A stretch of 64,000 nucleotides of DNA from an uncultured SAR116 cluster alpha proteobacterium (GCA_902522415.1 CABYVI010000003.1:5092-69091), one strand, 5' to 3'; positions 1-64,000 are shown, counted from the first letter of the stretch. The notes: generated from the sequence alone by a model not told the origin. Translations and numbers: made by a program.

Positions 1-714
1 AAGGGAATATCAAGGTTAGGGCTTTCAGACGTTCCATTGGGTGTTGGAAGTGTGCCAAAGATTTTTAACTTAGTTCAGGCTACAGACGCTGCTGGAAACG
101 ACTTATTTGTTGATGCTAACGGAAATGTTACTACAACACCCCCAGCAAACCAAGTTGATGGATTTTTTCCATTATACATTGATGAGGGTGAACTTACATT
201 TGATAAAACTGGTAAATTACTAAGTCCCAAAAATAAAGTTCACTACGAAAAGCAGGAAGAAGGTTTCTCTATTGATTTGAATATTGACTTTGCTTCTTCA
301 ACTCAGTTTGCTCAACCATTTTCGGTTCTTTCAGTTGAGCAGGATGGTTTTACATCTGGTCGTCTTGATGGTTTGGAAATTGACGCGTCAGGTACTGTCA
401 GAGCTAACTATACAAATGGACAAAACGATCCATTAGGTAAAATGGTACTTGCAAACTTTAACAACCAGAACGGTTTGAAGCAGATTGGTAACGCGACATA
501 TGTTGAAACAGCGGTATCTGGTTCTGCACAGGTTGGTGAAGCGGGCTCTGAGGGTTTCGGTACAATTCTTTCTGGTTCTCTTGAAAGATCAAATGTTGAT
601 ATTACGGAAGAGCTTGTTAATTTGATTACAGCTCAAAGAAACTTCCAGGCTTCTGCAAAAGCCATTGAGACTACAACAACCCTAACCCAGACAATCATTA
701 ATATTAGAATGTAA
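1..714 (+). CDS. flgE: Flagellar hook protein FlgE, C-terminal part (gene starts upstream of the window; frame open from nt 1)
   Basis: C-terminal axial-protein region SLERSNVDITEELVNLITAQRNFQASAKAIETT; sits directly upstream of flgF-flgG. Confidence 0.85.
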   Translation, partial: KGISRLGLSDVPLGVGSVPKIFNLVQATDAAGNDLFVDANGNVTTTPPANQVDGFFPLYIDEGELTFDKTGKLLSPKNKVHYEKQEEGFSIDLNIDFASSTQFAQPFSVLSVEQDGFTSGRLDGLEIDASGTVRANYTNGQNDPLGKMVLANFNNQNGLKQIGNATYVETAVSGSAQVGEAGSEGFGTILSGSLERSNVDITEELVNLITAQRNFQASAKAIETTTTLTQTIINIRM

Positions 715-738
715 TTATAAATTAAGCGGTTTTAAGTT

Positions 739-1491
739 ATGGATAAAATGATACACACAGCATTGAATTCAATGCATATGATAACACAAAACCAATCTAT
801 GAATGCTCAGAATTTATCTAATCTTAATGTTCCAGGTTATAGAAGAGACTTAGGTGTTGAATTTGAAACAGCTTATTTGGAAACTAAAGACGGTATAGAT
901 GCAAAGGCTTTTGCAACTAGAACAAATGTAGGAGTTTTTTCATCGAAACCTGGTCACATTAATCCTACAGGTCAGGATCTTGATGTTGCTGTTCATGGTG
1001 CAGGTTTTTTCTTTGTCCAGGCAAAGGATGCCAATGGACTTAGCAGACGAGGTGACTTTAATGTAAATGCATCTGGTTTACTGGTAAATGGAGCAAATGA
1101 ATTAGTTTTGTCAGATGGACTTGAGCCAATAGAGATACCTCCTTACAAAAATATTTCAGTATCTGAAAACGGTTCAATAGTTGTTGAACCCCTTGGGGCA
1201 GAACCAGGAACCACTCAGATTGTTGGAACTATTGGTACAACTCAAGCTTCAGGGGAAGAAATTTTCAAAGATAAAGATGGCTTGTTAAAAACAATTAATG
1301 GCGGCCTTCCTGAACCTGATCAAAAAGCTATTCTCATGCAAAAGCACCTTGAAGGCAGCAATATTAACGCAGTTGAGGAAATGATAGTTTCTCTTGACCA
1401 GCAGAGGCAATTTGAATTAAACGTTAAATTAATAAAGATTGCTAAAGACATTGATGAGGCTGCAACAAACCTCATGAGAATGCCTAATTAA
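739..1491 (+). CDS. flgF: Flagellar proximal rod protein FlgF
   Basis: 250 aa; N-terminal NLSNLNVPGYRR and C-terminal QQRQFELNVKLIK rod-family motifs; position before flgG. Confidence 0.85.
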   Translation: MDKMIHTALNSMHMITQNQSMNAQNLSNLNVPGYRRDLGVEFETAYLETKDGIDAKAFATRTNVGVFSSKPGHINPTGQDLDVAVHGAGFFFVQAKDANGLSRRGDFNVNASGLLVNGANELVLSDGLEPIEIPPYKNISVSENGSIVVEPLGAEPGTTQIVGTIGTTQASGEEIFKDKDGLLKTINGGLPEPDQKAILMQKHLEGSNINAVEEMIVSLDQQRQFELNVKLIKIAKDIDEAATNLMRMPN

Positions 1492-1534
1492 CTTTCAAAA
1501 TTAATATTACATGTAATGAGCCAAATAATATTTT

Positions 1535-1550
1535 TGGCACAAGCATTGCT
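1535..1550 (+). promoter_or_regulatory. Sigma-54 (-24/-12) promoter upstream of flgG
   Basis: TGGCAC-AAGCA-TTGCT, exact consensus spacing, about 40 nt before the flgG ATG. Confidence 0.7.
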
Positions 1551-1588
1551 TATTTATCTCTGTATAATTTTATTAAACGGAGAAATTT

Positions 1589-2377
1589 ATGTCCACAAAT
1601 GCAATGCACGTAGCAAAAACAGGTTTGAATGCGCAACAAGTTAGGATGCAAGTAATTGCTAACAACTTATCAAATGTCAACACTACGGGTTTTAAAAGAG
1701 ATAGAGCTAATTTTGAAACACTTCTATATCAAGTAATTAGAAATAGTGGTGATCAAACATCTGCTGAAACAAATCTAAACTCCGCATTTGCAGTAGGAAC
1801 TGGAACAAGAATAGTCAATTCTGACAAGCTTTTTAGTCAAGGAAATATTGTTAGTACTGACAACGCATTAGATATCTCTATTGATGGGGGTGGTTTCTTT
1901 CAAGTTTTAATGCCTGATGGAAGAATTGGCTACACAAGAAATGGTGCATTTTCGAGAAATGCTGAAGGCTTATTAACTACTTCAAGTGGTTATCTTGTTC
2001 AACCTGAAATTCAAATTCCATTGGAAGCAACGCAAGTAAATATTTCTGCTGATGGAATAGTAAGTGTACAAGTACCAGGTGCTGTAGAGGCAGAGGAAAT
2101 TGGGCAAATGCAAATTGCTGACTTTCCAAATAGAAGAGGATTGCAACCTATAGGGGAGTCATTTTTAGTTGAAACTCCTGCCAGTGGTGAAGCTGTTATA
2201 TCAGAGCCTTTTGTCGGTGGAATGGGCAAATTAGTCCAAGGTGCTCTTGAGAGCTCAAATGTCAATGTTGTTCAAGAATTAGTTGATATGATTGAAACTC
2301 AAAGAGCATATGAAGTAAACTCTAAAGCAATTTCAGGTGTTGACGATATGCTTAGATTCATAAACCAAAATCTTTAA
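1589..2377 (+). CDS. flgG: Flagellar distal rod protein FlgG
   Basis: 262 aa; NNLSNVNTTGFKR ... ALESSNVNVVQELVDMIETQRAYEVNSKAI, near-canonical FlgG. Confidence 0.95.
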   Translation: MSTNAMHVAKTGLNAQQVRMQVIANNLSNVNTTGFKRDRANFETLLYQVIRNSGDQTSAETNLNSAFAVGTGTRIVNSDKLFSQGNIVSTDNALDISIDGGGFFQVLMPDGRIGYTRNGAFSRNAEGLLTTSSGYLVQPEIQIPLEATQVNISADGIVSVQVPGAVEAEEIGQMQIADFPNRRGLQPIGESFLVETPASGEAVISEPFVGGMGKLVQGALESSNVNVVQELVDMIETQRAYEVNSKAISGVDDMLRFINQNL

Positions 2378-2379
2378 TA

Positions 2380-3069
2380 ATGAATAAGGTGGCACGTATG
2401 ACCCGTTCACTATTTAAATCTTTACTTTGTATTTTCTTGCTTTCGGGATGTGTTAATACATACATTGAGGAAAAGGCATCACTAGAATTTGAGCCAATAT
2501 ACCCAGCTCAAGAATTTGATAAACCCAATAGAAATGCGAATGGTAGCATTTATGCTCAAGCAGGTGGCGGGTTATTTGCAACAGACAGAAGAGCGCAAAA
2601 TGTTGGTGATATACTTACTGTTAATTTAAGTGAGCAATTCAGCGCAAAAAAAGCTCAAAGTGCTACATCTGGAAAGACAGATGGATTTGAAGTAACTGTT
2701 CCACTTGGTCTTCAGAATAACTTAGGAACTACTGCAGACTTAACTGCTGGAACAAAACAGTCTTTTTCTGGTTCAGGAGGAGCGACACAAAGTAATTCAT
2801 TAACAGGAAAGATCAGCGTAACTGTAATTAGATTACTTGATAACGGAAATTTAGAAATAATGGGCCAAAAGAAGTTAACTCTTAATAATGGAAATGAATA
2901 CATCAGATTGAGTGGTGTTATCCGACCAGAGGATATTTCAGCGTCTAATGAAGTTAGCTCAAACAGAATTGCCCATGCATCTATAACTTATACTGGAACT
3001 GGTGATGTTCATGATACTAACCAACCTGGATGGCTAGGAAAAGCTTTAAGGGTGGTGTCCCCATTTTAG
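2380..3069 (+). CDS. flgH: Flagellar L-ring lipoprotein FlgH (alternative start ATG 2398 has the better RBS, AAGGTGG)
   Basis: Lipobox LLSGC; TGKISVTVIRLLDNGNLEIMGQKKLTLNNGNEYIRLSGVIRPEDI is typical of FlgH. Confidence 0.9.
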   Translation: MNKVARMTRSLFKSLLCIFLLSGCVNTYIEEKASLEFEPIYPAQEFDKPNRNANGSIYAQAGGGLFATDRRAQNVGDILTVNLSEQFSAKKAQSATSGKTDGFEVTVPLGLQNNLGTTADLTAGTKQSFSGSGGATQSNSLTGKISVTVIRLLDNGNLEIMGQKKLTLNNGNEYIRLSGVIRPEDISASNEVSSNRIAHASITYTGTGDVHDTNQPGWLGKALRVVSPF

Positions 3070-3078
3070 GAGATTTAA

Positions 3079-4209
3079 ATGACAAAGTTTAAAGTTTTTA
3101 TATTAGTATTTTCTTTTCTTCTTACAGGATTAAACTCGAGTTTACTTGCTGACAGATTAAAAGATTTAACATCTGTTGCTGGCATCAGGTCTAATCAACT
3201 TATTGGATACGGGTTAGTAGTTGGACTAGCAGGAACTGGTGACGGAAATACAAAGTTAATACAACAGTCCATGAAGTCAATGGTGTCACAACTTGGTCTT
3301 TCTACAGATTCTGGTTCACTAAATGGTAAAAATGCTGCATCAGTTATGATTACAGCTGAACTTCCTCCATTTATAAAACCAGGCCAGAATATTGATATTA
3401 CTGTTTCAACACTCGGAGCTGCTAAATCCTTAAGGGGCGGCACTTTACTCATGACACCATTAAAAGGTGCAGACGGTGAAACTTACGCTATTGCTCAAGG
3501 AAATCTTGTAGTTGGTGGTTTTGGCGTTGAGGGAGGTGATGGATCATCTTTAATTGTCAACATTCCTACTGTTGGAAGAATACCTAGAGGCGCTACTGTT
3601 GAAAAATTTGTAGAAATGCCATTTTTAGAAAAACCTTTTTTGATATTGAACCTTCATCAAGGTGATTTCAGTACAGCAACTAAAGTTTCAGAAGCCATTA
3701 ATGAAATCTTTGGTCCTGAAGTATCAGTTCCACTTGACTCAACATCAGTCAGAGTAAGAGCTCCTATGGAACCTTCACAAAAAGTTGCCTTTATGAGCCT
3801 CCTTGAAAACATAGAAATGGAACCAGCAAGACCGTCAGCTAAAGTAGTAGTCAATGCAAGATCTGGAACTATAGTCATTGGCGGTGATGTCAGAGTAACA
3901 CCTGCGGCCGTCACACACGGTAGTTTGACGGTTAAAGTAAAAGAAGATGTAAACGTAACAGCTGGAACACAAATTATGGGAGCTTTAGGTAACCAAATAG
4001 GCGGAGGTGGAGAGGCTGTCCAAAATCCAGATACTGAAATGGAAGTGACTGAGACTACTGCACAAGCATTTATTTTTGATCCTGGTGTCAAATTATCTTC
4101 AATAGTTGATGCAATGAATGCTGTAGGTGCAAGCTCAGCAGACCTTGTTGCTATACTTGAAGCTTTAAGAGAAGCAGGCGCCCTGAGGGCAGAATTAGTT
4201 ATTATTTAG
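3079..4209 (+). CDS. flgI: Flagellar P-ring protein FlgI
   Basis: Signal peptide; [13 protein letters not shown] and C-terminal [22 protein letters not shown]. Confidence 0.95.
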
Positions 4210-4220
4210 GTTGAAATTAT

Positions 4221-4541
4221 ATGGAAAATTTTATCACACCAGGCTTAGATCCAAAAACTTCTTTTGAAATAAGTTCGAATAAGACTAAAAAATTAAATGC
4301 AGACACTACAAGCTTAAATGAAGCAGCAGAGAGATTTGAGGCTTTATTTTTATCTCAAATGCTCAAATCAGCGAGAGCTGCAAAATTATCAGAAGATATA
4401 ATGGGCAACAATGCAACAGATACTTACTACGCAATGATGGATAATGAATTGGCAGAAAAATTATCAAAGGCAGGTAATTTTGGGATTGCAGAAGCTCTTA
4501 TCAGACAATTTGGTGGAAATGTAGAGGACAAAGATAAGTAA
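4221..4541 (+). CDS. flgJ: FlgJ-like rod-binding protein (rod-binding domain only, no muramidase domain)
   Basis: 106 aa; AAERFEALFLSQMLKSAR rod-binding motif; lies between flgI and flgK; stop overlaps the flgK ATG (TAATG). Confidence 0.7.
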   Translation: MENFITPGLDPKTSFEISSNKTKKLNADTTSLNEAAERFEALFLSQMLKSARAAKLSEDIMGNNATDTYYAMMDNELAEKLSKAGNFGIAEALIRQFGGNVEDKDK

Positions 4542-7500
4542 TGTCTAGTTTATTTGACATTGGTAAAAGTGCTGTTCAGTCATACCGTCAGGCATTGGCA
4601 GTAACTGGACAAAACATAGCTAATGTTAACACAGATGGATATAAAAGAAGAGAAGCTGACCTCAAAGAGGTTGGAGCTAGTAGTGGCAGTGTTACTTCAA
4701 CTGGTAATTCAGCAGGCCTTGGTGTTCGTGTAGAAAATATAAGAAGGTCATTTGATCAATTTTTATTAGATCGCTCAAGAAGTTCAATTGCAAATTATGA
4801 AAAACTAAAGTCTTACACAGATCAAATGAAGCAACTCGAAGATATTTTGCTCCCAGGTGACGCTGATATCGGTAGTTATATTGGTAGATTTTTTGGTGCT
4901 TTACAGGACATAGCTGCTAATCCTGGCGATCTTGCTCCTAGAACTGTTGCTCTTGAAGAGGGGAAAAGTCTGGCTGGTGCTTTTAGAAATCTATCTTTTC
5001 AACTAGAAGAAATGCAAAAAAATGGAAAATCTCAAGCTGATGATACTTGTTCGGCAATTAATATTGTTGTAACTCAATTAGTTGACGTAAATGAAAGGCT
5101 ACTATCTTCAAGTCTGGGAAGTTCTCCAAACTCAACTCTAGACTTAAGAGACAGGCTTCTTGAAGAATTATCAAAATTAACCGATATATCAGTTTCATAT
5201 AACGAGAGAAAAGACGTAACTGTAACAATTGGTAAAACAGGTGCAGGGCCAAAATTATTATCTGGGAAAATTGCAACAAAAATTGGAGTAGCAGATACGG
5301 GCGGTGTTATACAGGTTTTAATGGGTGCCGGAACATCAAACACTCCTACAAATCAAGTAACAGGTGGCGTTCTTGGAGGAGTTATAGACTCTTATGCCTT
5401 GATTGGTGATACCAATAGAGATATTGATAATCTTGCAGTTTTAATTTCTGAAACATTAAATGATCAGCATAAACAGGGTATTACTCTTGATGGAAAAGAG
5501 GGTGAAAATATTTTTGTAACCTCTGGTATGACTGTCAGTCCAGGTAGAGCAAACAGATCTTCTGTATCAGCAGAAATTGTTATAAGTGATATTGAAAAGC
5601 TTCCAAAGGGCCAACTTACAGCAAAATTTAATGAAGTTCAGAATAGATGGACACTATCTGGTTCATCTTTAGAAAACAATATTTTTGGAACGAGTGAAAT
5701 TAAAGGACCAGGTTTCTCATTAAATATTTTAGGCAAACCAACAGATGGAGACGAATTATCAACCACTCCACTTACTGGTGCAGCTTCAGGTATGCAATTT
5801 ATGTTGAGAAGGGCACAAGATTTTGCAGCTGCTTCAAAAACATTGGTTAGTGCAACAGTTTCAAATAAAGGAACTGCAGATATTACAGCAAGTACAGGAA
5901 AAATAAAAACGTCCGATAATCCTCCATTATTGAATAATGTATTTACAAATTCTAATTCTCCCCTAACAGCAACAAATTTTCTAAGTGATGGAGCTGTTTC
6001 TGCAATACCTACTGGATCACAAGAGGCGGATATTCTTAGTTTCAAAACTCAATCACAAATGAGTTTTCAATTAACTGAGGCCGAAATACCAACAACTACT
6101 TCACTGACACTCGAAGTAAATAGTGTTCCTCATGTATTTGACCTTACTTATTCAAGTGTATACCCGAAAGCAGTTGCATCAGAAAAATGGAAATCTTGCG
6201 GTGAAATTGCAACAGCTTTAAACAGAGGTATAATTAAAAATTCTAATTCACAAACACTTTCTGATTTAGGCCTTTTTGCCTCAGGATCTGGAGGAAGCAT
6301 AACGTTTGCATCATCTGAAAACGACTTCTCAGGCCAGTCAACTATTAGTTCAGGTGGCGGTACAATTTTAGGAATAAGCAAAGCATCAGCACTTCCATCA
6401 AATGTTCAGGTTTTTACAAGAGAGGGAAGGCATCTAGCTGGGACACCCCTTACGAAAGAAGATATTGCAAAACTTGTTACCATTGACAATGGCTTTAATG
6501 AGGGAGCAAGTTACAGAGCAGATTACATAAATTTAAGTGGTGATAAAGCATACAGAGGCTTGTCTTTAGAAAGAAAGACTGCAACAGGTGACCATGTAAT
6601 TACCTTGGGGTCTAACAGTAATTCGGTTACTGCAAATACATCAGGAATTGGTTCATCAATTGGTGCAACAATTACGACAGGAACAAATCACGGTTTCTCT
6701 ACTGGAGACACTGTTCAGTACCTCGCTAATAGTACTGCCCTAACTGGATTAACTGATAAAGCAGTATATAAAGTAGCATCTATTAATGGTACAAATCAAT
6801 TTACTCTCACAAAAACTGATGGAACAACACTTACTTACGGAGGTAGTAACGGCCATGCTAATGATAGTTTTAAACTTTTTAACGTTAATTCATCAGGTAT
6901 AATTCCATCTAAAACTATTTTCCCATCAAGTGCTGTATCTGCTTATAATGCAAGTATATCAATGTTTGGCGGTGAGAGCGGAAATATTGATATTCCAGCA
7001 GGTTCATCTGCAGGATTTTCTGCAAATAAAATAAATACTGACCTTGCAAATCTTGGCGTCCAAGCAGAAGCCATTACTAGGGTTGAATTGTCAATGGCAG
7101 AAATTGGTTCTCTGTCCTATGGTCAAACAAGAGTCAACCAGGGTTCTGGATCACCAGCTATAAGCTTATCATCTACTTCCACAAATGGTGCAGCAACTGG
7201 TGAAACAGAGTTTAAAGTTGGCGATATTATAAAATATGAAGCTGTTGATGACCATGCAACAAATGGTGGGCCTTTACAGGGATTAACTGAGTTTGCTGAA
7301 TATATGGTTGCAAGTGTTTCCTCTAACAGTATAACATTAAAAAATACAGATGGAACTTCATTAACCTATGGAAACACAGGCGGGGCAACAGGGGTTGCAT
7401 CTCATTTCGATAGTTTTACCTTGGTTAGAAGAACAGGCCAAGTAACATTAGACTTTGAGTCCAAGAACCAGGATGCAATCAATATTTCAGCTACAATTTC

Positions 7501-10500
7501 ATCTGATGATATGACCGATCTAGCAAAGAAAATTAATGAGCACTCTGCAAATACTGGAGTGACAGCATTTTTATCAGTTGATAAGAAAAAAGTGGTTCTT
7601 GAGAGTAAAGACGGTGACGATATAATGATGACAAATTTTTCATCATCAAGTCCACCACTTAATTTAAAATCACTAGGAGAAAACTTTGAAACTCTTGGTA
7701 ATGAGGTAAAATTAGATAATACTAACTTTGATGCAGCAAGATTTACTGGCTATGTTAAATTGAATGCTGGAGGATCATTTTCTTTAACAACAAACGCTGG
7801 TTCAAATAACTCAACAGTCTCTAGTACAACTGATATTTTTGAAAATAGCTTTATAGAAAAAAGCATGACACCAACTGGCGAGCAAATGACTCTAAAATTT
7901 GATGCATTTGAGGGTGCTGATGGAAATGGATCTTCAGTTGACGGTTCTATGGCTCTTGCTGCAGGTGGCGAGTATAAATTGACAATTCCTAATACTGGTT
8001 CAGGGACCTCATTCTCATCTACAGTCAAAACTAAAGATTTAGAAAGTATCACATCAAATACTGTCGCTGCAGAAATAGCAAAAAAATTACGCTCTGATAC
8101 ACTCATAGCTTCGGTATCAGGTAAAAGTTCAGTAAATGAATTACCTGAAGCAGGAGACAAGTTAGTTGTAAAATTTGCAGAGCAAAATTATACACTTACA
8201 ATGCTTGATAATGGACGTGATGCAGTGCCTGCAACTGCTACGTTAAGTGTAAGCAACGCAGATACAGTTGCAGCTGCAGGAAACCGAATTCATCTAATTT
8301 TATCAGCCGGCATGGAACCAGAAATTGATTTGGATTACACTGTTCAGGCAGGTCAAACTAATATTTCAAGTATAGTTTCAGGACTTAACACTGCTCTAAA
8401 TACTGCAGGAGCTTCTGATAAATACTCATTTTCATTCAGAGGAACCAATTTAATTTTATCTAGAAAGGATGGAGTTAATTTTCAATCATACAAGGGTGCA
8501 AATCAAACAACAAATATACTATTTTTTGATGGTGTTGATATTAGAACTGGAGCTGGTAGAGAGACTATTAATGGCGCAACAACAAATAAAACGCTAATCA
8601 CAACAGATGGGAAACTTTCTGTTGAGAGAGAAATTGAAATATCTGGTGGTGAAAAGAATAGGCTTAATGCTTATTTTGATGAAAATAAAAAGTTACAAAT
8701 TTTTGCTGGTGGGAGTCTTTCTGGACAGCAAATAATAATTCCTGATGATAACTCTGTTTCAGGTAATAGTAGTGCTGCCACTAGATTTGGAATAGATCGA
8801 GCAATAGGAACATTAACAGGAAATGAGATTGCAGTCCCTGCAACAACTTCGACTACGAATGTTAAAGTAGGTGATATTGATTATACTTTAACCATTAATC
8901 CAAATAATGGTGGTAAAGTAACTGCAGAATTAAAAGATGGAAATAATATTGTTCCAACTAACATATTACTCGATGCAACTGTAAACTGGATGAGCAATAT
9001 TATTACTTCAGATACAACGAGTATTGCATCTTCAGCTGGTGCAGTTATCACTTCTGATAGTGATCACGAATTTAAGGTTGGAGACAAAGTAAAATACTTT
9101 AAAGGAGGCACTGCACTTACTGGGTTAACACATAATACTGAATATACAGTTGCATCCATTGTAAAAAAATCTAGCTCTCAAGCTAATACGGTTGGCCTCA
9201 CGCGAGCTGCTAGTTCCACAATAACAACTGCTAATGCTCACGAGTTTAAGGTTGGAGACTTTGTAAAATACGTAAAAGGCGGGACGAATAACCTTCAAAG
9301 TCTGACTGATGGGGAGGTTTATAAAATAAAAGAGGTTGTTGGCACCAATCAATTTAAACTTCAAACAGCTGGTGGCAGTGACTTCACTTACGGTGGAACT
9401 GGTGGTAGTTCAGCAGATGCATTCATCCGATTTGACGGCTTTTCGTTAAAAAGTGCAGCAGGTGCAACCATTACTTACGGTGGTGGAAACGGCCACGCAG
9501 CTGATCAGTTTGTAAAATCAGAAAATATTAGAACCGCTGATACAACAGGGCAAACGAACAATACATCTGCAACAATAACAGTTGGTGAGGGTCACGGATT
9601 TAAAGTAGGAGATTCTGTGACTTATATTCCAGCGGGAACAAGCGTTCAAGGATTAGGGGCAAATATCAACTATAGAGTAAAAGCTCTTATTGGCTCAACT
9701 GGAATTTCGCTACAGACAACAGCAGGCGCTGATTTTGCTTACTTGGGAACAGATGGAAGTGCAAATGATGTTTTTGTAAAGGCTAACGGAAGAATATCAA
9801 TAAAGACCAATCCATATAGTAATAAGGAATATAAATTTGATCATACTGCTAACGCTGAGGCTCTAGGTATTAAAGTATCGGACTACAGAGTTAATGTTGA
9901 CAATGATAAATTAGTAATTGCATCCACTGAAGGAAAAGTTGTTTCTGCTGATACAACAGGAAGCAACACAAGCGTTAAAAGCTTAATTGGAAGCAATATT
10001 AATATTAAAAATGTTGGCAATGAGGATTTAATAATGATTGTCAATGGCGGTGGCGCAAGAAGTGTCGCAACAAGGTCTGACCCCCCTGCCCCAAATTATG
10101 AAGCAAAACCTTCAAACATTGACATCAAAGTTGCAAACGCTGAGGGTAGTGTTATCGAATTCCTTGATGCAACCACGGGTCATTCAATCGCTACAAGAAC
10201 ATTAGACACTGTAGGTAGAGCTGAAGCTGCTGGTTATAAAGTTGTTGTCAAAGGTAAAGGCCAGCTCGATGACAGTTTTAAAATATCAGACAATGCTGGT
10301 GGAACAGGTGACGCAAGAAACTTAGATGCCATGATAATGCTTCAAACTGAAGATGCAAATGGTCCTAATTCAGGTGGGTTCAGAGAAGTTTTTGACAATA
10401 TTGTCACAGGTGTAGGAGCATCAGTATTATCAGGCGGTCTATCTTTAGAGGCAGCTGAAGCAACAAAAGAAGCGGCAATTGCATCAGAACTAGAATTTTC

Positions 10501-10621
10501 TGGTGTGAGTTTGGACACTGAAGCTGCACAGCTTCTGGAGCAACAACAAGCATTTCAAGCTTCTGCAAGAATTCTATCAACTGCTAAACAACTATTTCAA
10601 ACATTACTAGACGTAGTGTAG
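4541..10621 (+). CDS. flgK: Giant hook-filament junction protein FlgK (HAP1), 2026 aa
   Basis: N-terminus SSLFDIGKSAVQSYRQALAVTGQNIANVNTDGYKRR and C-terminus EAAQLLEQQQAFQASARILSTAKQLFQTLLDV are FlgK-type. The ~1500-aa central region contains flagellin-IN-like motifs and five HGF-x-x-GD modules. Confidence 0.85.
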   Translation: MSSLFDIGKSAVQSYRQALAVTGQNIANVNTDGYKRREADLKEVGASSGSVTSTGNSAGLGVRVENIRRSFDQFLLDRSRSSIANYEKLKSYTDQMKQLEDILLPGDADIGSYIGRFFGALQDIAANPGDLAPRTVALEEGKSLAGAFRNLSFQLEEMQKNGKSQADDTCSAINIVVTQLVDVNERLLSSSLGSSPNSTLDLRDRLLEELSKLTDISVSYNERKDVTVTIGKTGAGPKLLSGKIATKIGVADTGGVIQVLMGAGTSNTPTNQVTGGVLGGVIDSYALIGDTNRDIDNLAVLISETLNDQHKQGITLDGKEGENIFVTSGMTVSPGRANRSSVSAEIVISDIEKLPKGQLTAKFNEVQNRWTLSGSSLENNIFGTSEIKGPGFSLNILGKPTDGDELSTTPLTGAASGMQFMLRRAQDFAAASKTLVSATVSNKGTADITASTGKIKTSDNPPLLNNVFTNSNSPLTATNFLSDGAVSAIPTGSQEADILSFKTQSQMSFQLTEAEIPTTTSLTLEVNSVPHVFDLTYSSVYPKAVASEKWKSCGEIATALNRGIIKNSNSQTLSDLGLFASGSGGSITFASSENDFSGQSTISSGGGTILGISKASALPSNVQVFTREGRHLAGTPLTKEDIAKLVTIDNGFNEGASYRADYINLSGDKAYRGLSLERKTATGDHVITLGSNSNSVTANTSGIGSSIGATITTGTNHGFSTGDTVQYLANSTALTGLTDKAVYKVASINGTNQFTLTKTDGTTLTYGGSNGHANDSFKLFNVNSSGIIPSKTIFPSSAVSAYNASISMFGGESGNIDIPAGSSAGFSANKINTDLANLGVQAEAITRVELSMAEIGSLSYGQTRVNQGSGSPAISLSSTSTNGAATGETEFKVGDIIKYEAVDDHATNGGPLQGLTEFAEYMVASVSSNSITLKNTDGTSLTYGNTGGATGVASHFDSFTLVRRTGQVTLDFESKNQDAINISATISSDDMTDLAKKINEHSANTGVTAFLSVDKKKVVLESKDGDDIMMTNFSSSSPPLNLKSLGENFETLGNEVKLDNTNFDAARFTGYVKLNAGGSFSLTTNAGSNNSTVSSTTDIFENSFIEKSMTPTGEQMTLKFDAFEGADGNGSSVDGSMALAAGGEYKLTIPNTGSGTSFSSTVKTKDLESITSNTVAAEIAKKLRSDTLIASVSGKSSVNELPEAGDKLVVKFAEQNYTLTMLDNGRDAVPATATLSVSNADTVAAAGNRIHLILSAGMEPEIDLDYTVQAGQTNISSIVSGLNTALNTAGASDKYSFSFRGTNLILSRKDGVNFQSYKGANQTTNILFFDGVDIRTGAGRETINGATTNKTLITTDGKLSVEREIEISGGEKNRLNAYFDENKKLQIFAGGSLSGQQIIIPDDNSVSGNSSAATRFGIDRAIGTLTGNEIAVPATTSTTNVKVGDIDYTLTINPNNGGKVTAELKDGNNIVPTNILLDATVNWMSNIITSDTTSIASSAGAVITSDSDHEFKVGDKVKYFKGGTALTGLTHNTEYTVASIVKKSSSQANTVGLTRAASSTITTANAHEFKVGDFVKYVKGGTNNLQSLTDGEVYKIKEVVGTNQFKLQTAGGSDFTYGGTGGSSADAFIRFDGFSLKSAAGATITYGGGNGHAADQFVKSENIRTADTTGQTNNTSATITVGEGHGFKVGDSVTYIPAGTSVQGLGANINYRVKALIGSTGISLQTTAGADFAYLGTDGSANDVFVKANGRISIKTNPYSNKEYKFDHTANAEALGIKVSDYRVNVDNDKLVIASTEGKVVSADTTGSNTSVKSLIGSNINIKNVGNEDLIMIVNGGGARSVATRSDPPAPNYEAKPSNIDIKVANAEGSVIEFLDATTGHSIATRTLDTVGRAEAAGYKVVVKGKGQLDDSFKISDNAGGTGDARNLDAMIMLQTEDANGPNSGGFREVFDNIVTGVGASVLSGGLSLEAAEATKEAAIASELEFSGVSLDTEAAQLLEQQQAFQASARILSTAKQLFQTLLDVV

Positions 10622-10630
10622 GAGGAATAA

Positions 10631-11917
10631 ATGCAAGTAAGTACAAAATTATTCAATCAACAATCAGTTAATCAGTTCGGAAAACTGACCAGTGAAATTC
10701 AAGATCTTCAGGCAAAGGTTTCAACTGGGAAAAGTATTTTAAAATCTTCAGATGATCCAGTTGCAGCAGTTGAGTTATCTGCAGCCAAAGAGCAAAAAAA
10801 TATTTTGGAAAGGTTCAGAAGGAATATTGACTCTGCTCAAAGAAGATTAGATTTATCCGATGGTTCTATGCAGCAAGCAATCAACGTTATGACAAGAATT
10901 TCAGAATTAGCTATTCAAGCTGCCAACGACACAAATGGCGTTCCTGAGAGAATTGCCATTAGAACTGAAGTAGAGCAACTCGCAAATGTAATGCTTGAAA
11001 TAGCAAATACTAGAGATGCTCAAGGACAAAGTTTATTTGCTGGATACCACACTAATACTCAAGCTTTCATCAAAAACGTTGACGGAACATTCACTTATAA
11101 TGGAGATCGAGGGAAACACACTCTTCAGATTTCTGAATCAATGAACGTTGCAACAAGTATTGATGGAGGCACAGCTTTTGAAACAGTAGACACAGGTTCT
11201 GGCAGAAAAAGTGTTTTTGATATTATTACAAATATTGTAAACACAATTAACAATGCAGATGCTTTATCTAGCCAAGGATCTGCACGTGCGATGGCGTCAA
11301 TAGATTTCAAAGTACCCAGAGATCCTCAAAATTGGTCTTTTGTTTTAACAGGTGGATTAGGATCTTCAACTGTAGACATAACAGTTTCTGATGGAAACTA
11401 CGATGATACAGTTACTAAAATTAATGCGCTTACTTCAGTAACTGGCGTAAAAGCAAGTTTAGACAATGACACAGGCAGAATAACTTTAACGGATAGCCAA
11501 AGTCGAACTATAAAAATTTCTAATATTGAAATTGAGGGAACTGATTTTGCGACTGGAGAGATAAATAGTTATATTGATTTTAATACTCTTGAGGGATCTG
11601 GCGCAGAAGTTGGTTCTTCTCGAAGGTTGACTGATACAAATCAATTAATATCAAGTTCAGTTGAGGATGTAAAAAAGGCAACAGATCATCTGAGTTTACA
11701 AAGATCATTTTTGGGCGCTCAGCTTAATAAAGCTGAACTTCAAAAAGATTCTATTGACCAAAGGATCATGGCAACATCTGAAAGAGTTTCTGATCTTGGA
11801 GACGCAGACTTAGCTGCAATCGTTACTCAAATTCAGAGTTTGTTGATTAACAGAGATGCTGCTCAACAAGCATATGCAAAAATAAGTCAAAACAGCCTGT
11901 TTGATTTCCTAAAATAG
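10631..11917 (+). CDS. flgL: Hook-filament junction protein FlgL (HAP3)
   Basis: 428 aa; flagellin-like N-terminus (SSDDPVAAVE...RISELAIQAANDT) and C-terminal helix; follows flgK. Confidence 0.8.
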   Translation: MQVSTKLFNQQSVNQFGKLTSEIQDLQAKVSTGKSILKSSDDPVAAVELSAAKEQKNILERFRRNIDSAQRRLDLSDGSMQQAINVMTRISELAIQAANDTNGVPERIAIRTEVEQLANVMLEIANTRDAQGQSLFAGYHTNTQAFIKNVDGTFTYNGDRGKHTLQISESMNVATSIDGGTAFETVDTGSGRKSVFDIITNIVNTINNADALSSQGSARAMASIDFKVPRDPQNWSFVLTGGLGSSTVDITVSDGNYDDTVTKINALTSVTGVKASLDNDTGRITLTDSQSRTIKISNIEIEGTDFATGEINSYIDFNTLEGSGAEVGSSRRLTDTNQLISSSVEDVKKATDHLSLQRSFLGAQLNKAELQKDSIDQRIMATSERVSDLGDADLAAIVTQIQSLLINRDAAQQAYAKISQNSLFDFLK

Positions 11918-11934
11918 TAAAATTAAAAAAGTGT

Positions 11935-11960
11935 TAAACATTTTTTTATATTGACGTTTA
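11935..11960 (+). promoter_or_regulatory. Sigma-28-like promoter of flagellin 1 (TAAA-N14-GACGTTTA)
   Basis: TAAACATTTTT...GACGTTTA. The same TAAACATTTTT box and the same 14-nt spacing occur at 14335-14360 before flagellin 2. Resembles TAAA-N15-GCCGATAA. Confidence 0.45.
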
Positions 11961-11967
11961 TAAATAA

Positions 11968-12024
11968 TGAAGTGGTCAGCGCCCTTCAAAAAATTAATAT
12001 TATTTAGTCAATGAAGGGATAGTT
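11968..12024 (+). promoter_or_regulatory. Flagellin 1 leader: hairpin with GGTCAGCG loop plus alternative RBS-sequestering pairing
   Basis: TGAAG-TGGTCAGCGCC-CTTCA hairpin. CCCTTCA can instead pair with the RBS repeat TGAAGGG at 12012-12018. Confidence 0.5.
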
Positions 12025-13527
12025 ATGACTTCCATCAATAGTGACCAAATGTCTGCAATGGTTCTCGCGAGCCTTAATAAGTCTAATGCAACTATGCAAG
12101 AATCTATGCAAAGGTTATCTACAGGTAAAAGAATTAACCATGCAGGTGACGATGCTGCTGGTCTGTCTATCTCAGCAAAACTCAGAGCGCAGGTTGATAG
12201 TTTAAATGCAGCAATTAAAAATTCATCAGATGCATTGGCAATGGTGAGTACGATTGAAGGTGCACTCGTTGAAACTACGACTATACTCCAAAGAATGAGA
12301 CAATTATCTGTTCAGTCTTCCTCTGATACCAACACAGGAAATGACAGAACTTATCTTCAAGACGAAGTAAATCAATTAATTACTGAAATTAATAGAATTT
12401 CTACTAATACAGAATTTAACTCAACAAAACTTTTAGACGGAACTTTTACTGATAAAAATATTCAAATAGGAACAGCATCTAATCAAGTTTTAAGACTAGG
12501 TGTAAGTGCTACAGATTCTACAAAATTAGGAGCATATCAACTAGATAGTGTGGATGAGAGTATTGCTCCAGAAGATACTCATGCATCTGCTAAAACTGTT
12601 TTAAATGCTTTGTATGATGCCACAGCAGATTACGTTGTTAAAGGTACTTTTGGCACGTTTACAGCTTCAGTTGATGCTGGAGCTGATGCAAGAGATGTTG
12701 CTTCATCTTTTAATTTAATAGGAGGGAATACAGGCGTTAACGCGACAGCACTTACTCGTGCGAAAATGACCGTTTCTGCAGCAGCAACATTCAGTTTTAC
12801 ATTTGAGGGTAAAAGTACAACAACTTCTCAAATAACAGCTACTGTAACTTCTGCGACTGACTTGACTGCAATAAAAGATGCTATTAATGCAGTATCGGGT
12901 TCTACAGGTATTTCAGCTGCTTTGACATCTGATAAATCTGGGGTAGAAATTACACAAGCAGAGGGATACGATATTATTATCGGTGATGTATCAACTGGTT
13001 CAACTGACGCTAACTTACTAGTTACGGCCATGGATATGGATGGAAACCTTGATACAGGAAATACGAGAACATTAGATGGTGACGGAACAACTGGTGACTC
13101 AACAGCGATTGTTGGTACAGTTCGCCTTTCAAGTCAAAACGCTTATACGGTTTCGCCAGGTCATGCGAATAATCACTTTTCTGCTGCTACTACAGAATTG
13201 ACTGCATCACATAGTACAATTTCAGCAGTTTCTCTTACAACAAAGGAAGGTGCGACAAAAGCTATGTCAGTTATTGATGGTGCTTTGTTAATGATATCAG
13301 GTATTAGATCAAATATGGGTTCAGCTAACAATAGACTACAATCTACTATCGATAATCTAAGTAATATTGCAGTGAACGCTCAAAAATCACTTTCAACAAT
13401 AGAAGATGCTAACTTTGCTGAAGAAACTGCAAAACTTACAAAAGCACAAATACTTGCGAAAGCAGCTACATCTATGCTTGCTCAAGCGAATAAAGCAAAA
13501 GAAACAATGCTTGCATTGCTGCAATAA
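12025..13527 (+). CDS. fliC: Flagellin (500 aa)
   Basis: RLSTGKRINHAGDDAAGLSIS N-terminus, NRLQSTIDNL...AQANKAKETMLALLQ C-terminus; central flagellin-IN-like motif DLTAIKDAINAVSGSTGISAAL. Confidence 0.95.
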   Translation: MTSINSDQMSAMVLASLNKSNATMQESMQRLSTGKRINHAGDDAAGLSISAKLRAQVDSLNAAIKNSSDALAMVSTIEGALVETTTILQRMRQLSVQSSSDTNTGNDRTYLQDEVNQLITEINRISTNTEFNSTKLLDGTFTDKNIQIGTASNQVLRLGVSATDSTKLGAYQLDSVDESIAPEDTHASAKTVLNALYDATADYVVKGTFGTFTASVDAGADARDVASSFNLIGGNTGVNATALTRAKMTVSAAATFSFTFEGKSTTTSQITATVTSATDLTAIKDAINAVSGSTGISAALTSDKSGVEITQAEGYDIIIGDVSTGSTDANLLVTAMDMDGNLDTGNTRTLDGDGTTGDSTAIVGTVRLSSQNAYTVSPGHANNHFSAATTELTASHSTISAVSLTTKEGATKAMSVIDGALLMISGIRSNMGSANNRLQSTIDNLSNIAVNAQKSLSTIEDANFAEETAKLTKAQILAKAATSMLAQANKAKETMLALLQ

Positions 13528-13557
13528 AAATTTAATTGTTCATATAAGAATTTTTAT

Positions 13558-14100
13558 TTATTTATCAGATGGCTTCAAAGATATAGCATCAAAAATTGTA
13601 AATTCTTCAGTAGCCAGATCTCTTAAAAAATCAATATCTTTCTCGTCGTCAATTTTCCATCCACTGGGTGACGGTTTGCTTAAATCAGATCTCAGTGAAT
13701 ACATATAAGACTTAAACATTTTTATAATGCCTCTTTCTTCGTAATTACGATCTCTTTCTCCATCAAAAATTGATCCAAGAAGCGGTTTGCGATTTCTGAT
13801 TTTACCATTATCAAAGTTAATCGTATTATATATGAAACCGTCTAGGTACTTAGTTGCATCTGAACCCGCCTCTACTTCTGCTAATATCCTAATTATATCT
13901 TCTGCAATTGATGAGATCTCAATTGGATTGACTTCGTCATATTTTTCTAAAAGAGCTTTAGAATATCTTCTTGCCACTAAGTCGATGGGTATATCCTTGA
14001 CAAGAAAATCTCTAGCTGTAAGACCAATACAAGCTGCGTAAACCCATTGAGGGCAATATACAGCCATTTTACCTCCACTAGATAATAAGTTTGATAACAT
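13558..14100 (-). CDS. Hypothetical protein (180 aa) on the opposite strand inside the flagellin array
   Basis: Intact ORF, convergent with flagellin 1; no recognisable motif. Confidence 0.4.
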   Translation of the reverse strand: MLSNLLSSGGKMAVYCPQWVYAACIGLTARDFLVKDIPIDLVARRYSKALLEKYDEVNPIEISSIAEDIIRILAEVEAGSDATKYLDGFIYNTINFDNGKIRNRKPLLGSIFDGERDRNYEERGIIKMFKSYMYSLRSDLSKPSPSGWKIDDEKDIDFLRDLATEEFTIFDAISLKPSDK

Positions 14101-14334
14101 AATAATACACTTCGTTTAAAAATTATAGAACAAAGTAACTATTGCAAATTATATGCCCAAACAGTCACTTTTTCTAAATAAAGCTGAAAAGAAAAAAACA
14201 TTTAACTCTACATTATTATTTAGGCAATTTTAAACAAAATTTTTGTGAAAAAACCCATAATAAACGACACAAAAAAAATTTGTTTAGAAATAAAAAAAAA
14301 TAATAAAATCAATAACTTTTTACTAAAAATAAAC

Positions 14335-14360
14335 TAAACATTTTTACTATATGCCGTTCA
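14335..14360 (+). promoter_or_regulatory. Sigma-28-like promoter of flagellin 2 (TAAA-N14-GCCGTTCA)
   Basis: TAAACATTTTT...GCCGTTCA, same architecture as 11935-11960. Confidence 0.5.
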
Positions 14361-14370
14361 TTTACTTGTA

Positions 14371-14434
14371 CGGAGGTGGTCAGCGAAAACCTTCTCCGCG
14401 TTTAAATTTAATTAACTCGGAAAGGAGACAAAAA
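14371..14434 (+). promoter_or_regulatory. Flagellin 2 leader: hairpin with GGTCAGCGAAAA loop and anti-SD arm
   Basis: CGGAGGT-GGTCAGCGAAAA-CCTTCTCCG. The 3' arm CCTTCTCCG is also complementary to the RBS region CGGAAAGGAG at 14418-14427. Confidence 0.5.
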
Positions 14435-15952
14435 ATGGTCTCAGTGAATACTAATATTGCGTCAGTTGACGCTAGAAACACATTAATGGGTAATAATGTA
14501 ACGATGGAAAAAGCATTCGAAAGACTTTCAAGTGGAAAGAGAATTAACAGCTCAAGTGATGATGCTGCGGGTCTTCAAATTGCAAATAGCCTAACATCTC
14601 AAATTAATGGTCTAAAAATGGCAGCAAAAAATGCTGGTGATGGTATTTCATTAGTAAATACAGTTGATGGAGCTTTAAGCGAAGCAACTGACATTTTACA
14701 AAGAATGCGTGAACTTGCTGTTCAATCTTCTTCAGATACAAATGCTGGACAAGATAGAGTTTTTATCCAAGAAGAAATAAACGCACTTAATACAGAACTT
14801 AATAGAATTTCATCTACCACTCAATTTAATGGGGTGAACGTTCTTGATGGCACATTCGGTGATGTATCACTTCAGGTAGGTTATGATCCAAGCCAAACTG
14901 TTAATATGAGTGTTACTTCTTCAGACTCTGCAACATTAGGTGCATACCAGGATACATCAACAGTCGAAACATTGGCCGTAGTTGATACATATGCATTAGC
15001 AACCGCAGGTTTAACGACAACTATTGCTGACGCAGGTGATTACACAGTTTCAGGTTTTTTTGGTTCTGATACAGCATATATCGCAGCTGAGGCAGGGGCA
15101 AGAGACACAGCTGCAGCTTTCAACTTAATTGCAGGTAATACTGGCATTACAGCAACTGCAGAAACCAGAGCAAGACTTACTGTAAGTGCTGCCGCAACAT
15201 TAACTTTTGACCTTTATGGCAAAAGTTCAACTAAGTCTTCAGTGACAGCAGTTATTTCTGACACATCTGATTTATCAAACTTGAAGGATGCCATTAACGC
15301 AGTCAGTGGATCCACTGGGATTTCCGCAACTCTTACATCTGATAAAGCAGGCGTCAATATAGTTAATCCAGAGGGTTATACGATATTTTTTGCTGATGTG
15401 ACAGCTGCTGGCGGTACTGATGCAGATCTACAGGTTGCAAATTTAACTGTCGACGCTGCTGGTGCTGAAACAACAGCTAACCAAGTTGCAATGAAAGGTG
15501 ATGCAGCTACTGATGATAGTACATATGTATTAGGTCAAGTTACATTGTCTTCAGATAAAGCATTTGCTTTAAGTTCTGGAAATGCTGCAAACCATTTTGC
15601 AACAGATACTTCAGTTCAAACTAGTGCGTTGAGCCAACTAGGCGATATTAACCTTAAAAATATCCATGGTGCTCAAAAAGCTTTAGCGATAATTGATAAA
15701 GCCATTAATATGATCGATACAACACGTTCAACAATGGGTGCTTTAAATAATCGTCTTGAAAGTACTATTAACAATCTGAATAATATTCAGGTAAAAACGG
15801 AAGCGTCTCTTTCCAGAGTAATGGATGCTGATTATGCAGAAGAGACAACTTCCTTATCTAAATCTCAAGTCTTAACTCAGGCAGCTACTGCTATGCTAGC
15901 GCAAGCAAACCAAGCTCCTCAAGGAGTATTAAGATTACTTCAGGCAGGATAA
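14435..15952 (+). CDS. fliC: Flagellin (505 aa; true start MVSVNTN, not the ORF-track ATG at 14351)
   Basis: AAAGGAGA RBS 7 nt before ATG 14435; RLSSGKRINSSSDDAAGLQIA ... AQANQAPQGVLRLLQ. Confidence 0.93.
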   Translation: MVSVNTNIASVDARNTLMGNNVTMEKAFERLSSGKRINSSSDDAAGLQIANSLTSQINGLKMAAKNAGDGISLVNTVDGALSEATDILQRMRELAVQSSSDTNAGQDRVFIQEEINALNTELNRISSTTQFNGVNVLDGTFGDVSLQVGYDPSQTVNMSVTSSDSATLGAYQDTSTVETLAVVDTYALATAGLTTTIADAGDYTVSGFFGSDTAYIAAEAGARDTAAAFNLIAGNTGITATAETRARLTVSAAATLTFDLYGKSSTKSSVTAVISDTSDLSNLKDAINAVSGSTGISATLTSDKAGVNIVNPEGYTIFFADVTAAGGTDADLQVANLTVDAAGAETTANQVAMKGDAATDDSTYVLGQVTLSSDKAFALSSGNAANHFATDTSVQTSALSQLGDINLKNIHGAQKALAIIDKAINMIDTTRSTMGALNNRLESTINNLNNIQVKTEASLSRVMDADYAEETTSLSKSQVLTQAATAMLAQANQAPQGVLRLLQAG

Positions 15953-16004
15953 AGGCCGCCATTGGATTTGAGAAACTAATGGTAGTTTAGTCTACCTACT
16001 ACGG

Positions 16005-16048
16005 AGCCCCAATTTAGAAATGACCGTCTAAGTTGGGGCTAAAAAAAA
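16005..16048 (+). other. 14-bp hairpin (loop AATGACCG) followed by an A8 run, in the flagellin 2/3 intergenic region
   Basis: AGCCCCAATTTAGA-AATGACCG-TCTAAGTTGGGGCT, one G.U pair; no U-run, so not a canonical terminator. Confidence 0.5.
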
Positions 16049-16084
16049 CTCAAGATGAAAGTCTTGAACAACAAGGAGATAAAT

Positions 16085-17587
16085 ATGACCTCAATAAATA
16101 GTGACTTCATGTCGCAATTGGCTTTAAGAAGCCTCGGACAATCGTCCAATACAATGACCCAAGCAATGGAGCGTTTATCAACAGGAAAAAGAATTAATTC
16201 TGCTGCTGATGATGCTGCTGGACTTGGTATTGCTACTAAGCTAAGAGCACAAGTAAATAGTTTAGAGGCTGCTGGAAGGAATGCTTCTGACGCTTTAGCA
16301 CTTATCGGTACAATTGATGGTGCATTAGAAGAGTCAGGTGAAATTCTTCAAAGAATGCGTGAATTGGCAGTTCAATCTGCATCAGATACAAATACTGGTA
16401 CAGATAGAACTTTCATTCAAGATGAAATAAATCAACTCTCTCAAGAGTTAAACAGAATTTCTACAGCAACTGAGTTTAACAATGTGAAATTGCTTGACGG
16501 TACATACACTGATAAAGCAATTCAAATTGGTACAGGTGCAAACCAAGTATTCAGATTGGGAGTTTCTGCGACAGATGCTTCAACACTAGGTGCGTATCAA
16601 TTATCTTCAACAACAGAATCTATGGATCCAGCTGCTGAAGATACTCACGCATCTGCAATTACAGCATTTGCAGCATTATTTCATGCAGACGCAGATTATA
16701 CAGTTAAGGGTAGCTTTGGAACTGCAACTGCTTCTGTAGCTGCTGGTGCTGATGCTCGTGATGTGGCTAGAACATTCAATTTGCTCTCAGGTACAACAGG
16801 TATTAATGCAACTGTCACAACCAAAGCACAGCTTAAAGTTACTGCTGCCGAGACTTTTAGTTTTACACTTCAGGGTAAAAGTTCAGATAAATCTACAGTT
16901 AATGCAACTATAACTAGTATAAGTGATTTGACAGCTTTGAAAGACGCTGTAAATGCTGTTTCAGGACAAACTGGAATTGTTGCTTCATTAACTGAAGACT
17001 TATCAGGAGTTAATCTTACACAAGAAGAAGGTTACAATATTGTTGTAGGTGACGCGACTGCAGCTTCTGGAGCGATGACAGTCCAAGAAATGAAATCAGA
17101 TGGAACTGTAACAGGTTCAGCAAGAACATTAGACGCAGATGCAACAGCTGCAGACTCTACAGCAGTTGTAGGGCAAGTCACTTTGTCTAGCCATAAGGCC
17201 TTCACTGTAACTTCTGGAAATGCTGCTAACCATTTTGCTACTGATACAGCCGCACAAAACTCAAGTTTATCTACAGTAGGCAGCCTTAGCCTTAAAACTC
17301 AAGCTGGTGCAACATCTGCTATTGCAGTTCTTGACGGAGCAATGGCTCAAATTTCTGAAATCCGAGCAGAAATGGGTGCAGCTGAAAACAGACTAGAGTC
17401 TACAGTTGATAACATCAGTAACGTTGCTGTAAATGTTCAAAGATCTCTATCTTCAGTTGAAGATGCGAATTTTGCTGCTGAGACATCCCAGTTAACTAAG
17501 TCTCAGATACTTCAGCAAGCAGCTACTTCAATGCTTGCACAAGCAAATAAAGCAAAGCAAACAATGCTTGTACTACTTCAAGGTTAA
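16085..17587 (+). CDS. fliC: Flagellin (500 aa; start MTSINSD)
   Basis: AAGGAGA RBS before ATG 16085; close paralogue of flagellin 1 throughout, including the central domain. Confidence 0.93.
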   Translation: MTSINSDFMSQLALRSLGQSSNTMTQAMERLSTGKRINSAADDAAGLGIATKLRAQVNSLEAAGRNASDALALIGTIDGALEESGEILQRMRELAVQSASDTNTGTDRTFIQDEINQLSQELNRISTATEFNNVKLLDGTYTDKAIQIGTGANQVFRLGVSATDASTLGAYQLSSTTESMDPAAEDTHASAITAFAALFHADADYTVKGSFGTATASVAAGADARDVARTFNLLSGTTGINATVTTKAQLKVTAAETFSFTLQGKSSDKSTVNATITSISDLTALKDAVNAVSGQTGIVASLTEDLSGVNLTQEEGYNIVVGDATAASGAMTVQEMKSDGTVTGSARTLDADATAADSTAVVGQVTLSSHKAFTVTSGNAANHFATDTAAQNSSLSTVGSLSLKTQAGATSAIAVLDGAMAQISEIRAEMGAAENRLESTVDNISNVAVNVQRSLSSVEDANFAAETSQLTKSQILQQAATSMLAQANKAKQTMLVLLQG

Positions 17588-17607
17588 TAATTTCAACTTT
17601 GTTTTTA

Positions 17608-17639
17608 GGGGAAGGGTTCCGCCCTTTCCCTTTTTTTTT
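17608..17639 (+). terminator. Intrinsic terminator after flagellin 3
   Basis: GGGGAAGGG-TTCCG-CCCTTTCCC followed by T9. Confidence 0.8.
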
Positions 17640-17658
17640 AAAATAATTATCTAAATTT

Positions 17659-17674
17659 TGGCATGGTATTTGCT
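17659..17674 (+). promoter_or_regulatory. Sigma-54 promoter of the 802-aa flagellin
   Basis: TGGCAT-GGTAT-TTGCT, 40 nt upstream of ATG 17714. Confidence 0.7.
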
Positions 17675-17713
17675 CATTGGACGTTGACCTCAAAATAAAA
17701 TAAAGGTGCAACA

Positions 17714-20122
17714 ATGAGTATTTTAACAAATTTAGCGGCTTTAAAATCGCTGTATCACATAAATCAGAATGAAGGTGAATTCTCTACTTCAGTAGAAAGA
17801 GTGTCTTCTGGTAAAAGAGTAAATAACGCAGGCGATGATGCTGCAGGCGCATCAATCATCAATAGAATGACATCTCAGGTACAGGGTATGAGCGTTGCAA
17901 TAAGAAATGCTGGAGATGCTATTTCTATGGCTCAAGTAGCTGAAGGCGCACTCGATGAAACAACAGAAATTTTACACAGACTGAGAGAAATAGCTGTTCA
18001 GTCTGCTAATGGAACTTACAGCGGCGCGAATAGAGTTGCACTAAACGCCGAAGTTGTTGCATTAAAAACAGAGTTATTAAGAATCGCTGAATCTACAAAA
18101 TTTAATGATGTAAAATTATTAAATGGGCAATTTCAAGATACTACATTTGCTATTGGTTATGATGAAAGTCCCGGTCATACACACTCATTAAGTATTGAGT
18201 CTGTAAAGCCAGATGACCTTGGTATGTGGACAATTACAACCGAACAGGAAAATACTGCCACTCTTAAAACAAGTGGAATGGGAAATTATGGAGAAGCTGC
18301 AAATATAGACACTGCAGCTGATCATTTATTTGAAACAGGTGATATTATTACTTATGAACAGGGACCAGCTGCTACAAGTATTCCAGTTCCAGGTCTAGTA
18401 GACGGGAAAAGTTATAAAGTGACAGTTGTTGACTCTGATTCATTTACTCTTACACATCTTGATGGATCAAAGGTTAAATATGGCGCAATCTCAAATTTTG
18501 GCACACCATCAAATGCTAAATTTCATTTACAAAGTATCTCTAATGCACCAACAGTAGGCTTGTCCAAAGGTTCTTACGCAGCCACTGGGGGAACTGATCA
18601 ATCAGCACCAGCATCAGAGGTTTTAAAAACAGAAGATGTTATGGTCCACGGACATGTTGGTTCATCTGAAGTACAGTTAAGAACTGGAATGACAGCTCTT
18701 GAAATTGCTAATGCAGTATCAAATATGGATTCACTTACCGGTGTTCGTGCTTCAGCAGTAACAAATGCTCGAATAACAGTATCACCAAGCGATAATACTG
18801 ATGATAAGCATGTGATTGCATTTGATTTGCAGGGTATGAATACAACTACACCAGTAAAAATTTCAGCAACCATAGGATTTGGTACAGGTGACGAAGTTCA
18901 TTCAGCAGACCTCTCTGATCTAAGAGATAAAATTAATGGTTTCACAGGCACAACAGGAATTTATGCAAAACTTTCATCAGACAAAAGCTATATTGATATA
19001 AAATCACCAGATGGATATGATGTTGTAATTGACAATGTGGATATGCCAACTGACACCGGCACAACGTTAACCCAAGCACTTGTTAACGCGAGTGGAGCAA
19101 ATACGAGTGATACAATTACCTCAGCATTAGCTCATGGATTTCAAGTAGGTGACATGATTAAGCTAACGGATGTCCATGGTGAAACAGGACTTGTTGGAAT
19201 AGATATGGAAACAACCTATTTTGTCAAAACTGCTCCAACATCTACAACCTTTACTTTAGCAACAGGTTCGCCAGATGGAACAACTGTTGATATTACAACA
19301 ACCAACAACGGTCATTTAGAATTTACTAAATTAGAAAAAACACTTAACCTTCAGACACTTGACAGAGACCTTAATGTAAAAGGTGGCAAAGTAAAGTTAA
19401 TGGATAAAGACATTGAATTACAAGGCTCTGGAGTTGGTGCTGTTATGACATCAGTAGCGTCAAGTGCATCAAATGCAAATATTACCTGCAGCAATGACCA
19501 TAGGTTGCAAGTTGGAGATGTTGTAAAATATACTGTAGGAAGTGTAGTTATTGCTGGATTGACAGATGGTGAATTCTACAAAGTTAAGGCTACATCATCT
19601 GATACAGTTTTTACATTAGAGAATTTAGATGGAACCGATCCTACTTATGGTGGCTCTGGAACTGGTGGCACATTTACTAAAGTAGTATCAAATGAAAATT
19701 CATTGCGACTAACAGGTGAAGTTCAATTTGAATCTGCTTATACATTTACTGTTGTTCCAGCAGTTCAGGACTCTTTATTCAGAGCAGCACCACCTGCAGC
19801 AAACTTAAATAAAGTTTCAGATCTTGATGTTTTAACAGTTGAAAAGTCACATAAATTTCTTACAGCTCTTGATGGAGCTATTAAAAGAATTGACGCAGAA
19901 CGTGGTGACCTTGGTGCGACAATGAATAGAATGCAACATACAATTGATAATTTATCAAATGTAATTGTTGGGACTAAATCAGCACGTGGCAGAATTGAAG
20001 ATGCAGACATGGCTGCAGAAACTGCTAATCTAGCAAAAAATCAAATTCTCCAGCAAGCAGCAACCGCAATGCTTGGTCAAGCAAACCAATCAATGCAAAC
20101 AATTCTTACACTTCTAAGATAA
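17714..20122 (+). CDS. fliC: Large flagellin (802 aa) with three HGF-x-x-GD-type modules in the variable region
   Basis: RVSSGKRVNNAGDDAAGASII N-terminus, DLGATMNRMQHTIDNL...GQANQSMQTILTLLR C-terminus; flagellin-IN-like motifs; modules at about 18300-18532, 19108-19330 and 19465-19686. Confidence 0.9.
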   Translation: MSILTNLAALKSLYHINQNEGEFSTSVERVSSGKRVNNAGDDAAGASIINRMTSQVQGMSVAIRNAGDAISMAQVAEGALDETTEILHRLREIAVQSANGTYSGANRVALNAEVVALKTELLRIAESTKFNDVKLLNGQFQDTTFAIGYDESPGHTHSLSIESVKPDDLGMWTITTEQENTATLKTSGMGNYGEAANIDTAADHLFETGDIITYEQGPAATSIPVPGLVDGKSYKVTVVDSDSFTLTHLDGSKVKYGAISNFGTPSNAKFHLQSISNAPTVGLSKGSYAATGGTDQSAPASEVLKTEDVMVHGHVGSSEVQLRTGMTALEIANAVSNMDSLTGVRASAVTNARITVSPSDNTDDKHVIAFDLQGMNTTTPVKISATIGFGTGDEVHSADLSDLRDKINGFTGTTGIYAKLSSDKSYIDIKSPDGYDVVIDNVDMPTDTGTTLTQALVNASGANTSDTITSALAHGFQVGDMIKLTDVHGETGLVGIDMETTYFVKTAPTSTTFTLATGSPDGTTVDITTTNNGHLEFTKLEKTLNLQTLDRDLNVKGGKVKLMDKDIELQGSGVGAVMTSVASSASNANITCSNDHRLQVGDVVKYTVGSVVIAGLTDGEFYKVKATSSDTVFTLENLDGTDPTYGGSGTGGTFTKVVSNENSLRLTGEVQFESAYTFTVVPAVQDSLFRAAPPAANLNKVSDLDVLTVEKSHKFLTALDGAIKRIDAERGDLGATMNRMQHTIDNLSNVIVGTKSARGRIEDADMAAETANLAKNQILQQAATAMLGQANQSMQTILTLLR

Positions 20123-20184
20123 CAAGTAATTTTAATTTTAGTTCAGAGCCTTTTTGAGGTTTGAATAGTATAAAGGCTAAGTGA

Positions 20185-21624
20185 ATGGAAAATAATTTTG
20201 TTGTTAATAAATTAAAAAATGACAATAACTTAATTTCTTTTCACAATCAGGCCGATATATACAATAACAAAGGTCTTGACTTTTTTCAAAATAATGATTT
20301 TGGGAATGCACTAATCTGCTTTTTCCAAGCTTTGACCCATGATAAGAATTATGCTCATGCATATTCCAATATAGGTAATATTCTCATTCAAAAAGGTGAA
20401 TTTGAAGAAGCTATTAGTATGTATCAAAAAGCAATAAATATTGATAATCAGAATAGCTTATATCATTTCAATCTCGGAATAGCTTATTCAAATGTTAATA
20501 ATAATAAAGCATCTGCTAAAGAATATAAAAGAAGCTTAAAATTAGATCCAGGTAACTTAAAAGCTTATAAATTTCTCGGAAATTGTTACATCAAATTAAA
20601 AGATTTCAAAAAAGCTATCGATACCTACCGAAAATGGTCAGAATTAGATCCCCAAAACCCAGAACCAAATTTTATTCTCGGGCAAATACATGTGAGAAAT
20701 GGACGCTTTAATTTAGGATGGAAATTATACGAATACGGATTGAAGAATAATATAAGAAAACCTTTAAGTGGCTTTTATCACGAAAAAAAGGAAATATGGG
20801 ATGGAAAACCATTTAACGGGTCACTTCTCGTTTACGGTGAACAAGGTCTTGGAGATCAAATAAACTTTGGAACTTTACTTTTTGAACTCCTAAAAATTCA
20901 AAAGAACGTTTGTGTAAAAGTAAATAAAAAATTAGTTGATTTATTTACTTGTACTTTTCCAACAATGAGAGTTTTCAGCGAGGAAGAAGAAATTCCGCAA
21001 AATGTTTACGATAAATATATTGCTCTTGGAAGCCTAAATAAATTCTTAAAAAAACATACAAATGATTATCTTAATTCAAAATTTTATCCATTAAAAGTAC
21101 ATGGCAATAGATACCTCGAGATTAATAATTTTTTTTCTAAACTAAATGGTTTTAATATAGGAATATCCTGGCACTCTTTTTCTAGTAAAACAGGCAAAGA
21201 CAGATGCTTGAAAACACATGAATTAGCTAAAATTGTTAGTGTTCAAAATATTAATTTTTTCAATATCCAGTATGGAAATGTACATAATCAGGTCAAAGAA
21301 GTTAATTTTACTTCAGGTAAAGAGATTTTGAGAGTGCCTTTCGTTGATTTGACTAATGATATTTCATCAGTAGCTGACATTATTAATAATTGTGACTTAA
21401 TAATTTCTGTAGACAATACAACAGCACATTTAGCTGCTGCTTTAGGTAAACCTGTTTGGTTATTATTGCCTTTTAATGCTGACTTTAGATGGATGGAAGA
21501 TATTACAACATCTCTCTGGTATAAAAATGTCACTTTAATTAGACAACAAAAAGAGCATGATTGGTCTAATGAAATTGAAATAATTTACAACTCACTAAAT
21601 AGCTCAAATATAGACAAAAAATAA
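20185..21624 (+). CDS. TPR-repeat protein fused to a GT9-like (heptosyltransferase-fold) glycosyltransferase domain; FlmG-like architecture, candidate flagellin glycosyltransferase
   Basis: N-terminal TPRs. C-terminus has EQGLGDQINF, GISWHS, DLIISVDNTTAHLAAALGKPVWLLLP, FRWMED..SLWY. Location next to the flagellins. Confidence 0.7.
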   Translation: MENNFVVNKLKNDNNLISFHNQADIYNNKGLDFFQNNDFGNALICFFQALTHDKNYAHAYSNIGNILIQKGEFEEAISMYQKAINIDNQNSLYHFNLGIAYSNVNNNKASAKEYKRSLKLDPGNLKAYKFLGNCYIKLKDFKKAIDTYRKWSELDPQNPEPNFILGQIHVRNGRFNLGWKLYEYGLKNNIRKPLSGFYHEKKEIWDGKPFNGSLLVYGEQGLGDQINFGTLLFELLKIQKNVCVKVNKKLVDLFTCTFPTMRVFSEEEEIPQNVYDKYIALGSLNKFLKKHTNDYLNSKFYPLKVHGNRYLEINNFFSKLNGFNIGISWHSFSSKTGKDRCLKTHELAKIVSVQNINFFNIQYGNVHNQVKEVNFTSGKEILRVPFVDLTNDISSVADIINNCDLIISVDNTTAHLAAALGKPVWLLLPFNADFRWMEDITTSLWYKNVTLIRQQKEHDWSNEIEIIYNSLNSSNIDKK

Positions 21625-21640
21625 TTTTCAGAAGGTTTAA

Positions 21641-23833
21641 ATGCACGATATTATTCTATCTCTTGATCAATTAATGACCAGTTCCATTCAAGCAAATAAA
21701 TATGGAAATAAAACTCAAGCATTAAAATATTTTAAAAAATTTGAGGATAAAAAAAATGAAGCCATAGAATTGGCTAAACAGGCTGCTAAAGATGGTAATG
21801 TCAAATTAGTTGATGAAATACTTGGATGCTTAAACAAGTTAAAAAATTATTACAAAACTAATTTACCTGTTGAAACAAAAGAAGAAAATAAACATAGATT
21901 AGAAGAAATATTTGCAATCTATAATCAAGGAAATTTTGAAAAAACCATTTCAATTATTAAGAGCCAACTAGAAAAAAATAATCAAAATCCCAATTTATAT
22001 AACTTATTAGCTTTAAGTTTTTTTAATATCGGAAAGTTAGATCACTCAATTAAATCTTTCCATGAAGGATTAAATAGTTTTCCAAATAATTTTCATTTAA
22101 ATAATAATATTAGTGTTGTTTATAAAGAAATAAAAGATTTTGATAAAGCTTTACTCTATGGTTTAAGAGCTTTTAAGATTGATCCCAATTCTGATGAAGC
22201 ATCTACCAATTTAGGTAATATTTTCTTCGAAACTGAGAACTACGATAAATCTTTATTGTACTTTAAAAAGTCAATTTCACTTAACCCACATAATTCAACC
22301 ACAATTTACAACTTCGCAGTCTGCAACTTAAAATTAAATAATTACAAACTTGCTGATGAAGCTATTAATCTAGCTTTAAGACATCAACCAGATAATCATG
22401 AATTTTTGAATGTTAAAGGACAAATTTTAAGAGAAATGGGAAGACATGATGCATCTGAAGAGTTTTTTTACAAGGCTTTGGATTTAAATTCTAACTCAGT
22501 TTTGACCTTGAATAATTTAGGAATTTTATTACAAGACAAAGTCAAATATAAAGAATCATTAGTTATATTCAAAAAAGCATTAAGTATAGAACCTAATAAT
22601 ATTAATTTTCTATGTAATATTGCCAATTCTTATTTACACCTTGGAAGTAATAAAAAAGCAATTGAATACCTTGATAAATGTTTAATAGTTAACCCAAATT
22701 TTGATAAGGCTTTTTCATTAAAAGGGATAATTTATGCTCATTTAGGACAGAAAGAAAAGTCAGTAAAGAGTTTTAAAAATGCAATTAAAATTAATAACTT
22801 TAACGCCGATGCATATAGGCAATTATCAAGACTTCAAAATTTTAAGACAGGTGACCCTCTCATAAAACAAATGGAACAAGTTTATGATAATAAGTTTTTA
22901 ATACCAGAAGAGAGAGCAATAATGTCTTTTGCATTAGGAAAAGGTTATGAGGATCTTAAAGAATATTCAAAAAGTTTTAATTTTTATAAAAATGGTAATG
23001 ATTTTTATAAAAACAAATACAGACCTCAAATCATACCAGAAGAAGTTTTTTTTAAAAATTTAGCTAAAACAAGTATTAATATTGATACGAATAAAAAGTT
23101 ACTAAAATATAATTTAAAACCTATTTTTGTTTTAGGCTTACCAAGATCTGGAACATCTCTTATTGAACAGATACTATCATCTCATTCTAAAGTAGAAGGG
23201 ATGGGAGAATTAAATTCACTTAGTAAATTTATTGAAAGTAATCTAATTACATATAAAGAAGGGTTTTCTCCAATTATTAAAAAATTTAATAAGGAAGAAC
23301 AAATAAATTTATCCAATTTTTATATGGATTCAGTTAAAACTATTGATAGCAGCGCAAAATATTTTGTTGATAAAATGCCACATAATTTTAGATGGATAAG
23401 TTATATTTTAAATTCTTACTTTTCAGCAAAAGTAATTCTGGTTGAAAGAAATCCCATGGACAATTGTTTTTCCTTATTCAAAATGCTATTTTCTTCAAGA
23501 CAACAACATTCATATTCATTTGATCTTGAAGTACTAGGAAAATATTATTTGATATATAAGGACTTAGTTAACCATTGGAAAGAAATGTATAAAAATAATA
23601 TCTATACTTGCAAATATGAAAAACTTATTTCAGATCCAGAGACTGAAATAAAAAAATTATTAGATTTCTGTAACATTAAATGGGAAGATAAAATAATGAG
23701 ATTTTATGAGACAAAAAGGTCAGTTAATACTGCTAGTCATACTCAAGTAAGACAAAAATTGTATTCTAGCTCTATTGGTTCATGGAAAAACTATGAAAAT
23801 GAATTACAGCCTCTGAAGAAAATTATTAACTAA
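21641..23833 (+). CDS. TPR-repeat protein fused to a C-terminal sulfotransferase domain
   Basis: About 10 TPRs, then a PAPS-binding 5'-PSB-like motif GLPRSGTSLIEQILSSH and a sulfotransferase-type C-terminus (VERNPMDNCFS ... YEKLISDPETEIKKLLDFC). Confidence 0.7.
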   Translation: MHDIILSLDQLMTSSIQANKYGNKTQALKYFKKFEDKKNEAIELAKQAAKDGNVKLVDEILGCLNKLKNYYKTNLPVETKEENKHRLEEIFAIYNQGNFEKTISIIKSQLEKNNQNPNLYNLLALSFFNIGKLDHSIKSFHEGLNSFPNNFHLNNNISVVYKEIKDFDKALLYGLRAFKIDPNSDEASTNLGNIFFETENYDKSLLYFKKSISLNPHNSTTIYNFAVCNLKLNNYKLADEAINLALRHQPDNHEFLNVKGQILREMGRHDASEEFFYKALDLNSNSVLTLNNLGILLQDKVKYKESLVIFKKALSIEPNNINFLCNIANSYLHLGSNKKAIEYLDKCLIVNPNFDKAFSLKGIIYAHLGQKEKSVKSFKNAIKINNFNADAYRQLSRLQNFKTGDPLIKQMEQVYDNKFLIPEERAIMSFALGKGYEDLKEYSKSFNFYKNGNDFYKNKYRPQIIPEEVFFKNLAKTSINIDTNKKLLKYNLKPIFVLGLPRSGTSLIEQILSSHSKVEGMGELNSLSKFIESNLITYKEGFSPIIKKFNKEEQINLSNFYMDSVKTIDSSAKYFVDKMPHNFRWISYILNSYFSAKVILVERNPMDNCFSLFKMLFSSRQQHSYSFDLEVLGKYYLIYKDLVNHWKEMYKNNIYTCKYEKLISDPETEIKKLLDFCNIKWEDKIMRFYETKRSVNTASHTQVRQKLYSSSIGSWKNYENELQPLKKIIN

Positions 23834-23834
23834 A

Positions 23835-25391
23835 TCAAAAAAGTTTATTTTTACAAATTTCAATTAATTTCAAAATTTCCTTGTCCCATGACATTGTCTT
23901 TCTTAAAATATAGGTTTTTGGATACCAAAGACTATTAGTACTATTATCAAACCATCTCCAGTCACTTACTTCAGGGATTAGTGCCACAGTATCTTTTTTA
24001 AGTAAGCTTGATAAATGAAGTGTTGAATTATCTATTGAGATAACCATATCGCAAGCTAAAATTTTTTCAGCTAGTCCTTCAATATTATTTTTATTATCAG
24101 TGTTATCTTCAACAAAAAGACATTTTTTAATTTTTTTAGAAACGCGATCAATTTCCGTTTTAAAATCGCCATATTGAAGGTTAATAAAATTTGCATCTAA
24201 ATTTGTAAAGAGGGGGGCAAATTGTTTTAATTTAATATTTCTCTTTGGTCCAAGCTGTTTATTATTAGTATGCCAAGAAATGCCAATAGTGACTTTATTA
24301 TTATTAATTAATAATTTTAATTTATTTCTCTTACTTTTGTTCTCGGTAAAATTAAAATTAGTTGCTCTAGCAAAATCACTTTCTCTTTTTAGAAAATATT
24401 TACAAAGAGATCCAATAGGAAGATAAGATTCGTATTTTTTTTCTATTGCCTCATCAAATGTTGTTATAAATTCATGTTTTATGTCAGATATACGAAATAA
24501 ATTCTTTAGTCTTTCATCCAGTAAAAGTCCTAATCTATACTTTTTTGAATCTAAATTTTTCAAAAGCGATGAAAACATTAATTCATCACCTAAACCCTGC
24601 TCACCTACAATTAAAATTGAGTTAAAATTTAAATTTGGCTCCCATTTTGGAAGTATGCTAAGAGCTTTTTTTTCTACTCTAAGTTTCCTTTCCCCAAGTT
24701 CAATACCTATTTCGTATCTGTCCCAACCAGCATCAAAACATTTTTCTTTTAAATTTATTATTCCAAGGTTATATTTTGCTTTTTTAGAAGACAACCTGCT
24801 TAATATTTTCTTGGATTTTTCTAAAAATCCTAGTTGATACAAATTTGATGCTATATTTAATTCTACATCATGTCTCTTTTCATTTAAATTTGAAATTTTA
24901 GTGTATTCTGACAAAGATTTTTCAAAATCTCCTTTTAAAAAAAAGATTTTACCAAAAAGGTCAATAACTTTATAAGAATTAGGTTCGATTTTCTTAGCTT
25001 TCTTGGCATAAATCAATGAGTTTTCAAATTCTTCATTTTCATAGAATATCTTTGATATTTCTATTATTGTTTTTACACAAAGAGGTCTAATTTTATGCGA
25101 ATGGAGATAGTGTTTCATTGCAATTTTTGGTTTTTTTGCATCTCTAAATAAATTTGCTAAATTAAAATAATTATCAAATTCATTTGGAAATAAATCACAT
25201 AAAATTTGGAAGTATTTTATAGCTTGAGAAAATTTTTTCTGTTTAGCCAATGAAACAGCAAGCAAATTACATAACCACGGATCAGTAAACCCCTTACTTA
25301 AAAGATAAGTGGCATCTTGTTCAACGTTGTAATAATTACCAGAGTTATAAGTGTTTAAAATTTTATTTTTAAAGTTTTGGCTTACAAGCAT
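23835..25391 (-). CDS. Second TPR plus GT9-like glycosyltransferase fusion, immediately downstream of fliD
   Basis: TPRs; EQGLGDELMF, GISWHT, DMVISIDNSTLHLSSLL, DWRWFDNSTNSLWYP; paralogue of 20185-21624. Confidence 0.7.
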   Translation of the reverse strand: MLVSQNFKNKILNTYNSGNYYNVEQDATYLLSKGFTDPWLCNLLAVSLAKQKKFSQAIKYFQILCDLFPNEFDNYFNLANLFRDAKKPKIAMKHYLHSHKIRPLCVKTIIEISKIFYENEEFENSLIYAKKAKKIEPNSYKVIDLFGKIFFLKGDFEKSLSEYTKISNLNEKRHDVELNIASNLYQLGFLEKSKKILSRLSSKKAKYNLGIINLKEKCFDAGWDRYEIGIELGERKLRVEKKALSILPKWEPNLNFNSILIVGEQGLGDELMFSSLLKNLDSKKYRLGLLLDERLKNLFRISDIKHEFITTFDEAIEKKYESYLPIGSLCKYFLKRESDFARATNFNFTENKSKRNKLKLLINNNKVTIGISWHTNNKQLGPKRNIKLKQFAPLFTNLDANFINLQYGDFKTEIDRVSKKIKKCLFVEDNTDNKNNIEGLAEKILACDMVISIDNSTLHLSSLLKKDTVALIPEVSDWRWFDNSTNSLWYPKTYILRKTMSWDKEILKLIEICKNKLF

Positions 25392-25393
25392 TT

Positions 25394-27631
25394 TTAGTCA
25401 CTATTCTGAGCTTCCATGAAGTTATCTAGGTATTCACCAGTAGATTTAAAGCTATTTACAACAGATTCCATTGCTCCATACTGTTCTTTATATCTATCAC
25501 GCAATTTTTCAATATCTTTATCTAATTCAATCAAGTCTTCATTGTATTCATTTAATTCTTGGTTAAGTGTGTTTGTTCTTGTAGACAATGATCCTGAGTT
25601 TGAAAGTATAGAGTTGAGATATTTTGTAATAGTTGAAACATAACTATTACCTATTGAAATATATGCATCTGAACCTGGAGCAACAACTCCAAGACTAAGT
25701 CCAAAAGCATCACCAGATAAAGTTCTAAATCCCGTTGATGTTTGCTCAATTGAAGATCCTGCAAGTGTGGCACCAGTAACATCTCCAGTCCCTGAAACAA
25801 CTGTACCGCCCTCAATTCCAAGAAAATTATTCAATCCGCTGTCAATTGAATTTATAACAATGTTACTTTCTGAACCATATTTTTTAGAAGTAATCACATA
25901 CTTTCCATTTAAGTAAGACACTGTTACACCCTCACCTTTAACAGCCAGAATGTTATCTGCATTTATTGCAGTTTCAAGTGCATTTGCTAAAGATGAAGTT
26001 GTAGAAAATGGACCGCCAGTGACGTTTATTGTATTTGATGTTACTCCATTTAATGTTATTGAAAGACTTTGGCTGCCATTTGATGGTGTATAGTTTGAAG
26101 CTGTAATATCTGTAGATGGGGAGCTACCAGTGAGTGTTGCTTGAGTTCCAATATCAAAAAAGTAATATCCAGGTTTATAATTTGAGCCTGTTAAAAATGG
26201 TGATATAAAAGATGAAGTGCTATGCAGTCTATCTGAAAAAAGTGCTGTTAAAGCTTGAGGGTCTTCTTTAAATGCTAAGTCAAACATTCTTTCATTAAGT
26301 TTAAGCCCGCCAGTTTTAGTAGTTGAAACTCCTAAATTAGCCAAATAAATAGGTTTTTCCCCGTAACCAAAAATTGGTTCAGTAGTTAATTTTCCTAACC
26401 TATCAGAGATTGCACGAATTGATGAATCACCGGCAAGAGCTCCCTTTTTTCCACCGTTCAAACCTCTTTCAGTAAGTTCACTTAGTTGACTTGCAAGATT
26501 ATTAACTTCTTCTACTAAACTCTCTAAAGCTGAGAGCACTTTATCTTTTGAAGTGGAAACTGATACAATAGCAGGAGAGGAGGTAGTATTAACTAATGAT
26601 AGGGTTGCTCCATCTATAACATCAACAATTTCATTATTGCTTCTTGAAATTGAAACACCATCAACTGTAAATGAAGCATTTTGTGCGTTTGCTGTCTCTG
26701 TGTTTGTTCTTAAAAAAGTATCATTTGAACTTCCATTACCTCCACCATATGTAATTGTATTCCCATTGCTATCATTTAAAGTAAATGACGTGGTAGATGG
26801 AACAGATGCAATTTTATACGATGTGAGAGAAGAAAGTCCATTTAAAGCTGTACCACCAGCTAAGTACTGAACAGTATCACCAACTTTTAAGCCATGTGCA
26901 GATGTTGAATTTAATACCGCTCCTGATGAACTTGATATAGCCGAAGTATTTGATGTATATGTAGTATGTTCTATAGATTTCAAACCCGAGTTTGAACCCT
27001 CAGTTATATCTATTTTAAATGCATTTGATAAACCAGTATTAGATCTTAGAACTAAAGCATAATCTGAAGTATCTTTTTTTACAATAGATGCAGTTACTCC
27101 AAGATTACCAAGATTTATTTTATCCTTAATATCAGTTAACGAATAAGCCGAGTTAGAAATACTCACTGTTTTTTGAGAATAAGACGTATCAGCTGTAAAT
27201 ACCCCATTGGACCACGTACCCTTTTGAAAAACAATATCACCATCACCAACAAGAGCACTACTTGAAGCAAAACCATCAAAAACAAGGGTCTGTGACGATG
27301 CGAGTTTAGAAACATTTATTGAGCTTGTAATCTCTTTAACAGAAGCAGGATCTGTAACGGTTAATGCAACGGAAGTACTAGTACTGGAACCCTCAAAAAC
27401 ATTTGTTCCTTCCATAGCATCAATTATTTTTGTTGATTCTGATATAGATTTTTTCAATTCAGCGATTGCAGAAATAGAAATTTCATTTTTCTCTATTTTA
27501 TCATTAATTTTTTTCTCTTTTGGAGCTCTTTCTGCTGTAATGAGGTTTTTAATTAATTCAGTCGTATTTAATCCACTTCCGACGTTTAATGCACTAAAGA
27601 CATCAGTTTCTGACATTTTGTAATTATCCAA
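25394..27631 (-). CDS. fliD: Filament cap protein FliD (HAP2), enlarged (745 aa), with one HGF-x-x-GD-type module
   Basis: N-terminus GSGLNTTELIKNLITAERAPKEKKIN, C-terminus LIELDKDIEKLRDRYKEQYGAMESVV; module SAHGLKVGDTVQYLAGGTALNGL... at about 26709-26935. Confidence 0.9.
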   Translation of the reverse strand: MDNYKMSETDVFSALNVGSGLNTTELIKNLITAERAPKEKKINDKIEKNEISISAIAELKKSISESTKIIDAMEGTNVFEGSSTSTSVALTVTDPASVKEITSSINVSKLASSQTLVFDGFASSSALVGDGDIVFQKGTWSNGVFTADTSYSQKTVSISNSAYSLTDIKDKINLGNLGVTASIVKKDTSDYALVLRSNTGLSNAFKIDITEGSNSGLKSIEHTTYTSNTSAISSSSGAVLNSTSAHGLKVGDTVQYLAGGTALNGLSSLTSYKIASVPSTTSFTLNDSNGNTITYGGGNGSSNDTFLRTNTETANAQNASFTVDGVSISRSNNEIVDVIDGATLSLVNTTSSPAIVSVSTSKDKVLSALESLVEEVNNLASQLSELTERGLNGGKKGALAGDSSIRAISDRLGKLTTEPIFGYGEKPIYLANLGVSTTKTGGLKLNERMFDLAFKEDPQALTALFSDRLHSTSSFISPFLTGSNYKPGYYFFDIGTQATLTGSSPSTDITASNYTPSNGSQSLSITLNGVTSNTINVTGGPFSTTSSLANALETAINADNILAVKGEGVTVSYLNGKYVITSKKYGSESNIVINSIDSGLNNFLGIEGGTVVSGTGDVTGATLAGSSIEQTSTGFRTLSGDAFGLSLGVVAPGSDAYISIGNSYVSTITKYLNSILSNSGSLSTRTNTLNQELNEYNEDLIELDKDIEKLRDRYKEQYGAMESVVNSFKSTGEYLDNFMEAQNSD

Positions 27632-27653
27632 ATAAATTATTTACATAATAATT

Positions 27654-27669
27654 TGCAAAAAAAATGCCA
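27654..27669 (-). promoter_or_regulatory. Sigma-54 promoter of fliD (minus strand)
   Basis: The reverse complement reads TGGCAT-TTTTT-TTGCA, about 23 nt upstream of the fliD ATG. Confidence 0.65.
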
Positions 27670-27692
27670 AAAATATCATATTTTATATGCAC

Positions 27693-27708
27693 AGGCATAG
27701 ATATTGCA
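27693..27708 (+). promoter_or_regulatory. Sigma-54-like promoter, divergent from the fliD promoter
   Basis: AGGCAT-AGATA-TTGCA (GG-N10-GC kept), 24 nt before ATG 27732. Confidence 0.55.
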
Positions 27709-27731
27709 GAAAAATTTTAAGGAGTTAAAAT

Positions 27732-28367
27732 ATGTTTAATCTATCGCCTCAATATAATTTGCTTTTAGATCAATATAGTTACATGGCAGAAAACGGATAC
27801 CATAGAACTGATGGTCAATTTGTAAAAAATGTATATTCAGATGCTGAGCCTTTGAAGTTTTCAGAGAGCATAAAGGAAATTGTTAAGTGTTTTAATTCAA
27901 AAAATGCTTTAGATTATGGTTCAGGTGGAACTAATTTAAACACTAAAATACTAAAAGAAGATATTAAGTTTATTGACTTCATAGGTCTAAAAAAAATTTA
28001 TTCTTATGAGCCTGCTAGAAAAAAAGGCAACCCTAAAAAATGTGATTTGGTTTTATGCTTTGATGTTCTTGAACATATCTTTATTAATGATATTCCGTGG
28101 GTTTTAAAAGAATTATTTGCAAATGCAAAACAATGTGTAATCATAAATGTTGCTTGCTATAAAGCTGCTGCACTTTTACCTAATGGAGAAAATGCACACA
28201 TAACAGTAAGACCTCCCCATTGGTGGTTAGGACAAATCGAGTGTATAAGCACATTGTATCCTGAAGTTTATTGGGCACTTTTTACTTCTCAAGGTCATCA
28301 GAATTTTGATTTTCTTGGTGTGCATAGAATGAAAGACAAAATAGATAGCAAAAAATTTGTCCAGTAA
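27732..28367 (+). CDS. Putative class I SAM-dependent methyltransferase (211 aa)
   Basis: Motif I-like LDYGSGGT, and CDLVLCFDVLEHI; sits in the flagellin-modification neighbourhood. Confidence 0.55.
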   Translation: MFNLSPQYNLLLDQYSYMAENGYHRTDGQFVKNVYSDAEPLKFSESIKEIVKCFNSKNALDYGSGGTNLNTKILKEDIKFIDFIGLKKIYSYEPARKKGNPKKCDLVLCFDVLEHIFINDIPWVLKELFANAKQCVIINVACYKAAALLPNGENAHITVRPPHWWLGQIECISTLYPEVYWALFTSQGHQNFDFLGVHRMKDKIDSKKFVQ

Positions 28368-28424
28368 AAAAAATATTAAAAATTCTTAAAAGTTTTATAC
28401 AAATCTCCGTTACTATATATGAGA

Positions 28425-28440
28425 CTATTTCGCTGACCTC
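28425..28440 (+). other. 16-nt sequence exactly complementary to the loop of sRNA copy 2, displayed in the hairpin GACTAT/ATAGTC
   Basis: CTATTTCGCTGACCTC is the reverse complement of GAGGTCAGCGAAATAG at 30448-30463. Confidence 0.8.
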
Positions 28441-28442
28441 AT

Positions 28443-28478
28443 AGTCCCTCCATATATTAATGGAGGGACTTTCACTTT
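28443..28478 (+). terminator. Probable intrinsic terminator of the 27732 transcript
   Basis: AGTCCCTCCA-TATATTAA-TGGAGGGACT followed by the T-rich TTCACTTT. Confidence 0.5.
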
Positions 28479-28494
28479 ATATTGTAATATGATT

Positions 28495-28510
28495 AGGCAT
28501 AAATATTGCA
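28495..28510 (+). promoter_or_regulatory. Sigma-54-like promoter upstream of the TPR gene at 28544
   Basis: AGGCAT-AAATA-TTGCA. Confidence 0.55.
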
Positions 28511-28543
28511 CATATCTATTGGTAAAACTTAGATGTGTGAAAA

Positions 28544-30163
28544 ATGTTAATAGATAGAAAACTATCAACAGCTGAAAAACTCAGAAAAATCGGAAATTTT
28601 GAACAAGCAATTATTATTTATGAAGAAATTCTCTCTAAATTCCCATTAAATAAACGTGCTCAATTAGGGAAATCTTCTTGCATAAAATATGCACCTCAAA
28701 TGGAGTTGGATTTTGTCATAAACTTATTTGATAAAAAATTATATAATGAAGCTGAGAGCGAAATTCAGAATTTGATAGTTAAATATAAAAATGATGAGAA
28801 TTTATATAATATTTATGGTGCTATCTTATCTAGACTACAAATATTTGACAAAGCAAAAGAGAAATATCAAAAAGCATTAGAATTGAACCCTAGATTCCCT
28901 GAAGCTCTCAATAATCTTGCGGAATTAATGAACCAAACTAAAGAATTTAATGAAGCAAAGCAATTATGCGAAGAGGCCATAAAACTTAATAAGAATTATG
29001 CAGAGGCTTACAATAATTTAGGTAATTCATATCTAAACCTAGGATCTTACAAGGAAGCAAATACTTTTTATGAAAAATCTTTATTCCTTAACAATCCTAA
29101 CAAATATAGCGTTTTAAATAATTTAGGATTAGTGAATGCTTTTCTAAATAATTTTAAAGTTTCCAATAAATATTTAATTCAGGCAACTAATTTGATCCCA
29201 AAAGAAATTGAAGCAGTTAATACATTAGCTTCAATAGCAATTTATCAAGATAAAGCGGATTATAGTAATATTTCTGATCATTTAATAAAAAATTTAGATT
29301 TTTATGACACAAAAAGTAAAATCTTCATTTTAACTTACTTAAGCATCCTCTTTTATATTGAAGGTGAAATAGAGAAATCAAAAAATTATAACAAGAATCT
29401 AATAAATAGATTAAATGAATTCTTAGAAAACAGAAGAATTTTTGAACCTAAGGATTTAAATTTTGTAAAGGCTTATAGTTCTTTTTTGCGTTCTTTAAAT
29501 AAAATGGCTGCCCAAGAAAGCTTAACTAATAATTTATCAAATAAAAATATAATTTATCATTTAGGTGAGAGCCATTGCCTATCCTTTGCTCATAGAAACA
29601 TTCAAATCAATGATAAAAAATTTAGAATTAAACCTTTAATAACTGTAGGAGCTAAAGCCTGGCATCTCACAGACAAAAGACATAATAAGCAAAAACCTTT
29701 TTTCATTTCGCAATTGAAAAAGGTTCCTTACAATTCAAAGGTATTTATATCTATTGGCGAAATAGATACCAGAATTAGTGAAGGTATTATTACATTCCAT
29801 CAGAAATCAAAAAAAGATTTAAATGAAATAATTAAAGAAACTGTATATGGTTATGTGAGTTTTATTGAAAGCTTTTTAGAGAGTAAACAAATAGAAAAAT
29901 TCTATTTTAGTGTTCATGCCCCTTATCAAATTCGAGAAAATAAAGACTATAACTCTGAACTTGAACTGAGAAGAATAGAAGTTATCAAGACTTTCAATAA
30001 TTATTTAGAAAAATATACTAAAGAGTTTAATTCTAAATTTATAGACACCTTTAGCTTTACATGTAATGAAAAAGGCGAGTCCAACAAGAAATATATGATT
30101 GATCCAACACATCTTTCACCAAAAGCTCTACCAATCATTGAAACAAAGATTAATAATCTTTAG
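28544..30163 (+). CDS. TPR-repeat protein with an uncharacterised ~220-aa C-terminal domain
   Basis: N-terminal TPRs similar to the neighbouring TPR enzymes. I do not recognise the C-terminal half (HLGESHCLSF...ISIGEIDTR...). Confidence 0.6.
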   Translation: MLIDRKLSTAEKLRKIGNFEQAIIIYEEILSKFPLNKRAQLGKSSCIKYAPQMELDFVINLFDKKLYNEAESEIQNLIVKYKNDENLYNIYGAILSRLQIFDKAKEKYQKALELNPRFPEALNNLAELMNQTKEFNEAKQLCEEAIKLNKNYAEAYNNLGNSYLNLGSYKEANTFYEKSLFLNNPNKYSVLNNLGLVNAFLNNFKVSNKYLIQATNLIPKEIEAVNTLASIAIYQDKADYSNISDHLIKNLDFYDTKSKIFILTYLSILFYIEGEIEKSKNYNKNLINRLNEFLENRRIFEPKDLNFVKAYSSFLRSLNKMAAQESLTNNLSNKNIIYHLGESHCLSFAHRNIQINDKKFRIKPLITVGAKAWHLTDKRHNKQKPFFISQLKKVPYNSKVFISIGEIDTRISEGIITFHQKSKKDLNEIIKETVYGYVSFIESFLESKQIEKFYFSVHAPYQIRENKDYNSELELRRIEVIKTFNNYLEKYTKEFNSKFIDTFSFTCNEKGESNKKYMIDPTHLSPKALPIIETKINNL

Positions 30164-30172
30164 TTTGTTGTT

Positions 30173-30188
30173 TGGCATAAATATTGCT
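30173..30188 (+). promoter_or_regulatory. Sigma-54 promoter of sRNA copy 1
   Basis: TGGCAT-AAATA-TTGCT. Confidence 0.65.
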
Positions 30189-30197
30189 CAATATAAA

Positions 30198-30275
30198 TGT
30201 TCCTAGAGGTCAGCGAAAATAGCTAGGAACAATCTCCGATGGCGGTCTTGTCTTTAGTGGCAAGGCCGCTTTTTT
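30198..30275 (+). ncRNA. Candidate small RNA, copy 1 (about 78 nt)
   Basis: GTTCCTAG-AGGTCAGCGAAAATAG-CTAGGAAC hairpin, CAATCTCCGATG linker, terminator GCGGTCTTG...CAAGGCCGC plus T6. Confidence 0.6.
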
Positions 30276-30413
30276 AACATTATATCTAACTAGATTAATT
30301 TTATAAAACAGTTATTAATTTGAAGTAATTGTCAATACAAACTTAAGCACCTATACGATATATCTAGGCAATTATATGATATTTTTAATACTATTTTTTC
30401 AAGTCTTAAACTT

Positions 30414-30429
30414 TGGCATGACTATTGCA
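30414..30429 (+). promoter_or_regulatory. Sigma-54 promoter of sRNA copy 2
   Basis: TGGCAT-GACTA-TTGCA. Confidence 0.65.
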
Positions 30430-30439
30430 AATCATAAGT

Positions 30440-30524
30440 AGTTCCTAGAGGTCAGCGAAATAGCTAGGAACAATCTCCGATGGCGGTCTTGTTGATTTAA
30501 CTCTTCAAGACCGCTAATTTTTTT
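30440..30524 (+). ncRNA. Candidate small RNA, copy 2 (about 85 nt)
   Basis: Same hairpin (loop AGGTCAGCGAAATAG), same linker, terminator GCGGTCTTG...CAAGACCGC plus T7. Confidence 0.6.
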
Positions 30525-30536
30525 AATTTCATACTT

Positions 30537-30552
30537 TGGCATGACTATTGCA
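30537..30552 (+). promoter_or_regulatory. Sigma-54 promoter of sRNA copy 3
   Basis: TGGCAT-GACTA-TTGCA, identical to copy 2. Confidence 0.65.
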
Positions 30553-30562
30553 AATTATTAGT

Positions 30563-30648
30563 CAGTTCCTAGAGGTCTGCGAAAATAGCTAGGAACAATC
30601 TCCGATGGCGGTCTTGTTGATTTAACTCTTCAAGACCGCTAATTTTTT
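30563..30648 (+). ncRNA. Candidate small RNA, copy 3 (about 86 nt)
   Basis: Near-identical direct repeat of copy 2; loop variant AGGTCTGCGAAAATAG; same terminator plus T6. Confidence 0.6.
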
Positions 30649-30658
30649 GAGTTTAATT

Positions 30659-31039
30659 TTATGCTAATAAATTAACTTTTTTAGTAAATCTTGGTTCTTC
30701 AACAGACCAACTTGATATTCTTGAATATTTCGTTTGCGCAACATTATGAGTATACATAGGAGATGATAAAGATTTAGCCATAAGAAATGTTTCAGATGTA
30801 ACAGCTGAAGGTGCTCCATCAGGGTGAGAAATTCTATTCATAGAATATCTTTTCAAGTCCAAATTAGTTTTAGTGACTGCGCCAGGGTTAAAAACTCCAA
30901 CAGAAGTTTGTCTTTCACTTGGCATTAAATTTGCACTAATTCCAAGAAGTTGAGTGTTAGTTTGAGACAAATTGTTTCTAACATTAACGTTTCGGCTAAT
31001 ATTTGAGTTAGAAATATTGTTCAAAATTGGATTATCCAT
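30659..31039 (-). CDS. Hypothetical S/T/N-rich protein (126 aa), cysteine-free, probably disordered
   Basis: Intact ORF divergent from fliS; its composition resembles flagellar export substrates or regulators, but I find no diagnostic motif. Confidence 0.4.
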   Translation of the reverse strand: MDNPILNNISNSNISRNVNVRNNLSQTNTQLLGISANLMPSERQTSVGVFNPGAVTKTNLDLKRYSMNRISHPDGAPSAVTSETFLMAKSLSSPMYTHNVAQTKYSRISSWSVEEPRFTKKVNLLA

Positions 31040-31099
31040 TTTAGATTCTTAGCTTAAATATAAGTAAATATCAAGTTTAAAGACGAGGTAAATGGTATC

Positions 31100-31495
31100 A
31101 TGTCATATAATGTAGCTTCTGAAGCTTATAAACAAGCAGAAAATCTTGGGTTAGCAGAAGTAACTAATCCCCATGAAGTTGTCCAGAAATTATTTAATGA
31201 ACTTATAAAATCTATGAGTTTATTTGAAGAATCATTTAAGGATAAAACCCATTCCGAAACAAGGTCATCAAGCTTTGCACGATCTTTAACGATAATTTAT
31301 TCATTACAATCTAGCTTAGACTTCGAAAAAGGTGGTGAAATTTCTACCAATTTATTTCGAATCTACGAGTATTCAAGACAACAATTAATTTCAGATTTAA
31401 AAAATGCAAAAGCTGAAGGTGTGACAAATGCTATTCACATAATTAAAGAAATTGCTGGTGCATGGGATCAAATAGCAGATGAGGTAAAAAAATGA
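31100..31495 (+). CDS. fliS: Flagellin export chaperone FliS
   Basis: 131 aa; AYKQAE..., [19 protein letters not shown] and AGAWDQI match the FliS family. Confidence 0.9.
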
Positions 31496-31782
31496 AAAAT
31501 GAATATAATATAATTCTCGACCAATTAATGGAAAAAATATCAAAAGCAGTTGCTGAAGAACAATATGCAGAGGTTATTATTTACAATGAAGAACTCTGTA
31601 CTGCGGTTATGGAAATGACTGATAGTTGCTCAGAAGAAGACAAAGAAAGCTTATATAATCTAATTTCTGACGCAAGAGACGAAATTGATGGTTTAAAAGA
31701 CCAAATTATTGCAAGACAGAATAAATTATCAGCTGATACAAATAAATCTAATAAAGCTAAGATAAATTATAACGTCGCTTAA
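31492..31782 (+). CDS. Hypothetical acidic helical protein (96 aa) in the FliT-like position
   Basis: ATGA overlap with the fliS stop; helical and acidic; call rests on position only. Confidence 0.35.
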
Positions 31783-31786
31783 AAAA

Positions 31787-32908
31787 TTAATGATTAATTG
31801 AGAGTTTTTTCATTTTCTCAATTAATGTTGTTCTGTTTAGCCTTAAGCATTCAGATGCTTTTGTGATATGACCACTATTTTTTTCAATTGCAGCTTTGAT
31901 TAAAACTTCCTCTACATCTATTAAGTGCCTTCTTATATCAATGCTGTCATAGTATAAAAACCAATCACTATAGTGAGAAGGGTCAGGTAATGGAGGACTG
32001 TTTTCATTTTCTGCATCTTCCTCAATTTCAAAAGATATATTTGAAGTTGCTTCCCACATAGCATCTTTTTCAATTTGAGGATCAGGCACTTTAAGCCTGA
32101 GAAGATTTTCTAATACATTTTTACCATTAATTTTTTTATTAGGAAATAAAACTGCAGCCCTTTCAACAACATTTCTAAGTTCTCTGATGTTTCCAGGCCA
32201 ATTATATCTTCCCAATTCTCTAAAAGCAGTATCATCAAATTCAGGAATATTATCCCCCTGTTTTCTTAATTCTGACAACATAAATTCAACAATTACAGGT
32301 ATATCAACAATCCTTTCTGCAAGACTAGGCACAATGATTGGAAAAACATTTATTCTAAAAAATAAATCTGCTCTAAATTTTCCTTCATCTACATATTTAT
32401 CAATATTCTGATGTGTGGCACAAATTAACCTTAAATCAATTTTAATTTCTTTATCACCACCCACTCTTTGGATAGTTTTGTTTTCAAGTGCCCTTAGTAA
32501 TTTACTCTGCAGTGAAAGAGGCATGTCTCCAATTTCATCTAAAAATAATGTTCCACCACTTGATTGCTCAAAGCGCCCTGCCCGCGATTTATCAGCGCCT
32601 GTGAAGGCACCTTTCTCATGTCCAAATAACTCACTTTCAAGAAGTTCTGTTGGAATTGCTGCGCAATTTACTGAAATCAATGGTCCTTTTTTTCCAGACG
32701 CTTCGTGAATACCTTTTGCAACAAGTTCTTTGCCTGACCCAGTTGGACCTAAAATTAATGCTGAACTTCCTGTTGGCGCCACTACAGACATCAGACGTTT
32801 CAACTCACTTGCAGGTGCTGAAATTCCTGAGATAAGCTTGTTTATTGATAATGGTATTAAATTTGGATCTTTATTTAGCTTTGTCATAAATTTGTCATTA
32901 CTTAACAA
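31787..32908 (-). CDS. Sigma-54 enhancer-binding protein: AAA+ domain plus C-terminal Fis-type HTH, no receiver domain (FleQ/FlrA-like)
   Basis: Walker A GPTGSGKE, ESELFGHEKGAFTGA (GAFTGA loop), GGTLFLDEIGDM, WPGNIRELRNVVER; C-terminal HITKASECLRLNRTTLIEKMKKL; only about 45 aa precede the AAA+ domain. Confidence 0.85.
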   Translation of the reverse strand: MLSNDKFMTKLNKDPNLIPLSINKLISGISAPASELKRLMSVVAPTGSSALILGPTGSGKELVAKGIHEASGKKGPLISVNCAAIPTELLESELFGHEKGAFTGADKSRAGRFEQSSGGTLFLDEIGDMPLSLQSKLLRALENKTIQRVGGDKEIKIDLRLICATHQNIDKYVDEGKFRADLFFRINVFPIIVPSLAERIVDIPVIVEFMLSELRKQGDNIPEFDDTAFRELGRYNWPGNIRELRNVVERAAVLFPNKKINGKNVLENLLRLKVPDPQIEKDAMWEATSNISFEIEEDAENENSPPLPDPSHYSDWFLYYDSIDIRRHLIDVEEVLIKAAIEKNSGHITKASECLRLNRTTLIEKMKKLSINH

Positions 32909-33010
32909 TATAAGTATATCATGTCAGAATATTGACTTATTTTGCAAATGAAAAATTTTTATTGTTATTTTTCAATGGTTTAGATGCCTACTATACTATT
33001 TTCAAAATTT

Positions 33011-33026
33011 TGGAACGCCATTTGCC
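33011..33026 (+). promoter_or_regulatory. Sigma-54 promoter of the EBP2-fliE... operon
   Basis: TGGAAC-GCCAT-TTGCC. Confidence 0.6.
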
Positions 33027-33092
33027 TTTATACATTCGCTAAGTGAATGAAGTTTCACCAAAGTATAAAAATTAGGCGGGGAGGCCTTTGAA

Positions 33093-34250
33093 ATGAAAAA
33101 TGTAGGTATCATTAAAGAGAATTTTGATCTTGCACATAAATTGACTAAATTACTTAATACAAAACAAATGAATATAGTTGAGCTTCCACTATATAATTCT
33201 GTTCAGATTAATAGCTTAGTTCTAAGTGCTGCAAAAGAGATTGAGATGGGCGGCCAGCAAGCTGTAATCGAATTTTCAAGAAATACCAAAGCTGATCAGA
33301 TAATGATAATCGAAGAAAAAGCAAAAACTTACAAAACTGAAGTGAATTTCGGTGGAAAATTAATCAAAATTAGCATCCCTGAAAAAGAAGATACTCATGA
33401 CTGGATATTGGAGATATCCGCACAAATGCTCGCTACTAAAGAGTTAGTGATGGCAAACGATATTAGAAGTAGAGAACTTTTAGCTTTAGCAAAAAAGGTT
33501 GCAACTACAAATGTTACTGTTTTTATCAATGGTCCTACAGGAACTGGTAAAGAAGTAATTTCAAATTTCATTCATAATAATAGTTCAAGATCAGAATTTC
33601 CTTTTGTGGCAGTCAACTGTGCAGCTATTCCAGAGAACATGCTTGAAGCAATTTTATTTGGACATGAAAAGGGTTCATTTACTGGAGCCTCTCAGGCCAA
33701 TAAAGGTATTTTCCGAGCTGCAGATGGAGGCACTCTTTTGTTAGATGAAATTTCTGAAATGCCACTTTCACTTCAGTCAAAGCTTTTAAGAGTACTACAG
33801 GAGAGAAAAGTAACACCAATTGGTGGATCAAAAGATGTTCAAGTAGATGTACGAGTTGTTGCGACAACTAATCGAGATATGCTTTCAGAAATAAAAAAAG
33901 GAACATTCAGAGAAGACTTATACTATAGGCTTAATGTTTTTCCTCTAAGAACTTTAGCACTTAAAGAGAGACCAGATGATATATTACCTATAAGTGCTGC
34001 ATTACTTAAAAAACATACAAGTGAAGACAAATCTCTACCACTTTTAACAGCTAAAGCATTAGATGTTTTGAAAAATCATTCATGGCCTGGGAATGTAAGA
34101 GAATTAGAGAATGTATTACAAAGAGCAATGGTAATTTGTAATGAAGATATAATAACTGAAAATGACATAATGATTGATAATTCGGCAATTAGTACAGAGA
34201 GGAACCTTGCTGATAGAATTCAATCTGGAAATATGGTTGCTACTGCATAA
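33093..34250 (+). CDS. Sigma-54 enhancer-binding protein with an N-terminal ~130-aa domain and AAA+ core but no DNA-binding HTH (FleT-like)
   Basis: GPTGTGKE, FGHEKGSFTGA, GGTLLLDEISEM, WPGNVRELENVLQR; the protein ends about 45 aa after the AAA+ core with no HTH; first gene before fliE, as fleT is in R. sphaeroides fla1. Confidence 0.8.
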   Translation: MKNVGIIKENFDLAHKLTKLLNTKQMNIVELPLYNSVQINSLVLSAAKEIEMGGQQAVIEFSRNTKADQIMIIEEKAKTYKTEVNFGGKLIKISIPEKEDTHDWILEISAQMLATKELVMANDIRSRELLALAKKVATTNVTVFINGPTGTGKEVISNFIHNNSSRSEFPFVAVNCAAIPENMLEAILFGHEKGSFTGASQANKGIFRAADGGTLLLDEISEMPLSLQSKLLRVLQERKVTPIGGSKDVQVDVRVVATTNRDMLSEIKKGTFREDLYYRLNVFPLRTLALKERPDDILPISAALLKKHTSEDKSLPLLTAKALDVLKNHSWPGNVRELENVLQRAMVICNEDIITENDIMIDNSAISTERNLADRIQSGNMVATA

Positions 34251-34260
34251 GGAGTTTAAT

Positions 34261-34575
34261 ATGACGAATATTGGAATAAAACCTTCTCAATTAACAGATA
34301 TAAGATCTGCATTACTAGAGGCTTCAAAGAGTAATACTCTAGAACCAAATGCTAATGAAAATTTTGGCAATAAAATTAAAGACGCTCTCGATAGTGTTGC
34401 CAATGCACAAGAGAGTTCAAAGGTTCTAGCCCAAAATTATGAATTAGGTAAAGAACACGATTTGACTAAAGTTATGGTTAGTCAAAATATATCCTCACTA
34501 GCATTTCAAATGACATTAAATGTCAGAAACAAAATGTTAAATGCATATAAAGATATTATGAATATGCCTGTTTAG
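34261..34575 (+). CDS. fliE: Flagellar hook-basal body protein FliE (start at ATG 34261 with GGAG RBS, not 34174)
   Basis: 104 aa; FGNKIKDALDSVANAQ...VMVSQNISSLAFQMTLNVRNKMLNAYKDIMNMPV. Confidence 0.85.
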   Translation: MTNIGIKPSQLTDIRSALLEASKSNTLEPNANENFGNKIKDALDSVANAQESSKVLAQNYELGKEHDLTKVMVSQNISSLAFQMTLNVRNKMLNAYKDIMNMPV

Positions 34576-34614
34576 TAATGTTTAATATGAATATAAATAG
34601 AATAAGAGAAAAAA

Positions 34615-36342
34615 ATGGCTGAAACTACCGCAAATGAAATTCAAAGTGATTTAACAACTACTTCAACTAGCACTGGTGTCATGGCTAGAACTGGAGGGGC
34701 AATTTCTGAATTAAGGAGAATGGCAAGCCAACCTGCGGTTCAAAGAGCTATGCCAGCCGCTGCGGCTATACTAGTTGCTTTTATAGGTTTAGTTGCTTAT
34801 TTAATATTACAACAGCCAAGCAGAACTACTTTGTATGCTTCTCTTCCTGAGTCAGAAAAATCAAAAATACTAGATGCATTAACTAATTCAGGTATTGACG
34901 CTACTATCGACCCTACTACTGGTGATGTTATGGTGCCAGTTCCTGATTATCATGAATCAAAGATGAAATTAGCTGCGCAAGGATTACCAACAAGTGTGCC
35001 AGGCGGCTATGATTCTCTTGGTGAAATTCAAATGGGAACAAGTAGAGCTGTTGAAAGTATGCGACTTAAAGAGAGCCAAGAAATTGAATTAGCCAGATCT
35101 ATTTCTGAGATAGATTACGTTACTGCATCAAGAGTTCACTTAGCAATTCCTGAAAAATCAGTTTTTGTTAGGGATACAGCACCCGTTACAGCATCTGTAT
35201 TTGTTCAACTTCTTGAAGGACGTGCACTTGGTGCTTCCCAAGTAAAAGCTATAACTCACTTAGTATCTTCATCAGTGCCTGGTTTAAATGAGGAAAATGT
35301 TACGATTGTAGATCAATATGGGAAACTTTTATCAAATCCTATTGATGATCCAGAATCAATTTTATCAAATTCTCAATTGCAGCACAGAGTTAGATTAGAA
35401 AATATTTATCGTAGTAGGGTTATTTCTATAATTACTCCAATTGTAGGTGCTGGAAATGTGTCTGCACAGATTAATCTTGAATTGGATTTTACCTTATCAG
35501 AAGAAACCGAAGAAATTGTAGATCCAGAGCAAAGTGTTTTACGTAGTGAACAAAATACATTGGATACTACAACTGACGGCAAAGCAAAAGGGATACCTGG
35601 AGCATTATCAAACACACCTCCCATGGCTGCAGAATTAAAAAATTCTCCTGCAGCTGCTACTGCTGGTCAAAGTGTTTTAAGCTCCTCCTCAAGTAACGTA
35701 AGAAACTATGAAATTAGTAGAAAAGTATTAACAAAGAAAAACCCATCCGGAGGCATTACTAAAATTCAGGCTGCCGTTTTAGTAAGAGAAACGACTAGCT
35801 TAAATGAAGATGGTGTAGAAGTATCATCTATATCCGATGCAACCAAGGAAAGAATTACTTTGTTAGTAAAAGATGTGATTGGTTTCAACGAAGATAGAGG
35901 TGACAGCTTAACTGTATCAAGCAGTCCTTTTGTTGCTACAATAGAAGGCGTAAATTTACCTTGGTATGAATTGGATTGGATACAAAAGGGTTTAACGCAA
36001 GCTATAATGGTAATTTTATTAGGCATTGTGACTTTTGGGGTATTAAGACCTCTTGTTAATAGAATTATAGTACCGATTGATGCTGGTCGTCCAGGAGAGC
36101 CTATCAGTGGGACTGATGACGATGAAGTGGACCTAGATAAAGTTACTGTTCAAGAAGGTGAGACTTTAGAAGATATTAAAGCAAAACTAAAACCAAAGAA
36201 ACAAACTATTTCAGCTGAAATGCTTGATACAGCAAATACATATGATGATAAAGTTGCTGTAATAAGAATGATAGTAAGTGATGAAGCTGGAAGAGTATCA
36301 AATGTGTTTAGAACAATGATGAAGAAAGATATAGAAATATAA
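34615..36342 (+). CDS. fliF: Flagellar MS-ring protein FliF
   Basis: 575 aa; N-terminal TM segment, LAAQGLP, ELARSI...V.SARVHLAIPE, second TM near the C-terminus. Confidence 0.95.
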   Translation: MAETTANEIQSDLTTTSTSTGVMARTGGAISELRRMASQPAVQRAMPAAAAILVAFIGLVAYLILQQPSRTTLYASLPESEKSKILDALTNSGIDATIDPTTGDVMVPVPDYHESKMKLAAQGLPTSVPGGYDSLGEIQMGTSRAVESMRLKESQEIELARSISEIDYVTASRVHLAIPEKSVFVRDTAPVTASVFVQLLEGRALGASQVKAITHLVSSSVPGLNEENVTIVDQYGKLLSNPIDDPESILSNSQLQHRVRLENIYRSRVISIITPIVGAGNVSAQINLELDFTLSEETEEIVDPEQSVLRSEQNTLDTTTDGKAKGIPGALSNTPPMAAELKNSPAAATAGQSVLSSSSSNVRNYEISRKVLTKKNPSGGITKIQAAVLVRETTSLNEDGVEVSSISDATKERITLLVKDVIGFNEDRGDSLTVSSSPFVATIEGVNLPWYELDWIQKGLTQAIMVILLGIVTFGVLRPLVNRIIVPIDAGRPGEPISGTDDDEVDLDKVTVQEGETLEDIKAKLKPKKQTISAEMLDTANTYDDKVAVIRMIVSDEAGRVSNVFRTMMKKDIEI

Positions 36343-36398
36343 TTTCAAGTTAAATTAATTAAAAATTTAGACTAATATAATTTATAACGGAGTAAAAG

Positions 36399-37436
36399 AT
36401 GGCAGAAGCAGTTGAGAACAATGAAGAACAGGATGAATATTCCAAACTTACTGGTACTCAAAAATGTGCTATACTAATGATGCTTCTTGGTGAAGAAGAA
36501 GCCTCGGAGATACTAAGAAACTTAGGCCCTAAAGAAGTACAGCATTTAGGATCAGCTATGTACTCTGTTCAAGGCCTAGATCAAGTTACTGTTAATCGTG
36601 TTCTAGATGAATTTTTATCTATCATTAAAGCTCAAACAAGCTTGGGATTAGGTGCAGGCAATTATATCAAGAATGTCTTAACTAAAGCTTTAGGTGATGA
36701 TAAAGCGCAGTCTGTATTAAGTAGAATAACTCCCGTAAGCAGTGACAGGCCTATTGAAATACTTGATTGGATGGATGCTAGATCAATAGCTGAATTAATC
36801 TCTGATGAGCACCCACAAATTATATCTTTAGTAATTTCATATTTAGAATTTGGTTTAGCGGCAGATGTTTTAGGACTTCTACCACATAATTTACAACCTG
36901 ATATTATTAAACGAATTGCAACTCTTCAAACTGTTCAACCCGATGCGTTGGCAGAGTTAGAGAGGGTTATGCAAAGAAAGTTTAAAGATAATACATCTTT
37001 AAGAGCATCACAAGTTGGAGGTGTTAAAGCCGCTGCTAAGATCATGAATTTCACCAAGCAACAGATGGAAACTAGAATAATGAAATCTCTCAATAGAGAA
37101 GATAAAAATCTTATGCAACAAATTCAAGATAGTATGTTTGTCTTTGATAATCTAATTATGGCTGACGATAAATCATTACAAACACTTCTCAGAAACGTTG
37201 ACAATGAAATGCTAATTTTATCACTTAAAGGAGCAGATGAACCTTTAAGAGAGAAGATTTTTTCATGTATGTCAACAAGGGCTGCAGCGAATATTCAAGA
37301 CGAAATGGGTGCTATGGGTCCAGTAAGACTTACTGAAGTTCAAGAAGCACAAAAGCAAATAATTTCTGTTGCAAGAAGATTATCTGATGAAGGCACAATT
37401 GTGTTGGCAGGCAGAGGTGGCGATGATTTTGTTTAA
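36399..37436 (+). CDS. fliG: Flagellar motor switch protein FliG
   Basis: 345 aa; LTGTQKCAILMMLLGEEEASEILRNL, MFVFDNL, EAQKQIISVARRL. Confidence 0.95.
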   Translation: MAEAVENNEEQDEYSKLTGTQKCAILMMLLGEEEASEILRNLGPKEVQHLGSAMYSVQGLDQVTVNRVLDEFLSIIKAQTSLGLGAGNYIKNVLTKALGDDKAQSVLSRITPVSSDRPIEILDWMDARSIAELISDEHPQIISLVISYLEFGLAADVLGLLPHNLQPDIIKRIATLQTVQPDALAELERVMQRKFKDNTSLRASQVGGVKAAAKIMNFTKQQMETRIMKSLNREDKNLMQQIQDSMFVFDNLIMADDKSLQTLLRNVDNEMLILSLKGADEPLREKIFSCMSTRAAANIQDEMGAMGPVRLTEVQEAQKQIISVARRLSDEGTIVLAGRGGDDFV

Positions 37437-37475
37437 ATCAAAAAAATGAAATATTCAGTAAAGTAATTAATTTTC

Positions 37476-38495
37476 ATGGAAAAAGCAGAAAACATCAAAA
37501 AGCTTGATACTTACGAACCTCAAGTATTAAGAAAAGCAGAAATTACAAGAATTTTGGATTCTGTAAAAAATGCGTCTTTTAATCCAAAAGAAACAAATAA
37601 CTCTCCAGAAAATACTTCATTTAAAAAGAGAACCTTATTAGATATTGCTTTAGAATCGTCTAGTTCAAAAAATTCCTCAGACGGTAATGTATCTAGTGGG
37701 GATGAAGTGAAAAGTGAAGAAAAACTTGAAGAAGATAAAACTAAATCTGACCAAAACCTTGAAACAGAAAAAAAATTGTCAAATGAAAATTATGTTAATG
37801 ACACAAGTGAAGATAATTTTAACGAGTTAAATAAACAACAATTAATAGAAGAAAATAATGCTTTATTAGAGCAAAAAATTAAAGAAGCTGAACAAATTGC
37901 TTTTGAAAAAGGGAAACAAGAAGGTTTAAAAGAAGGCCATGAAGCTGGTGTTTCTGAAGCACGAGCGCAATCTCAAGAGGGTTTAGATGGAGCGATTTCT
38001 GTTTTCAGGATTGCTGCTGAAACTATTGATAATAATAACCATGCTAATCTAGATATACTCAATGACTCTATCCAAAAAACTATTATCGAACTTACTCAAC
38101 AAAGTGTAGGTTTCATATTAGATTCATTTCCTGAAAAACTAGTAAAGAGAATTAAAGAATTTTCTAAAATCATAAATGAAAATCTTAAAAAAATCTCATT
38201 GGAGATTAACGACGAAGACTACGATATTATTAAAGAATTTATTCAAGGAGATGATTTTTTAGCTTCGATTAATTTTATTCAAAATAAAGAGTTATCCAGG
38301 GGAGATATGAAATTAAATGCTGACGGAATTAAAGTTGAAGACATAATGAGTTTTAGAGAATTAAATTTAATTGATGAGTTAAGAGGACCTGATGCTGAAA
38401 CAAATCCTGTTGAAAGTTCAGCTGATACCCCTGCCGAAGCCAGTGAAACATCTGATCCTGAAACAAATCCTGTAAAAAAGGATGAAAATGAATAA
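37476..38495 (+). CDS. fliH: Flagellar export protein FliH (long acidic, low-complexity N-terminus)
   Basis: Lies between fliG and fliI; central coiled coil AFEKGKQEGLKEGHEAGVSEA is typical of FliH; overlaps fliI by 14 nt. Confidence 0.65.
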   Translation: MEKAENIKKLDTYEPQVLRKAEITRILDSVKNASFNPKETNNSPENTSFKKRTLLDIALESSSSKNSSDGNVSSGDEVKSEEKLEEDKTKSDQNLETEKKLSNENYVNDTSEDNFNELNKQQLIEENNALLEQKIKEAEQIAFEKGKQEGLKEGHEAGVSEARAQSQEGLDGAISVFRIAAETIDNNNHANLDILNDSIQKTIIELTQQSVGFILDSFPEKLVKRIKEFSKIINENLKKISLEINDEDYDIIKEFIQGDDFLASINFIQNKELSRGDMKLNADGIKVEDIMSFRELNLIDELRGPDAETNPVESSADTPAEASETSDPETNPVKKDENE

Positions 38496-39813
38496 ATTTG
38501 TTAATAACACAATTCAGAATATTGGTCTTGTTAAGGGATTAAGAAAAAAAATTTATTCTGGAAGGGTTAGTAGATATGACGGAAATACAATAGAATGCAG
38601 TGGATTTCCAGCTACAATTGGAACACTTTGTAAAGTATTAACTGACGATGGATCAGCTGCAATTGCTGAAATTATAGGTTTTTCAAATGGCAATAATCTT
38701 GCAGCTATGCACCAACCTAATAGCAGGGTTTTAGTTGGTTCAGAAGTAGTTGCTTTTGATGATGGTTTTTCTATACCAGTAGGCCCAGGAATTCTTGGTA
38801 GAGTTGTTGATGCTTTAGGCCAACCTCTAGATGGTAATATGATCCACGAAGTAAATGAAAGTTGGCCACTAGCAGGCGAGAAAATTAACCCTCTAGAAAG
38901 AAAAGCGGTTGATAGTCCTCTTGATGTTGGAGTAAGAGTAATAAATTCCTTACTAACTGTAGGTAAAGGTCAAAGACTTGGCATTATTGCAGGTTCTGGT
39001 GTTGGAAAATCAGTTTTATTAGGCATGATAACTCGGTTCACTACCGCTGATATTGTTGTTGTAGGTTTAATAGGTGAAAGAGGAAGAGAGGTAGGTAATT
39101 TTGTCAGCTCTAATTTAACAGAAGATACAAAAAAAAGAACTGTTATGGTTGTTGAACCAGCAGACAGATCTCCATTACTTAGAATTAGAGCAGCAAATAG
39201 AGCCACAGCAATAGCTGAATACTTTCGTGATAAAGGGAAAAATGTTCTATTGATTATGGATTCTTTGACAAGAGTTGCTCATGCTAGAAGAGAAATTGGC
39301 CTCGCATTAGGAGAGCAACCAACATCTAAAGGTTACCCACCTTCTGTGATATCTTTGATACCTACTCTAATTGAAAGAACTGGTTCAGGTTCTCACGGGA
39401 AAGGAACTATAACATCTTTTTATACAATTCTCGCTGACGGAGATGACCAAAATGATCCTGTCGTTGATACTGCAAGAGCAATTTTAGATGGTCATATTAT
39501 GTTATCAAGAGACCAAGCACAATTAGGAATTTATCCGGCAGTAGATGTACCTTCCTCAGTGAGTAGAGTGATGAATGAAATTGTTGATGAAAAACATATT
39601 CAGGCTAGCATTAAGTTTAGAGAACTTGTTACTACTTATAATGAAAATAGAGATTTATTGATGATGGGGGGCTATACACAGGGTCAGGATAAAATTCTTG
39701 ATCAAGCCATTGCTCTTTGGCCAAAAATTACTGAATTCATTAAACAAAAAGAAGATAAAATTGAAAACTTTAGTGCATCATTATCTCAGCTGATGCAAGT
39801 CTTTGGAAATTAA
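38482..39813 (+). CDS. fliI: Flagellum-specific ATPase FliI
   Basis: Walker A GSGVGKS, Walker B LLIMDSLTR, F1/T3SS-ATPase signature throughout. Confidence 0.95.
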   Translation: MKMNKFVNNTIQNIGLVKGLRKKIYSGRVSRYDGNTIECSGFPATIGTLCKVLTDDGSAAIAEIIGFSNGNNLAAMHQPNSRVLVGSEVVAFDDGFSIPVGPGILGRVVDALGQPLDGNMIHEVNESWPLAGEKINPLERKAVDSPLDVGVRVINSLLTVGKGQRLGIIAGSGVGKSVLLGMITRFTTADIVVVGLIGERGREVGNFVSSNLTEDTKKRTVMVVEPADRSPLLRIRAANRATAIAEYFRDKGKNVLLIMDSLTRVAHARREIGLALGEQPTSKGYPPSVISLIPTLIERTGSGSHGKGTITSFYTILADGDDQNDPVVDTARAILDGHIMLSRDQAQLGIYPAVDVPSSVSRVMNEIVDEKHIQASIKFRELVTTYNENRDLLMMGGYTQGQDKILDQAIALWPKITEFIKQKEDKIENFSASLSQLMQVFGN

Positions 39814-39819
39814 CATTCA

Positions 39820-40233
39820 ATGAATAAAAAAAATTTATTTGATCTTCTAGCTTTAAAAGAAAAAATTTCGTCTAGCAAATATATTCAAAAACTGAGACCG
39901 CTTAATGATGAAAAGTTAAAAATAATTAACATTCTTGAACAACTCAATGATTTGAAAGAAAATAAAAATACTTCAATATCCATGTCAGCATGGGAACTTA
40001 AGTCTGCATCTAATATCCAAGAAAAAATTTTTAATCAAATCGCAATAGCTGAAACACGAATAGAGAATATAAAAATAGAAATAAATGATTTAGAAAAAAA
40101 ATTTATTGAACATGAAATTAGAAAAAAAAGAGCCTTTGATAAGTCTCTATCAATAAATAAAGAGAAAAAATTAGAGAGTGACAAAAAATTAGATGATGAA
40201 ATTCAAACATATAGTAAGAGTAAATTAATATAA
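39820..40233 (+). CDS. fliJ: Flagellar export chaperone/stalk protein FliJ
   Basis: 137 aa, all coiled coil, follows fliI. Confidence 0.55.
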   Translation: MNKKNLFDLLALKEKISSSKYIQKLRPLNDEKLKIINILEQLNDLKENKNTSISMSAWELKSASNIQEKIFNQIAIAETRIENIKIEINDLEKKFIEHEIRKKRAFDKSLSINKEKKLESDKKLDDEIQTYSKSKLI

Positions 40234-40244
40234 TTTATAATCAT

Positions 40245-40260
40245 GGCATTAATATTGCAA
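40245..40260 (+). promoter_or_regulatory. Sigma-54 promoter upstream of fliK
   Basis: TGGCAT-TAATA-TTGCA. Confidence 0.65.
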
Positions 40261-40291
40261 TCTTGGAATCATTGTACAATATGAGGTTATA

Positions 40292-41794
40292 ATGGTTGCT
40301 GTAGGTTCAAAATCTATACCTGAAAAACAAAGTATTTCTGTTGGAGTATCAAAAAACTCTGAAAATAATTTAGAAAATGAACTTTTTGGTGATATATTTG
40401 CTTCTACTTCTCTAGATACAAAAAAAAATCCTCTTTCTTCTGATAACATAGAAACAGATGATGTCGAAATAACTAAGCAAGAGCATCAAGTTAAAACAAG
40501 CTCAATAAGTAAGGAAGATTCTCAAATTAATACTAACAGTATTGTTGTTAATCAAAACATAGATGATAATACTGATTTGCCAAAATTAGATTATAATTTG
40601 AATGAAGTTTTAAGGGACAATGTTTCCAACGATAAGGAACTAAGTTCAAATTTAAATGAGATTGATTTTGAAACAGGCGTTTCAGCAGAATTGAAAATTA
40701 TCAAAGAGAATTTTCCAATAGAAAATGATATAGGTGTTTTACAGGCTGGATATCTTAGCTATAAATTAAATAGAAATGCTGATAAAGAAACTAATACTAA
40801 AACTGAGAGTTATGTCTCGGAAACAGAAAATAATTTATATAAAAATAGTTTACACTTAAATCAATTTGTCAGAAAAGAAGAGTTTAAAACCAGTGAACAA
40901 AAGCCTGAAGAAACTCATGAATATTTCAATCCAAAAATACACTCAAATAAGTCAAGTTTGAATATAAACAATTTAACTGAGGAAGCAGTTTTAGTGAAAT
41001 CAGTGAACAAAGAAAAAGATCTAAATTATGATGATCATCTAGATAATATAAAAATTAATAAAGAAGATTATTCAAAATTAAACAAAAATGATAAACTAAT
41101 TTATAAAAAGTTTGATAATTTTAGTAATGATATGCAAAATCATGTTGATACAAATACAAACAGGTTTTTTGAAACTAAATACGTTAGTTCTACAAATACC
41201 TATATTCCTCAAAATAAAAATAATATATTGAACAATCAAACTAATTTAACAAATTCATCTTTTGAGCTAAGCAACCTCAATATTTCAAGTAATTTTAGTG
41301 GTGGTAGTTCTAATCAGCAAAATGGAACACAATCCCAAAATAGTGTTAATAATTTTCAGATGTTAAATGATATAAAAGAAAATCTTGATATGTCTGATAA
41401 AAGATGGGCATCTAACTTAGTTTCTCGTCTAAACAAAGCACATTCTTCAAATATTAATGAAATTGAATTAATATTAACACCAAAAAACTTAGGAAGAATG
41501 AAAATAAAAATAAGTCTTTCTGATAAAACAGCTTTTGTAAAAATTACAACTGATAGTGCAGCTGCCTCGTCATTAATTCAAGATGAGCAAGATAAACTCA
41601 ACGAAATGCTTAAAGAGGTTGGATTAGAGTTAGAAGATTTCTCTTCAAGCCAATCATTTCACCAAACATCTGACGATGGTAAAAATCAAGCCAATAAAGA
41701 TAGCAGTGAAACATTAGTCGATCTTAAGAGAAATGATAAAAGTGAAGAAAAACAATTTTTTAAAGACAAGAGTTTGTTAAATATTAAAGTATAA
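40292..41794 (+). CDS. fliK: Hook-length control protein FliK
   Basis: 500 aa; low-complexity N-terminus and middle; C-terminal Flg_hook-type domain IELILTPKNLGRMKIKISLSDKTAFVKITTDSAAASSLI. Confidence 0.75.
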   Translation: MVAVGSKSIPEKQSISVGVSKNSENNLENELFGDIFASTSLDTKKNPLSSDNIETDDVEITKQEHQVKTSSISKEDSQINTNSIVVNQNIDDNTDLPKLDYNLNEVLRDNVSNDKELSSNLNEIDFETGVSAELKIIKENFPIENDIGVLQAGYLSYKLNRNADKETNTKTESYVSETENNLYKNSLHLNQFVRKEEFKTSEQKPEETHEYFNPKIHSNKSSLNINNLTEEAVLVKSVNKEKDLNYDDHLDNIKINKEDYSKLNKNDKLIYKKFDNFSNDMQNHVDTNTNRFFETKYVSSTNTYIPQNKNNILNNQTNLTNSSFELSNLNISSNFSGGSSNQQNGTQSQNSVNNFQMLNDIKENLDMSDKRWASNLVSRLNKAHSSNINEIELILTPKNLGRMKIKISLSDKTAFVKITTDSAAASSLIQDEQDKLNEMLKEVGLELEDFSSSQSFHQTSDDGKNQANKDSSETLVDLKRNDKSEEKQFFKDKSLLNIKV

Positions 41795-41825
41795 ATAAAT
41801 TATTAATAAAATAAGGGATTTTATT

Positions 41826-42395
41826 ATGGCTGAAGAAGAAAAAGAAGAGAAGAAAAGCAGTAAATTAATGCCAATTTTAATTGGTGCTGCAGGGGGTATA
41901 GTTTTATTATTAGCAGGTTTAGCTTTAGGATTTTTTCTATTTTCTTCTCCTGCTGCTGATCCTTCAGCTGAAGTTGATGAAATTATTGAAAAAAATACTG
42001 AAGATGATGAAGAAACTGAAGAAGATGATAATTCAACTCCTGATAAGGTTGCATTAGACACCCCTGAAAACCAAGTTTTTTTAACAACTTATTATGAATT
42101 CCCTGGTTCGTTTACTACAAACCTTATGAATTCTAGAAAATTTTTACAAATTTCAGTTGGAGTTTCTACACAATATGATGATAGAGTAATGGTTAATGTC
42201 GAAGCACACCAATTGGCCTTGAGGTCAGAAATTTTAGGCACAATGAGTGAGTTTACAGAAGAAAGTATACAGGGCAAAGCTGGTAGAGAAGCTTTAGCAA
42301 TGTCTCTTCAAGATGCAATAAATTCAAAATTAGAAATGTTAGAGAATTTTGGAGGAATTGATGAAGTTCATTTTACTTCATTTGTTTTACAATAA
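41826..42395 (+). CDS. fliL: Flagellar basal-body-associated protein FliL
   Basis: Single N-terminal TM segment; YYEFPGSFTTNL...RKFLQISVGV...LALRSEILGTM. Confidence 0.8.
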   Translation: MAEEEKEEKKSSKLMPILIGAAGGIVLLLAGLALGFFLFSSPAADPSAEVDEIIEKNTEDDEETEEDDNSTPDKVALDTPENQVFLTTYYEFPGSFTTNLMNSRKFLQISVGVSTQYDDRVMVNVEAHQLALRSEILGTMSEFTEESIQGKAGREALAMSLQDAINSKLEMLENFGGIDEVHFTSFVLQ

Positions 42396-42429
42396 TAATG
42401 ATTAAATCAATTCAAACTAAGGATCTTTA

Positions 42430-43416
42430 ATGTCTACATCCAGAAAACTATCAACAGACGAAGTCGATGCTTTAATGGAAGGACTCCAATCCGGAGTTAT
42501 TTCAACGGAAGGTAATATAAGTCCAGAAGCTGAAGTTAGACCATTTGTCTTTGGATCAGATGACCTTTCATTGCTGGGAGATTATTATGCTCTAAGATTA
42601 ATAAATGAGAGATTTGCAAGATTGGCTCGAAGTACCTTTTTGCCAATGTTAAGAATTCAACCACGAATAAGTTCTTTCCCACCTGAAGTAAAAACTTTTG
42701 ACGAATACTGTAGTAGCATTGATGGTTTCATGAGTTTAAACACAAGTAGGATTGAGGAATTGAAGGGTTTATTGCTTACCGTTTTGCACCCAAGTTTTAT
42801 TTCAGTATTAACAAACTCATATTACGGTGGTGAGATTTCTCTGTCACAAAATCAAAGAACAGAATTTACTGCTACTGAAGAAAGAGTAATTGAAATAATA
42901 TCTAGTGGTTTAAATGATGCGCTTGAGATATCATGGCGTGACCTGATGCCAATTAACCTTAGAGAACAAGGTAGAGAAGTTAACCCTCAATTTACTTCAT
43001 TTGTTGATGGAAGTGACTTAGTCATTATATGTTCTTTTGTTGTACAGTTACCAGAAATTGATGCTGCTACTTTTGATATAATTTATCCATTACAAACATT
43101 AAAACCAATTGCGTCACAACTTAGATCTAGAGTTCAATCAGATGTTATTGACGATGACTTAACATGGAGAGACAGATTGGAAAAAGCTGTATTAGATATT
43201 CCCCTTCATGTTACTGCAAGGTTAAGTGAACCAACAGTTCAAATGCCAAAATTGTTAAATATGAATGTTGGAGACACAATGCCGATTTCAGTTAGTGACG
43301 GAGTTGAACTTCTTGTAGAGGGAACAGAAATTTTTGAAGGTGATATTGGTGAGGTTGCCGGACAATCAGCAATAAACTTAACAAAAAGAATTGAACAAAT
43401 AGAAAATGAAATTTAA
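42430..43416 (+). CDS. fliM: Flagellar motor switch protein FliM
   Basis: 328 aa; N-terminal LSTDEVDALMEG (CheY-P binding-type peptide), FliM middle domain, C-terminal SpoA-like domain. Confidence 0.9.
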   Translation: MSTSRKLSTDEVDALMEGLQSGVISTEGNISPEAEVRPFVFGSDDLSLLGDYYALRLINERFARLARSTFLPMLRIQPRISSFPPEVKTFDEYCSSIDGFMSLNTSRIEELKGLLLTVLHPSFISVLTNSYYGGEISLSQNQRTEFTATEERVIEIISSGLNDALEISWRDLMPINLREQGREVNPQFTSFVDGSDLVIICSFVVQLPEIDAATFDIIYPLQTLKPIASQLRSRVQSDVIDDDLTWRDRLEKAVLDIPLHVTARLSEPTVQMPKLLNMNVGDTMPISVSDGVELLVEGTEIFEGDIGEVAGQSAINLTKRIEQIENEI

Positions 43417-43430
43417 TATGGAGTGTTACC

Positions 43431-43772
43431 ATGGCCGAAGAAAATGAAATAGTTGAAGAAAATGTAGAAGCCGCAGAGGCACAGGCTGAGCCTGAAACAA
43501 AAGAGCGTGGCAGCAGTGAAAATTTGAGAGTTCTTGAGAATATTGAAGTCAAGTTGACTGTAGAAGTTGGAAGTACTGAAATTAAAATAAGAGACTTATT
43601 AAAATTAAATGAGGGATCAGTAGTTGAATTGGATAGACTAGCTGGTGATCCTCTTGACATTCTAGCTAATGGAACAACAATTGCTAAAGGTGAGGTTGTT
43701 ATGGTTGGTGAAAGATTTGGAATTAGATTTACTGAAGTTGCAGATCCCGAGGAAAGAGTCCAAAACTTATAA
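43431..43772 (+). CDS. fliN: Flagellar motor switch protein FliN
   Basis: LENIEVKLTVEVGSTEIKIRDLLKLNEGSVVELDRLAGDPLDILANG..IAKGEVV. Confidence 0.95.
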   Translation: MAEENEIVEENVEAAEAQAEPETKERGSSENLRVLENIEVKLTVEVGSTEIKIRDLLKLNEGSVVELDRLAGDPLDILANGTTIAKGEVVMVGERFGIRFTEVADPEERVQNL

Positions 43773-43857
43773 GTCAAAAATCTGACATTTTTTTATTTTT
43801 GCTAACTTACCTTTAATAAATACCTTAAAACCTCACAAATAAAAGAATACTGACATT

Positions 43858-43873
43858 TGGCATGTTATTTGCC
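43858..43873 (+). promoter_or_regulatory. Sigma-54 promoter upstream of fliO-fliPQR-flhB
   Basis: TGGCAT-GTTAT-TTGCC in the 130-nt fliN-fliO gap. Confidence 0.6.
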
Positions 43874-43903
43874 TTTTCCAAATATATTAAATTTGGAGTA
43901 TTT

Positions 43904-44212
43904 ATGGGCATTGAAGATCCAATTTGGGGAAGAGTAATAATTGTACTTTTTTTCATTATAATTCTTTTAGGAGCTTTATATTTTTCAAAATATAGAGGAA
44001 AAGAATTTTTTTCTAAACTTTCCAACAATGAATTTCTTAAACTTGACGAAACAATTTCAATATCAAATGTTTCAAAAGTAAGTTTGATTACTGCTCACAA
44101 CCAAAAGTTTTTAATTATTCATGGTAAAGGCCAAAGTGCCTCAATAAGTCACTTATCTCTAGATAATCAATTAAAATCAAATAAAACTAATCATTCTGAG
44201 GACTATCGTTAA
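43904..44212 (+). CDS. fliO: Flagellar biosynthesis protein FliO (start placed downstream of the predicted sigma-54 transcription start)
   Basis: Single-TM small protein before fliP; GGAG RBS before ATG 43904. Confidence 0.55.
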   Translation: MGIEDPIWGRVIIVLFFIIILLGALYFSKYRGKEFFSKLSNNEFLKLDETISISNVSKVSLITAHNQKFLIIHGKGQSASISHLSLDNQLKSNKTNHSEDYR

Positions 44213-44982
44213 TGATCAAGATTTTTAAAAAAAGTTATACCATTCAGGCATTAGTTATTTTATTTTCTCTTCTGTCTATACCAGCTATTGCTCAGTCTCT
44301 CCCGGGGTTGCCGGCACTGAATATTACAGAACAAAGCAATGGGGAAACAACTTACTCATTGTCTTTACAAATATTAGCTTTGATGACTGCATTAACAGTT
44401 TTACCCTCACTCGTTTTGGGAATGACTTCATTTACAAGAATAATTATTGTTTTATCAATTTTAAGACAAGCTATGGGAACTCAACAAACTCCTCCTAATC
44501 AGGTTCTTATTGCAATTGCGTTGTTCCTAAGCTTTTTTATTATGTCGCCAACCTTAACCAAAATTTATGATGAAACAATTACACCATTTATGGCGGAACA
44601 AATGTCTGCTGAAGATGCTATTCTTAATGGGAGCTCTCAAATCAAAGAATTCATGGTTAAAAATACACGAAAAAATGACCTTTCAATGTTCTCTGACATG
44701 TCAGGCACTGGATCATATGAAGGGCCTGGAGATGTTCCTTTTTCAGTTATATTACCTGCTTTTATAACTTCAGAACTTAAGACGGCTTTCCAAATTGGAT
44801 TTTTATTATTTTTGCCATTTTTAGTGATTGATATGGTTATTGCATCTATACTTATGTCCTTAGGAATGATGATGCTCTCACCAATGTTAGTTTCATTGCC
44901 ATTTAAACTATTATTATTTGTTCTTGTTGATGGATGGGCCATGACTGTTGGCTCCCTTGCAAGTACATTTGTAGCTATATAG
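44212..44982 (+). CDS. fliP: Flagellar export apparatus protein FliP
   Basis: FTRIIIVLSILRQAMGTQQTPPNQVLIAIALFLSFFIMSP, canonical. Confidence 0.95.
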   Translation: MIKIFKKSYTIQALVILFSLLSIPAIAQSLPGLPALNITEQSNGETTYSLSLQILALMTALTVLPSLVLGMTSFTRIIIVLSILRQAMGTQQTPPNQVLIAIALFLSFFIMSPTLTKIYDETITPFMAEQMSAEDAILNGSSQIKEFMVKNTRKNDLSMFSDMSGTGSYEGPGDVPFSVILPAFITSELKTAFQIGFLLFLPFLVIDMVIASILMSLGMMMLSPMLVSLPFKLLLFVLVDGWAMTVGSLASTFVAI

Positions 44983-44989
44983 GTTATTT

Positions 44990-45256
44990 ATGACTTTTGA
45001 TGGAAATATTGACATGCTTGAAATGGCCTTTTGGCAAATCATTTTAGCATCAGCGCCTGTTTTATTAATTGCATTGGCAATTGGTTTATTTATTGGTATT
45101 TTTCAAGCAGCAACTTCAATAAATGAAATGACACTAAGTTTTGTACCTAAAGTGATTATTGTAATGCTTACGTTGTTGGTAACTGCAAACTTTGTTTTTA
45201 TTTCTTTAACAGATTACTTTCAGTTTATATTTGATCAAATTGCGGCTCTAAATTAA
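44990..45256 (+). CDS. fliQ: Flagellar export apparatus protein FliQ
   Basis: 88 aa, two TM segments, PVLLIALAIGLFIGIFQAATSINEMTLSFVPK. Confidence 0.9.
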   Translation: MTFDGNIDMLEMAFWQIILASAPVLLIALAIGLFIGIFQAATSINEMTLSFVPKVIIVMLTLLVTANFVFISLTDYFQFIFDQIAALN

Positions 45257-46083
45257 TGATAGATTTAAGTCTGCTAAATAATAATGTTAATGCATTTCCT
45301 GGATTATATTTGTCTAACATTATAAATTTACTCCCACTTTTTTTACTTGCTTCCATTAGAATTGGGGCATTTATCTTATCTGTACCTTTTTTTGGAATGA
45401 AAGGTGTGCCAACACCTCTAAGAATTGTTGTATCTTTCATACTCGGTTTAGCTGTTGTAAGTTTCGTGGGCCTTCCCTCAGAGGAATTACTGAATGATTT
45501 AAATTTTATTTTTATTGTTATGGTTGAGATTGCAGTTGGATTGACCGCAGGTCTAATTGTTACTATTTGGTTTGCTTCTGTTGCTCTTGCAGGAGAGAAA
45601 ATGGCGACTAGTGCAGGTTTAGGCTATGCAGCCCAAATAGACCCTTTAGCAGGAGGCCAGACCCCTGTTATAAGTCAGACTTTAAATTTATTTTTAATTG
45701 TACTTTTTGTGACCCTTGATGGTCACTTATTAATGTTAAGAGTGTTTTTTGAGAGTTATTCAATACTTCCTATTGGAGCAATGCCTCCCCCTTTTGTACT
45801 AATTGGTGCTGGAATAAAGGCGGCAGGATCTATGTTTATTGCTGCTTCTTTAATAATGCTTCCAGTAGTTGGAATAATTCTCATGATCAATGTTTCAGCT
45901 GGCATTATGACTCGCTCAGCTCCACAGTTAAATCTTTTTTCTTTTGTTTTTCCAGTGACCATATTAAGTGCTTTTGTAATTCTATATTTTTCAACTGGTA
46001 CTATGGCTCTAGCTTTTTCTGATTTAATTTTTTCTACAATTGAAGCTCTTGAAGACTTAATGATAGGTATAAATGATGGCTGA
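45256..46083 (+). CDS. fliR: Flagellar export apparatus protein FliR
   Basis: 275 aa polytopic protein between fliQ and flhB. Confidence 0.85.
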   Translation: MIDLSLLNNNVNAFPGLYLSNIINLLPLFLLASIRIGAFILSVPFFGMKGVPTPLRIVVSFILGLAVVSFVGLPSEELLNDLNFIFIVMVEIAVGLTAGLIVTIWFASVALAGEKMATSAGLGYAAQIDPLAGGQTPVISQTLNLFLIVLFVTLDGHLLMLRVFFESYSILPIGAMPPPFVLIGAGIKAAGSMFIAASLIMLPVVGIILMINVSAGIMTRSAPQLNLFSFVFPVTILSAFVILYFSTGTMALAFSDLIFSTIEALEDLMIGINDG

Positions 46084-47242
46084 ACAATCTGAAGATGGTC
46101 AGGAAAAAACCGAAGAACCCACTGCCAGAAAATTGGAAAAGGCAGCGGAGGAAGGTCAAGTATTATCATCAAAAGAAATGTTTGTTTTTACAGGTATTAT
46201 AGGAATGTTTGGCTTAATTTATATCCTACCCTATTTTTCACAAATATTACTTTCCTATTGGTCGATGTTTTTTGACTGGTCAGATATCGTAAATGATAAA
46301 AAATCAATTTTAGATATACTATTCTATGCTTTACGTTTCTTTACTTTAATTATTTTCTTTATTTCTATACCAATGTTTATCATAGTTCTTCTTACACAAA
46401 TATCAGTTGGTGGAATTAATTTTGCTCCTAAAGCAATCCAATTCAAAGGAAAAAAAATAAATCCGGTTGAAGGTTTTAAAAGAATGTTTTCCCAAAAAGC
46501 ATTGGCAGAATTGGTAAAAGCTATTCTGAAAGTTTTACTATTATTTGGTCTAACTGCTTTGGTAATATATGACAGATTAGATGATATGCTTCAGTTGACA
46601 GAAAGAGAGCTTTCCCAAGCAATTATAGTTATGGGTCAGTCTTTTCCTAGGTTACTATTTGTTTTGTTAATTGGTTTAGCAATAATAGCAGCAATTGATT
46701 ACTTTTGGCAGAGACATATATTTATTCAAGGCTTAAGAATGACCAAGCAGGAGATTAAAGATGAATTCAAACAGACAGAGGGGTCGCCAGAAGTTAAAGC
46801 AAAAATACGAAGAAAACAGATGGAAGCATCGGCCAATACGGCTAAGCAAGCTGCGGCTTTAGATGATGTAAAAAATGCTACAGCAGTCATTACAAACCCA
46901 ACACATTTTGCTGTTGCACTTAAATATGAAGTAGGCACCAAAGGTGCACCTACTATTTTAGCATTAGGAAAAGGACCCATGGCTAAAAATATAATAGAAA
47001 GAGCAGAAAATGCTAAAATAACCCTTTTTAGATCACCTTTGCTTGCAAGAGCCTTATTTTTTACAGGCGAAATAGGACAAGAAATAAATGATAAGCTTTA
47101 TACAGCAGTAGCAGTAGCCTTAGCATATATTTATAAAATAGATAGAGGAGAATTTGCTTCGGAACCCGAAATAAATGTTCCTCTAGATATGCAATTTAAT
47201 GAGCAAGGCGAATTACTCGAAGGATCAAAAAATGCTCAATAG
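46073..47242 (+). CDS. flhB: Flagellar export switch protein FlhB
   Basis: EKTEEPTARKLEKAAEEGQV, KQTEGSPEVKAKIRRKQ, autocleavage site NPTHFAVAL. Confidence 0.95.
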   Translation: MMAEQSEDGQEKTEEPTARKLEKAAEEGQVLSSKEMFVFTGIIGMFGLIYILPYFSQILLSYWSMFFDWSDIVNDKKSILDILFYALRFFTLIIFFISIPMFIIVLLTQISVGGINFAPKAIQFKGKKINPVEGFKRMFSQKALAELVKAILKVLLLFGLTALVIYDRLDDMLQLTERELSQAIIVMGQSFPRLLFVLLIGLAIIAAIDYFWQRHIFIQGLRMTKQEIKDEFKQTEGSPEVKAKIRRKQMEASANTAKQAAALDDVKNATAVITNPTHFAVALKYEVGTKGAPTILALGKGPMAKNIIERAENAKITLFRSPLLARALFFTGEIGQEINDKLYTAVAVALAYIYKIDRGEFASEPEINVPLDMQFNEQGELLEGSKNAQ

Positions 47243-47444
47243 AACTAGTTTAGGCCAATTGATAAGTACTGCTGTTTTTTATGGCGTAGCATTGTTAATA
47301 TTTTTAAAAGGAATGGATTTTTTAGCTAATGAACAAAAATTCCATGCTTATTTAAGTTTCTTATGCGCTTTTCTAAATTTTTTGGCTGGAATGCGATTTG
47401 CAATAGCTAGTCTATATCAAAGGATTAAAAAACTTTTGAAATGA
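47199..47444 (+). CDS. Small membrane protein (alternative start ATG 47232), coupled to flhB
   Basis: Two predicted TM segments; overlaps the flhB end; ATGA overlap with the next ORF. Confidence 0.4.
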   Translation: MSKANYSKDQKMLNRTSLGQLISTAVFYGVALLIFLKGMDFLANEQKFHAYLSFLCAFLNFLAGMRFAIASLYQRIKKLLK

Positions 47445-47668
47445 AAAAAAATTTAAAAAAAATAAATTGTAATGATTGCATCGGACTGTTTATTACTCAT
47501 GACCCAAAAAGGAGATGGGGGTGCAATTTTTTTGGATTTAAATCAAATTTTATACCTTCTATTGAGGTTAAAAAGATAACTGGCATGGAATGTGCTTATT
47601 TTAAACTTAAAGAAAGAAAAAAATTGCATAATATTGAAAAAATTAATTCAAATGGGAGACTAGCATGA
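47441..47668 (+). CDS. Small basic Cys-containing protein (75 aa)
   Basis: CNDC...C...C; ATGA overlaps on both sides. Confidence 0.4.
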   Translation: MKKNLKKINCNDCIGLFITHDPKRRWGCNFFGFKSNFIPSIEVKKITGMECAYFKLKERKKLHNIEKINSNGRLA

Positions 47669-48408
47669 GTGTAGATACTAGTGCAGTTCATGAAAGTATT
47701 AAATTAGCATTAGATGCTGCAGATGCTGCAACTGATGTTACCACTGAATATAATAGAGTTAAAAGAGATCATCGAAATCTGGAGGCATCTGTGAAACAAA
47801 TTCACCGTTATACAACTATAATTTTTTCAGTTTCAATAGGAACTGCGATATTAGCAATTTTACTTACCTCATTATTATATTTTAGGTCATTATCTGATTT
47901 ATCAGTTATGACTACAACCAGTAAAGAAGCACTTGTTGTTTTTGCAGAAAATGTCGAAAACGTTAATAGTTCTCTTTCACAATTAGAAGGTGCTCTCCAA
48001 AAACAGACTGAACTTTTAGATGTAAATAGACAGTTAATAAAGAGTATGGAAGGCCTGCAAACTATTGTGACAGATTCAAATGACCAAATGGTTGTTGAAC
48101 TAAGAGCTCTTACTCAAGAAATGAGTGAATCTACACAACAGGTATCTGAATTAGTCAGAGGTTCCTCCCAATCCCAAATTAAATCTATTAATCTTGAGAT
48201 CAAAAAACAATTGTCTGGAGCATCAAATAAAACTATTGAAGAGATCTCTCAATTAAAGTCTAAAATTAAAAATACTGATAGTGATACATTGAGAAAGCTC
48301 TCTCTTAATCAAGCAGCAATTTTATCAACTCTTCAAGCAGTATCATCACAAAATGATGATATTAAAAAAAGATTTGAAGACCAACAAGATAAAATTTCAT
48401 TTCCATAA
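47665..48408 (+). CDS. Single-pass membrane protein with a long coiled coil (247 aa)
   Basis: TM segment YTTIIFSVSIGTAILAILLTSLLYF followed by heptad-rich sequence. Confidence 0.5.
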   Translation: MSVDTSAVHESIKLALDAADAATDVTTEYNRVKRDHRNLEASVKQIHRYTTIIFSVSIGTAILAILLTSLLYFRSLSDLSVMTTTSKEALVVFAENVENVNSSLSQLEGALQKQTELLDVNRQLIKSMEGLQTIVTDSNDQMVVELRALTQEMSESTQQVSELVRGSSQSQIKSINLEIKKQLSGASNKTIEEISQLKSKIKNTDSDTLRKLSLNQAAILSTLQAVSSQNDDIKKRFEDQQDKISFP

Positions 48409-48434
48409 ACTTGAAGTTGCATTAATAAATTACT

Positions 48435-49232
48435 ATGGCAGAGGAAAATTTAAATAATAACTTAGAAGAAGACACAAATTCTAATTCTACAGCAATTGAA
48501 GAAGAAGATTTACAAAAAACTGCGTCATTTTTAAAACTTAATGAATTAAAACTAAGGTGTCGGGCACGCAATCTTAGATTAAAAGAAGATGATGTAATTG
48601 CGGCTGTTGATGGAGAACCTTTTCATGGATCTATTTTAGAACTTACAAATATTTTATCTGAAGAAGACAAAAAGACTTTATTAACTATAAGAAGAAATGG
48701 TATTTTCTTTGAAGTTATTGCTTTTGGTTCGCTTGGCTCAACTTTTAAATTTACTTCACCTGAAGAAACTATTGAAATTGAGAATGCACTAAAAACTCAT
48801 ACTTTTTATCCAATTGAAGAATATAAAATATACGAAATTCTTAGAAATCTTAGAAGAAAAGTTGATATAATTGATACAACCACTTCACCTATGTCATGGA
48901 TACTACCACCTTTTTGGCTTATTCAAAATAAACTCTGGGAAGTTCTTCTAGTAACAATATCGGTATACTTGATAACCCTTAGTGTTGCTTGGTGGATGTT
49001 TGTAATAACTTGGATCCTTTTAGCAATATATTTTAACAAAGGTCAAACTACAATTCTAAGAAGTTTTAGCATATATAGGGATAAACATTTTTGGCTTATT
49101 CTTGCAGGAATTAATGAAGAAGAGATTCAGAAAGTTTGTATAAAGCTAGATGAAAAGTGTAGTTTTGATTATCCGCTTATTCCAACAGTTGAGAATAATA
49201 CTAACTTAAAAAAAAATAAGGCGTTTGCTTGA
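48435..49232 (+). CDS. Hypothetical membrane protein (265 aa)
   Basis: Acidic N-terminus, central domain, two C-terminal TM segments. Confidence 0.45.
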   Translation: MAEENLNNNLEEDTNSNSTAIEEEDLQKTASFLKLNELKLRCRARNLRLKEDDVIAAVDGEPFHGSILELTNILSEEDKKTLLTIRRNGIFFEVIAFGSLGSTFKFTSPEETIEIENALKTHTFYPIEEYKIYEILRNLRRKVDIIDTTTSPMSWILPPFWLIQNKLWEVLLVTISVYLITLSVAWWMFVITWILLAIYFNKGQTTILRSFSIYRDKHFWLILAGINEEEIQKVCIKLDEKCSFDYPLIPTVENNTNLKKNKAFA

Positions 49233-49269
49233 TTTTACTTGAATCATATTTCGTCCCTTAATTATAATT

Positions 49270-50565
49270 TTAATATAGTTTATTTTTAATTTCATTTCCA
49301 TTGACCCAAGTTTTCGTAATCGCTCTGTCATCCCCCATTATTAAAGTTGGGAAAAAACTCTCCCAAAAGTTTTTAGCTCTTTTTTGTCTTTGTTCTATTT
49401 CTATTGTTGATGCTAAATTAATTACTATTAAATCAGCATAATATCCTTTTTTAATATTTCCGATCTTACTCTCTAAGCCTAGTGATATTGATGATCCAAC
49501 AGTAGCTAACCAAAACAGTTGAGCAGGATGGATAGAAAAGTTATTTAGCTGAGATATTTTATATGCTTCAGAAATCGTTCTTAACATAGAAAATGAGGTG
49601 CCGCCTCCTGTATCAGTTGCTAATCCAATATTAATTTTTTTACTGCTAATCTCTTTCATTTTAAAAATACCAGAACCAATAAAAGTATTAGATGTTGGGC
49701 AATGTGCTATAGATGATTGTCTTTCTTTCAACATTTCTATTTCATTGCCTTTTAGATGAATGCAATGTCCAAAGATTGAGTTTTTTTTAACTAGATTAAA
49801 TTTATCATAAATGTCCAGATAACTATCAGATTCAGGAAATAGTTTGCTTACCCATTCAATTTCTTCTTTTTGCTCTGATAAATGAGTTTGCATTAAACAA
49901 TCAGGGTATTCTGACCATAAACTTCCAAGACTATCTAGTTGTTCTGGGGTTGAGGTTGGTGCAAACCTTGGTGTAATAGCATAATATGATCTGTTACTAT
50001 TATGCCATTTTTTTATCAGCCGTTTACTGTCATCATAAGCTGAATTGACACTATCAATTAAATATTCTGGTGCGTTTCGATCCATACATGTCTTTCCAGC
50101 TATTACAGACATATTTCTCTTTTTAGCTTCCTCAAAAAATGCATCAACACTATTAATTGATGTTGTGCAAAAGCTTGCAAGGGTTGTAGTTCCATTTTTA
50201 ATGCAAAGATCAAGCGTTAGTGATGCTACTTTTCTTGCATAATTTTTATCTGTAAATTTTTTTTCTTCAGGAAAAGTATATTCATTGAGCCAATCTAAAA
50301 GTCTTTTCCCATAACTCGCTATAATAGCTGTTTGAGGGTAGTGCATATGGCAATCAACAAAACCAGATGTAATTAAATTTTTGCCATAGTTGTAAACCCT
50401 TGCATGCGGATAATTGGATTTAAGCTTTGAAAATTCACCAACATCTCTAATAAATGAACCATCTACTAGCACTCCGCCTGATTCAATTAATTTTACTGAA
50501 TCATTGATATCAACTAAGAAAGGATTATTTGCAAAACTTAATATTGTTCCCTTTAAGAGCTTCAT
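49270..50565 (-). CDS. guaD: Guanine deaminase (amidohydrolase superfamily)
   Basis: GFVDCHMHYPQTAIIASYGKRLLDWLNEYTFPEE, HLSE, GLATDTGGG. Confidence 0.85.
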   Translation of the reverse strand: MKLLKGTILSFANNPFLVDINDSVKLIESGGVLVDGSFIRDVGEFSKLKSNYPHARVYNYGKNLITSGFVDCHMHYPQTAIIASYGKRLLDWLNEYTFPEEKKFTDKNYARKVASLTLDLCIKNGTTTLASFCTTSINSVDAFFEEAKKRNMSVIAGKTCMDRNAPEYLIDSVNSAYDDSKRLIKKWHNSNRSYYAITPRFAPTSTPEQLDSLGSLWSEYPDCLMQTHLSEQKEEIEWVSKLFPESDSYLDIYDKFNLVKKNSIFGHCIHLKGNEIEMLKERQSSIAHCPTSNTFIGSGIFKMKEISSKKINIGLATDTGGGTSFSMLRTISEAYKISQLNNFSIHPAQLFWLATVGSSISLGLESKIGNIKKGYYADLIVINLASTIEIEQRQKRAKNFWESFFPTLIMGDDRAITKTWVNGNEIKNKLY

Positions 50566-50675
50566 TTTAAGAGCTTCATTTTATTAATATAGTTATTTGA
50601 ATCAATTATATAAAAGTACCAAAATAACTTTTTATATTATTTACAATAAAAAAAAAATATAATTTGAAAAAAAAT

Positions 50676-53534
50676 CTAAACTTGCTTAGTTTCAAGATTT
50701 AATGACTTCAGTTCATTTTCAAATTTTTTGTTAGATAAAACTGATTTTTTACATTCAACTGTTAGATAGGTTTCAGCAACCTCAATAAGCCTTTCAACAG
50801 TTGTTTCAATTACTTTTTGCCTAAACTCTGTTCTCATTTGCTGTGTGTAGCCATTATTATTTGAACTATAATCTGCTAGCGCTTCACTCGCAGGCGATGA
50901 TGGTTTATCTATGGAAGAGATTATGTTCAATATACCTTCCTCAAGTTTATCTTTTGTAATTGACTTGACTGCCCAATTAATTGACTCATTAAAAGCATCA
51001 AATGTTAATGCAACATTTGGATCTCTATAAGAAAAAAATTTAAACGTTTTTGTGCTCATGTCTTGCATAGCGCCAGATCCGTAGGCTCCACCCTTCTCTC
51101 TAATTGCTGTATGCAAAAAACCGTTTCGCAAAACTGCGCCTAAAACGGTTAGAACAGGAGCATCAGGGTGCTTATACCCAACACTTTTAAAAGATTGTGC
51201 ACAAAAGTTAACATCAGTTTCTGTTAACCAAGCTGAACCATTTTGAAATAAAGATATACCAGTAATATCCTCTAATTTATCATTTAAAACTTTATCGCTT
51301 TCAGAAGAAACTAATTTGAGGTCATTAGATGAAACGGTTACATCAGAGGTGGGTTTTATCACAATTTTGTTTTTTAAATTCTGGAATATACCAATAAGTT
51401 TTTGTACATCAGTATTACCATCAGGCAGTCTTAAATTTTTTAAGTTCTTTAAATATGATATTCCACCAGAAACTTCTGAAACCACTCCTAAAAAGGACAT
51501 TTGAGCATCTGCACTAGTCATTGCAAAATAATGCCCGGCATTAGTAAGGCTTTTCTCAAGGCCAGAAATATGCATTTTTGTAATTTCATTTATTCTATCT
51601 ATTTCATCTAATCTAAAATTTTCAATAGTCTCATTTATTAATTCCTTCATTTCATCGGACTTAGATTGAAGGGAATAACCACCCATTTTGATACCTAATT
51701 TAAATGAACTGTTATTTACATCTCTTAATATTGTGAAATTTGAGGTTATTTGGCCTAGAATTTCTGATTGAAGTTTTTGTATATCCTCATAATTTTTTTC
51801 TTTTATGCCTACTTCGCACATAATATCAGCAAATAAAGTTGCATACTTTAAATCATCAAACGTGGGTTTTATTATAGAATGAATAGCTTGATAGTAATCT
51901 ATGCCATTGGTTCCTGCTTTATAATAATTTTTTTTTGTTCCATTTGAAATGTAACTTTTAGATTTGGGATATGATTTAGATTTACCAACATCATTAACCG
52001 TGACTTTTGGCAGTATATTCGGGTCATCTTTTTTTGACTGCCTGATTTCTAATAATTCAGAATTTTTTCTTATATTTTCACGATCGAGTTTACTTAGCAA
52101 TTCTTGTTTATTTGAAATATAATCATTAATTTTTTTGAGTTTTTTCTTATCATGTTGGTCATCAGGTATTAATTGAAAAGTTAGTCTACTACTATTTTTA
52201 ATAAACATTTCATCTAGTTTATTTTCTAGATAATTTATCTTAGTGAGCCTTTTCTTCAATTCATTTAAAGATTTTTCAAGATCATATGATTTTATAATGT
52301 CTGCATCATGAAGAATATATGGCATGGAACCCATCAGTAATTGAAGACCATATGGGAAGCCACCACTTATTTTCTTTAATTTTATTTCCATTTGGTGCAA
52401 AGAAGCATCCACTATAGATTTAGGTATGCCCTCTTTAACCAGCTTTTTAAATACATTAATAACTAAATCTTCAACTTCTTTTTCTTTATTTTTAGCAACA
52501 CCTTCTAAGCCAGCAACAAAAAACATTTGTTTTTTATATGTATCAAAAGAAGTTAAGTCTGACGGCACTCTTCCAATTTTTGATACCTCTAATGCTTTTG
52601 CCAAAGGAGATGCAGAATTTTCTAAAAGAATGCTTTCAATTAACTTTGCTTCCATCTTATCAACTGGATCTAGAGAACTCCCTAAAAGCCAGCTTATTAT
52701 AACATGGTAATTATTTTCATCACCAGATAAAGGCTTATAGTTTTTAGATCCATATCTCGGTGTTTTAAAGTATTCACTTTCTTTAACTTCAATTTTTTCT
52801 AAAGAAGGATTAAAACTAGATAAAACACTTGATTGTATTTCATCCTGTATTGAATTTATATCTATATTCCCATATGTAAAAAAAACTGCATTTGAGGGGT
52901 GATAGTGTTTTCTATGAAATTCTAACAGATTATCATATGTTAAATTAAGTATATCTTCTGGTTCCCCCCCACTATTAAATCCATATGTATGGTTAGGGAA
53001 TAGAAATTCATTGATACCTTGATCAGCCTGACTAGAAATTGAACTCATTGCACCTTTCATTTCATTATAGACTATCCCTTTTAATTCTAGTTTTTCTGAA
53101 CCATCTTTTAATTTAGAAAGTTCAAATCTATGACCCTCTTGCATAAAGTCTAGTTGATTTAGATTTGGGAAGAAGGTTGCATCTAAATAAACAGATAAAA
53201 GATTTTTGAAGTCTTTATCATTTAGGGTTGAGAAAGGATAAGCTGTAAAATCGGATGCTGTAAAAGCATTCATAAAAGTACTTAGAGAACGCCTTGTCAT
53301 CATAAAGAAAGGATCTCTAACAGGGTATTTTTTTGATCCGCATAAAACCGTGTGCTCCAATATATGAGCTACACCAGTTGAATCTGAAGGTAGGGTTTTA
53401 AAAGCAACAACAAAACATTTTTCATTGCTATCGCAAGCTAAATGAATATGTTTGGTAGAAAATTTATCATCTACAAAACATTGAATTTCTACATCACTTA
53501 ATGGAATATATTTTTTTTCAGAAAGTTTAAACAT
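50676..53534 (-). CDS. M16C family metallopeptidase (presequence protease PreP-like), 952 aa
   Basis: Inverted zinc motif HILEH in GVAHILEHTVLCGSKKYPVRDPFFMM; length and layout match M16C. Confidence 0.85.
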   Translation of the reverse strand: MFKLSEKKYIPLSDVEIQCFVDDKFSTKHIHLACDSNEKCFVVAFKTLPSDSTGVAHILEHTVLCGSKKYPVRDPFFMMTRRSLSTFMNAFTASDFTAYPFSTLNDKDFKNLLSVYLDATFFPNLNQLDFMQEGHRFELSKLKDGSEKLELKGIVYNEMKGAMSSISSQADQGINEFLFPNHTYGFNSGGEPEDILNLTYDNLLEFHRKHYHPSNAVFFTYGNIDINSIQDEIQSSVLSSFNPSLEKIEVKESEYFKTPRYGSKNYKPLSGDENNYHVIISWLLGSSLDPVDKMEAKLIESILLENSASPLAKALEVSKIGRVPSDLTSFDTYKKQMFFVAGLEGVAKNKEKEVEDLVINVFKKLVKEGIPKSIVDASLHQMEIKLKKISGGFPYGLQLLMGSMPYILHDADIIKSYDLEKSLNELKKRLTKINYLENKLDEMFIKNSSRLTFQLIPDDQHDKKKLKKINDYISNKQELLSKLDRENIRKNSELLEIRQSKKDDPNILPKVTVNDVGKSKSYPKSKSYISNGTKKNYYKAGTNGIDYYQAIHSIIKPTFDDLKYATLFADIMCEVGIKEKNYEDIQKLQSEILGQITSNFTILRDVNNSSFKLGIKMGGYSLQSKSDEMKELINETIENFRLDEIDRINEITKMHISGLEKSLTNAGHYFAMTSADAQMSFLGVVSEVSGGISYLKNLKNLRLPDGNTDVQKLIGIFQNLKNKIVIKPTSDVTVSSNDLKLVSSESDKVLNDKLEDITGISLFQNGSAWLTETDVNFCAQSFKSVGYKHPDAPVLTVLGAVLRNGFLHTAIREKGGAYGSGAMQDMSTKTFKFFSYRDPNVALTFDAFNESINWAVKSITKDKLEEGILNIISSIDKPSSPASEALADYSSNNNGYTQQMRTEFRQKVIETTVERLIEVAETYLTVECKKSVLSNKKFENELKSLNLETKQV

Positions 53535-53674
53535 TTATCATATTAAGTATTAATAAAAACTAATATAATTACAACTTTATAAAGTACAACTATTTAGATG
53601 ATATCTTTTATATTTAAATTATAATAAATATTTGTATCAGAAATATTCTGGTTAATTTTAAGAATACAAATTAA

Positions 53675-54180
53675 ATGAAAAAATCAAATTACTTATTTTT
53701 AGTGGTAATCAATTTGATACCAAAAAATTATTCTTAGAAACATTGGTCTAACTAGCAACACTTCATCAAATTTAAAATATATTGGTAGAGTCATCGTTAC
53801 AGATGGCGACACAATTCGCAAAGTAAATCTAAAAATTAGATTGCATGGAATTGATGCTCCTGTATATAAACAAAAATGTAAAAACTCAGAAGGTCAGTTT
53901 TATGCATGTGGTATAAAGTCAACAGATTTTTTTGAAATCTGTTATTAATACAAATGATGTTTACTGTACGGGAAAGAATACAGATCGTTACGGTAGATTA
54001 ATAGCAATCTTTTTTGTTAATAATATAAATTTAAATTCTACCATTGTTAAAGATGGATGGGCTATTGCCTATAGATACCAATCAAAAGATTACATTGCCG
54101 AATAAGAAAGAGCAAAGAATAAAAGGGTAATTTGGCAAGGTGTTTTTGAAAAACCTTATATTTGGAGAAAAAATAATTAG
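53675..54180 (+). pseudogene. Decayed staphylococcal-nuclease-like (SNase/thermonuclease) gene
   Basis: Fragments in different frames: signal peptide MKKSNYLFLVV...*, then IGRVIVTDGDTIRKVNLKIRLHGIDAP...*, then TDRYGRLIAIFFVNNINLNSTIVKDGWAIAYRYQSKDYIAE*ERAKNKRVIWQGVFEKPYIWR. Confidence 0.65.
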
Positions 54181-54190
54181 TTACTAATTA

Positions 54191-55513
54191 TTATATTAAA
54201 GCACTCAGCAGTTCATTTACAACTTCCTTACCGCTCGTATCCGCTCCGTGTACTGTTCCATAATTCGTTGATGTCGCTTCACCAGCAAAATAAATTCTAT
54301 CTCCTACAGGAAGCTTTAAAACATTTCTTAAATGTGATTTACCAGGTCTTGCGCTTGAGTAAGAGCCCATCGTATATTTGTTTTTACCCCAACTAGTAGC
54401 GTGAGCTTTAATAAAATACTGATCAAAATTAGAACCAAAAATTGATCTTAGAGAATTTAGTACAAAATCAACTGAAGCATCGTGGCCCTCTTCCTCTAAA
54501 TCTTTTGCAAATTGTCCACCCACATCAAAGTATGATAGATTTGATTTATGAAGTCTTAAACTTCCAAAAAATCCTTTTGGAGGAATACTATTTTTTTCTA
54601 CTTTTGAGAAAAAATAAGTGTCCGGTTGTATCTCAAAGTTTTCGTAAAATTTTTTCTTTAATTTAAGAGTTATATGATTGTATGTGCCTAAAGTAATGCC
54701 ATCAAAAGCTTCATACTTTTCAATTGGTAGTGACGGTATGAATTTTATTTTTCCTAAACGAAGTATCTCAATTGAAACTGTTACGATACAGTATTTTGCT
54801 TTTATTGTACCTTGATTTGTTTCTAAAACAACACCTTTACCATTCCATTTAATTTCTCTAACTTCCGTATTAAGGCTTACTTGTACTTCTTTTCTTAAAT
54901 CTGCCAAAAGTGTACCGTAACCTTCTTTTACAAAACCGTCATTTTCTCCTAGATGCTCATAATTTAACTTCTCATCTATAATTGTATACTTATCGAAATC
55001 AACCCCTGCCAAACATGCCCCCAATGTTAGGTGGGCAGTTTGAAACCACTTATTATCTTTTAATTTTTTTGGTATCTGATTGATAAATGGAACGTCATCT
55101 CTGTAAGACTTTTTGTCTTTATTTAAAACAATATTTCTCTCTAAAAGTTTCTCTTTAAATTCTTTTATATTATTTATGGTTTCAACAAGATGCTTAGGTG
55201 AGACCTTTTTCTTTCCATCATAAACTAAAATATCCTCTTTTATTTTATAGATGGTGAATTTTTTATTTTTTCTTAAACCATATTGAACTATATGATTTCC
55301 TGAATAATTATGAAGCCAGTGCGCTCCAACATCAAATGGCGAGCCAAAAATATCATGGTTAGTAAAGCATCTTCCACCTATTCTATTCATTGCCTCAACA
55401 CAAAGAACAGATCTGCCTTTTTTTATTAGCTCAGAGGATGCTGATAAACCTGCAGCACCTGCGCCTATTACAACAACGTCAATTTCAGAACTTTTACTTA
55501 ATTTTGTTTTCAA
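54191..55513 (-). CDS. FAD-dependent amine oxidase family protein
   Basis: N-terminal dinucleotide fold DVVVIGAGAAGLSASSEL...VLCVEAMNRIGGR; C-terminal YFAGEATS. Confidence 0.8.
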   Translation of the reverse strand: MKTKLSKSSEIDVVVIGAGAAGLSASSELIKKGRSVLCVEAMNRIGGRCFTNHDIFGSPFDVGAHWLHNYSGNHIVQYGLRKNKKFTIYKIKEDILVYDGKKKVSPKHLVETINNIKEFKEKLLERNIVLNKDKKSYRDDVPFINQIPKKLKDNKWFQTAHLTLGACLAGVDFDKYTIIDEKLNYEHLGENDGFVKEGYGTLLADLRKEVQVSLNTEVREIKWNGKGVVLETNQGTIKAKYCIVTVSIEILRLGKIKFIPSLPIEKYEAFDGITLGTYNHITLKLKKKFYENFEIQPDTYFFSKVEKNSIPPKGFFGSLRLHKSNLSYFDVGGQFAKDLEEEGHDASVDFVLNSLRSIFGSNFDQYFIKAHATSWGKNKYTMGSYSSARPGKSHLRNVLKLPVGDRIYFAGEATSTNYGTVHGADTSGKEVVNELLSALI

Positions 55514-55618
55514 TGGTTTAATTACAATTTTATTATAAATTTTTATAGTTGATTGATATCAAATTTAGTATGACTAATATAGATAAATACTTGAAATAAT
55601 TTTCATTGGAAATTTAGT

Positions 55619-56374
55619 TTGTTTAATTTCAAATCTATTTTAGATGTCACAAAAAAAGAATGGTTAAATGGCTTGTGTATCTCTGAAAAAGAAATCCCAG
55701 ATATGGTTATCCAAGAAGGTTCATGGTGGAGGGAAGAAAGACAAAAATTAAGATTAATGCATTTAGAGAGTGTTCGTGAACTTGGATTTCCAGATATTTA
55801 CTGGGGAAAGTGGAAAGATAAAAAAATAGTTTTTTGCATGACATATGGAGCACCACGCGCTTTAGAAATATCACATATTTTTTCAAAAATTGGTTGTAAA
55901 TTGGTTGTCCAAATTGGAACATGTGGAGGTCTACAACCACATCTTTCTCCAGGAGATATTATATTACCTGATCATATCAGTTGCGAGGATGGAGTTGCTA
56001 GACACTTTTCAAAATCAAACTTTGTTAATGCAAGTCCTAAATGGATAAAGCTTGCTGAAAGTCTTCTTAAAAAACAAAATCGAAACGTCTATATAGGAAA
56101 ACATGTTACTTTCTCTTCTTTATTTGCAGAAACTAAAAAGATGTATGAAAAATGGAATAAAAATGGTTTTCTATGTGTTGAAATGGAAACAGCAACAACT
56201 GTTGCCGCTGCAACTCAAAACAATGTTGACGCTATATCTATGGTTGTGGTTTGGGATGAATTAACAGCAGGTAGAAGATTTATGGACCCAATGACAAAAA
56301 AGGCCCTAAAAGAATTAGAAATTAGTAACGAAACTATCTTTAAAGTTGCTTTATCTCTATCTGAAAAATTATAG
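55619..56374 (+). CDS. Nucleoside phosphorylase family (PNP_UDP_1) protein; TTG start
   Basis: VVQIGTCGGL, FLCVEMETATT. Confidence 0.6.
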   Translation: MFNFKSILDVTKKEWLNGLCISEKEIPDMVIQEGSWWREERQKLRLMHLESVRELGFPDIYWGKWKDKKIVFCMTYGAPRALEISHIFSKIGCKLVVQIGTCGGLQPHLSPGDIILPDHISCEDGVARHFSKSNFVNASPKWIKLAESLLKKQNRNVYIGKHVTFSSLFAETKKMYEKWNKNGFLCVEMETATTVAAATQNNVDAISMVVVWDELTAGRRFMDPMTKKALKELEISNETIFKVALSLSEKL

Positions 56375-56561
56375 ATCTAGAAACTATTACTATAAGAAAT
56401 AATAGTTAGTATTAAAATATAGCATAATTATAAATTTGATATTATTTCATTTAGATATAGTAGAAGCCTGTAATATCCGATTCTAATTTAAATGGAAATG
56501 TAGTAGACAATAAATAGTATAAAATAAAGCATAATGCATTTACTAACTAAAAATTTAAATA

Positions 56562-57443
56562 ATGAAGTCTCAAAGTAAAACAAAACAACCTTTATTGGGT
56601 ATTTTGTTTTTTATAATTGCCATTTTTCTTATATCTGTTGTCGATACTGTATGTAAATTTTATACAAAAGAACTCCATTCAATTCAGCTTGTATGGGGTT
56701 ATTTTACTGGAATTAATTTAATTTTATGGACTTTCTTTTTTTTTAAAGGAGAAAAACTTTCAAAATTAAAAGCAACTGAAAGACCATTATTACAAATTTC
56801 TCGTCCCGCTTTCTTAGTTTTTTCAATATCAAGTCTTTTTCTTGGTTTAACATATTTACCTATAGCAGAAGCAACAGCTATTGGATTTGTTGCTCCATTA
56901 TTTATTACAGTACTTTCGGTTCCAATCTTAAAAGAAAGAGTTGATATACATCGTTGGTGTGCCGTAATTATTGGTTTAGCTGGCGTTATGATAATTGTGC
57001 GTCCTGGTGGGGCTTTTTGGCAATTAGCTTCTATAATGCCTTTGCTTGGCGCATTATTTTTTGCTCTCTTTCAAATTATGACAAGATTACTGTCTGCAAC
57101 TGAAAATACCTATACAACTTTATTTTATACAGGCCTTGGGGGATTAGGATGGTCTAGTTTAATGGTACCTTTTGTTTGGACTACACCATTTAAGATACAT
57201 TTTCTTGTGTTTCTTGGTACTGGGACAATGGGTGCACTAGCGCATTTATGCATGATAAATGCCTTTGATCGTGCTGAAGCTTCTCTCATAGCTCCTTATA
57301 ATTACACCAAATTATTATGGGTTGTATTTTTAGGTTATTGGATGTTTGGTGATATCCCAAGTCTTGAAATGTGGATTGGGGCTTTTATAATAATTTCAGC
57401 AGGATTTTATGTTTTCTATAGAGAAATGAATTTAAATAATTAA
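56562..57443 (+). CDS. EamA/DMT-family transporter
   Basis: 293 aa, about 10 TM segments, duplicated EamA pattern. Confidence 0.8.
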   Translation: MKSQSKTKQPLLGILFFIIAIFLISVVDTVCKFYTKELHSIQLVWGYFTGINLILWTFFFFKGEKLSKLKATERPLLQISRPAFLVFSISSLFLGLTYLPIAEATAIGFVAPLFITVLSVPILKERVDIHRWCAVIIGLAGVMIIVRPGGAFWQLASIMPLLGALFFALFQIMTRLLSATENTYTTLFYTGLGGLGWSSLMVPFVWTTPFKIHFLVFLGTGTMGALAHLCMINAFDRAEASLIAPYNYTKLLWVVFLGYWMFGDIPSLEMWIGAFIIISAGFYVFYREMNLNN

Positions 57444-57500
57444 TAGATTGTTTCAAGATAGCATTAACTAAAAAAATAAAACTAGATTGAAGGTGAGGAT

Positions 57501-58352
57501 ATGTTTCCTAAAATTATCAATAATGAACAATTTGAGTTTTGGAATAAAGGAATAGGTCAAAAGTGGGTAAATGAAGACAGTGCAATGAATGAAAGGTTCA
57601 CCGTTTTAACAAATGAATTTTTCAAAAGAGCAAAAATTAATAAAAATGAAAACGTTCTGGATATTGGTTGTGGAGGAGGCATTACATCTTTTGAGGCATC
57701 AAAATTAGTAGGGGAAAATGGATATGTATTAGGCGCTGATATTTCTCAAATTTTACTAGATTTAGCAGAAAAGAATTATTCAAATATTCAAAATTTAGAA
57801 TTTAAATATTGCGATGTACAAAATTATAAATTTAAAAAAAATATTTTCAATAAAGTTATTTCTAGATTTGGAGTTATGTTTTTTGAAAATCCTTTTGAAG
57901 CCTTTAAAAATATTCATAATTCAATTGAGGATGAGGGTTCATTACATTTTATATGCTGGACAAATGTTATGGAAAATGAGTTTTTTACTGCTGCAGCCAA
58001 TATTATTATAAACAGTCTTAATAAAGATTTTCCAGAAGTTACTAGAGCGCCAGGTCCGTTTGCTTTCAGCGAAGAAGAGTATATAAAACAAATTTTAATT
58101 GAAACAGATTTTAGAAATATAAAAGTCGAAAAGTTTTATTCAGAGATTTCAACAAATGACCCACCAACAAAAGATGGAAACCTTCTGTTTAATATTGGTT
58201 TAGCTGGAAGATTATTATCAGAGGAAAATTTGTCAGAGGAGAAACTTTCAATTATTAAAAATGAAATAATAGAGATGTCTCAGAAAAGACAAAAGAATGG
58301 TAAGATCTCATATAAGGCATGCTTAAACTATGTGTCGGCAGATAAAAAATAA
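57501..58352 (+). CDS. Class I SAM-dependent methyltransferase
   Basis: VLDIGCGGG motif I, VISRFGVMFF. Confidence 0.8.
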   Translation: MFPKIINNEQFEFWNKGIGQKWVNEDSAMNERFTVLTNEFFKRAKINKNENVLDIGCGGGITSFEASKLVGENGYVLGADISQILLDLAEKNYSNIQNLEFKYCDVQNYKFKKNIFNKVISRFGVMFFENPFEAFKNIHNSIEDEGSLHFICWTNVMENEFFTAAANIIINSLNKDFPEVTRAPGPFAFSEEEYIKQILIETDFRNIKVEKFYSEISTNDPPTKDGNLLFNIGLAGRLLSEENLSEEKLSIIKNEIIEMSQKRQKNGKISYKACLNYVSADKK

Positions 58353-58549
58353 AAATTTTTTTTTAAATCTTCTGGCGGAGGAACCATCCGCCTCACCTCA
58401 CCGCATAACGGTTGATTTGCTTCAATTCTAGCATTTTGGGATTTTTCAGTCCACAATTTAGTCTACAATATTTAATATCTTAAGATTAACTTTAAAGAAT
58501 AAGTTGATTTTAAATTATCATTTAAAGATATTGTGTTGTAGAGTTATTT

Positions 58550-58915
58550 ATGGCTTTTTATTTTACAGTTCATTTTTTACTTGGGATGTTAGCTGGAAAC
58601 TCAGTGAACATAATAATGAAAGCAAAAACTAATGTTGCCGCTTACCCATTGTGGTTAAACAACTCCCTCTGGTCTACTCTTGGTTCAAGTATAATGGTAT
58701 TTTCAGCTATTTTGGCACTTCCAACAACTTTTTTCCAATGGGGTTTTACTTATACGATGGCAACATTAGGGGAACTGGTTGTAGGAGCATTTGTAGTCGG
58801 ATTTTTTCCTATTCCCTTTAGAATTATTCTGGTTGCAATCGGACCAATCATTTCAATTGCTATAATGGGTGCTTTATGGGGGTTGTGGTATTTATATATC
58901 CCCTTTATTTCTTAA
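58550..58915 (+). CDS. Small polytopic membrane protein (121 aa)
   Basis: Three to four hydrophobic segments; no recognisable family. Confidence 0.45.
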   Translation: MAFYFTVHFLLGMLAGNSVNIIMKAKTNVAAYPLWLNNSLWSTLGSSIMVFSAILALPTTFFQWGFTYTMATLGELVVGAFVVGFFPIPFRIILVAIGPIISIAIMGALWGLWYLYIPFIS

Positions 58916-58984
58916 TTCATGAATTAAAAAAACTAAATGATAGAATGAACTACCATTTAGTTAAGTTTAGGGAGGAAATAATGA

Positions 58985-59506
58985 TTAAATTGGGTTTACT
59001 GTTATAGAGTATTCCTTCAAAACCTTCTTGATTTGAGGAATACCTTTTTCATCAAATTGAATGGAGTTTAATCTCTTTAGATACCAGATGGATAATGCTG
59101 TGGCTTCTGCTGTGCATCGTGTTTTAACTATGCCACTGCCATCAAAGTCTTCAAAGACACATTCTTCATCACGATATTTTATCCAATCTCTCTGAACGTT
59201 TCTTATTCTCTTTTTCTGCTTGGGAAACACAGCGTATCTTTCCATCACATCTTTATAAATTCTATTGAGTTCTGAATCCATTGAAACATTAATTCTATGG
59301 GCACAGACAACTCCATCACCTGTTTTTGGAGCAACACCTCTTTTAAACATAACATTACATTCAGGGTGCTTTTCATTGGTCATGTCCATAACCATTCTGG
59401 TTATTTCACCATCTGATACTTTGGCATTTGTCTGGTAGGAAAAGAATAGTGAGAAAATTAAGAGTGCTGGGAAATAAATTGAATATTCTTTGATTTTACT
59501 GAGCAT
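58985..59506 (-). CDS. Secreted DUF1311/LprI-like (lysozyme-inhibitor-like) protein
   Basis: Signal peptide; LNRIYKDVMERY ... VQRDWIKYRDEEC pattern. Confidence 0.6.
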   Translation of the reverse strand: MLSKIKEYSIYFPALLIFSLFFSYQTNAKVSDGEITRMVMDMTNEKHPECNVMFKRGVAPKTGDGVVCAHRINVSMDSELNRIYKDVMERYAVFPKQKKRIRNVQRDWIKYRDEECVFEDFDGSGIVKTRCTAEATALSIWYLKRLNSIQFDEKGIPQIKKVLKEYSITVNPI

Positions 59507-59665
59507 GAATACCTCCTTGTTGAAACAGTGATACTCTTATAAGAAGGTATGTTGTCTTAAAGGTGATTTAATAATGACCAAAAGAAGGTTTGTTTAAAGA
59601 ATTATTCTCAATTTGAACATAATGTTATTATATTTAAAGAATGTTTGCTTTAGGAAGTTAGAGTT

Positions 59666-60208
59666 TTGAGAATGAAGAAGTATTATTTAATATTGTTTAT
59701 TGTTTTTGGCTTCGTATTAAACTCGTCATATGCCTCTGAAAAAATAACTGAAATTAACTTTAATGACGGAGCAAATTATTATGAATCCCAAGCAATAGCT
59801 AAGGGTTTAAATAAAGAAATTATTTATGCATTTCATACTTGGCTTGAAGTAAGTCATTTTAATTATGGATGCTTATCAGAAGATAATTGCAGACAAAACA
59901 TTAAGTATGAAATGAGTTTTGAAACATATTCAGCAGACTTAAATTCAGATGGAGTTGATGAAGTATTTGTATATTTGAAAGGACCGGGAATATGTGGTTC
60001 TGGAGGGTGTACTACATACATTCTTCAAAAAAAAAGTGAAGATAAATGGATGATAATTGGGGAATATTTTCCAAATTATGGAACAAGTATTTCTTCAAAA
60101 AAACATGAAGGTTTTTCAATTATTTATCATAAAGGGAAATTTGGAAAATATGAGTGTTTTTATCAAGCATGGGAAAAAAATTTATATAGCTGTTATGAAA
60201 AAAAATAA
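59666..60208 (+). CDS. Secreted Cys-containing hypothetical protein
   Basis: Signal peptide; DLNSDGVDEVFVYLKGPGICGSGGCTTYIL. Confidence 0.5.
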   Translation: MRMKKYYLILFIVFGFVLNSSYASEKITEINFNDGANYYESQAIAKGLNKEIIYAFHTWLEVSHFNYGCLSEDNCRQNIKYEMSFETYSADLNSDGVDEVFVYLKGPGICGSGGCTTYILQKKSEDKWMIIGEYFPNYGTSISSKKHEGFSIIYHKGKFGKYECFYQAWEKNLYSCYEKK

Positions 60209-60339
60209 CTTTAGCCCCAAACATCCCCACCCAAACTGGATAGATAATGCTCTTTAGATTGCTTAAATTTAATTTAATACTTACATTACAAGTATTTTTG
60301 TAAGATTTATATATTGTAAATTTAATAGTAAATTAATTA

Positions 60340-61215
60340 ATGATGGAATTATTAATAGTAATTGCTGGAATTATTGGACTTGTCTGGTTTTTTAACAGAG
60401 ACACATCAGACAAAAATATAGACTATACTCCACCCAGAAATAGATCTTCATCAAAAATATTTAAATATAAAGAGTTCTCTAAAAAGTCAAAGCCAAAAAT
60501 TAAATTTAATAACTCGAATCATAAAATAAAAACTGAAAATAGTAAAATTATTAAATGCAAAAGCTGCCAACAAAAACTTAGAGTAGGAAAAATTCCAGCT
60601 GGGAAAAGTGGGGTTGTTACTTGCCCATCTTGCAACTTTAAAAATAAGATTACAGTTAAAAAAAATAAAACAACAGAAAATATTTTAAATTTTGACGGCA
60701 TTAATGATGCTTATACTGGAATACCAATTAATCCCTCAAAACAACTATATAACTGCGGTTGCGGCGTTTTTTATCACGCTGAAAGTTATGAGGTTATTGT
60801 TCAAGAAAATTTTTCACAATGTGTTGCTTGTTCTAAAACAAATATATCAGCTTTTCATTCAAAAGAAGATGTTTCAATCAATATCTCTACTCCAAGAAAC
60901 CACAAAGCTAGTGTTATAACTCTAGTCAATTATAGAAATTATTTAAATAAGGTTGTTACATTTGAAGGAGAGGTAAAAAAGATTTTACAAAGCAGATCAG
61001 GAACAAGTTATGCCGTTATGTTTGAAAATAAAGGTTGGACAAAAGGTTTCAAACTAGTATTTTTTAGGGATGCAGTAAGCCAATATGGAGGCTCTAGATA
61101 TATTTATTCATTAGAAAGAAAAAAGTTAAAAGTTAGAGGTTTATTAATTAAACATAAAACTTTTGGATATGAGATTATAATAAATGAAAAATCAATGATC
61201 ATGAGTGTAGAATAA
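60340..61215 (+). CDS. Membrane-anchored protein with two Cys4 zinc-ribbon-like motifs and a C-terminal OB-fold-like domain; first gene of the Ubl operon
   Basis: N-terminal TM segment; CKSCQQKLRV...VTCPSCNF; CGC...CVAC; VVTFEGEVKKIL...YAVMFEN...LKVRGLL. Confidence 0.6.
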   Translation: MMELLIVIAGIIGLVWFFNRDTSDKNIDYTPPRNRSSSKIFKYKEFSKKSKPKIKFNNSNHKIKTENSKIIKCKSCQQKLRVGKIPAGKSGVVTCPSCNFKNKITVKKNKTTENILNFDGINDAYTGIPINPSKQLYNCGCGVFYHAESYEVIVQENFSQCVACSKTNISAFHSKEDVSINISTPRNHKASVITLVNYRNYLNKVVTFEGEVKKILQSRSGTSYAVMFENKGWTKGFKLVFFRDAVSQYGGSRYIYSLERKKLKVRGLLIKHKTFGYEIIINEKSMIMSVE

Positions 61216-61416
61216 ATGAAATGGAAAAACATAGATTTAAAGAATAAAAAAACAACTAAATATTCTGATGAAGTTTCAGTAGATTATCCTAAAACTAAAG
61301 AAGATTATCATAAGAGTGTAAAAAAATATCACCCCGATATAAATGACCCTTTTTTCAAAAATCGTAATACAAAAAAAATGCAAAAGTTAAATCAAAATAA
61401 AGACAAGTTAAAATAA
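61216..61416 (+). CDS. Mini J-domain-like protein (66 aa) with an HPD motif
   Basis: EDYHKSVKKYHPDIN; abuts both neighbouring genes with no gap. Confidence 0.45.
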   Translation: MKWKNIDLKNKKTTKYSDEVSVDYPKTKEDYHKSVKKYHPDINDPFFKNRNTKKMQKLNQNKDKLK

Positions 61417-62556
61417 GTGGAAAAATTCGCTCGAATATCAGCAATCAATGGATATGATAGAGATTTTATTTCTTCAATAAAAATAATTGTTATAGGCGCT
61501 GGTGCCATAGGAAATGAGATAGTAAAAAATCTTGCTCTTTTTGGTGTTAAAGAAATATTAATTTTTGATTTTGATAAAATTGAGATTCATAATCTTACAA
61601 GAAGTATTTTCTTCAGGGAAGAAGATATAGGAAGATTTAAAGCTGAAACAGTTGCTAAAAGAGCTTCAACTGTTTCTCCAGAAACAAATATAATAGCTAT
61701 TAATGAAAACTTTTGGGATTACTTAACATTTGAAATGTTATCACAATATTCAGCTGTAATATGTGCTGTGGATAATTTTGAAGCGAGAATTCGTTTAAAT
61801 ACATTATGTTCATTTTCAAAAAAACTATTTATAAATACTGGCATTGACCATACATTTGGTGCTGTTGAAGCTTTCCCCTTTGATCAAAATATTAATAACA
61901 CTGTAGCATGTTATGAATGTGGAATACCTTCTTCTGTTTATCTTAGAATGTCAGAAAGATATTCTTGTGGGTGGATTAGAAAAAAATACTTAAAAGAAAA
62001 GGTTATACCAACAACCACAATCACCTCTAGTATTACCTCTGCACATGCAATTTCAGTTTTATTTGAATATTTAAATCCAGACCTCCAAATTGAAGGTTTT
62101 GATTATTCTAAATCAGTAAAAAAACTAATCAATACAAAAACCCTTTCAGTGTCAATAACTGATATCCCCATAAAAGAACTATGTCCTTCCACATTTCATA
62201 ATACTCAAGATACAGTATTCTCAAAATCAAAAAGAAATATGAATAATCTGTTCTCTCAAAATCAAAGTTTAATTGACGCTTCTCAAAACATTAATATTGA
62301 GTTTAGTGAACCCATAATTTTATACACCAAAGAAAAGGATGGTTCTAAAAAATATTTCTTTGATAGAGCTGAAAATTACGATGAAACAATATTAATAAAA
62401 AATGGAGTTCGCTCTTTAGATGCAAAAATTATACAAAATATAAATTTCAAAACATTAATAGATGAATATAATAAATATGAAATACCTTCTAAGTTCATAC
62501 TTTGTAATTTAGATAATTATAAAAAAGCAATTATTGTGGAGATGATAAATGAGTGA
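61417..62556 (+). CDS. E1-like ubiquitin-activating enzyme (ThiF/MoeB/HesA fold); GTG start
   Basis: IIVIGAGAIGNEIVKNLALFGVKEILIFDFDKIEIHNLTRSIFF, CAVDNFEAR, CYECG. Confidence 0.85.
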   Translation: MEKFARISAINGYDRDFISSIKIIVIGAGAIGNEIVKNLALFGVKEILIFDFDKIEIHNLTRSIFFREEDIGRFKAETVAKRASTVSPETNIIAINENFWDYLTFEMLSQYSAVICAVDNFEARIRLNTLCSFSKKLFINTGIDHTFGAVEAFPFDQNINNTVACYECGIPSSVYLRMSERYSCGWIRKKYLKEKVIPTTTITSSITSAHAISVLFEYLNPDLQIEGFDYSKSVKKLINTKTLSVSITDIPIKELCPSTFHNTQDTVFSKSKRNMNNLFSQNQSLIDASQNINIEFSEPIILYTKEKDGSKKYFFDRAENYDETILIKNGVRSLDAKIIQNINFKTLIDEYNKYEIPSKFILCNLDNYKKAIIVEMINE

Positions 62557-62845
62557 TGATATTATAGAAATTGATCAAGGTGGAGATAACAATATTTCTG
62601 TTATTTTAAGAACAGCTGATCAAACAAGAAAAGCTGAAGTAGAGGTTTCAAAAGAAGACTTAATTAGTGAAATAATTGCGAGTGCAATAGAAAATTGGCA
62701 ACTAGATAAAGAAGTTGATTATTCAATTTCAAATGTTACGCAAAGCATTTCTTTAGATCCAGACCAAACCATTGGTGGAACAAATACCAGCAATGGGGAT
62801 ACTTTAGAAATTCAACCTGTATTGGTTGCTGGTTATGGGTGGTAG
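62549..62845 (+). CDS. Ubiquitin-like (beta-grasp) protein, 98 aa, C-terminus ...LVAGYGW
   Basis: Right size and position between E1 and E2; C-terminal GDTLEIQPVLVAG resembles a Ubl tail; overlaps both neighbours. Confidence 0.6.
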   Translation: MSDDIIEIDQGGDNNISVILRTADQTRKAEVEVSKEDLISEIIASAIENWQLDKEVDYSISNVTQSISLDPDQTIGGTNTSNGDTLEIQPVLVAGYGW

Positions 62846-63455
62846 AGCATCAAGAATAGAAAATGATTTAAAAAAAGTAAAAGAACTTTGCCTAAAGAGC
62901 AATGGGGCTATCAATATTATATCTCAAAATAATGAAGAAATTGAATTAGAATTTAAATATAGAACGATTGAAAATTCATCTGGGAAAATAATTAATAAAT
63001 CGATTGTTGAAATTGAGTTTGGACCTAAATACCCTTTTATTGAGCCCAAAGCATTTTTTAAATCTGAAATTTTTCATCCCAATGTTTATACTTCAGGACA
63101 AATATGTTTCGGGATAAAATGGGTTGGTTCACAAACATTAGATTTTTTGGTTGAAAGAATTGCAAATATAATAATATTTGACTCAAACATTCTTAACCTA
63201 GATTCTCCAGCTAATTCAACTGCTGTTAATTGGTATAAAAAAACAATTAGAAACAACCCAGATATTTTTCCTACTGATACATTTGTAAAACAGACACAAA
63301 CTAAAAAAAGCACTATAAAATGGAAAAATGTGAGTAACAACAATTTTGTTGTCAAAAATTGCCCGAGTTGTAATCAAGCATTAAGGTTGCCCACTGGAAA
63401 AAAACTCAAGGTAACATGTCGAAAATGTAAACAGATTTTTGAGACAAAGACATAA
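62835..63455 (+). CDS. E2-like ubiquitin-conjugating enzyme with a C-terminal zinc ribbon (the ORF track starts at TTG 62826)
   Basis: UBC active-site signature FHPNVYTSGQICFG; C-terminal CPSCNQALRL...VTCRKCKQIF. Confidence 0.8.
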   Translation: MGGRASRIENDLKKVKELCLKSNGAINIISQNNEEIELEFKYRTIENSSGKIINKSIVEIEFGPKYPFIEPKAFFKSEIFHPNVYTSGQICFGIKWVGSQTLDFLVERIANIIIFDSNILNLDSPANSTAVNWYKKTIRNNPDIFPTDTFVKQTQTKKSTIKWKNVSNNNFVVKNCPSCNQALRLPTGKKLKVTCRKCKQIFETKT

Positions 63456-63457
63456 TA

Positions 63458-64000
63458 ATGAAGTGGAATTCAGTAAAGCCGGATATTAAAATACACAGTC
63501 TTCATTCTGTTATAAATGAAATTGGCTTTATGTATGGAATCGCATTTATTAATACCAATGAAAATTACCTATTACTATGTTTTCAGAGTTGTTGGGATAA
63601 AATCATCAAACATCTCAAACCACATAAAGTGGAGATGGGTGGATTAATAATTGGCAAAATACATGAAGATCAAAGTTTAGATAAAACAATTGTTCTTTTG
63701 GAGGATATTGTTGTTTCAAATGATCACAAAAGTACATCTGTTTCTCTTGAAATGGGTGCAGGTATTTGGTCAGAAGCCAATAGCAATAAAAATAATGACC
63801 AAGCAGTTGTAGGTTGGTATCACTCTCATCCAAATCTAGGAGCATTTTTTAGTGGTACCGATGTCAAAAATCAAAAAGCTAATTTTAATTCCGCTTTTCA
63901 TTTTGGCTTAGTCATAGACCCTTTTAGAGATGAGTATGCGATATTTAGAGGCGCAGAATCAAAACCTATTAATTTATCAAACTTTTTTATTGGAGACAAT
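63458..64000 (+). CDS. JAB/JAMM (MPN+) metalloisopeptidase, 3' end beyond the window
   Basis: My own translation of an open frame running to nt 64000: ...KVEMGGLIIGK...VVGWYHSHPNLGAFFSGTDV... (E, HxH, S..D JAMM residues). Confidence 0.85.
   Translation, partial: MKWNSVKPDIKIHSLHSVINEIGFMYGIAFINTNENYLLLCFQSCWDKIIKHLKPHKVEMGGLIIGKIHEDQSLDKTIVLLEDIVVSNDHKSTSVSLEMGAGIWSEANSNKNNDQAVVGWYHSHPNLGAFFSGTDVKNQKANFNSAFHFGLVIDPFRDEYAIFRGAESKPINLSNFFIGDN

What the first reader, a model, noticed from the sequence alone, without database searches (positions are those of the whole stretch)
61417..64000. Complete bacterial ubiquitination-like cassette: E1, single-domain Ubl, E2, JAB peptidase
The four genes overlap or abut, with spacing from -20 to +2 nt.
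- The E1 has a ThiF/MoeB-type nucleotide-binding fold (VIGAGAIGNE..., DFDKIEIHNLTR) and a CYECG motif.
- The Ubl is a 98-aa putative beta-grasp protein.
- The E2 has the eukaryote-like UBC signature FHPNVYTSGQICF.
- The JAB peptidase has an intact JAMM site (E...HSHP...S..D).

This belongs to the class predicted by comparative genomics and recently shown to act as an anti-phage Bil (ISG15-like) system that conjugates a Ubl to phage tail proteins.

This example differs in three ways. The gene order is E1-Ubl-E2-JAB. The Ubl is short and single-domain. The E2 carries a C-terminal zinc ribbon. The cassette sits in an apparently accessory region of a streamlined, AT-rich genome.
Basis: partly seen in the sequence, partly recalled or inferred. 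Interest (0 to 1): 0.85.

Follow-up and report, generated by a model that had tools for sequence, protein, structure and literature searches.

The report
Bacterial ubiquitin-like tagging cassette, six genes
A marine SAR116 bacterium carries a rare six-gene cassette that looks like a complete, eukaryote-style ubiquitin system: activating enzyme, tag, UBC-type carrier enzyme, a predicted membrane-anchored RING-like ligase, a trimming peptidase and a chaperone-recruiting J-domain protein. It is not the known Bil anti-phage system, and I found no experimental study of it in the literature I could search.

Summary
All the quoted motifs are present.

The Bil assignment fails. The E2 is a classical UBC (Pfam UQ_con, HPN plus Cys) with no PADLOC BilB hit. 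The E1 has a single adenylation domain, not the Bil IAD-AAD-CYS layout. The gene order also differs.

The unit is larger than reported. Two abutting upstream genes belong to it:
- 60340-61215: TM helix, RING/U-box-like zinc domain (predicted structure) and OB fold.
- 61216-61416: a small J-domain protein.

The core E1-Ubl-E2-JAB, in this order, recurs in about 45 species genomes and one predicted prophage, with unrelated flanks. The full six-gene form is in 15 of those genomes and in the prophage.

Most family Ubls end exactly in ...VLVAG. The window copy has a 3-residue tail (YGW) that would have to be trimmed.

In the SAR116 population the cassette proteins are singletons, while neighbouring genes have tens to hundreds of near-identical copies.

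Most likely this is a mobile E1-E2-E3-DUB conjugation system with Hsp70 coupling. A role in conflict or defence is inferred, not shown. Comparative genomics probably predicted the family in 2011. It is absent from PADLOC.

The parts
60340..61215 (+). Putative membrane-anchored E3 or adaptor (291 aa). It has an N-terminal TM helix (res 3-18, nt 60346-60393) and a disordered linker. The linker carries a window-specific inserted CxxC...CxxC zinc ribbon (res 73-98, nt 60556-60633). Then come a RING/U-box-like domain (res 123-164, nt 60706-60831) and a C-terminal OB fold (res 192-291, nt 60913-61212).
   Evidence: It is conserved immediately upstream of the E1 in related loci. The family has 320+ clusters, none with a Pfam domain. 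The full-length AF2 model has pLDDT 79.6, above 90 over most of res 120-291. Foldseek places the OB with the anticodon-binding OB of Asp/Lys/Asn-tRNA synthetases (E 2e-5). The domain-only model has pLDDT 82, and its top 50 PDB matches are, as far as their titles identify them, RING or U-box domains, most of them from E3 ligases (prob mostly 0.8-0.99, TM 0.44-0.58). Invariant residues follow the cross-brace spacing D123-x2-T126-x12-C139-x-C141-x4-H146-x2-S149-x11-C161-x2-C164.
61216..61416 (+). Small stand-alone J-domain protein (66 aa; HPD at res 39-41, nt 61330-61338). It is shorter than its ~80-aa homologues because the helix I region is reduced.
   Evidence: Window copy: Pfam DnaJ E=0.0047, 17.4 bits, below the cutoff. 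All 14 of 14 family members hit DnaJ, best 1.7e-13. The family profile hits DnaJ J-domain structures at 1e-9. The YHPD motif is invariant. The gene abuts both neighbours with a 0-nt gap.
61417..62556 (+). E1-like activating enzyme (379 aa) with a single ThiF-type adenylation domain (res ~15-245). Features: GAGAIGNE (nt 61495-61518), VDNFEAR (61768-61788), zinc-site CYEC (61909-61920), and candidate catalytic Cys184 in the invariant RYSCG (61957-61971). A C-terminal domain of ~120 aa has an unknown fold.
   Evidence: Pfam ThiF 138 bits. NCBIfam ThiF and MoeB models score far below their cutoffs (94 against 275). The best PDB relatives are eukaryotic Uba1/Uba6/Uba7 active adenylation domains (131-118 bits), ahead of SUMO E1, MccB, MoeB, ThiF and Uba5. 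Conserved residues come from the family alignment.
62549..62845 (+). Ubiquitin-like modifier (98 aa), a single beta-grasp domain. The conserved C-terminus is ...QPVLVAG (Gly95, nt 62831-62833), followed here by a 3-residue tail YGW (62834-62842).
   Evidence: In a family alignment of 28 sequences, 21 end exactly at ...LVAG. The window (YGW) and 5 others carry 1-4 extra residues after it, and one Oscillatoriales copy ends differently. The family profile hits ubiquitin variants, ubiquitin, DSK2, SAMP2 and other Ubl structures (best E 0.0026). There are 1247+ homologous clusters; a few have a precomputed YukD or Rad60-SLD Pfam hit or are named 'Ubiquitin-like domain-containing protein'.
62835..63455 (+). 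UBC-type E2 (206 aa from ATG 62835; an alternative TTG start lies at 62826). It has the HPN motif (nt 63075-63083) and catalytic Cys91 (within QICFG, 63099-63113). A C-terminal MJ0042-type zinc ribbon follows (res 176-198, nt 63360-63428).
   Evidence: Pfam UQ_con 45 bits, above the cutoff of 27. All 26 family representatives hit UQ_con, and no Prok-E2 family is among their hits. The best PDB hits are E2 ubiquitin-conjugating enzymes, mostly eukaryotic. P82, C91, G93 and W96 are invariant and N83 nearly invariant. There is no PADLOC hit.
63458..64000 (+). JAB/JAMM metallopeptidase (181 aa, runs off the window end; about 5-15 aa missing). The active site is E59 (nt 63629-63643 region) and H122-S-H124...S132..D135 (63821-63862).
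   Evidence: Pfam Prok-JAB 44 bits and JAB 38.5 bits. PADLOC generic JAB hit at 1e-8. E, HSHP, S and D are conserved across the family.

Best explanation
The window ends in a six-gene, probably co-transcribed cassette for a ubiquitin-like protein-conjugation system of the eukaryote/Caldiarchaeum type. It is distinct from Bil, Bub and CBASS.

Proposed mechanism (sequence features are shown; activities are inferred):
1. The JAB peptidase trims the YGW tail of the 98-aa Ubl, exposing Gly95 of the conserved ...VLVAG end.
2. The E1 adenylates Gly95. By analogy with MoeB/ThiF/Uba5 it probably acts as a homodimer, because it has no inactive adenylation domain. It takes the Ubl as a thioester on Cys184 (RYSCG, in the crossover-loop position).
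3. The Ubl passes to Cys91 of the UBC-type E2, with the HPN motif supplying the oxyanion-hole Asn.
4. The upstream protein is anchored in the inner membrane by one TM helix. Its RING/U-box-like domain acts as the E3 or adaptor that docks E2~Ubl. Its OB fold selects the target or senses a ligand, possibly nucleic acid.
5. The J-domain protein recruits DnaK to the complex or to tagged substrates.
6. The JAB also reverses conjugation.

Biologically, the cassette behaves as a horizontally mobile accessory module. I infer a conflict, defence or stress role from its sporadic distribution and from one prophage-cargo instance next to a restriction-modification system.
For: Domain identities and motifs:
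- Pfam calls for all four core genes.
- PDB sequence relatives of the E2 and E1.
- Ubl family profile against PDB.
- Motif coordinates.

Conserved cassette:
- The core E1-Ubl-E2-JAB, in this order, is in about 45 GTDB species genomes. They span Alpha-, Beta- and Gammaproteobacteria, Nitrospirales and Desulfobacterales, and their flanks are unrelated.
- The full six-gene form (TM-RING-OB, J, E1, Ubl, E2, JAB) is in 15 of those genomes.

Ubl C-terminus:
- 21 of 28 aligned sequences end exactly at ...VLVAG. The window and 5 others carry 1-4 extra residues after it, and one Oscillatoriales copy ends differently.

E3 candidate:
- AF2 models.
- Foldseek top 50 for the zinc domain are, as far as their titles identify them, RING or U-box domains, most of them from E3 ligases.
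- The OB matches aaRS anticodon-binding OBs.
- Invariant residues follow RING/PHD cross-brace spacing with one zinc site retained.

J domain:
- 14 of 14 homologues hit DnaJ.
- The J gene co-occurs strictly with the OB-containing long form of the E3: 15 of 15 loci, against none of the loci with a short form or no E3.

Accessory status:
- Cassette proteins are singleton clusters. Neighbouring SAR116 genes mostly have 23-258 members at 90% identity or more.

Mobility and defence hints:
- The complete cassette lies inside a predicted prophage. On one side are terminase, portal, UmuD-like protein and DNA polymerase; on the other are a restriction endonuclease/methyltransferase and holin/endolysin.
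- Cassette GC there is 38%, against 45-47% in the flanks.
- Some flanks carry QatA, PDC-S11, HEC-04, PifA/AbiLi-like proteins, integrases and a transposase.
Against: - No activity has been measured for any component.
- The RING-like call rests on a predicted structure with weak Foldseek E-values (0.1-0.4). Sequence-profile hits to PHD and RanBP2 fingers are not significant (E 0.5-0.9).
- The domain keeps only one zinc site, so E2 binding is unproven.
- The fold of the E1 C-terminal domain is unknown (no PDB profile hit), so how the E2 is recruited is open.
- The window's J protein is truncated and below the Pfam cutoff.
- The window's Ubl tail may simply be a lost stop codon (GGT TAT GGG TGG TAG). 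This copy could therefore be impaired.
- Most flanking genes in related loci are housekeeping, and the defence association was not quantified.
- The E2 found no match in the plasmid or GenBank-phage collections.
- The promoter scan is no better than chance, and no + strand terminator-like site lies in the scanned region. Co-transcription is therefore inferred from spacing only.
Confidence: 0.72

Rival explanations
1. It is a Bil (bacterial ISG15-like) anti-phage system, differing only in gene order and Ubl size. On this view it tags phage tail proteins without an E3.
For: - It has the same four functional roles: E1, E2, Ubl and JAB.
- PADLOC gives a weak BilD hit for the E1 (29 bits).
- Single-beta-grasp Ubls are common in Type II Bil (78%; PMC11601603).
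- JAB pre-processing of the Ubl C-terminus is documented for Bil (PMC10557695), and the family Ubl tails suggest it here too.
Against: - There are no PADLOC BilA, BilB or BilC hits.
- The E2 is UQ_con in 26 of 26 family members, with no Prok-E2 family among the hits. It has no CEHH motif.
- The E1 lacks the N-terminal IAD (Pfam14459 in Type II BilD, per PMC10557695; no such hit). Its closest relatives are eukaryotic Uba1-type domains.
- The gene order is conserved as E1-Ubl-E2-JAB, against Ubl-E2-DUB-E1 in Bil (PMC10557695).
- A conserved RING-like partner is present, whereas Bil operons encode no E3 (PMC11601596).
Confidence: 0.05
2. It is a sulfur-carrier or cofactor system of the MoaD/ThiS-MoeB/ThiF type. 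The 'Ubl' carries a thiocarboxylate, and the JAB acts like Mec+/CysO-type processing enzymes.
For: - The E1 adenylation domain matches the ThiF and MoeB models.
- JAB plus Ubl plus E1 triads exist in sulfur-transfer pathways (established knowledge; Iyer et al. 2006).
Against: - The ThiF and MoeB equivalog scores are far below their cutoffs: 94 against 275, and 70 against 377.
- A catalytic-Cys UBC E2 is present in every locus.
- No biosynthetic gene is conserved on either flank in 45 loci.
- The E1 has no rhodanese domain.
- The Ubl ends in Ala-Gly, not Gly-Gly.
Confidence: 0.03
3. It is a selfish 'protein-level restriction-modification' or addiction module, or a phage- or MGE-encoded counter-defence or host-takeover tool, rather than a host defence system. 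It tags and untags host proteins for the benefit of the mobile element.
For: - It pairs a modifier with a de-modifier and is highly mobile. This is the argument made for this class of operon in PMC3417536.
- One complete copy is carried as cargo in a predicted prophage.
- It is a singleton in its SAR116 population.
Against: - In the prophage it sits beside a restriction-modification system, a typical position for defence cargo.
- Most copies are chromosomal with ordinary flanks.
- The E2 found no match in 50,697 GenBank phage records or 72,556 plasmids.
Confidence: 0.15
4. It is a housekeeping-like membrane protein quality-control pathway. The membrane RING-like E3 tags damaged envelope or nascent proteins, and the J protein hands them to DnaK. 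No link to phages is involved.
For: - The E3 candidate is TM-anchored.
- The J-domain protein co-occurs strictly with the long form of the E3.
- Most flanks are housekeeping genes.
Against: - The distribution is very patchy: about 45 of 185,579 species representatives by the pattern used.
- It is a singleton within the SAR116 population.
- It shows a GC mismatch with its prophage host.
All three argue against a core cellular function.
Confidence: 0.1

Closest known systems
Eukaryote-like E1/E2/RING-E3/Ub/Rpn11-JAB operon of Caldiarchaeum subterraneum, and the bacterial E1-E2-RING-JAB-Ubl operons predicted by Burroughs, Iyer & Aravind 2011. I cite these from memory and through PMC10557695, PMC3417536 and PMC11354881; the 2011 paper could not be read here.
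   Same: - Separate genes for an E1, a UBC-type E2 with HPN plus catalytic Cys, a small RING-type partner, a single-domain Ubl ending in Gly, and a JAB peptidase.
- The E1 and E2 are closest in sequence to eukaryotic enzymes.
- A review (PMC11354881, section 3.8) states that bacterial RING domains lacking two of the four zinc-ligand pairs have been described. That matches the pattern seen here.
- Some family Ubls are annotated YukD-like. As I recall it, the abstract of the 2011 paper discusses that type of Ubl.
   Different: - The RING-like protein here is membrane-anchored.
- In the long form it is fused to an OB fold and paired with a stand-alone J-domain gene.
- The E2 usually carries a C-terminal zinc ribbon.
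- The E1 has the catalytic-Cys candidate in a short crossover loop rather than a separate Cys domain, and has no demonstrated UFD.
- The Ubl ends in Ala-Gly.
- I could not verify whether this exact six-gene architecture was described in 2011.
Type I/II Bil (BilABCD) anti-phage systems
   Same: - E1, E2, Ubl and JAB are encoded as separate genes.
- The Ubl C-terminus is probably pre-processed by the JAB.
- The distribution is sparse and accessory.
   Different: - Gene order differs.
- The Bil E1 is IAD-AAD-CYS, whereas this one has a single adenylation domain.
- The Bil E2 is Prok-E2/CEHH, whereas this one is UQ_con with HPN.
- Bil has no E3 and no J-domain protein.
- There are no PADLOC BilA, BilB or BilC hits.
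Type I/II Bub (6E/DUF6527) operons
   Same: A bacterial Ubl conjugation pathway with an E1, an E2, a Ubl and a peptidase.
   Different: - Bub uses fused proteins (Ubl-E2, JAB-E1 or E2-E1) and oxyester chemistry (E1 Tyr, E2 Ser).
- Bub has a DUF6527 serine protease (PMC11601596).
- Here all the genes are separate, both candidate catalytic residues are Cys, and no DUF6527 gene is conserved.
Type II CBASS Cap2/Cap3
   Same: - E1 adenylation domain: the PADLOC 'E1-E2' models hit residues ~18-134 at up to 62 bits.
- A JAB peptidase partner.
   Different: - Cap2 is an E2-E1 fusion resembling ATG7/ATG10, and it conjugates a CD-NTase rather than a Ubl.
- There is no CD-NTase or effector here.
MoeB/MoaD and ThiF/ThiS sulfur-carrier pairs
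   Same: - The E1 adenylation fold with its CxxC zinc site.
- A beta-grasp partner ending in Gly.
   Different: - Those pathways have no E2, RING or J partner, and here no biosynthetic genes are conserved alongside.
- NCBIfam equivalog scores are far below their cutoffs.

Membership tests
Bil (BilABCD, Type I/II) | [quoted passage not shown] In Type II BilD the N-terminal part is annotated Pfam14459 (PMC10557695). | tested here: not met
   The ThiF domain spans residues 15-242 of 379, with no N-terminal domain and no PF14459 hit. The PADLOC BilD hit is only 29 bits, over profile positions 211-319 of 453.
Bil (BilABCD, Type I/II) | E2 (BilB) of the prokaryotic E2 / CEHH type. | tested here: not met
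   The E2 has no PADLOC hit. Its only non-zinc-ribbon Pfam hit is UQ_con. All 26 relatives hit UQ_con, with no Prok-E2 family among their hits. The sequence after Cys91 (CFGIKWVGSQ) lacks the C-x5-E-x-H-x4-H pattern.
Bil (BilABCD, Type I/II) | Gene order Ubl-E2-DUB-E1. | tested here: not met
   The order is E1-Ubl-E2-JAB here and in about 45 related loci.
Bil (BilABCD, Type I/II) | JAB/JAMM peptidase and a Ubl with a C-terminal Gly that is exposed by processing. | tested here: met
   The JAMM motif is intact. The family Ubl ends in ...VLVAG, with optional tails of 1-4 residues. Processing itself was not tested.
Bil (BilABCD, Type I/II) | [quoted passage not shown] | not testable with these tools
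   This needs phage challenge and mass spectrometry.
Eukaryote/Caldiarchaeum-like E1-E2-RING-Ubl-JAB systems | UBC-fold E2 with the HPN motif and a catalytic Cys. | tested here: met
   UQ_con scores 45 bits, above the cutoff of 27. P82 and C91 are invariant and N83 nearly invariant in the family. The best PDB hits are E2 ubiquitin-conjugating enzymes, mostly eukaryotic.
Eukaryote/Caldiarchaeum-like E1-E2-RING-Ubl-JAB systems | E1 adenylation domain with a catalytic Cys, closest to Uba1-type enzymes. | tested here: inconclusive
   Sequence affinity to the Uba1/6/7 active adenylation domains is shown (131 bits). Cys184 (RYSCG) is invariant, but its catalytic role and position in the crossover loop are inferred. 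There is no separate Cys domain, and no UFD was detected.
Eukaryote/Caldiarchaeum-like E1-E2-RING-Ubl-JAB systems | RING-type E3 encoded in the operon. | tested here: inconclusive
   The predicted structure of residues 112-182 gives only RING or U-box domains, as far as the titles identify them, in the Foldseek top 50 (prob mostly 0.8-0.99, E 0.1-0.4). The cross-brace spacing is present with one zinc site retained. Sequence profiles are not significant. No activity data exist.
Eukaryote/Caldiarchaeum-like E1-E2-RING-Ubl-JAB systems | Single beta-grasp Ubl with a C-terminal Gly. | tested here: met
   The family profile hits ubiquitin and Ubl structures almost exclusively (best E 0.0026). A terminal Gly is conserved. 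The fold was not modelled here.
Bub (6E/DUF6527) | DUF6527 serine protease (BubE), fused Ubl-E2 / JAB-E1 / E2-E1 proteins, and Ser/Tyr oxyester catalysis. | tested here: not met
   All the genes are separate. The E2 catalytic position is Cys. No further gene is conserved next to the cassette. The sequence downstream of nt 64000 in this genome was not seen.
Type II CBASS (Cap2/Cap3) | E2-E1 fusion Cap2 together with a CD-NTase and an effector. | tested here: not met
   The E1 hits the PADLOC E1-E2 models only over the adenylation fold. The E2 is a separate UBC-type protein. There is no CD-NTase in the window flank or in related loci.
MoeB/ThiF sulfur-carrier activating enzymes | Scores above the NCBIfam equivalog cutoffs, with biosynthetic partner genes nearby. 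| tested here: not met
   TIGR02356 scores 94 against a cutoff of 275. TIGR02355 scores 70 against 377. No thiamine, molybdopterin or cysteine biosynthesis genes are conserved nearby.
J-domain (DnaJ/Hsp40) proteins | J-domain fold with the HPD motif. | tested here: met
   HPD is invariant. All 14 family members hit Pfam DnaJ (best 1.7e-13). The PDB profile hits J-domain structures at 1e-9. The window copy itself is below the Pfam cutoff (17.4 against 27.8 bits) and is shortened at the N-terminus.

The most novel reading that the evidence does not exclude
This family is a bona fide bacterial E1-E2-E3 cascade. A membrane-tethered RING/U-box-like ligase with a single zinc site uses an OB fold to sense an invader-derived ligand at the inner membrane, for example incoming phage nucleic acid or a nucleic-acid-bound protein. 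It then directs a UBC-type E2 to tag targets with a ubiquitin-like protein, and a dedicated J-domain protein couples tagging to DnaK. That would make it a new anti-phage or stress mechanism. It would also be the closest bacterial counterpart of eukaryotic RING-dependent ubiquitination and of ubiquitin-chaperone coupling.
Probability: 0.3. Interest if true: 0.85.

Novelty: new variant of a known kind. Interest (0 to 1): 0.68.

Why it matters
The bacterial ubiquitin-like conjugation systems characterised so far (Type II CBASS, Bil, Bub) use diverged E2s and have no E3. This cassette family instead combines a classical UBC-type E2, an E1 closest to eukaryotic Uba1-type domains, a predicted RING/U-box-like partner and a J-domain co-chaperone.

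If it is active, it would show that RING-assisted ubiquitination and its link to Hsp70 exist in ordinary Proteobacteria. That bears on whether the eukaryotic ubiquitin system has bacterial as well as archaeal roots.

It would also add an unlisted candidate to the catalogue of mobile defence or conflict systems, since it is absent from PADLOC. Cultivable carriers exist (Vibrio bivalvicida, Photobacterium lipolyticum, Pseudomonas neuropathica, Bradyrhizobium oligotrophicum), so the question is directly testable.

Tried and rejected
- **Retrieving sequence beyond nt 64000.** Three exact look-ups with the look-up of encoding contigs (Ubl, E2, methyltransferase) found no record. The 70,711-bp source contig is known only from cluster metadata.
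- **Word-index homologue search with the E2.** It returned only the E2 itself. The exhaustive HMMER search was needed to find the family.
- **First attempt at search for related loci with 26 sequences.** It failed for lack of a conserved stretch. A 6-sequence alignment worked.
- **Reading Burroughs et al. 2011 and 2012.** Neither is held, so the statement that the family was predicted there rests on memory and secondary citations.
- **Sequence-profile support for the RING-like domain.** Only insignificant PHD, RanBP2 and C1 hits appeared. The call therefore rests on the predicted structure and on ligand spacing.
- **Plasmid and GenBank-phage collections.** The E2 found no match.
- **Promoter and terminator scan.** Counts matched the shuffled expectation.
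- **Literature search for an experimental study of this architecture.** None was found.
- **Rejected: Bil membership, sulfur-carrier pathway, giant-virus or eukaryotic origin.** The IMG/VR giant-virus E2 hits are short matches at 33-37% identity, with no cassette.

Full report
**1. Observation**

ORF listing and translation confirm four intact + strand genes at the end of the window:
- E1: 61417-62556, 379 aa, GTG start.
- Ubl: 62549-62845, 98 aa.
- E2: 62835-63455, 206 aa. An upstream TTG at 62826 would give 209 aa, but the public gene call is the 206-aa form.
- JAB: from 63458 to the window end, 181 aa.

Overlaps and gaps are -8, -11 (or -20) and +2 nt.

Pfam gives ThiF 138 bits, UQ_con 45 bits (cutoff 27), Prok-JAB 44 bits and JAB 38.5 bits. 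The Ubl alone is marginal (Rad60-SLD E=0.05).

**2. The unit is six genes, not four**

Two further genes abut the E1 with 0-nt gaps: 60340-61215 (291 aa) and 61216-61416 (66 aa).

An exhaustive HMMER search with the E2 found 602 relatives, 15 of them below 1e-30. An alignment shows an invariant Pro82 of the HPN motif (Asn83 nearly invariant) and an invariant Cys91. A C-terminal CxxC...CxxC ribbon is present in 17 of the 26 representatives.

A scan of one genome per GTDB species returned 47 loci. The hosts include:
- Vibrio, Photobacterium, Pseudomonas, Sphingobium and Novosphingobium.
- Cupriavidus, Bradyrhizobium and Pseudooceanicola.
- Nitrospirales and Desulfobacterales.
- Many Burkholderiales MAGs, and Porticoccaceae.

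tblastn with the six window proteins, plus ORF clustering, shows the same order everywhere, with no gene conserved beyond it. The order is [TM-zinc-finger-OB protein]-[~80-aa protein]-E1-Ubl-E2-JAB.

Three variants exist:
- Long form with the OB fold plus the small gene: 15 loci.
- Short form with a TM helix and zinc finger only, and no small gene: 12-14 loci, mainly Burkholderiales.
- Bare E1-Ubl-E2-JAB: 12 loci. The Porticoccaceae E2 in this group lacks the ribbon.

**3. The components**

*E1.* It has a single adenylation domain starting at residue ~15.
- Conserved features are GxGAxGNE, VDNFEAR, a CYEC zinc-site motif, and an invariant RYSCG whose Cys184 is the candidate catalytic residue.
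- By profile it is closest to the active adenylation domains of eukaryotic Uba1/Uba6/Uba7 (131-118 bits).
- These lead SUMO E1 (102), MccB (96), NEDD8 E1 (95), MoeB (91), ThiF (80) and Uba5 (76).
- NCBIfam ThiF and MoeB equivalogs are far below their cutoffs.
- The ~120-aa C-terminal domain gave no PDB profile hit.

*Ubl.* In a 28-sequence alignment, 21 sequences end exactly in ...E[VI]QP[VI]LVAG. Five others carry 1-4 extra residues after it (R, WC, VGGR, C, CKSA or Q), and one Oscillatoriales copy ends differently.
- The window has YGW. At the DNA level the tail reads GGT TAT GGG TGG TAG, which is compatible with a mutated stop codon.
- The family profile hits ubiquitin variants, ubiquitin, DSK2, SAMP2 and other 'ubiquitin-like protein' structures almost exclusively (best E 0.0026).
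- At least 1247 clusters of relatives exist. A few are annotated YukD or Rad60-SLD.

*E2.* All 26 of 26 representatives hit UQ_con, no Prok-E2 family is among their hits, and 12 hit the MJ0042-type Zn_ribbon_4. The best PDB matches are E2 ubiquitin-conjugating enzymes, mostly eukaryotic.

*JAB.* E, HSHP, S and D are conserved. Full length is ~185-195 aa.

*Small protein.* All 14 of 14 family members hit Pfam DnaJ (best 1.7e-13). The profile hits J-domain structures at 1e-9, and YHPD is invariant. The window copy is shortened at the N-terminus and falls below the Pfam cutoff.

*291-aa protein.* The family has 320+ clusters and no Pfam domain. Sources name members 'hypothetical' or 'OB-fold nucleic acid binding domain-containing protein'.
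- AF2 with a 51-sequence alignment gives a TM helix (3-18) and a disordered linker. A confident zinc domain (~120-172) and an OB fold (~190-291) follow.
- Foldseek places the OB with the anticodon-binding OB of Asp/Lys/Asn-tRNA synthetases (E 2e-5).
- The invariant residues of the zinc domain follow RING/PHD cross-brace spacing: D123-x2-T126-x12-C139-x(1-2)-C-x4-H146-x2-S149-x11-C161-x2-C164.
- In that pattern the second zinc site is all-Cys and the first is replaced by polar residues, as in U-box and SP-RING domains.
- A domain-only model (pLDDT 82) returned only RING or U-box domains among its top 50 PDB matches, as far as their titles identify them, most of them from E3 ligases. Examples are TRAF6, Pirh2, the LubX U-box, TRIM21, RNF125, RNF38, EL5, Ring1b and RNF8.
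- Those matches have prob mostly 0.8-0.99, TM 0.44-0.58 and rmsd mostly 2-3 A over ~55 columns, but weak E-values of 0.1-0.4.
- Sequence profiles alone are not significant.
- A review states that bacterial RINGs lacking two ligand pairs have been described (PMC11354881, section 3.8).
- Unlike the 13 aligned full-length homologues, the window protein has an inserted zinc ribbon (res 73-98). It resembles the E2 C-terminal ribbon.

**4. Host and context**

Cluster look-ups identify the host as a SAR116 cluster bacterium and the source as a 70,711-bp NCBI contig.
- Neighbouring genes have many near-identical copies. Clusters at 90% identity or more hold 23-258 members. The genes are FlgL, flagellins, FliG, a DMT permease, a methyltransferase, a PNP-family phosphorylase and an amidohydrolase.
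- ORF 58985-59506 has 3 members.
- All five cassette proteins that could be looked up are singletons. The JAB is cut by the window end, so it could not be looked up.
- The accessory stretch therefore begins around 59.0-60.3 kb and runs off the window.

No tRNA or Rfam element is in the window. The E2 found no match in the plasmid or GenBank phage collections.

IMG/VR holds one complete six-gene copy (L048) inside a predicted prophage.
- It lies between terminase, portal, UmuD-like protein and DNA polymerase on one side.
- On the other side are a restriction endonuclease/methyltransferase and holin/endolysin.
- Cassette GC is 38%, against 45-47% in the flanks.

Among 125 ORFs flanking 38 loci, a few are strong PADLOC hits. 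These include QatA at 3e-204, PDC-S11, HEC-04, and PifA-, AbiLi- and AriA/PtuA-like proteins. There are also two integrases and a transposase. The rest is ordinary metabolism. I could not quantify enrichment.

**5. Comparison with known systems**

*Bil* is defined by Ubl-E2-DUB-E1 order, an IAD-AAD-CYS E1 (N-terminal Pfam14459 in Type II), a Prok-E2/CEHH E2, and no E3 (PMC10557695, PMC11601596, PMC11601603).
- Three of these features were tested here and not met.
- Only the JAB and the Gly-terminated Ubl are shared.

*Bub* (fusions, DUF6527 protease, oxyester chemistry) and *CBASS Cap2/Cap3* (E2-E1 fusion, CD-NTase) also fail.

The best fit is the eukaryote/Caldiarchaeum-like class of E1-E2-RING-Ubl-JAB operons.
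- PMC3417536 attributes such mobile E2/E3/JAB operons to Burroughs et al. 2011.
- I could not read that paper. I therefore cannot say whether the TM-RING-OB plus J-domain architecture was described there.
- I found no experimental work on it, and PADLOC has no model for the E2, the Ubl, the RING-OB protein or the J protein.

**6. Mechanism and verdict**

Shown:
- Gene content, order, motifs and conservation.
- Accessory status in the SAR116 population.
- One prophage-cargo instance.

Inferred:
- JAB trimming to Gly95.
- Adenylation and a thioester on E1 Cys184.
- Transfer to E2 Cys91.
- E3 or adaptor function of the membrane RING-like/OB protein.
- DnaK recruitment by the J protein.
- A conflict or defence role.

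The strict co-occurrence of the J gene with the OB-containing form (15 of 15 against 0 elsewhere) suggests that the two act together.

Caveats for this particular copy are the Ubl tail, the shortened J protein, and an E1 whose second zinc-ligand pair is C...H rather than CxxC.

What is there is a distinct, widespread, apparently uncharacterised variant of bacterial ubiquitin-like conjugation systems, with a probable E3 and a chaperone link.

Noticed in passing
window 60556-60633 (res 73-98 of the 291-aa protein) versus 63360-63428 (E2 C-terminus): Unlike the 13 aligned full-length homologues, the window's RING-OB protein has an inserted CxxC...CxxC zinc ribbon. Its sequence resembles the zinc ribbon at the end of the E2 proteins: tblastn of residues ~41-119 hits the E2 3' ends in other loci at up to 48% identity. 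This looks like a domain copied from the E2 into the putative E3.
   Followed up: partly
window 62831-62845: The Ubl tail reads GGT TAT GGG TGG TAG. In most homologues the stop codon directly follows the Gly codon. TAT could therefore be a mutated TAA or TAG stop, and the E2 ATG (62835) lies inside the tail. This copy may depend on JAB trimming, or it may be impaired.
   Followed up: partly
L048 (IMGVR_UViG_2521172724_000002) 5553-9193: A complete six-gene cassette is carried as low-GC cargo (38%, against 45-47% in the flanks) in a predicted prophage. One side holds terminase, portal, UmuD-like protein and DNA polymerase. The other holds a restriction endonuclease/methyltransferase pair followed by holin and endolysin.
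   Followed up: yes
L046 (Oscillatoriales cyanobacterium MAG) 5223-8646: A divergent cyanobacterial variant has two tandem Ubl genes that do not end in the family's ...VLVAG motif. It also has two tandem E2 genes and a longer JAB protein (322 aa).
   Followed up: no
L014, L017, L018, L025, L027, L034, L040, L043 (Burkholderiales and other MAGs), gene upstream of the E1: Here the putative E3 is short (119-156 aa): a TM helix, a linker and the RING-like domain only. There is no OB fold and no J-domain gene. The J gene occurs only with the OB-containing long form.
   Followed up: partly
window 20001-32000: GC content drops from ~37% to 26-31% inside what appears to be a flagellar gene region. FlgL at 10631-11917, flagellin-like ORFs at 12025-13527 and 17714-20122, and FliG at 36399-37436 were named from the annotations of near-identical cluster members. 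This may be a variable island within the flagellar cluster, for example for flagellin modification.
   Followed up: no
window 4541-10621: A very large ORF (2026 aa) lies just upstream of the gene whose cluster members are named FlgL (10631-11917). It was not examined.
   Followed up: no
window 58985-60208 and 46073-47242: The LprI-like ORF on the minus strand (58985-59506) has only 3 near-identical relatives. The exact sequence of the cysteine-rich ORF with a hydrophobic N-terminus (59666-60208) was not found in the collection. The first, at least, probably marks the left edge of the strain-specific island. ORF 46073-47242 (389 aa) is also a singleton among otherwise common neighbours.
   Followed up: partly
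window 61417-62556, E1 residues ~256-262 and ~300-330: Most homologous E1s have a second CxxC after the adenylation domain, and many have an extra CxxC...CxxC ribbon in the C-terminal domain. The window E1 has CPSTFH (C...H) at the first site. Like four of the 19 homologues aligned with it, it lacks the ribbon.
   Followed up: no
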